From: Actinomycetota bacterium
Lineage (GTDB): Bacteria > Cyanobacteriota > Cyanobacteriia > Cyanobacteriales > Microcoleaceae
Length of the DNA: 36,301 nucleotides
NCBI GenBank assembly: GCA_050262755.1
Contig: JBLNEP010000122.1
Location: 1 to 36,301, forward strand
Direction: 5' to 3'
In this document: one piece after another, positions 1-36,301 of the stretch
Position numbering within the stretch: position 1 is the first letter of the stretch
Layout: each line of letters begins with the position of its first letter
The notes under the pieces: model-generated
Seen by the model: the letters and a program-made list of their open reading frames with translations, nothing else
Database searches by the model: none
What the model was told of the DNA's origin: nothing
Made by a program: the position numbers and the translations under genes

Positions 1-9523: not shown

Positions 9524-10702
9524 TTACTGGGGATGAAAGCCAAAAGGAGGTAACGCCAGCGTTTCTCCATTTTTGAGGCTGATAGTTACATTAAACTCCT
9601 CATCCCAGGTTCCTGCAACACGGGCATAAAGGTAAGGTGCATCCGTCGTCGCCACTTGTTCCACCAAAATACTGCTAGGATCGCTGACTTGCATCTTAGT
9701 CTCATCGGGTAAATTGCTACCTGTAGGCGAGCCTAAGATTAATAATAATTTCCATTCCGGAATACTTTCGGCTGATAATAATGACCAAGTAACAACATAA
9801 AGTCGTAGCGGGATAGAGGAAATTGGTAAGTTTTGATAAGCACCGCGCGCATTAGCAGGAATGGAAGTACCCCGACGCTCTAATTGAACCAGGATGGCAT
9901 CTAGTTCTTCCATGGGAGAGCGTACTATTGCCTCTGGGATATTCATCCAGCGGAATTTCTCAGTCGCAAAAGTCGGAAGCAGAACCCAAGAGAGTTGGGC
10001 TGTGAATTCATCCATTTCATTTTGTAGCCAATGCCATACATTGACGGCAGGTTGTTGGAGGGATGTTAGCGGTTTAATGAACTGAGAAATTATCAAACTT
10101 TGGGGAGTATTGATTAATGGAATTGCAGCAGGGTTTAGGAAGCGGAAGTATAGTAAGAAGTCCTCTAGATTTGTTTCAAACCAACTGAAATAAAGTGGGT
10201 AGTTCAGAGCTAAATCTGCTGGAAGTGGAGCTTTTTTTAGGTTGGACAGCAACCGATCGCCCCGCAGAAAACCTTTAATGAGTGCTGACTCTAGTTCTTC
10301 CATGACTTCAATAGCAACATAAAAATGAGCGATTAATTCCGGTGAATCAATCGCAGCCCTAGGTAGATAAATTTCTTCATCCATCAGGCTCCCAATGGGG
10401 ATAATGCAAAATTTAAAATTGCTGATTTGCAAATAGCAATTCGTTTCAAATATCTTTAAGGATGGTAGTTTGAGGAGTGAGTGGCTTTCCCAAGAGGAGG
10501 TCAGTTCTGGCGCTCGTGCTTTCAACCAAATCTCAAAACTAGAGAGCGCCAAAATATTTAGGTAAATTTGCCACTTTTGTGCTTCATTCGGATGCTGCTG
10601 GCTGAGGGCGATCGCTTGATTAATGTCAGCATATTCAAGGGCAATTGTTTCAGAAGGCAACGCTTCTAAATCAAGTGCAGAATCAGTGAAGTAGGTATTC
10701 AT
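9524..10702 (-). CDS. DUF1822-like protein (cyanobacteria-restricted family of unknown function)
   Basis: 392-aa ORF ending 12 bp upstream of the CHAT-CHASE2 gene, so likely co-transcribed with it. The family assignment is from memory of DUF1822 proteins being encoded beside CHASE2 proteins in cyanobacteria and needs an HMM check. Confidence 0.45.
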   Translation of the reverse strand: MNTYFTDSALDLEALPSETIALEYADINQAIALSQQHPNEAQKWQIYLNILALSSFEIWLKARAPELTSSWESHSLLKLPSLKIFETNCYLQISNFKFCIIPIGSLMDEEIYLPRAAIDSPELIAHFYVAIEVMEELESALIKGFLRGDRLLSNLKKAPLPADLALNYPLYFSWFETNLEDFLLYFRFLNPAAIPLINTPQSLIISQFIKPLTSLQQPAVNVWHWLQNEMDEFTAQLSWVLLPTFATEKFRWMNIPEAIVRSPMEELDAILVQLERRGTSIPANARGAYQNLPISSIPLRLYVVTWSLLSAESIPEWKLLLILGSPTGSNLPDETKMQVSDPSSILVEQVATTDAPYLYARVAGTWDEEFNVTISLKNGETLALPPFGFHPQ

Positions 10703-10803
10703 TGGCTGCCGGGATGGGGGGATTTTTCCCCTGCTAAGATTGCTGCTATGGGTTTTTATCTCTGAGAGAGCTGGGGATATGCAGGAAATTTTGATCTTAA
10801 ACC

Positions 10804-10838
10804 ATGAGCCGTTAACTGCTAAGAAGTTAACGGTTCAT
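10804..10838 (-). terminator. Strong hairpin downstream of the alpha-2-macroglobulin gene (13-bp stem with one G-U wobble, 9-nt loop)
   Basis: atgagccgttaac / tgctaagaa / gttaacggttcat. On the minus-strand transcript it is followed by GGUUUAA, a weak U-tract. Confidence 0.35.
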
Positions 10839-10953
10839 TGAAGTTGAGCAGCGATCGCGTAGTGACTGGACCGATCGGAGACCCCTTTGACCAAGACTCT
10901 GACCCATCGGGATTAACTCCCCTGTTTTTCAGACGATTGGGGGCTGTTTCCCA

Positions 10954-13900
10954 CTACTGACCCGATACAACCAACGTAGACGAAGCCGATCGCCCGAATT
11001 CTTCGGGAGCATATTGTAAGTGAGCTTCCGCCCCTGGCCACAGATAAGTCCCAGGCGTCACCGATCGCACCAGATAGTGCAGGCTATAAGCCCCTGGCTC
11101 CAAGCGGTTGCTATAGGCCACCACGCGATCGCGATACATCTGCTTATAACCAATTTGCCAGCTATCGACTTGAGCGGCCACCGCCTTTGTAGAAGTTTGG
11201 AAACTATTATCAATGGCCTCCAAACCGGCAGGAAGTGGGTCAGTAATCACGACATGATCGACCGGACGATCCGCGATAATTTCTAAACCGATATCAAACA
11301 CCTGACCCGCAGATAAAGTCAGTGGTTGACCGGGAGCGAGCTGCTGCTTTCCTAACACTTTTTCTTCACCCGCTGGTCGAATTTCTCGCACCACCCGTAA
11401 CCCATTTAAGCGACCTGGTTGATTTCCCTGCAAGCGATAGCCATAATTCACCCAATAGTGCAGTGTCCCTTTCCCCGATTTTTGCAGAAGTAAATCACCC
11501 TTTCGAGGTAACTGATCCATTGCTACATTGATAAACTGGCTGGGATTGGTGTAGCCTTCAAATCGAATTGAATCTAACTTCTTGCCAGCCAATTTCACCG
11601 TCGCTGTAAAATTAGGAGGCGTCGGCTGAGTCTTGCTGTAGTCGGCCAAAGCAGCTAAGGCTTCCGCATTATCATAAGTGCTTTGCCAAGTGCCATCCCG
11701 CCGTAAATTCAACAAGCTTTGTAACAGGCGAACAGTATTAGCAGTCGGCGCTTGAGCACCTTCTTGGGCGAGAAATAAGCGTAAAGCTTGAGCTTGTATG
11801 GCAGTCGGTGAAGCAAACCATCTGACATTTTGAGGTAAGTTGACCGTGGCACTCCGACCGGTTACATAAATACTTTTTTGCAACTCATTCACCAAAACTT
11901 TCGCTTCATTTTGCCAATCAGGAAAGAGAGACAAGTAACGCGCTAATTTTATCTGAGTTACCAAATCGTATTGAGGACGCTGCTGCACAATTTCTTGCAA
12001 AAATTCATTCCGCTTTTGACCTAAATCTGCTAAGGCAATCAGCGCAGCGAGTCGCATCTGATTTTTACACAATTGCTCTTTGCAAGACTCATACTGTCCG
12101 GGATCGGCGAGGGTTTTCTGCAAGTAGTCCCTCAAGCGAGATACCATCCCAGGATCAACTGCATTGGGGAAGACTTTAGTGGCCGATGCGACCGCACTCG
12201 TAGCATAAGCAGTAACCCAGGGGTCAGATTTTTCTTCCATCGGAAAAGAAGCAAAACCACCATCAGGCCGCTGGAGCTTTTGCAAGCGTTCTAACGCTTG
12301 AGTTGCTTGTTGGTTCGGCTGGAATTTTTTTAAACTTTTACCGTAGGTTTTAGCCAGGGTTTGCAAGTTAGCTGCGATCGATAATTGACTCGCCGCCGGT
12401 TCCAAAAATGGTAACTGTTCATCGGCCAAAACCTGCTGAGCTGGTGCCACAATTTCCGGGATCAGCGTACTAGCCAGAGAAATTTCTAAACCGCCGATCC
12501 CAGGCATCACATTTCTATCAACCTTGAGAGGAATTTTGACTTGGTTGGTGGTTGTTCCTGCTTCCACCACATTTTCAGTTACCTCTAAAGGTTTCACCTC
12601 TAAAGGTACTTCAAAAGCATCTGATGCGCCGTTTAATTGAGTCGCAAACTGAACCTTGGCTTCACCAATGCCACTCGCGACAACCGGAAAACGGTAAGCA
12701 CGAGTTCCCGTCTCAGCTTGAGTTTGCAAGGCAGACGCTGCCGGATTTTTGCCCTCAAATTGTACAGCACCAGCAACTTGAGCATTGATTGCCAGAGAAC
12801 CTTTTTGCTGAGTATTATTGGTGACTGATAATCCCAGTTGTATGCGGTCGCCGAGTCGGGCAAATTGTGGCAAAACCGGATTAGAAATCAGCGACTTTGT
12901 CGTCATAAAGGTCGCTTCTCCCTTACCAAAATTCAAATTCCCATCTGTAGCAACTGCCATCACTCGCCATGTAGTCAAATCGTCAGGCAACTTAAACTTT
13001 ACCGTTGCTTTCCCAGCAGCATCCGTCACAATGGCACCCTTGTAAAAAGCGAGTGCTTGAAAATCTTTGCGGATGCGAGTATTAGCAGCCCCCTGCGAAA
13101 AGCCACCGCCATAACCCCAACCCTTTGCCAGTGGCGAAGCCATATTTTCTAGCACTACATTCGGTCGATTATCGCTGAATCGGGTAGAAATTGCCTGTTC
13201 TGCATAGACCGTTTTCACTAAATCAGGGAGGCGGTAGCCACTCAATTGCAGCACTGCTTCATTGACCGCCATTGCGGTGAATTGACCCTGAACCGGTTTC
13301 CCCTGATTGTCCTTTAATTCCAGTTGAACTGTTTGCTCCTCTCCTGGTTGTAATTGTGCTTGCAGGGGAGTAACTTGGATGTTTAAATATTTAGCAGCTA
13401 AATTGGTTTGAAAAGGAGCAAAGCCAATTTTAACGAGTTGATCCAAACTCCCCGGTTCCGCCTGTTCCAAACTCTTGCCTTGGCGGACTAAGACCGCTTC
13501 TACTGCTGCATTCGGCAGCATTTCTGGCGTCACCTGAAATTGAATTTGTGGCGCTCCTCCCTTGACTTTAGTCACAGTTTGATAGAGAGGTTTTTCCCGC
13601 ACCACTGCGAAGTATAATTCCGCTTCTGGATAGGGAGATTGAATCAAAGCTGTTGCCGTTTCCCCTGGTTGATAGGTTTTTTTATCAAGTTTCACTTCCA
13701 GGCGATTATTGTCATATCTCCCTCCCCAATTCACTCCTTTTTCACCCGTTGCCCAAATTTGTAAATCTGTAGCGGTTCCGTCCGTTTTACTACCCGCTAA
13801 ATTCGCTTGAATGCGGTAAGAACCTGATTCCGACGGAGTCAGAGAGACTGTTTGGGGAGTGCGATTTGATTGCACTTCTTCTCTAGCAACAGTTTTGTAT

Positions 13901-16698
13901 TCAACTTGATGACGGGAATTGCGACTTCCTTCTACGACTCGCGTGACACTACTGTAATCCATTTTTTGCAGTTCTACGCGGACTTTTTGCCCTTCAATAG
14001 GTTGACCATTGGGATCGGTGACAATGACTTGAACTGGGAAAGCTTGACCAGCATCCGCTACAAATTTGCTCTGCAAACCAATCAGACGATCGCTTGGCAA
14101 TGCTGTAAATGTTTTAGAATCAGCAACCGATAAATTAGAGACATCGGAAACTTCTACATCGACCCGATAGGTCATCGGGTAAGGCAAATCTTTGCCAACT
14201 GAGATGATTTGACGACTGTTTCCCTTGGCATCTAGCACAGAATTCTGTTGGAGAACATCTGTAGAAACCTTCGGGCTTTCTTCGGGCCAAAACCACTGTC
14301 GTCCAAAGGAAAATTGTTCCCACCCTTTCGGGGTAAATTCTGTTTGTTGGCGGGTGATGTAGTATTTGGCTTGACCCTGTTCAACCGGCAGTCCGAACAA
14401 GTAATTACTTTGAACTTTCGCCTCAAAGTTCTCATTGAGGATAGCAATACTTTTATCTAAATTTAAGTCAACTTTGAAATTAGGGGGTTTGAACTCGGCA
14501 ACGCGAAACTGACCCGAAATTTCAGCACCACTTTCTCCCTTAGCTCGCAGGTTGTAATAACCTAAAGATTGATTAGAATCAATGGGTAACTCTAGAGAAA
14601 ACGTGCCAAATTCATTAGTTTTTTGACTCCCTAAATCAGTAATTGTGCCGTTAGGACTTTGCAGTGTCACTGTGTAAGAAGCATTTTTATCCTGCTTGAG
14701 CGTGCCATTTTGCAGGTAGTAAGCCGCCCCAGTTACCCAAGCTTTTTCTCCCGGTTGATACAGTTGTCGGTCTGAAAAGATTGTACCGCGTGATTCTGGT
14801 TTGTTGCTGTTCCAACCTCCATCAATGCCGTAGCCATAGGCGCCGCTATATTCTTCGGTGCGGGTGAATGCCCAATCTTTATTTTCGCGGGCAATTACTA
14901 ACAATTTTGGGGCTTTTTCAAATCCGCCTGTTTGAGATTTAATGCAGCTTTGCAAGGCGCTCCGACTCAGCAGCAACATACCATTATTATCTGTTTTTCC
15001 GGTTGCACAAGGGGCGGGTTTGGGCTGGGATTTAGCTTCTAACTGCGATTCGTAAATCTCAACGGAGGCAGCAGCAGGAGAACCATCCCAGAGGTGATGC
15101 ACCCGAATCAACCCTGACTCCGGGAACCACTGGGCAAATACTCCTAAATTCGTCACTTGTACTAAGCCATAATGAGTCGGTTCTCGCCACTGTTGATTCT
15201 TTTTTTCATCCAGGTAAGGATTTGTTTTACCTTGAACTCCATAGGCAATCATTCCTGTTGCAGCACCCAATTGTTCTCGCAAGGGAACTGTGTTCTCAGT
15301 GGTCTGATTTTTCTGGCTAGATACCGCATATTCTTTCCAGTTAGTCGGAAGAGGAAGGAGGTTATAACCCTCACCTCTGGGATAAGCCGAATCTGTATAA
15401 ACTAATTCCGTTGGTTCGACAACTTTGAAAGCAGCTTTGTACTTTCCTTCTGGTAAGTTGACCGTAGAAATATTGAGCTGTAAGTCTTTCCCGCTAGGAA
15501 AAATATTCAACCCACTTGGTGCCCAAATTTCAGCAGCAAGATCACCAGTTTCATAGGGAACTGTAATGGATTTGCCTAGGGTTTGTCCAAATTTGTCTTT
15601 GAGGTTACCACCGATAGTAATAGTATAAGTTTTGGTTGGTTCTAAGCTCCAAGGGTTGAGATTGACGAGGGGTTCATTGTCATAAGCTTGAATCAATTTC
15701 GGTTCTTTTTTCGGAGCAGGATTAATGGTAATATTCTCAAGGGCTGAATCAGCGATAATGCCGTTATTAAATTGTAATTGGGGGCTGCCTTTTACGAATC
15801 GACCGTAAGCACCATTGGCATCTGGCTGCCCAAACTGTTTAATCCCCTGAAATGCTAAGGGAGCATAGGTTTCTAATTGACTGACAAAAGGCATTTCGCT
15901 AGGGAGATTGCCACGAAGGGGGCGCAGTCCTGACTGGAATTCTAGGCGATAGCGGGTTGCTTTTTCGAGCGCTTTTTGAGGAGTAATGGTATAAGTCCAC
16001 GGGCGAGCCGATGGATCAAACTTTGCTTCTGGTTGTTGTTGTTCGGAAAAATCTTCTGTTTTATTTAATTCTATTTTCAGCGGAATTGTTTTTGTTTCCC
16101 CCTCAGGAATCAGCTTTAAATAATTGGGTGCAGAAGCTAAATCTAGTTCTAGATTCGAGGTGAATTTGAGGGTTGGGCTTAAGTCAATCGGGCGGCGGGG
16201 TCCTTCTTTATATTCAGGTTCAGAAGAAGGTAAATTTGAGAGTTTAATGGGTTCGGTGTTAAAAGTCCAAGCAATATCTTTGTCGAGGCGATGGCTGTTT
16301 AAGTCGGTTAAACCAGCTTTGACAGTCACTTGAAAGCGAGTTGCTTTGGGCAAGGCTTGTTCTGGTTGAAATCCCACCATTCGCGGAGTTAAAAATCGAA
16401 ATTGACCGGGAATAGCAGGTTTAATTTCAAAGAATTTGAGTTGGGATTGACGTTCAGGACTATCGAGGCTTTCAATGGGAATTAATGCCTCTTTAAAACG
16501 GATGCGAATTTGATCGAGAGGGGTGGCTTCAACGGTTGGGCTAATTTCCTCAATCCAGTCTGGCGGTTGGGGCGCGATCAGGGGAGAAACTGAAGGAAGG
16601 GGCTCAATCTTTGAGGAGTGATTCGCAGCACTACAAGCAGTAATTACCAGAACTAAGATGAAGGTGATTACCACACTCATCCATATTTTAAAGTTCAT
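10954..16698 (-). CDS. Bacterial alpha-2-macroglobulin family lipoprotein (YfhM/ECAM-like)
   Basis: 1914 aa. Lipobox LVITAC at residues about 18-22, then a Pro-rich linker. The thioester-domain region matches the A2M family: …LADEQLPF… about 50 aa before RPDGGFASFPMEEKSDPWVTAYA, compare human GCGEQ …DGSYSTFGE…GNTWLTAFV. Long beta-rich macroglobulin-domain N-terminal part. Divergently paired with a PBP1C gene, as in the E. coli yfhM-pbpC association. Confidence 0.88.
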   Translation of the reverse strand: MNFKIWMSVVITFILVLVITACSAANHSSKIEPLPSVSPLIAPQPPDWIEEISPTVEATPLDQIRIRFKEALIPIESLDSPERQSQLKFFEIKPAIPGQFRFLTPRMVGFQPEQALPKATRFQVTVKAGLTDLNSHRLDKDIAWTFNTEPIKLSNLPSSEPEYKEGPRRPIDLSPTLKFTSNLELDLASAPNYLKLIPEGETKTIPLKIELNKTEDFSEQQQPEAKFDPSARPWTYTITPQKALEKATRYRLEFQSGLRPLRGNLPSEMPFVSQLETYAPLAFQGIKQFGQPDANGAYGRFVKGSPQLQFNNGIIADSALENITINPAPKKEPKLIQAYDNEPLVNLNPWSLEPTKTYTITIGGNLKDKFGQTLGKSITVPYETGDLAAEIWAPSGLNIFPSGKDLQLNISTVNLPEGKYKAAFKVVEPTELVYTDSAYPRGEGYNLLPLPTNWKEYAVSSQKNQTTENTVPLREQLGAATGMIAYGVQGKTNPYLDEKKNQQWREPTHYGLVQVTNLGVFAQWFPESGLIRVHHLWDGSPAAASVEIYESQLEAKSQPKPAPCATGKTDNNGMLLLSRSALQSCIKSQTGGFEKAPKLLVIARENKDWAFTRTEEYSGAYGYGIDGGWNSNKPESRGTIFSDRQLYQPGEKAWVTGAAYYLQNGTLKQDKNASYTVTLQSPNGTITDLGSQKTNEFGTFSLELPIDSNQSLGYYNLRAKGESGAEISGQFRVAEFKPPNFKVDLNLDKSIAILNENFEAKVQSNYLFGLPVEQGQAKYYITRQQTEFTPKGWEQFSFGRQWFWPEESPKVSTDVLQQNSVLDAKGNSRQIISVGKDLPYPMTYRVDVEVSDVSNLSVADSKTFTALPSDRLIGLQSKFVADAGQAFPVQVIVTDPNGQPIEGQKVRVELQKMDYSSVTRVVEGSRNSRHQVEYKTVAREEVQSNRTPQTVSLTPSESGSYRIQANLAGSKTDGTATDLQIWATGEKGVNWGGRYDNNRLEVKLDKKTYQPGETATALIQSPYPEAELYFAVVREKPLYQTVTKVKGGAPQIQFQVTPEMLPNAAVEAVLVRQGKSLEQAEPGSLDQLVKIGFAPFQTNLAAKYLNIQVTPLQAQLQPGEEQTVQLELKDNQGKPVQGQFTAMAVNEAVLQLSGYRLPDLVKTVYAEQAISTRFSDNRPNVVLENMASPLAKGWGYGGGFSQGAANTRIRKDFQALAFYKGAIVTDAAGKATVKFKLPDDLTTWRVMAVATDGNLNFGKGEATFMTTKSLISNPVLPQFARLGDRIQLGLSVTNNTQQKGSLAINAQVAGAVQFEGKNPAASALQTQAETGTRAYRFPVVASGIGEAKVQFATQLNGASDAFEVPLEVKPLEVTENVVEAGTTTNQVKIPLKVDRNVMPGIGGLEISLASTLIPEIVAPAQQVLADEQLPFLEPAASQLSIAANLQTLAKTYGKSLKKFQPNQQATQALERLQKLQRPDGGFASFPMEEKSDPWVTAYATSAVASATKVFPNAVDPGMVSRLRDYLQKTLADPGQYESCKEQLCKNQMRLAALIALADLGQKRNEFLQEIVQQRPQYDLVTQIKLARYLSLFPDWQNEAKVLVNELQKSIYVTGRSATVNLPQNVRWFASPTAIQAQALRLFLAQEGAQAPTANTVRLLQSLLNLRRDGTWQSTYDNAEALAALADYSKTQPTPPNFTATVKLAGKKLDSIRFEGYTNPSQFINVAMDQLPRKGDLLLQKSGKGTLHYWVNYGYRLQGNQPGRLNGLRVVREIRPAGEEKVLGKQQLAPGQPLTLSAGQVFDIGLEIIADRPVDHVVITDPLPAGLEAIDNSFQTSTKAVAAQVDSWQIGYKQMYRDRVVAYSNRLEPGAYSLHYLVRSVTPGTYLWPGAEAHLQYAPEEFGRSASSTLVVSGQ

Positions 16699-16983
16699 AT
16701 CGATCTCTCTCTTTAGGGTGACTGTATCTACAGTTAGTAAGCCGTGATTTCCCGAAAGTTTTCTTAAAAAATATAGTCAGTGGCAGCCAGGGAGATATAA
16801 ATGATTAAAGCTGATATTTTGAAGGAAGGAAGGATTTTGTAGTGTTTCTTAATAAGATGAGTTTGCCCTTGACAAGTCCGGCTTTCTGGAATTGGAAAAT
16901 TGGGAGTGTAGTCTGCTTTGGAATCCGGTGAGAGTATGTTCCGGTCTGAAAGAGATGAGACCTGAAGTTGGCTGAGGAATGAA

Positions 16984-19380
16984 GTGATGAGACAGTCAAA
17001 GCAGTGGCTGATTAAAATTTTTCAGAAGGTAGAACGGAGGTGTAAAAACCCGAAAATTCGCCTCTTGTTAATGTTGGTGCTACTAGGTCTAATCGCGCGA
17101 TCGCTTCCTTACCTCGCACCCATCCGCGCCGCTGATATCGCGCAGGATCGGCAGGCGGTAGAATTTAGCGATCGCAACGGGTTACCCCTCGGTACGGTTC
17201 TCACTCGTGACCAAGAACATACGGCTGTTGTCCCCTTAAATCAAGTTTCTCCGCAGTTCACCCGCGCCATTATTGCTGCTGAAGATGCGCGATTTTACCA
17301 ACATGGGGCCATTGATGCGATCGCACTGGGTCGCGCCATTCTGGAAGCAGTGCAAGCGAAACAAATTGTGAGTGGCGCATCCACCATTACAATGCAACTG
17401 GCCCGAATGCTAGACCCCACACCCCGCACTTTAGCAAATAAATTGCGAGAAATTTGGTTATCCTGGCGCCTAGTTGCTGGTATGAATCACAACGAAATTC
17501 TTCACGCTTACATCAACCGCCTACCGATGGGTGGCAATATCTACGGCGTAGAAGCAGCATCCCGCACCTATTTTGGCATCCCTGCCGCCGAACTCAACCT
17601 TGCCCAAGCAACTCTTCTCGCCGCCATTCCTAACGACCCCAATCATCTCAATCCCTACTACCATTGGCGATCGCTCAAGCAGCGCCAGAAATACATCCTA
17701 GAGCGCATGGTTCAAGACCGCTCGATCTCGCGATCGCAAGCCGATCGAACCTTTGCTGAAGAAATTTTACTCCTCCCTCGCCAACAAGGAATTATCGCCG
17801 CCCCTCACTTTTTATTCTGGCTATCCCATCAATTACCCAAACAACATCCCTCTCAAATTCGCACCACCCTTAACCGTTCTTTGCAGCAATTTGTAGAAGC
17901 ACAAACGCAGCAAATTGCGAGCAATCTCGCCTCCCATAACGTGAATCATGCTGCTGCCTTAGTCCTCGATAATCACACCGGCGAAGTCTTAGCTTATGTC
18001 GGTTCCCCCGATTACTTTAATGCAGTTAATATGGGTCGCAACGATGGCGTACAAGCGATGCGCCAACCCGGCTCGACCCTGAAACCTTTTCTCTATCAAC
18101 TTGCCTTAGAAAACCGCGTCATTCGCCCCAACACAATCTTAGCAGACGTCCCCACTTATTACGCAATTCCGGGCGCAAAAATCTACAGTCCTACTAACTA
18201 TCATCAAGAAACTTTTTTAGGACCTGTGCGGGTACGGGTTGCTTTAGCAAATTCCCTCAACATTCCCGCCGTGCGAGTCTTAGAACAAGTTGGAGTCCCC
18301 ACTTTTCTCAACCGCCTGCACGAATTGGGATTTGAACATTTAACCCAACCCCCAGAATACTACGGATTGGGGCTTACCCTGGGAAGTGGTGAAGTTAGTT
18401 TATGGGAATTAGCAAGAGCTTATCTCATCCTCGCGAGACAAGGAGAATTGACACCCTTAAAAACAACCCTAACTAATCTTTGTGAGTTCACCAATCCAGA
18501 AGCAAAGATCGAGTCATCCAATCACCTCTGCGTTCACTCCCCTTCCTCTCCCGTTAAACTTAAAAATGACTCTGCTGACACCTGGGGATTGATTACTAAT
18601 ATTTTAAGCGACTCCCATGCCCGCGCTCATGAATTCGGAGTTGATTCTGTCCTCGCCTTACCATTTCCCGCAGCAGTCAAAACCGGAACCTCTTCTGATT
18701 TTCGTGATACTTGGACCGTTGGATTTACAACGGATTATACAGTAGCAACTTGGGTGGGAAATTTCAACGGCGAGCGCATGAACAAAGTTTCTGGTGTCAT
18801 GGGAGCAGCACCCCTGTGGAATCGAATTATGTTGCATCTGCATGACGCTCAAGAACCTACGGATTTTCCACCCCCTAAAAAGTTGCTACAACGCCCAATT
18901 TGTGCGATTACAGGGTGGCGTCCCACTCCTGATTGTCCCTCAGTTGTGCAAGAATATTTTTCTCCTGAAGATATCAGTCAATATGAAACTCATACCGGTT
19001 CTTTAAATTTATCTCAAGAGTACAATGAATGGTTATCTCGGCAGAGTCAATTCAACGATCGACGAAGTCCAGTAAAAATTGTTTTTCCTAAAAATGATGA
19101 TTATTTCCTAATTAATCCCCATGAAACCTCACGACTAGAATTCAAATTAGCTGGAATACCAACGACTCCGGTTGAGTGGTGGCTGAATGGTAAAAAACTA
19201 ACCGTACAGTCCTCTAATTCCTTGTTTTGGCAGCTTAAACCAGGGGAATGGACCTTGCAAGTGAAAGCAGGAGAAAGGACGGATCGAGTCAAATTTCAGG
19301 TGCAGCTTGTTGACAATCCATCTACCAAACGTGGCTTCTCTTTTGTCAGTTCTCCTACCTCCTCATCTCCGGGAAAGTAG
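16984..19380 (+). CDS. pbpC: Penicillin-binding protein 1C (bifunctional glycosyltransferase/transpeptidase)
   Basis: N-terminal transmembrane anchor. GT51 motifs AAEDARFYQHGAID and GASTITMQLAR. Transpeptidase motifs STLKP (SxxK), SLN and KTGTS. C-terminal extra domain typical of PBP1C, about 800 aa. Adjacent to an A2M gene. Confidence 0.85.
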   Translation: MMRQSKQWLIKIFQKVERRCKNPKIRLLLMLVLLGLIARSLPYLAPIRAADIAQDRQAVEFSDRNGLPLGTVLTRDQEHTAVVPLNQVSPQFTRAIIAAEDARFYQHGAIDAIALGRAILEAVQAKQIVSGASTITMQLARMLDPTPRTLANKLREIWLSWRLVAGMNHNEILHAYINRLPMGGNIYGVEAASRTYFGIPAAELNLAQATLLAAIPNDPNHLNPYYHWRSLKQRQKYILERMVQDRSISRSQADRTFAEEILLLPRQQGIIAAPHFLFWLSHQLPKQHPSQIRTTLNRSLQQFVEAQTQQIASNLASHNVNHAAALVLDNHTGEVLAYVGSPDYFNAVNMGRNDGVQAMRQPGSTLKPFLYQLALENRVIRPNTILADVPTYYAIPGAKIYSPTNYHQETFLGPVRVRVALANSLNIPAVRVLEQVGVPTFLNRLHELGFEHLTQPPEYYGLGLTLGSGEVSLWELARAYLILARQGELTPLKTTLTNLCEFTNPEAKIESSNHLCVHSPSSPVKLKNDSADTWGLITNILSDSHARAHEFGVDSVLALPFPAAVKTGTSSDFRDTWTVGFTTDYTVATWVGNFNGERMNKVSGVMGAAPLWNRIMLHLHDAQEPTDFPPPKKLLQRPICAITGWRPTPDCPSVVQEYFSPEDISQYETHTGSLNLSQEYNEWLSRQSQFNDRRSPVKIVFPKNDDYFLINPHETSRLEFKLAGIPTTPVEWWLNGKKLTVQSSNSLFWQLKPGEWTLQVKAGERTDRVKFQVQLVDNPSTKRGFSFVSSPTSSSPGK

Positions 19381-19382
19381 AG

Positions 19383-19832
19383 CTAGAAAGAAGCTTTAAC
19401 TTCACTGGTCACTCGCAACACCGACTCCTGATTAAAGGTGCGCTTGTAGGCATCGATAATCTCAGCAATCGCCTGGGTTTGCTCAGGACTATTTTCATGA
19501 ATTAAAATGACTAATTTTGATTTTTCTTGAGTGAGGATACCAGCGCGATTAAGGTACTGTCCGTAGGCGTCTAATACCGTGAGTCCCTCTTGAAATCGGG
19601 GAGTAATGACTTTGTTGAGAAATTGCTGCCATTCCTGCTCAGATAGGGTGCCACCTCCGGGTTGCGTTAAGCCAAAATATAGTTCATCTTTGATCGAAAG
19701 TTTTTGGCTAGGGTTCGGCGTAGAAGTTTCGGGAAGTTGAGCACGAATGAGTGGAGGAGGATAGGCGGGAATAAGGGAAAGGAGGATTACACAGAAAAGG
19801 TTGTTGAGATTTTTTGAGCAGGAGAGTATCAC
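19383..19832 (-). CDS. Small exported protein, DUF3574-like
   Basis: N-terminal hydrophobic signal. The core ELYFGLTQPGGGTLSEQEWQQFLNKVITPRFQEGLTVLDAYGQY resembles the DUF3574 consensus. Family name recalled from memory. Confidence 0.45.
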   Translation of the reverse strand: MILSCSKNLNNLFCVILLSLIPAYPPPLIRAQLPETSTPNPSQKLSIKDELYFGLTQPGGGTLSEQEWQQFLNKVITPRFQEGLTVLDAYGQYLNRAGILTQEKSKLVILIHENSPEQTQAIAEIIDAYKRTFNQESVLRVTSEVKASF

Positions 19833-20412
19833 GATCTATTTTTGTTTGAGTTAAAGTTTGCGGATGGGGTGGACTTCAATTTAACCACTTCTAGTTATGC
19901 TCTCGATTCATGAATCAATACGCTAGGATGAAGCCTCCAGCCAGAACTTCTTTATCACATCAGTGATTCACTGTCAATAGACAACTGCTGCAAGGGTGAG
20001 TTCCCCAGCGATCGCACCCATCACCCTTGCTTTACTGCTGCATAACTAATTAGATATATTAAAAAGTGACAAAACAGCGAGTCCCCTGGAGAGGCGCTGT
20101 TACCGCACCGGAGCTTTTGCAATGCTTCCATCTTGAAAATGGGAGATTGCCCCGATGAAAACGAATGTGGGTTGACTTAATTGCCTGATTCGTCTGCTGT
20201 TAGCTGTAGGTTCCCTCTCGGCCACAGAGAGAGCGGTGGTGCGCCTTCAGCACCTGCGCCACTCCAGATTGTCCAGATTGCTGTTGTGGGTAACAGCAGC
20301 TTGAACTCACCCTGGACAGAAACCGACCCCTGCACTGGAGAAAAGCCCAGGTAGGTCAATCACAAAGCACCGTTGAGCAATTCTATCTCCTTAATCAATT
20401 AGGAACTTCTCT

Positions 20413-20808
20413 ATGAAAATTGCTGTTTCAAGTAACAACCAAACCGATATCACTGGCCCCGCCGGACACTGCTTGCAATTCTGGATTTATGATATGGACG
20501 CGGCCACAGAGGATGAAAGCAAAAAGCTTTTACAGTTGACGAAAGAGCAGAGCTTTCATGCCGCTTCTGCGAGCGATCCTCATCCCCTAGACGAGGTACA
20601 AGTATTGATTAGCAGCAGCATGGGTACTGGATTAGCCCGTCGTTTAGAGTCCAAAGGCATTAAACCCATTGTTACTCCTGAAATTGACCCCGATGCAGCC
20701 GTAGCAGCTTATCTGGTGGGTTCTCTCATAACCGGAACCCCAGAAGATCGTGAACACACTCATGACACAGAACAGGACCATACAGGCGAATGTAAGTGTA
20801 ATGGCTGA
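20413..20808 (+). CDS. NifX/NifB-family dinitrogenase FeMo-cofactor-binding domain protein
   Basis: MKIAVSSNNQ…GHCLQFWIYD… matches the Nitro_FeMo-Co domain N-terminus (MKIA.PS..G…HFG…F.IYD). Cys/His-rich acidic tail (HTHDTEQDHTGECKCNG). Confidence 0.65.
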   Translation: MKIAVSSNNQTDITGPAGHCLQFWIYDMDAATEDESKKLLQLTKEQSFHAASASDPHPLDEVQVLISSSMGTGLARRLESKGIKPIVTPEIDPDAAVAAYLVGSLITGTPEDREHTHDTEQDHTGECKCNG

Positions 20809-21205
20809 TGATGATGTCTTGATTGTGGGCGGTGGTATGGTGGGATTATCCCTAGCCGCCGCCTTGTGGCAAACGCCTCTGCGAGTGGGAATCATTGAAC
20901 TCTCCGATCCGCAACGACGATCGCAAGATTCCAGAGCCAGTGCGATCGCACTAGGTTCAGCGCAAATTCTGGAGCAAATGGGTGCCTGGAAACCTATGCA
21001 AACCTTAGGCGTTTCACCCATTCATCAAGTCGTTGTCTCCGATGAAGGATTTCCCCGAACCACCACCCTCCTGTTTGGCACGGATCTCGCCAATCGTTTG
21101 TTCTCTAATCATTGGTTGCCCTTTGGGTTCGTCGTCTGGGACTCATGGGAATTGAGCATCTTTCACCCCTCAAACGAGAACTCATGCAATATGCAATGGG
21201 TGTAG
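20801..21205 (+). pseudogene. Truncated N-terminal fragment of a UbiH/Coq6-type FAD-dependent monooxygenase
   Basis: MADDDVLIVGGGMVGLSLAAAL…RVGIIE…SRASAIALGS…LGVSPIHQVVVSDEG is the FAD-binding N-terminus of a roughly 400-aa enzyme. The ORF stops after about 134 aa, and no continuation exists in any frame before the next gene at 21304. Its ATG overlaps the stop of the NifX-like gene. Confidence 0.5.
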
Positions 21206-21303
21206 CCATGAATCATCCCCATTTTGTTAGTCTTTAATGAATTGGGTCTTGCAGATCGTTCCCTTGGCAACCGCTCCCCTAGAATCAGCTATCTACAACA
21301 ACA

Positions 21304-22167
21304 ATGAGGAATGTACTTTCAGATACGGCGATCGCTCAATTGATAGAGGAGGATGTTCCCTATTTTGATTTGACCACCTTTGGGCTAGGTCTGAGCAAGC
21401 AAGCCGGCGCGATCGAGTTTTATGCCCGACATCCAATGGTAATCTGTGCCACGGAGGAAGCAACGAGAGTCTTTGAGCAGTGCGGGGCCACCGTTCAAGT
21501 TCAGATGGAGAGCGGCACCCCATTGGTTGCAGAACAACTCATTTTGAAGGCGACAGGGGCGGCAGAAGCGTTACATATTGCCTGGAGAGTTGCCCTCAAT
21601 TTAATGGAATATGCCTCTGGCATTGCGACTCGTACCAGTAATTTGGTGAATGCTGCTCATCAAGTCAATCCCTCCGTTGGCGTTGTCGGCACACGCAAAG
21701 TCTTTCCAGGAACTCGTAAATTATCCACTAAAGCACTCCTGGCAGGGGGCGCCATTCCGCATCGTCTGGGGTTGTCTGAAACCATTTTGATTTTTAAGGA
21801 ACATCTCACTTATCTGGATGGAATGCCGGGGTTACTGGAACGCTTACCTGAACTTAAACAGCGGTTTCAGGAACATAAGATTGCGATGGAAGTGGAAACC
21901 GCAGCAGATGCCTGGGCGATCGCTCAAGCAGGGGTGGATCTGATCCAGTTTGATAAACTTCCCGCTACCGATCTCAAGCTGTTAGTACCGTCACTCAAGG
22001 AGCAGTATCCAAACATCAAACTTGCAGTTGCGGGAGGAATTACCTTAGATAATATTCAGGACTATGCCAGCACAGGCGTCGATCTCTTAGTCACAAGTTA
22101 TCCTTATTTCGGCAAGCCTGCGGATATTGGTGCAAAGATGCTTAAGGGAGGATTGACGGACCTTTGA
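21304..22167 (+). CDS. modD: ModD / quinolinate-phosphoribosyltransferase (NadC)-family protein
   Basis: N-terminal EEDVPYFDLTT (NadC/ModD-type DLTT motif) and a TIM-barrel-like C-terminal half. At 287 aa it fits ModD better than NadC. Assignment by motif recall. Confidence 0.55.
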   Translation: MRNVLSDTAIAQLIEEDVPYFDLTTFGLGLSKQAGAIEFYARHPMVICATEEATRVFEQCGATVQVQMESGTPLVAEQLILKATGAAEALHIAWRVALNLMEYASGIATRTSNLVNAAHQVNPSVGVVGTRKVFPGTRKLSTKALLAGGAIPHRLGLSETILIFKEHLTYLDGMPGLLERLPELKQRFQEHKIAMEVETAADAWAIAQAGVDLIQFDKLPATDLKLLVPSLKEQYPNIKLAVAGGITLDNIQDYASTGVDLLVTSYPYFGKPADIGAKMLKGGLTDL

Positions 22168-22254
22168 ACCCTGAGAGGAAGTCTCAGTCAAACGTTGCTG
22201 CGACCGCCCCAGTCCTCCTGACTCCCGGTAGACAAAACTATAAGTCCCCTTGAC

Positions 22255-24951
22255 CTAAGAGTCGCTAGCGCGATCGCCTTTTGGCAAGGGGTGGGTGTCA
22301 GATGCGATCGGACTAATCAACCCCTGGGCCGTACTAAAGAGATTAATTGGATTTCTGCCATCTGTAATTAACACACTTTGAATACCCAATGCTTGTAAAA
22401 GTCTAGCCTGCATTTCCGGACCAGCTTGAGCCATTGCTGTGAGCGTTTCAGAGCCAATCGCTTCTACTTTTTCTCTGAATTCAGTGCTGGTGATTTCTGC
22501 CATCCGTTGAGCTTTTTCAATCTCCAAATGATTCAACGCTTGTTGATGCGCTAATTCTGCTTCCTGTCTCGCTCTTAATTGAGCCAATTCTACTTCAGAG
22601 CGAATCCTTGCTGCCTCGGCTTCTTGTTGAGCTAAGTTCACCGCTAATTGACCTTGAATTCTCGCAGCTTCCGCCTTGGCTCTCGCTTCTGCCGTGGCTT
22701 GACCGGTAGACTCAATGGCGGCATTTTCGGCTTGTAATTCCAGCAAATTCTTGCGCTCTACTTCTGCTGCACCTTTATCAACAATCGCTTGCCGTTCTAG
22801 TCTCGCTTTGGCTTCTTGTTCAATTCGTTCTGCATCATGTCTGGCCGCTGCTTCTTGGGCATCTGTGGTAATTTGAATGGCAATTTGTACCGACTTTTGG
22901 AGACTCTTTAAGGTTTCTTCGTCTACGGGTTCCACCGACTGGATATCTACATTAAAAATCACCAAATTATTGGTTCTAAAACGTAATTCATCTCGCACGC
23001 GACCCGCTTCGTCTGTTCCAAAGACCGAGGCACGGATAATGTGAGCTGAATTCCGGTGAAATTCGTCAAATTTGACACCCGCTACAGCTCCTCGCACGCG
23101 AGAGGCGATCGCTTTACAAGCGGTATCGATAAAATCAGGAACTTGAAACAACTTGACTGCTGCCTGTTCGTCCTGGCGATCGACATCAAAATACCAGTTA
23201 TAGGATAACCGTAACTGAAGTCTGGCATGGTCTGAAGTTTCCACGGCGAAGACATCGGTCATAAAATCCGGGCCTAATAACAAGGCGAGGGATTTGATGA
23301 CATGGGGGCGTTTGGGGACGCTACCGGATAAACTGAGTACGGTAAAGGCTTCATCAGGGCCCAGCATCACTAAGTCGGGTCCGAATACAGTTCTGGCAGT
23401 TCTTTCCTTGTAATCGTGAATTTGCACGGCTGAATTTTGCGGAACGTGAAAGACAACGGCCCTGCTTTTATCTCGTGAAGCTGTTGTTTGAGATGGGGTC
23501 GATAATTCGGAGGTTTGAGTTGAGCGATCGCTCGTTTTGCTAAGATGATACCGACCCCGCTCAGAAACCGGGTCATTTTTAAGTGCGAGTAGTTCTTCAA
23601 CAATCGGCGGTAATTCTTTTTCCCAAAGTTCTTCATAGGGACTCAGCATATAAGCTTGGGGACCGCTTACTACTTTCAGTTCACCTGTTTGAATGTCACG
23701 CACATAGATCCCTTCATTTTTATCCAGAGGAATTGCTTGACGTTTCTCCAGGACTTCCACTTCCACACGAGGAATATAATCTCTGGGTCCTGCAATCATC
23801 CACAAATCTCCAGGGTGTCGTTGAATTAAACGTTCCCCTTCTCCTTCCCTAAAAGCTTCTTTTGCTTTCAGCAAAAGAGCTTCCTGTTCGCCCAATACAT
23901 AAACTTTTTGGATCCCATTTTCTAGGGACTCACCGGGATGCAAGAAAAATGAAAGTCTGCCTTGACGAACCTCTCGCAGCCCTAACTGAGGTTTACCCTC
24001 TGCATCAATTGGGTTAACAACTGTACACCATTCTCGGTCTCCCAAGGTGGCAATTTCTACTTCCCCAACGACCACTTCATAGACATCAGGAATATGAATT
24101 TCTGCATCTTCAATCGTGACCAACCATTCATCCCCTGCTTTCCGTTGCCGACTAAAAACGTCGAAAAATGTACGTTTTGCTTGCAAATGCAAGGCTTTTT
24201 TCTCTGTTAAAATGTAAGCATTAATAATCCCAATAACTTCCTCATCAACTCCAGGTAAATAGGCTCCTTCTTCCCTCACTAACCACTCTTCACCCGCTCT
24301 GCGTCTATGACCTTGGCGATCGGTACAATTTTGCCGAGCCAGTAACCGTAACGCTTGATTCGGCTTAATAACTATGGCAGTAACGACCTTAACCACTTCA
24401 ACTTCAATACGGGGGGTATAAGTTCCTGGCCCTTCAAACAGCCATTCATCTCCTGCTAAACGGTTAATCGTTTCCGATTGGGTTTCAACTTCATTCGTCA
24501 CTAAAATGGTATCGGTAAAATCCCGCAAGGCTTTTAAACGCAATGCTTGATTTCTCTCAACTACTTTCAGTTGGGTAATCTCTCCCTGAACTTCTTCACC
24601 CGGATAGAGCGGAAAAGGCTCTTGGGCAAAGCGAATTTCGGCATCACCATATCTTAGTTTGATCTGCCCATGTTCATCTGTCAGGAGAATTCCATCCTCA
24701 TCTCGCAGCACAGGATTAGCAATCACGCAATAATAACGAGGGGGAACCACGATCATTGGTTCTGGTTTTAAAATGAGTCGCTCATGGTCGCGTAGGGTAA
24801 TCGTTTGAGGACCAACTTCTAATCGGGTAACGCCAGTATTAGTATCTAGAATGTGAATAAACTGCTGAGGTTTTAGGCGAATAACGCCCGTAGAACTTCC
24901 TGCCACTTCGGTTTTACTCTCAGTTTTCCGTTCCGTTGTATTCATTTCCAT
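22255..24951 (-). CDS. Major vault protein (MVP) homolog, full length
   Basis: 898 aa, collinear with metazoan MVP over its whole length. [12 protein letters not shown] (human PPRHYCTVANPV). [22 protein letters not shown] ([22 protein letters not shown]). [38 protein letters not shown]…ELWEKELPP. Shoulder: [28 protein letters not shown]. Ala/Glu-rich cap-helix coiled coil. C-terminal [28 protein letters not shown] (human [28 protein letters not shown]). HIP1 sites lie inside the gene. Confidence 0.9.
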   Translation of the reverse strand: [898 protein letters not shown]

Positions 24952-25535
24952 CTTCTAATTAGGGATTGCCAATAGTTTTCTAGTTAGGATTGTTTGGATA
25001 CCTTTGTGGGGTGGGCATCCCACTCGCCCTAACCCCATCACAGAAAGCCACGCTTTTGCTGTTTGAGCCAGTAGAAATTTCCCTGAGGTTGCAGCTTGAT
25101 TCTAACCGCACTTAACTTAGGGATTCAAAATTGTAATGAATCTACAATAGACTTCCCGAATCAAAGGGCGCTCGCAATTAACGGAACATCATGACTACTG
25201 AAGCTAACGCATCAAAGGGTTAGGAAGTGAGGATTCAACGATCCATAAGCAACTGGCAACCTACGGCCTGCATCTTACTGCTTTTTTACTTTCTTTATAT
25301 TTTATTCTCAAACCCTGATGCTAAGAGACGTTTACCCATTGAGCGAGCAAGAGTTGTATGGCTGCTCATGGTGCGCTCACTCCATCCCGCCAAAAAAATC
25401 GACCCCCTGCCTTTCTGTCTGCTGCGCCTGACTCTCCAACAGAAGAGGAGGTTGGAAGATCGCGCAGAAGATCGGAAGTGGGGGTCTGGTATAAGCAGAC
25501 AACCGGGTTGACGGAGCGCCTACCTTGGAGTGATG

Positions 25536-25895
25536 CTACCGTCCAGAATTATTTTTTAACTCATTTAGACTTCTCTTGGCTGTGTCTGGATACACCGATC
25601 CAAATTCTTTCAAAGCTTCTCCTGACTCTTCCACAATTTTTTCAAATCGTTCGCCAGGAGCGTTTGCTGTTTCCCGAGCTTCTTGATTCCATTCCCCGGT
25701 TGTTTTAGGTCTGGCAGAATCAGTGCGGTCTAACTTAGCGTGAGTTCGATCGCCCAAGGTTTTATGATTACGCCCAGAATCAACATTAGTCGTCAGTAGT
25801 AGAAAACCAACTAGGACTACTGCTAGAAAACGCTTGACTTGAAAGGCGCTAAACAGGGAACTGATGCAAGTGCTCGCTTTGGAAATCAAATTCAT
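25536..25895 (-). CDS. Hypothetical small membrane-anchored or secreted protein
   Basis: Only the C-terminal roughly 120 aa of the 205-aa ORF looks protein-like: MNLISKASTCISSLFSAFQVKRFLAVVLVGFLLLTTNV, then a charged soluble tail. A GGGAG sits about 10 nt upstream of the ATG at 25895. No homolog recognised. Confidence 0.3.
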   Translation of the reverse strand: MNLISKASTCISSLFSAFQVKRFLAVVLVGFLLLTTNVDSGRNHKTLGDRTHAKLDRTDSARPKTTGEWNQEARETANAPGERFEKIVEESGEALKEFGSVYPDTAKRSLNELKNNSGR

Positions 25896-26264
25896 AAGGA
25901 TCATACTCCCGGATTTTATTTTCAGTCTGATTGGCTCACAACGACTGGGGCTAATGCCATTAAAAACTTCCCGCAGCTTTTCTCTGCAATTAGCCTCAGA
26001 AATACAGACAATAGATTGGCGATTAAATCGATTCAAAGCCACACTATTTTCTAGTAAATTTCTTGTTTTGAGCCTAAACCTTAAACTAACAATCGAGAGA
26101 AAATGATTCCTCTGACTCAAGTTATAGCTTGACCCTAAGCAGAAATACTCCATCAGCTAGAGGGGAGCGGTCAACTGAGCAATCTTCTACTGAGATGAAC
26201 TTCCTCTGCTCTAGCGCAATGACCTAACTTTGCTCAACCCAGAATCATCTCGATCTGGTTATTG

Positions 26265-26444
26265 CTAATCCCATAACTCCTCATCAGCACTAGACTCAAT
26301 GGTTAAATCATCCAGGCTATCACCCTGCTGCTCGTAATGGTCGAGGCACTCTTCAGAGCAGAGGTAGGCAAGCTGATCGTAGAGCGGTGAAAGCAGAGGT
26401 TCGAGCGGAAGATCGCCACCGCACCAATCGCATTTTTTGCTCAT
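26265..26444 (-). CDS. Small acidic Cys-rich protein (putative zinc ribbon), hypothetical
   Basis: MSKKCDWCGG…LCSEECLDHY, i.e. CxxC…CxxxC. Strong RBS GGAGG 8 nt upstream of the ATG at 26444. The listed ORF start at 26459 is a TTG upstream of it. Confidence 0.4.
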   Translation of the reverse strand: MSKKCDWCGGDLPLEPLLSPLYDQLAYLCSEECLDHYEQQGDSLDDLTIESSADEELWD

Positions 26445-26614
26445 AACTATCGCCTCCAATCAACCAAGAATTTCTGGGAACGTTCTGAAGGTTTTTATAG
26501 CAGAAATAATCCAGCTTCTGCTCGCATTTTTATTGAATTGTATCTTTTGTAACAGAACTTGACTTCTGAATCAGATTATTCATGATTAATTGATTGACGA
26601 AGGGAGGAAATTAA

Positions 26615-27055
26615 ATGGCAATTTCTGAAATCACCCAAAAATTGTTAGCGGCTAAGAAAGCTAAGCAAATTAGTTTTACAGACTTGGAGAAAATCGTGGG
26701 TCGTGATGAAGTCTGGATTGCTGCGGTGATCTATCGCCAAGCAGCCGCTTCTATGGATGAAGCGGAAAAGATAGTCTCAGCTTTGGGGTTAGAGCGAGAA
26801 ATTGCTGAAATTCTTACAGAATCGCCTTTAAAAAGTTCTTTAGAGGGCGCTCTTGCCGATCCGCTGATTTACCGATTTTATGAAATTGTGCAGGTGTATG
26901 GAATGCCACTCAAAGCAATTATTCATGAAAAATTTGGCGATGGAATTATGAGTGCGATTGACTTTACCCTTGATGTAGAGAAGGAAGAAGATCCGAAGGG
27001 CGATCGAGTTAAAGTCATGATGTCGGGGAAATTTTTACCCTATAAAAAATGGTAG
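26615..27055 (+). CDS. cynS: Cyanase (cyanate hydratase)
   Basis: Near-identical C-terminal catalytic region to E. coli CynS: [36 protein letters not shown]…[25 protein letters not shown] upstream. Confidence 0.95.
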
Positions 27056-27790
27056 AATTGGGGTGCAGAGCTTGCAGAGATGAGACGCCGGCACCCTCAA
27101 GAATTAGATTCTCACCTGTGAGGGAAATGCTGACTCTGGTCCTGCACGTTCTGAATTAAAATCAGTTGTTTGGGTCAATCTTTGCACCCATATCACTCAG
27201 ATCGGTGATGAAACTGAGGCAAAACAAAGATTTCATAATATCTACGATGAGACTTGATGCCATCTATCTTTTAGCTGAAATAATTTTTTGATATTGTAGT
27301 TTAATTGGTACTCGCTCTCACTCGGAAATCATGAGGATTTCCCACAACTAATGAGGGTCACTATCTACAACGATCGAGGAAGCAAAGCAAGCGTTGAACT
27401 CGGACGAACAGCGAGGTACGCAACTGTCAAGCTAGGGAAAAGGGGAAAGTAAATCAGGTGATTTGAGTTTGTATCTGAGCGAGTCAGTTATCTAGCTCTA
27501 GTTGTTTCGCTCGCCAAAAGCAGGTGTAAAAACCAAGGTGAGCTTTTCTGGGTTGAGCGGTGTAATTTTTGCGAGAAAATTTATAATAATACTCTCTCTA
27601 TCCAGAAAAACTTACCTGGCTTTTCTGACTATAGGCAGAGTTTTGCTGGGTGTCATTTATCACTTTTGACCCAGGTTTTGTTTTGAAGCAATTCTATAAG
27701 CTATTTGTTATCTAAGCCAGCTTGATAAGTGAATCAATCTAATAAGGAGCTGAGCTTTTTTTAGTAGAGCGCACGAAGGAAGGTTAATTT

Positions 27791-28345
27791 ATGAAGGCTA
27801 AATTGATGCAATCAAATCTGTTGCCGATGGGTGTTATCTCTGCGATGATTTCCCTAGGAGCGATGCTTGGGGGAGGTTTGCCGGTTCAAGCTCAAACTAA
27901 TTCCTCTCAGATGAATGGTGATACGACTCAAATGAATGGTGGGATGAGTCCGATGAATGATGGGACAAGCCCCATGAATAATGGGACAAGCCCCATGAAT
28001 AATGGGACGAATCAAATGAACTCATCACCGGCTCCGATGCAGCAGCCACTCAATCAATCTAATCCCAGTTCGACCCCTTCTCAGCAAGGTTCGCTCAACA
28101 ACTATTCTGTAGATAGAGCGCCAATTTTGAGCTACGGCAGTGAGGGAGACAGTGTTAGGGATGTTCAAAGTTTTTTGAGCCAGCGCGGATTTTATCAAGG
28201 TCAGATTGATGGAGTCTTTGGGGTTGAAACGAGCAATGCAGTTAGGCAGTTTCAGCAGTCAAATAATTTAAACAATGACGGTGTCATTGGTCCTGAAACT
28301 TGGGAAGCGATGATCAATGTTTCTAATCAAGCTTCCAATTTTTAA
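27791..28345 (+). CDS. Secreted protein with (S/T)PMN(N/D)G repeats and a C-terminal peptidoglycan-binding (PG_binding_1) domain
   Basis: Signal peptide. Repeats QMNGDTTQMNGGMSPMNDGTSPMNNGTSPMNNGTNQMN. C-terminal GSEGDSVRDVQSFLSQRGFYQGQIDGVFGVETSNAVRQFQQSNNLNNDGVIGPETWEAM. Confidence 0.75.
   Translation: MKAKLMQSNLLPMGVISAMISLGAMLGGGLPVQAQTNSSQMNGDTTQMNGGMSPMNDGTSPMNNGTSPMNNGTNQMNSSPAPMQQPLNQSNPSSTPSQQGSLNNYSVDRAPILSYGSEGDSVRDVQSFLSQRGFYQGQIDGVFGVETSNAVRQFQQSNNLNNDGVIGPETWEAMINVSNQASNF
27911..28025 (+). repeat. Tandem 18-21 bp coding repeats, including a perfect 21-bp duplication (27961-27981 and 27982-28002)
   Basis: tgggacaagccccatgaataa appears twice in tandem, flanked by diverged copies (atgaatggtgatacgactcaa, atgaatggtgggatgagtccg…). 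Confidence 0.85.
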
Positions 28346-28523
28346 GAGACTGAATTTTCAGAAAGGGTCTTCGCCCCAGCGACAAGTCGGCGCTGTGGGC
28401 GAACCTCTTTAAACAAGAGGTTGAGACACCCAGAAGTGGCAGAAGTCGTGAATCGCTCAACCCTCTGCAAGGAATCATTAAATTTCGAGGGAGGGTAGAT
28501 TGCTCAAAGTTAGATGCTGTTAG

Positions 28524-29057
28524 TTAATCGCTGTCAATTTCCTGGCGGTAATGGGCCTCAAAGGAAATGAGAGTGCGATCGATGAGTTGCATCTGTGCGC
28601 GAATTGCTTCGGCATTTCCCCATACGAGTTCGCGATCGCCACGAGAAGCCACCTCAGCCTCCACAAGCTGGCAGTAATCATCGCCAGCACGAGCGACAAA
28701 GAAACCGTAGGTGTGGCAGGCGATCGGCCGTGATTCGTAGATTAAACAAGCTCCCTCATTTTCGTCGAGATAGGGGCACACAACCGGGGCATCCAAGCTG
28801 TTAGCAGCGATTTTTGTTAAGAGTGCATCAATTCTCTGCTGGACTTCGGCGCGGAGTCTTGGGGGAAGTTCTGCCACTGCTTCATCAATGCGTAGCCATT
28901 CACAGGCACTGAGTTCAGGAGGACGAGCTAGTTGTCGGCAGCAGCGATCGCAGCCTCGACGGCAAGGCCACCAGTCACGAGTTGCACGAATCTCTTCTAC
29001 CCTCGCTGCGATGCGCTGGTCAAGAATCTGCAATTTTTGTCGGGCTTCGGTCATCAA
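28524..29057 (-). CDS. YkgJ-family (UPF0153) putative Fe-S/zinc-binding CxxCxxCC protein
   Basis: CRRGCDRCCRQ and a second CPYL…GACLIY.SRPIACHTY motif. RBS AGGAG about 9 nt upstream. It lies 24 bp downstream of the large kinase gene on the same strand. Confidence 0.7.
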   Translation of the reverse strand: MMTEARQKLQILDQRIAARVEEIRATRDWWPCRRGCDRCCRQLARPPELSACEWLRIDEAVAELPPRLRAEVQQRIDALLTKIAANSLDAPVVCPYLDENEGACLIYESRPIACHTYGFFVARAGDDYCQLVEAEVASRGDRELVWGNAEAIRAQMQLIDRTLISFEAHYRQEIDSD

Positions 29058-29081
29058 ATACTACTCCTAATATCAAGTCTA

Positions 29082-32000
29082 TCAACAAGGTAAAAGGATT
29101 GTTAATTCTGTTCCCTCTTCGGGTTTAGATTCACACAGTAACTGACCGCGGTGCTGTTCTACCACAATTTGATAGCTGATTGCCAATCCTAATCCAGTTC
29201 CCTTTCCTATCGGTTTAGTGGTAAAGAAAGGATCAAAAATTTTTGCTGCAATCTCTGGAGTCATTCCCTTCCCATTATCAGCAATGCAGATGGCAACTCG
29301 ATCGTTTTTTCTTAATTCTGTACGAATCCAAATAGTAGGATTCTGAGTCAAACTTACTTGATGTCCCACTCCTTGAGATAAAATATCAATTGCATTCGTG
29401 AGGATATTCATAAATGCTTGATTCAAGTCACCAGCATAACAGTTGACTAATGGTAAATTGCCATAATTTTTTATTACCTGAATATGATTTAACTTTTGAT
29501 GCAAAATCATTAAGGTACTATCCAGACCCTCATGAATATTCACTGCCTTGAGTTCAGATTCATCCAATCGAGAAAAACTTCGTAAAGACAGAACCATATC
29601 CCGAATTCTTGCTGCTCCCAGCCGCATGGAATCAAGCATTTTTTGCATATCCACTTTCAAGAAATCTAGCTCTATTTCTTCGGAATGCGCAACAATTTCT
29701 TCCACCGGGTTTTGGTAATGTTTTTGGTAGAGTTCGATTAAATTAATTAACATTTTAGCATATTCTGAGGTATGATGAAGATTGCCATAAATAAAATTAA
29801 TCGGATTATTAATTTCATGAGCAACTCCTCCTACAAGTTGTCCCAGGCTAGACATTTTTTCACTTTGAATCAGTTGTAATTGAGTCCGTCGCAGCTCTTC
29901 TAAAGTATTTTGCAATTCCTGGGTTCTTTGAGAAACACGGGTTTCTAACGTGGTGTAAAAACGGGCATTTTCCAGAGAAATAGCAGCCTGAGCTGACAGC
30001 AGCCCCAGAACTTCTAGCCTCTCCTTGGTAAAGGCTCCTCTCGTTAAATTATTTTCCAAATACAAAATTCCTGTCAAGTTTCCTTGATGAATAATCGGTG
30101 ATACGAGGACAGATAACGGTTGATTTTTTTTAATGTAAGGATCGGCATTAAATTGTTGCACCTGGGTAGCATTATCCAAGACTAAGGAAGTGCGTGTTCT
30201 TTCGACATAGTGAATCAGAGAAGTTGGTAAAAGATCGCATTCAGTGAGAGGAATTGACTGCAAAATTGTTATGCTTTCTGTACCAGTTAGGGAAGCTTCT
30301 ATAACTAAATCTTCCGCAGACTTAGCAATGAAAAATACTTTTTGCGCTCCGGCATTTTCCTTGACAAGGTGCATGAGTTTTTCTAGGAGGTTGCTAAGCA
30401 CAATTTCTTCAGAAAGAGATTGAGAAGCTCTCACGACTGTGGACATATCAAGAGAGAAAGTATTGTAAGCAGTTGTTGAAGTCACTCCCGTATCATTCTC
30501 TCGATTTCTGGTTTGTAAAACCTGAACTTTTAAATAAGGATATTGAAATTCTAAGTCATTTACTTTGGCTGTAGCTCCCCAGTGAATGTAGGCATAATAA
30601 GCTTCAGTCAAGTATAACTTCGCTATTTTGTCTTTACCCAGAGCGAAGTAGAATTCTGCGGCTCGTTCATTCGCTAGGGCTTCTTCAGGAAGAGAAGCAT
30701 TGCTTGCAGCTTGTTGAATAGCCAGATCGTAATAATCCATTGCTTCTAGTTTATTCCCTAAAACTCTGGCTCTCTCCGCTGCAACTAAATAATATCTCTG
30801 TTGATAATTTTCTGGGGATGATTCTGCCCATTTTTTCAGGATTTTTTGATTCTGTTCTACAATCACTAAATATTGTTCTTTAGCTTCCGTATCAGGATAG
30901 TGAGCGAGGAGAGAGAGGGAATAGTAAAAGTTATGGATACCAACGGTGATTAAACCAATGGCGGCTTCCGAGTATTTGGTTGCTAGCTCAGCATTGACCA
31001 CCGCCAGATCGTATTCTCTAAATAGATACAAAAGCATTAATTTTGCCACATAGGCAGCAAATAGCGACATCTGATTATTTTCTTGCTGCCAGCGCCCTAG
31101 CATCGTAGCTTCATTAAAATTTTCGCTATTAAGCTGAATTTTATCAGTAGCTTTTCCGGCTAAATTGAGTGTTGCTTGTTGCCAAATTTTTGCATAATAC
31201 TCAGCAAAATCATGTTTATTTTTTTGAATGAATTTTATATAAGTTTCTTGCTGACGCTCCACAGAATCTAGTGGCTCACCAGTCAAAAATAAATTTGTAC
31301 AGTAGTGCTTAGCATTATAAATCGCCCACTCTAAATCGCCTGTTTCTAAACCGCTTTTAAAACCTTCTAGAAATGCAGGTAGCGTGTTTTTCGCGTTTTC
31401 CTTCCAAATTCTAATATGACCGTTAAACATTACATAAACTCTAGCTTTCTGTTCTTTAGCTGAAAACTGTTCCAGCAGTTTTAATGCTAAAAGTCCAGCA
31501 TAGTACCCCTGTTCTATGTCTCCTTTGACCCCACAAAGAATCATGCCATAAAGCGTATAAGGAAAAGCAGCTAATCCACAATGACCATGTTCCAAACAAA
31601 GGTTGACCATTGTTGAAATCACTTGTGGCAGAATTTCAGGTTTAGCAATATAAGCAGGAGGATAGAGAGCCATCAGAATTCGCAAGGCTGCTTGAGGAAG
31701 AGGTTCTGTCATGACGGGGATACTCTCTATGTCCTCAATTTGAGGCAATTGCAGTGCTGCTTGGCGATCGGATTCGGAATTCAGCAAATCTACTCCAAGC
31801 AGTGCCAAAACTTGCAGTCCAGTATTGACAGCTTTGAGCATTTGACTTTGCGCTTGATTAAACTGAATTTTGAGTTCATAAATTTTTACACAGTCGAGTA
31901 AAGTTTTCGCTTTTTCTAAAACGATCTCAGCTAGAGACTCTGCTTGCTCAAAATTGGCACTTAAGTATTCTACTTCTACGGCTTCTACAAATAATTGCAA

Positions 32001-34415
32001 CGTTAAGTGATAACAATCAACCCAGCTATCAGGGGATAAAAGCGATAAACCAACCTTAAAATATTTAGTAGCCGGTTCATAGGCGGTGGCAGCTTTTGCC
32101 TTACGTCCAGCGCTCAGATTTAATTGAATTAGCTCATCTTTTTCCTGTTGAAGATTGAGTTTATTAATACCCGCATTTAATTGATTAACAATATCAAAAA
32201 TGTTATCTTCTAATTGCTCAGGTGGAATATGTTGTAATAGTAACTGACCAATTTTAAAATGAGTTGCTTGTTTTTCCTCGTCAGGAATCAGTGAATAGGC
32301 TGCTTGCTGCACTCGGTCATGTAAAAACTTATAGCCGACCCGCTTCGGATCAAAGGTCAAAGGAATAACTTCTTCTTGCTCAGGATGAAAATTTAAAGGA
32401 AGCCGATAAGCTTCGCTCAAGGGAAGGATCAACCCTGCTTGTAAGGCATCCCACAATTGATTAGCAGTGACTGATGGAGATGTTTCGTTAACAATTGAGA
32501 GGATATCAAGAGTAAAACGAGCGCCGACACAAGCAGCTAATTTTAAGATGTTTTGTGTTGCTTTTGGGAGTTTTTTTATCCGACTAACAATCAATTCCAC
32601 CACACTCTTATCTGTGATGCCAATTGCTTGAATTTCTTCTAAATTCCACTGCCAGGAAGTGTTTTCAAAATCAAACCTCAAGAGATTTTCTTGATAAAGT
32701 GCACTGAGTAATTGGGTCACAAAAAATGGATTTCCCCCTGTTTTGTTCCAGATTAACTCCCCGATAGGCTCTACCTGTTTACTACCCTGAAGGGTTTCAG
32801 CTACTAACTGTGTAACCTGTTTTAAATTTAAGGGTTTCAGTAGGAAGTTACTAACAAAAGTTCCGGATTTTTGCAAGGCTTCTAATGTCTGATTTAAAAG
32901 ATGGTCTGGACTTACTTCATTATCCCGATAAGCTCCAATTAAAAGTAAATATTTACTATCTTTATCGCCCATCAGTAATTGCAGAATTTTTAAAGTCGCT
33001 GAATCCGCCCATTGCAAGTCATCTAAAAATATTACTAACGGATGCTCTTTCTGAGTAAAAACATGAATAAATTGTCTAAAGACTCTGTTAAAACGGTTTT
33101 GTGCTTCAGTTGGCGCCAGTTCTGCTACTGCTGGCTGTTGACCAATGATTAATTCTAATTCTGGAAGCACTTCAATCACGAGCTGTCCATTATTTTCGAG
33201 AGCTTTTAAGAGTTTTTCTTTCCAGTTTTGTAATTTTTCTTGGCTCTCAGTTAATAACTGCTGCATTAACGATTGAAAAGCTTGAATCAAGGAAGAATAG
33301 GGAATGTTTCGCTTGAATTGATCGAATTTACCCGAAATAAAATAACCCTTGTGCTGAGTAATGGGTTTGTGTACTTCATAGACGACGGCTGATTTACCAA
33401 TTCCTGAATAACCAGAAACTAGCATCATTTCACTTTGACCCTGACTGACTCGCTCAAATGCAGTTAATAATTGCGCGACTTCAGCTTCCCTCCCGTAAAG
33501 TTTCTGTGGAATCATCAGTTGCCCTGAGCGATCAATTTGTCCAGGTATAAAATCAGTAATTTCTCCTTGTTTTTGTAATTGTTTGAAACAAAGTTCGAGG
33601 TCTGTTAAGAGCCCGGTCGCACTTTGATAGCGTTCTTCTGCATTTTTTGCCATCAATTTTAAGATAATAGATGCAACCGCCTGCGGAATTTCCGGGTTGA
33701 TTTCTCGCGGGTTAATCGGTTGTGACGCCATATGGAAATAAACTAATTCCAACGGGTCATTGCTGATAAAAGGTAATCTCCCTGCTAGCATTTCATACAA
33801 ACTCACACCTAGGGAATAAAAATCGCTTCGATAATCAAGACTTCGATTCATTCTCCCGGTTTGCTCAGGAGACATATAAGTAAATGTACCCGCTAAAGAG
33901 TTGGGATGATGAAGTGGCAGAGTTTCTTTAGACAGGTGCGAAGCAATACCAAAGTCTGTCAGCTTAACCAGTCCTGTTTGGACGTTAATGATGATGTTAC
34001 TTGGTTTAATATCTTTATGAATAATGTGATGCTGATGCAGGTATTTTAAAGCTTTAGCCAGTTGAATTCCTATGCTTAAGCAGGCGAGGGGAGAGAGGGT
34101 TTCTCTTGATAGCACTTGTGCCAGCGATTCGCCACCAAAGTCTTCTAGGAAAAGTCCTAAACGTTGATTAAAAATTTTGAGGTGAATCGCTTTGACAAGA
34201 TGGGGATGCTCTAAATGTTTACTGATATTAAATTCGTGCTTGAGTTCAGCAATTGCTTTGAAACTCGGATACTCAGCTTTGAGCATTTTTAGGATGATTG
34301 GCTGATGATCCGTTAATTTTTTTACTCGCTGAACGATGGTTTCCGTTCCTTCGTAGAGAGTAGAAATAACCTGATATTCGCCAAAGTTTAACATAAAATT
34401 TTCCTGCTTAAACAA
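29082..34415 (-). CDS. Hybrid Ser/Thr protein kinase - AAA_16 NTPase - helical/TPR-like - GAF - histidine kinase (HstK-like sensor)
   Basis: Ser/Thr kinase motifs: [25 protein letters not shown]. Walker [20 protein letters not shown]-like region. HisKA H-box [12 protein letters not shown]. HATPase_c N/G1/G2 boxes [24 protein letters not shown]. No receiver domain. Confidence 0.88.
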
Positions 34416-35536
34416 GATATGATTGGCTCAATAGAGTCATGACTCTCTATTATATAAAACTTTCCCAAAAAAACCAGATTTTCCGAGGAAGCGTGAATCA
34501 AAAACTGATAAACAATTGGCTGCTTGGGAGGCGCTTCTTGGATGAGAAGTTGCAAGCTAGCGAGAATGCTTCAACCACAAGGTTTGCTGCCGAAGGCGAC
34601 AGGTTTCGACTTCGGTGAGGTCTACAAGACCTACTACCGAGAGTTGGCAATGATGTTGAATGTGGTGATGATCCGGGTGAGCGGTCGCTATGACTAGCTA
34701 GAAAACTAATTGAAGCAGCAGTAGGCACTCGTGAAATGTTTACCTTCCTCATAGACTACTATAGCTTACCTAATCTGATGCTACTCTAGATCCACGCTTC
34801 TCCTCTGGAGTTGCTGATGGAGATTTTGGAGCAGCTATTATTGCCTGTATTGCCTGCGCGATTACATCTGTGAGGTGAGAATCGTGCAGAGTTTATCACT
34901 TTGATAGGTCAGACCCTTTCTAGTCTACTAGCTTGGCTTTGAACAAAGGGGATATTTCTGAGAGTACAAGTTCCAGACAGAACCACTGGAGAAATATCTG
35001 AGGTGGTTAGAGACACAACTAGGGAGTGAATCCATCAAAGAATAGATAGTCGTTAGAAGTCAATGTCTCAGGGAAAGCACAGCCAATTTCAAGAAAAATG
35101 AGTTACGGTAATCGAGGAACTGTTACAAGAAGCGCCAAAAATTTGGCTGATTCCCCACTTGGTTTCTGATTGACAGCTCGCGATCAGTGAGCAATTTGGT
35201 TAGTTAAAGTTGTCAGTTTATCGACCCTTTTTGTCTGGACTTGCCGATCGAGAGTCTGAATCCATCACTGGCAGGCATCCCCCCTTCCGCATCGACTACA
35301 CAGAGCATAACTAACCTGAGTTCGGGATAACGCTCTTCTGGGTTCTGGGGCAGGACTGTTTCCGTATCAGCTGTGGCGATCGCTACACCCCAAAGCCGGA
35401 GCCGATTCTACTGTAGCGTAAGGGTTTCAGGATCTTCTCTCGCCCTCCGGGACACTCATTGCGCTCGGCGGTGGATAAAAAAAGGAGGAGCTGTGTATGC
35501 TGAAATCTGCCAAAAAACATTCAGCCAGCCCCGAGT

Positions 35537-36301
35537 ATGTCTAGTTTAGAAGAACTTTTCTGTGAGCTCGATGATGGGTGTCAACAGTTTGAATCCCAGT
35601 GGCAAAAAACCTTGCTGGAGAACGGGGCCCGGAAACGCCATCGCCCTCGCGCCCTGTGCCTGAGCGAAATCCTGACGATTCTGGTAGCCTTTCACCAACA
35701 GCATTACCGGGATTTCAAGTATTACTATCTCCAGCAGACCTGTGTATATTGGAGAGAGGCATTTCCCCGCTTGGTCAGCTACAACCGATTTAGGGAATGG
35801 ATGCCTTCGACACGATTGCCCTTATGCGTTTACCTCAAACATTGTTTTGGCTGTTGCACTGGCATCAGCTTGATTGATAGTACGAGTCTCAAGGTCTGTC
35901 ACAATCGTCGCATCTGGCGTCCGGAGAGTTTTTACCTCATTGGCAGCCAGAGGTAAAACCTCTGTAGATTGGTTCTATGGGTTTAAGTTGCATCTGGTAG
36001 TTAATGAGCTTGGAGAACTGCTCAATGTCACTTTAACTCCCGGAAATAGTGACGCTCGTCAGCCGGTTCCCGAGTTGCTCAAAAACTTATTGGGCAAGGT
36101 ATTTGCTGATCGAGGCTATGTTTCTCAGGCCCTGGCAGAACACTTATTTAAAGCCTATGGTTTGGAGTTTTTTGCCAAGCCCAAACGTAACATGAAAAAC
36201 CGATTAATGCGTTTAACTGACACATTACTTTCCCGCCAGCGCTCGATTATTGAAACGATTATCGACCCGCTGAAGAACATTTCTCAGGTAGAAATAGGAA
36301 C
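35537..36301 (+). pseudogene. IS982-family transposase gene, interrupted by a +1 frameshift near 35915-35925 and truncated by the window end
   Basis: Frame A (35537-35956): MSSLEELFCELDDGCQQFE…LSEILTILVAFHQQHYRDFKYYYL…FPRLVSYNRF…CTGISLIDSTSLKVCHNRRI. The homology continues in another frame: RRVFTSLAARGKTSVDWFYGFKLHLVVNELGELLNVTLTPGNSDARQPV…FADRGYVSQAL…NMKNRLM…RQRSIIETIIDPLKNISQVE. These are hallmarks of IS982 transposases. Confidence 0.7.
35537..36301 (+). mobile_element. Partial IS982-family insertion sequence. Left terminus undetermined (somewhere upstream of 35537); right end lies beyond the window.
   Basis: Transposase homology as above. Terminal inverted repeats cannot be defined from one end only. 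Confidence 0.6.

What the first reader, a model, noticed from the sequence alone, without database searches (positions are those of the whole stretch)
22255..24951. Full-length major vault protein homolog in a bacterial (cyanobacterial) genome
MVP builds the 13-MDa vault particle of eukaryotes, and bacterial homologs are rare. This ORF is collinear with metazoan MVP from the first vault repeat through the shoulder and the Ala/Glu-rich cap-helix coiled coil to the C-terminal cap-ring. The cap-helix is the element that drives 39-fold assembly. I estimate similarity to human MVP by eye as very high, with many identical 10-20-residue blocks. Several HIP1 octamers (22270, 23105, 23524) lie inside the gene and it is flanked by typical cyanobacterial genes. 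It therefore looks like a resident, ameliorated gene, probably of ancient horizontal origin, rather than eukaryotic contamination. No TEP1, vPARP or obvious vault-RNA partner is nearby. The intergenic regions at 24952-25230 and 22168-22254 are the only candidate places for an associated small RNA. A bacterial vault-like nanocompartment would be of obvious interest.
Basis: partly seen in the sequence, partly recalled or inferred. Interest (0 to 1): 0.8.

Follow-up and report, generated by a model that had tools for sequence, protein, structure and literature searches.

The report
Cyanobacterial major vault protein gene
This is a real, full-length bacterial copy of the protein that builds the eukaryotic "vault" particle, living in a filamentous cyanobacterium, but such cyanobacterial copies were first reported in 2013 and turn out to be common, so the gene is confirmed rather than new.

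Summary
The ORF at 22255-24951 (minus strand; real start probably 24945, 896 aa) is a true end-to-end ortholog of eukaryotic major vault protein (MVP). All vault-repeat and shoulder Pfam domains are present. It matches solved vaults at E about 1e-293 and is 56.7% identical to human MVP over 833 residues, through the cap-helix and cap-ring. It is not contamination or a chimera. It carries 3 HIP1 octamers, its codon usage and GC match its neighbours, and dN/dS is 0.05-0.08. A second strain from another sequencing run shows the same locus across both junctions. I found more than 120 clusters at 90% identity and 73 genome loci in filamentous cyanobacteria. Copies also occur in Thiomargarita/Parabeggiatoa and Chloroflexota, with host-matched composition. 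Cyanobacterial MVPs were published in 2013, 2019 and 2023. The gene stands alone: no conserved partner gene, no TEP1, no PARP4, no vault RNA. The PARP4-docking Asp is Gly. Waist contacts, cap-closing residues and 11 of 13 NAD+/ADP-ribose pocket residues are conserved. It most likely self-assembles into a vault-like shell, which nobody has tested. The direction of transfer between eukaryotes and bacteria remains unresolved.

The parts
22255..24951 (-). MVP coding sequence. The ORF from the first ATG is 898 aa. The probable true start is the second ATG at 24945 (896 aa). The stop codon is at 22255-22257.
   Evidence: ORF list. Pfam vault domains. End-to-end PDB match at E about 1e-293. The second ATG is invariant in alignment A1, while the first is missing in L004. 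NCBI and Logan aa.
23275..24891 (-). Vault repeat domains R1-R9 (aa about 21-559 in 898-aa numbering). Relative to human MVP there is an 11-residue insertion in R3 (aa about 149-162) and a 13-residue insertion at aa about 463-481. A hydrophilic N-terminal extension of about 16 aa precedes R1 (24892-24951).
   Evidence: Pfam Vault, Vault_2, Vault_3 and Vault_4. 55.6% identity to human residues 7-519. The insertions are visible in the HMMER alignment.
22921..23274 (-). Shoulder (SPFH-like) domain, aa 560-677. Together with the preceding 'keyhole' loop (aa about 545-553) it carries the adenine-nucleotide pocket residues.
   Evidence: PF11978 at 1.7e-51, full length 1-118/118. 68.1% identity to human. 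Pocket residues are 11 of 13 identical, using the residue list from PMC12280208.
22456..22920 (-). Cap-helix coiled-coil domain, aa about 678-832, rich in Ala, Glu and Gln.
   Evidence: Collinear with human 647-802 at 50.6% identity. The low-confidence AF2 model shows long helices at 676-745 and 751-830 in 896-aa numbering, which is +2 in the 898-aa numbering used for these parts.
22312..22455 (-). Cap-ring / cap-disk segment, aa 833-880. A non-conserved C-terminal tail follows (aa 881-898, nt 22258-22311).
   Evidence: 60.4% identity to human 803-850. It matches the separately deposited cap chain 9z5n_B at E = 1.3e-23. Triple-Leu motif and inner-barrel residues are conserved (alignment against the residue list in PMC12915596).
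25099..25145 (-). Probable promoter and operator. A palindrome TGTAGATTCATTACA (25131-25145) is followed 27 nt downstream by an invariant GGTTAGAAT (-10-like TAGAAT at 25099-25104). This implies a 5' UTR of about 140 nt.
   Evidence: Promoter-like hit (such hits are not enriched over shuffles). The columns are invariant in an alignment of 6 orthologous upstream regions. The palindrome lies upstream of MVP in 8 loci, at 0.40/kb against 0.01/kb background. Its function is inferred.
22270..22277 (.). HIP1 octamer GCGATCGC inside the MVP gene. Two more lie at 23105-23112 and 23524-23531.
   Evidence: Exact pattern search: 24 in the window against 0.45 expected.

Best explanation
The gene encodes a true ortholog of eukaryotic major vault protein. 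It is chromosomally resident in a filamentous, Coleofasciculaceae-like cyanobacterium, and the contig is mis-labelled 'Actinomycetota' in its public record. Shown here: it has every structural module of MVP in the same order (nine vault repeats, SPFH-like shoulder, cap-helix, cap-ring). It is 57% identical to human MVP, is under strong purifying selection, and is compositionally native to its host. It belongs to a tight, 100%-supported bacterial MVP clade present in many filamentous cyanobacteria and, through inter-phylum transfer, in large sulfur bacteria (Thiotrichales) and filamentous Chloroflexota.

Inferred: MVP alone suffices to build vaults in heterologous hosts, and vault-like particles are reported from E. 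coli (PMC9778704). The residues that join the two halves at the waist are conserved, as are those that weave the 13-fold cap. The protein therefore most likely self-assembles in the cytoplasm into a hollow vault-like shell, two half-shells of about 39 subunits each. It does so as a stand-alone shell: there is no conserved neighbouring gene, no TEP1, PARP4 or vault RNA, and the PARP4-docking Asp214 is replaced by Gly. The inter-subunit NAD+/ADP-ribose pocket of the shoulder is largely kept (11 of 13 residues; one of the two diphosphate-contacting basic residues, R511, is Ile in 59 of the 60 bacterial sequences compared). Adenine-nucleotide binding by the shell is therefore a plausible conserved activity.

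My probabilities: true resident MVP ortholog 0.97; forms closed vault-like particles in vivo about 0.6; binds NAD+/ADP-ribose-type ligands about 0.4. The physiological role is as unknown as it is in eukaryotes.
For: - Domain content.
- End-to-end alignment to solved vaults.
- Per-domain identity, with waist residues R9, N22, D39 and R42 conserved (R9, N22, R42 in 60 of 60 bacterial sequences, D39 in 56 of 60).
- NAD pocket 11 of 13 identical: using residues from PMC12280208.
- Cap residues L821, L822, L825, I832, G835, N840, L841, F842, T844 and A845 identical: alignment against PMC12915596.
- Residency: HIP1, codon usage and GC, dN/dS 0.05-0.08, and the same locus in independent assemblies and in a second strain.
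- Family breadth.
- Non-cyanobacterial hosts are real: zero HIP1 in their flanks, and MVP GC tracks the host from 0.39 to 0.67.
- Bacterial clade monophyly 100%.
- No conserved partner gene.
- No RNA family.
- MVP self-assembly in eukaryotic hosts, and vault-like particles from E. coli: abstract of PMC9778704.
Against: - No particle has been seen for any bacterial MVP. I found no experimental paper.
- The AF2 monomer model was low-confidence (pLDDT 41.6), so the fold rests on sequence homology alone.
- Small bacterial-specific insertions and a 16-aa N-terminal extension could alter packing or symmetry.
- Two basic pocket residues are lost (R504V, R511I), so nucleotide binding may be weaker or absent.
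- Cap residues P804, D809 and F846 differ.
- Only 36 kb of the genome is visible, so vault partners encoded elsewhere cannot be excluded.
Confidence: 0.85

Rival explanations
1. The protein has the MVP fold but assembles differently from the closed 78-mer. It might form a half-vault, or an SPFH-like dome sitting on the thylakoid or plasma membrane, or a cage of different symmetry. In that case it would act like stomatin/HflK/C-type membrane cages rather than as a free cytoplasmic vault.
For: The shoulder is an SPFH-type fold, and the vault cap resembles SPFH cages (PMC12915596). There are bacterial-specific insertions and an N-terminal extension at the waist end. Some cap residues differ: P804S, D809A, F846Q. 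No particle has been observed.
Against: No Band_7 Pfam match was returned. No transmembrane segment or signal peptide is apparent by eye in the hydrophilic N-terminus; I ran no predictor. The waist-contact residues that hold two halves together are conserved in 56-60 of the 60 bacterial sequences compared, which is hard to explain if halves never pair. All nine repeats are retained at 56% identity.
Confidence: 0.2
2. The gene is eukaryotic DNA (protist or animal) that contaminated the metagenome, or the contig is an assembly chimera joining eukaryotic and cyanobacterial DNA.
For: 57% identity to human MVP is very unusual for a bacterial protein. The contig's public label (Actinomycetota) shows that binning went wrong somewhere.
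Against: Three HIP1 octamers lie inside the gene. Codon usage and GC match the neighbours. The ORF is intron-free. The same gene order on both sides appears in two independent Logan assemblies, one of them a distinct strain at 97.9% nucleotide identity. There are 73 bacterial loci, including closed or near-complete genomes of 7-10 Mb such as Calothrix NIES-2100, plus the scaffold-level Oscillatoria PCC 10802.
Confidence: 0.01
3. It is what NCBI calls it: a TolA-like 'colicin uptake protein', an envelope-spanning membrane protein of the Tol-Pal system.
For: NCBI's automatic name for nearly all members. The literature notes weak similarity between the Ala/Glu-rich cap-helix and TolA domain II (10.1101/872010; PMC3762200).
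Against: Pfam returns only vault and shoulder families plus a sub-threshold Cupin_6 match, and no TolA family. No NCBIfam model matches. The N-terminus shows no obvious membrane anchor by eye, and there are no tol/pal neighbours. The match to MVP is end-to-end at E about 1e-293. The TolA resemblance is low-complexity coiled coil.
Confidence: 0.01
4. Origin, rival to eukaryote-to-bacterium transfer: MVP arose in bacteria (cyanobacteria or their relatives) and eukaryotes acquired it from them, as proposed by Sokolskyi 2019.
For: Far more divergent MVP-like proteins exist in other bacteria and phages (PMC3762200; a 23.5% hit in jumbo phages). Bacterial MVPs are the closest sequences to human MVP in my set (55-58%), so they sit near the centre of the tree. 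A 2023 tree places cyanobacteria at the base of the eukaryotic cluster.
Against: The bacterial clade is shallow (minimum 64%, median 73% identity) although it spans three phyla. The eukaryote-type representatives are deeply diverged (median 37%). This fits a later acquisition followed by spread among filamentous bacteria. Distribution within cyanobacteria appears patchy: only filamentous genera turned up in a scan that was capped and limited by its search patterns. Daly 2013 placed the cyanobacterial sequences inside Amoebozoa. My backbone supports are 7-21%, so neither direction is demonstrated.
Confidence: 0.25

Closest known systems
Cyanobacterial MVP homologs already described: Moorena producens / 'Lyngbya majuscula' 3L F4Y3B4, Oscillatoria acuminata K9TKX8, Allocoleopsis ('Microcoleus' PCC 7113) K9WB38 (Daly et al. 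2013, PMC3762200; Sokolskyi 2019, bioRxiv 10.1101/872010)
   Same: Same orthologous clade. The window protein is 80-81% identical to the Moorena producens 3L and Allocoleopsis franciscana proteins. It has the same Pfam architecture, the same length class (about 870-900 aa) and the same NCBI misnomer, 'colicin uptake protein'.
   Different: It comes from a different, unnamed species; the nearest relative is a Coleofasciculaceae MAG at 90%. Its genomic neighbours are different. Nothing differs functionally as far as sequence shows.
Metazoan major vault protein (human P/N 11dr, rat 4v60/4hl8, rabbit 9z4w): shell of the 13-MDa vault particle
   Same: End-to-end collinear at 56.7% identity: nine repeats, shoulder, cap-helix and cap-ring. 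Waist contacts, the cap triple-Leu motif and inner-barrel residues, and 11 of 13 NAD+ pocket residues are conserved.
   Different: The PARP4/MINT docking salt-bridge residue D214 is Gly and Q164 is Thr. No TEP1, PARP4 or vault RNA is present in the window. The bacterial protein has an N-terminal extension of about 16 aa and two short insertions. Pocket residues R504 and R511 are Val and Ile. Particle formation is untested.
Distant bacterial and phage MVP-like proteins (Myxococcales, Cytophagales/Saprospira, Herpetosiphon; gut phages ctOa11/ct2Ri15): PMC3762200, 10.1101/2023.11.10.566534
   Same: They share vault-repeat, shoulder and coiled-coil architecture, and they occur in gliding or filamentous bacteria.
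   Different: Those are only about 16-25% identical to the cyanobacterial and eukaryotic proteins, and some carry a recognisable band-7 domain. The window protein belongs to the eukaryote-like clade, not to this divergent group. The only phage hits to it are 23.5% identical.
SPFH/band-7 cages (HflK/C, stomatin, flotillin)
   Same: The MVP shoulder has an SPFH-type fold, and the cap architecture parallels SPFH domes (PMC12915596). Both are large homo-oligomeric cages closed by a helical barrel.
   Different: SPFH cages are membrane-anchored single domes without vault repeats. This protein shows no obvious membrane anchor, has nine vault repeats and gives no Band_7 Pfam hit.

Membership tests
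Major vault protein (MVP) family | Tandem vault repeat domains (R1-R9; Pfam PF01505, PF17794, PF17795, PF17796) | tested here: met
   Vault 1.6e-64 (4 stretches), Vault_2 5.7e-36 (2), Vault_3 3.5e-33 and Vault_4 2.3e-17, all above gathering score.
Major vault protein (MVP) family | MVP shoulder (SPFH-like) domain, PF11978 | tested here: met
   1.7e-51, covering 1-118 of the 118 profile positions at aa 560-677. 68.1% identity to human.
Major vault protein (MVP) family | Cap-helix coiled coil of about 155 residues followed by the cap-ring, collinear with solved MVP | tested here: met
   A single HMMER alignment spans query 21-890 against chain 5-859. Cap-helix 50.6% and cap-ring 60.4% identity. 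There is a separate match to cap chain 9z5n_B at E = 1.3e-23. Of 17 published cap-contact residues, 12 are identical and 3 are conservative substitutions.
Major vault protein (MVP) family | Half-vault (waist) contact residues at the N-terminus (R9, N22, D39, R42 in human and rat numbering) | tested here: met
   All four are identical in the query. R9, N22 and R42 are invariant in 60 of 60 bacterial orthologs and D39 is present in 56 of 60. The residue list comes from PMC12280208.
Major vault protein (MVP) family | Self-assembly into a 78-subunit, D39, barrel-shaped particle | not testable with these tools
   Needs expression and EM. The monomer AF2 model was low-confidence (pLDDT 41.6), and no multimer prediction is available.
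Eukaryotic vault ribonucleoprotein (MVP + TEP1 + PARP4 + vault RNA) | Vault RNA gene or another associated small RNA | tested here: not met
   No Rfam family at gathering score in the whole window, nor at E <= 1 in 22100-26650. The intergenic folds are no better than shuffles. Flanks are not conserved beyond close relatives. Only this 36-kb window was searched.
Eukaryotic vault ribonucleoprotein (MVP + TEP1 + PARP4 + vault RNA) | TEP1 (TROVE/DUF4062/NACHT/WD40) or PARP4 encoded nearby, and the PARP4-MINT docking site on MVP repeats 3-4 | tested here: not met
   No such domains in any ORF of 110 aa or more in the window. No partner gene is conserved across 73 loci. Docking residue D214 is Gly and Q164 is Thr, while R169 is Lys and Q172 is kept.
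Eukaryotic vault ribonucleoprotein (MVP + TEP1 + PARP4 + vault RNA) | Inter-subunit NAD+/ADP-ribose pocket at the shoulder | tested here: inconclusive
   11 of 13 pocket residues are identical: R437, K506, R507, P508, H509, L517, D521, F522, W545, P565 and K573. R504 is Val. The diphosphate-contacting R511 is Ile in 59 of the 60 bacterial sequences compared. Binding itself is untested.
TolA / 'colicin uptake protein' (the NCBI name of this protein) | TolA domains, an N-terminal membrane anchor and Tol-Pal gene context | tested here: not met
   No TolA Pfam or NCBIfam match. The N-terminus is hydrophilic by eye. The neighbours are ModD, cyanase and hypotheticals.

The most novel reading that the evidence does not exclude
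Eukaryote-type vaults may be real nanocompartments of large, filamentous, multicellular bacteria. On this reading one tight MVP clade has been passed between three phyla (Cyanobacteriota, Thiotrichales such as Thiomargarita/Parabeggiatoa, and filamentous Chloroflexota). It is kept under strong purifying selection as a stand-alone shell whose conserved shoulder pocket binds NAD+/ADP-ribose-type nucleotides. Bacteria would then offer a minimal, partner-free system for working out the core function of vaults. I did not find the occurrence outside cyanobacteria reported in the searchable literature.
Probability: 0.35. Interest if true: 0.65.

Novelty: already known. Interest (0 to 1): 0.3.

Why it matters
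Vault function has been an open question since 1986, and many papers still state that prokaryotes lack vaults (for example the abstract of PMC9778704). A bacterial MVP that is 57% identical to the human protein shows that the shell alone is a selectable unit. It stands alone, is under purifying selection, and keeps the waist contacts, the cap and most of the nucleotide pocket. A culturable cyanobacterial host could give a simple route to the core function. That opportunity is not specific to this window. The same gene is present in cultured and sequenced strains (Moorena producens 3L, Allocoleopsis franciscana PCC 7113, Calothrix NIES-2100, Oscillatoria PCC 10802, Tumidithrix PCC 7403), and the observation itself has been in print since 2013. 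This analysis adds three things. The family is much larger than reported. It extends, with host-matched composition, to giant sulfur bacteria and Chloroflexota. It has no conserved genomic partner.

Tried and rejected
1. AlphaFold2 monomer from a 27-sequence alignment gave mean pLDDT 41.6 and pTM 0.20. That is too poor for a fold search, so none was run. The fold assignment rests on 57% identity to solved structures.
2. Conserved-partner search over 73 loci, within 7 kb either side. The largest non-MVP cluster (21 loci) proved to be unrelated two-component, kinase and WD40 proteins joined by single linkage. There is no family-wide partner.
3. NAD-biosynthesis link through the convergent QPRTase-like neighbour. 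It is ModD (TIGR01334, 241 bits, above cut-off), and the nadC model scores below its cut-off. The adjacency is not conserved in other loci. Rejected.
4. Vault RNA or other small RNA. Rfam at gathering score and at E <= 1 found nothing. Intergenic folds gave z from -1.35 to +0.71. Flank conservation is limited to close relatives.
5. NtcA site. The upstream palindrome has N7 spacing, not N8, and there are no N8 hits upstream of MVP in any locus.
6. Plasmid or phage carriage as the vehicle of spread. There were no plasmid hits, and only 23.5%-identical hits in two 735-kb uncultured phage records.
7. Direction of transfer from a bootstrapped NJ tree (61 taxa, 818 columns). Bacterial monophyly is 100%, but backbone support is 7-21%, so the question is unresolved. 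I did not add a distant outgroup, because at about 20-25% identity a distance tree would not be reliable.
8. Mis-binning as the explanation for the non-cyanobacterial hosts. Rejected: zero HIP1 in their flanks, and MVP GC tracks the host.
Full report
**Observation**

The window holds an 898-aa ORF at 22255-24951 on the minus strand.
- Pfam finds every MVP module: Vault (4 stretches, 1.6e-64), Vault_2 (2 stretches), Vault_3, Vault_4 and a full-length MVP_shoulder (1.7e-51). No competing family scores above threshold.
- No NCBIfam model matches. This explains why NCBI names the family by a weak coiled-coil resemblance.
- Against all PDB sequences the protein gives one collinear alignment, query 21-890 to residues 5-859 of rabbit, human and rat MVP, at E = 1.6e-293 to 7e-292. 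It also matches the separately deposited cap chain 9z5n_B.
- Parsing the human alignment gives 56.7% identity over 833 positions: repeats 55.6%, shoulder 68.1%, cap-helix 50.6%, cap-ring 60.4%.
Only two identical runs reach 10 or more residues: [14 protein letters not shown] and [13 protein letters not shown].
- The second ATG (24945) is invariant among close orthologs while the first is absent in one of them. Public gene calls give 896 aa, so 24945 is the likelier start.

**Residency, not contamination**

- The neighbours are ordinary bacterial and cyanobacterial genes: ModD, cyanase, a PBP1C plus alpha-2-macroglobulin pair, CHAT-CHASE2 plus DUF1822, AAA_35 proteins and a giant Ser/Thr-kinase-GAF-histidine-kinase.
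- MVP's synonymous codon usage is as close to the pooled neighbours as a length-matched simulation predicts (0.58 against 0.53 +/- 0.11). Its GC is 45.8% against 44.4% for the flanks.
- Two independent Logan assemblies carry the same gene order on both sides. One of them, from a different run, is a distinct strain that is collinear over 13.7 kb at 97.9% nucleotide identity, with a 99.2% identical MVP.
- dN/dS against that strain and against orthologs at 80-90% identity is 0.05-0.08.
- The public record of this contig is labelled 'Actinomycetota bacterium'. Given the HIP1 density and relatives at 90% identity in Coleofasciculaceae, that label is a binning error.

**How common it is**

- The word-indexed search returned at least 120 clusters at 90% identity that are 74-100% identical to the query. 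All have the full vault domain set. NCBI names them 'colicin uptake protein' and JGI names them 'major vault protein'.
- One scan of species-representative genomes gave 73 loci. They include Aerosakkonema, Potamolinea, Calothrix, Nostoc, Aulosira, Microseira, Moorena, Symploca, Okeania, Oscillatoria, Laspinema, Microcoleus, Planktothricoides, Tumidithrix, Limnofasciculus and Hormoscilla.
- At 67-71% identity (76% for one short fragment) the gene also occurs in Thiotrichaceae, Thiomargarita and Parabeggiatoa, and in Anaerolineae, Chloroflexaceae, Oscillochloris and Thermoflexales.
- Because the window itself is mis-binned, I checked those loci. They have zero HIP1 in up to 20 kb of flank, and the MVP gene's GC follows each host from 0.39 to 0.67. 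The gene is at home in three phyla.
- No plasmid carries it. The only phage hits are 23.5% identical, in two 735-kb uncultured phage records.

**What is already published**

- Daly et al. 2013 (PMC3762200) listed MVPs from Lyngbya/Moorena, Oscillatoria acuminata and Microcoleus PCC 7113. They noted the 'colicin uptake' misnomer, predicted vault-competent folds, found the sequences grouping with Amoebozoa, and proposed transfer from a eukaryote.
- Sokolskyi 2019 (bioRxiv 10.1101/872010) linked bacterial MVPs to gliding motility and argued for the opposite direction of transfer.
- A 2023 preprint added phage homologs and placed cyanobacteria at the base of the eukaryotic cluster.
- I found no paper reporting a bacterial vault particle, expression data, or MVP in Thiomargarita or Chloroflexota. 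The library is incomplete, so this is not proof of absence.

**Anatomy and likely mechanism**

- Across 73 loci the gene has no conserved neighbour. Immediate flanks differ even between proteins that are 90% identical.
- The one recurring upstream gene on the same strand is a Ser/Thr-kinase-WD40 protein. It occurs in one deep cyanobacterial clade (L042, L048, L065) and, further away, in Okeania.
- Nothing in the window resembles TEP1, PARP4 or TROVE.
- No Rfam family is found at any threshold. The two intergenic regions fold no better than shuffles.
- Using published structural work I mapped functional residues:
  - The waist contacts R9, N22, D39 and R42 are all identical in the query. R9, N22 and R42 are invariant in 60 of 60 bacterial orthologs and D39 in 56 of 60.
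  - The PARP4-MINT salt-bridge residue D214 is Gly and Q164 is Thr.
  - Of the 13 residues lining the inter-subunit NAD+/ADP/ADP-ribose pocket, 11 are identical. R504 is Val, and R511 is Ile in 59 of the 60 bacterial sequences.
  - Of 17 residues named as forming the C13 cap, 12 are identical and 3 conservative. These include the L821/L822/L825 motif and most of the inner barrel, GSTPVNLFNTA against [11 protein letters not shown].
- MVP alone builds vaults in heterologous eukaryotic hosts, and vault-like particles are reported from E. coli (PMC9778704 abstract).
- The best-supported mechanism is therefore self-assembly into a stand-alone, vault-like shell that may bind adenine nucleotides. This step is inference. 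The AF2 monomer model was too poor to add anything (pLDDT 41.6), and multimers cannot be modelled here.

**Evolution**

- In the exhaustive search of cluster representatives at 50% identity, the best hit is only 54% identical. The bacterial clade is apparently collapsed into a cluster with eukaryote-type sequences.
- A bootstrapped NJ tree used 22 bacterial proteins, 38 representatives (including Anaeramoeba, a sponge and a ciliate) and human MVP, for 61 sequences in all.
  - The bacterial clade has 100% support and Thiotrichaceae has 100%. A cyanobacterial subclade of 17 sequences has 74%.
  - The position of the bacterial clade among the other lineages has only 7-21% support.
- The bacterial clade is shallow (minimum 64%, median 73% identity) while the rest is deep (median 37%). 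The 17 sequences closest to human MVP in the set are all bacterial, at 55-58%.
- This fits acquisition from a slowly evolving eukaryotic lineage followed by spread among filamentous bacteria. It does not exclude the reverse. I put eukaryote-to-bacterium at about 0.6.

**Side observation on regulation**

- An invariant palindrome TGTAG-N5-TTACA lies at 25131-25145. It is followed 27 nt later by an invariant GGTTAGAAT, a -10-like box.
- The palindrome is found upstream of MVP in 8 loci, at 0.40/kb against 0.01/kb elsewhere. Its spacing is N7, not the N8 of NtcA sites.
- It looks like the operator of an unknown regulator in this subclade.

**Verdict**

The open and testable question is whether bacteria make vault particles, and what a partner-free vault does. 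That question is of real interest, but it is not specific to this window.

Noticed in passing
window 1-36301 (whole contig): The public record of this contig is labelled 'MAG: Actinomycetota bacterium'. It has 24 HIP1 octamers, cyanobacterial-type genes, and nearest MVP relatives in Coleofasciculaceae. It is almost certainly a cyanobacterial contig mis-binned into an actinobacterial MAG.
   Followed up: partly
L043, L046, L053, L070 (Thiotrichales); L044, L045, L049, L058, L066, L072, L073 (Chloroflexota): Eukaryote-type MVP orthologs at 67-71% identity to the query (76% for one short fragment) are present in giant or filamentous sulfur bacteria and in filamentous Chloroflexota. Their flanks contain no HIP1, and MVP GC matches each host. 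I found no report of this in the searchable literature.
   Followed up: partly
window 25099-25145 (minus strand): An invariant palindrome TGTAGATTCATTACA lies 27 nt upstream of an invariant GGTTAGAAT (-10-like). The pair is conserved upstream of MVP in 8 loci, at 0.40/kb against 0.01/kb background. The spacing is N7, so this is not an NtcA site. It is probably the operator of an unknown regulator.
   Followed up: partly
L042:7404-9920, L048:609-3128, L065:7328-9865 (also L069:6467-8848): In one deep-branching cyanobacterial clade a Ser/Thr protein kinase-WD40 gene sits 81-136 bp upstream of MVP on the same strand. Okeania has a similar gene 1.15 kb upstream. The WD40 similarity to TEP1 propellers is generic. 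The arrangement may be a clade-specific operon.
   Followed up: partly
window 10954-19380: A 1914-aa bacterial alpha-2-macroglobulin (minus strand) lies divergent from a PBP1C-type penicillin-binding protein (plus strand). This is a second 'eukaryote-like' protein on the same contig, in what I recall as a known bacterial gene pairing.
   Followed up: no
window 3994-10702: A cluster of conflict- or signalling-type genes: a LuxR-TIR-AAA_35 protein (3994-5832), a second AAA_35 protein (5895-7046), and CHAT-CHASE2 (7043-9511) with DUF1822 (9524-10702). It lies 12-18 kb from MVP and is not linked to MVP in other loci.
   Followed up: no
window 20750-21205: A 151-aa ORF matches only the first 100 or so residues of UbiH/UbiF-type FAD-dependent hydroxylases of about 400 aa. 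It overlaps the end of a NifX/NifB-C-terminal-like ORF (20413-20808). It is probably a truncated gene remnant.
   Followed up: no
window 21304-22167: The convergent neighbour of MVP is ModD (TIGR01334, above cut-off), a quinolinate-phosphoribosyltransferase paralog, and not NadC. The adjacency is limited to this strain and its near-identical relative.
   Followed up: yes
phage records LR756501.1 and LR756503.1, 17332-18840: Two 735-kb uncultured jumbo-phage records encode an MVP-like stretch covering shoulder to cap (query 351-850) at 23.5% identity, E = 5e-22. The records carry no annotation.
   Followed up: no
window 25536-25895 and 26265-26459 (minus strand): Two small unannotated ORFs lie upstream of MVP. 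One is 119 aa with a single hydrophobic segment and no family match; Logan calls it as a gene. The other is a 64-aa Cys-rich ORF with a weak, sub-threshold TRASH-domain match (E = 1.3e-4). Neither is conserved next to MVP in other loci.
   Followed up: partly
window 35537-35956: A 139-aa ORF has a short match to a DDE transposase domain (DDE_Tnp_1_3, 27.2 bits, essentially at the 27-bit cut-off). It is probably a transposase fragment near the contig end.
   Followed up: no
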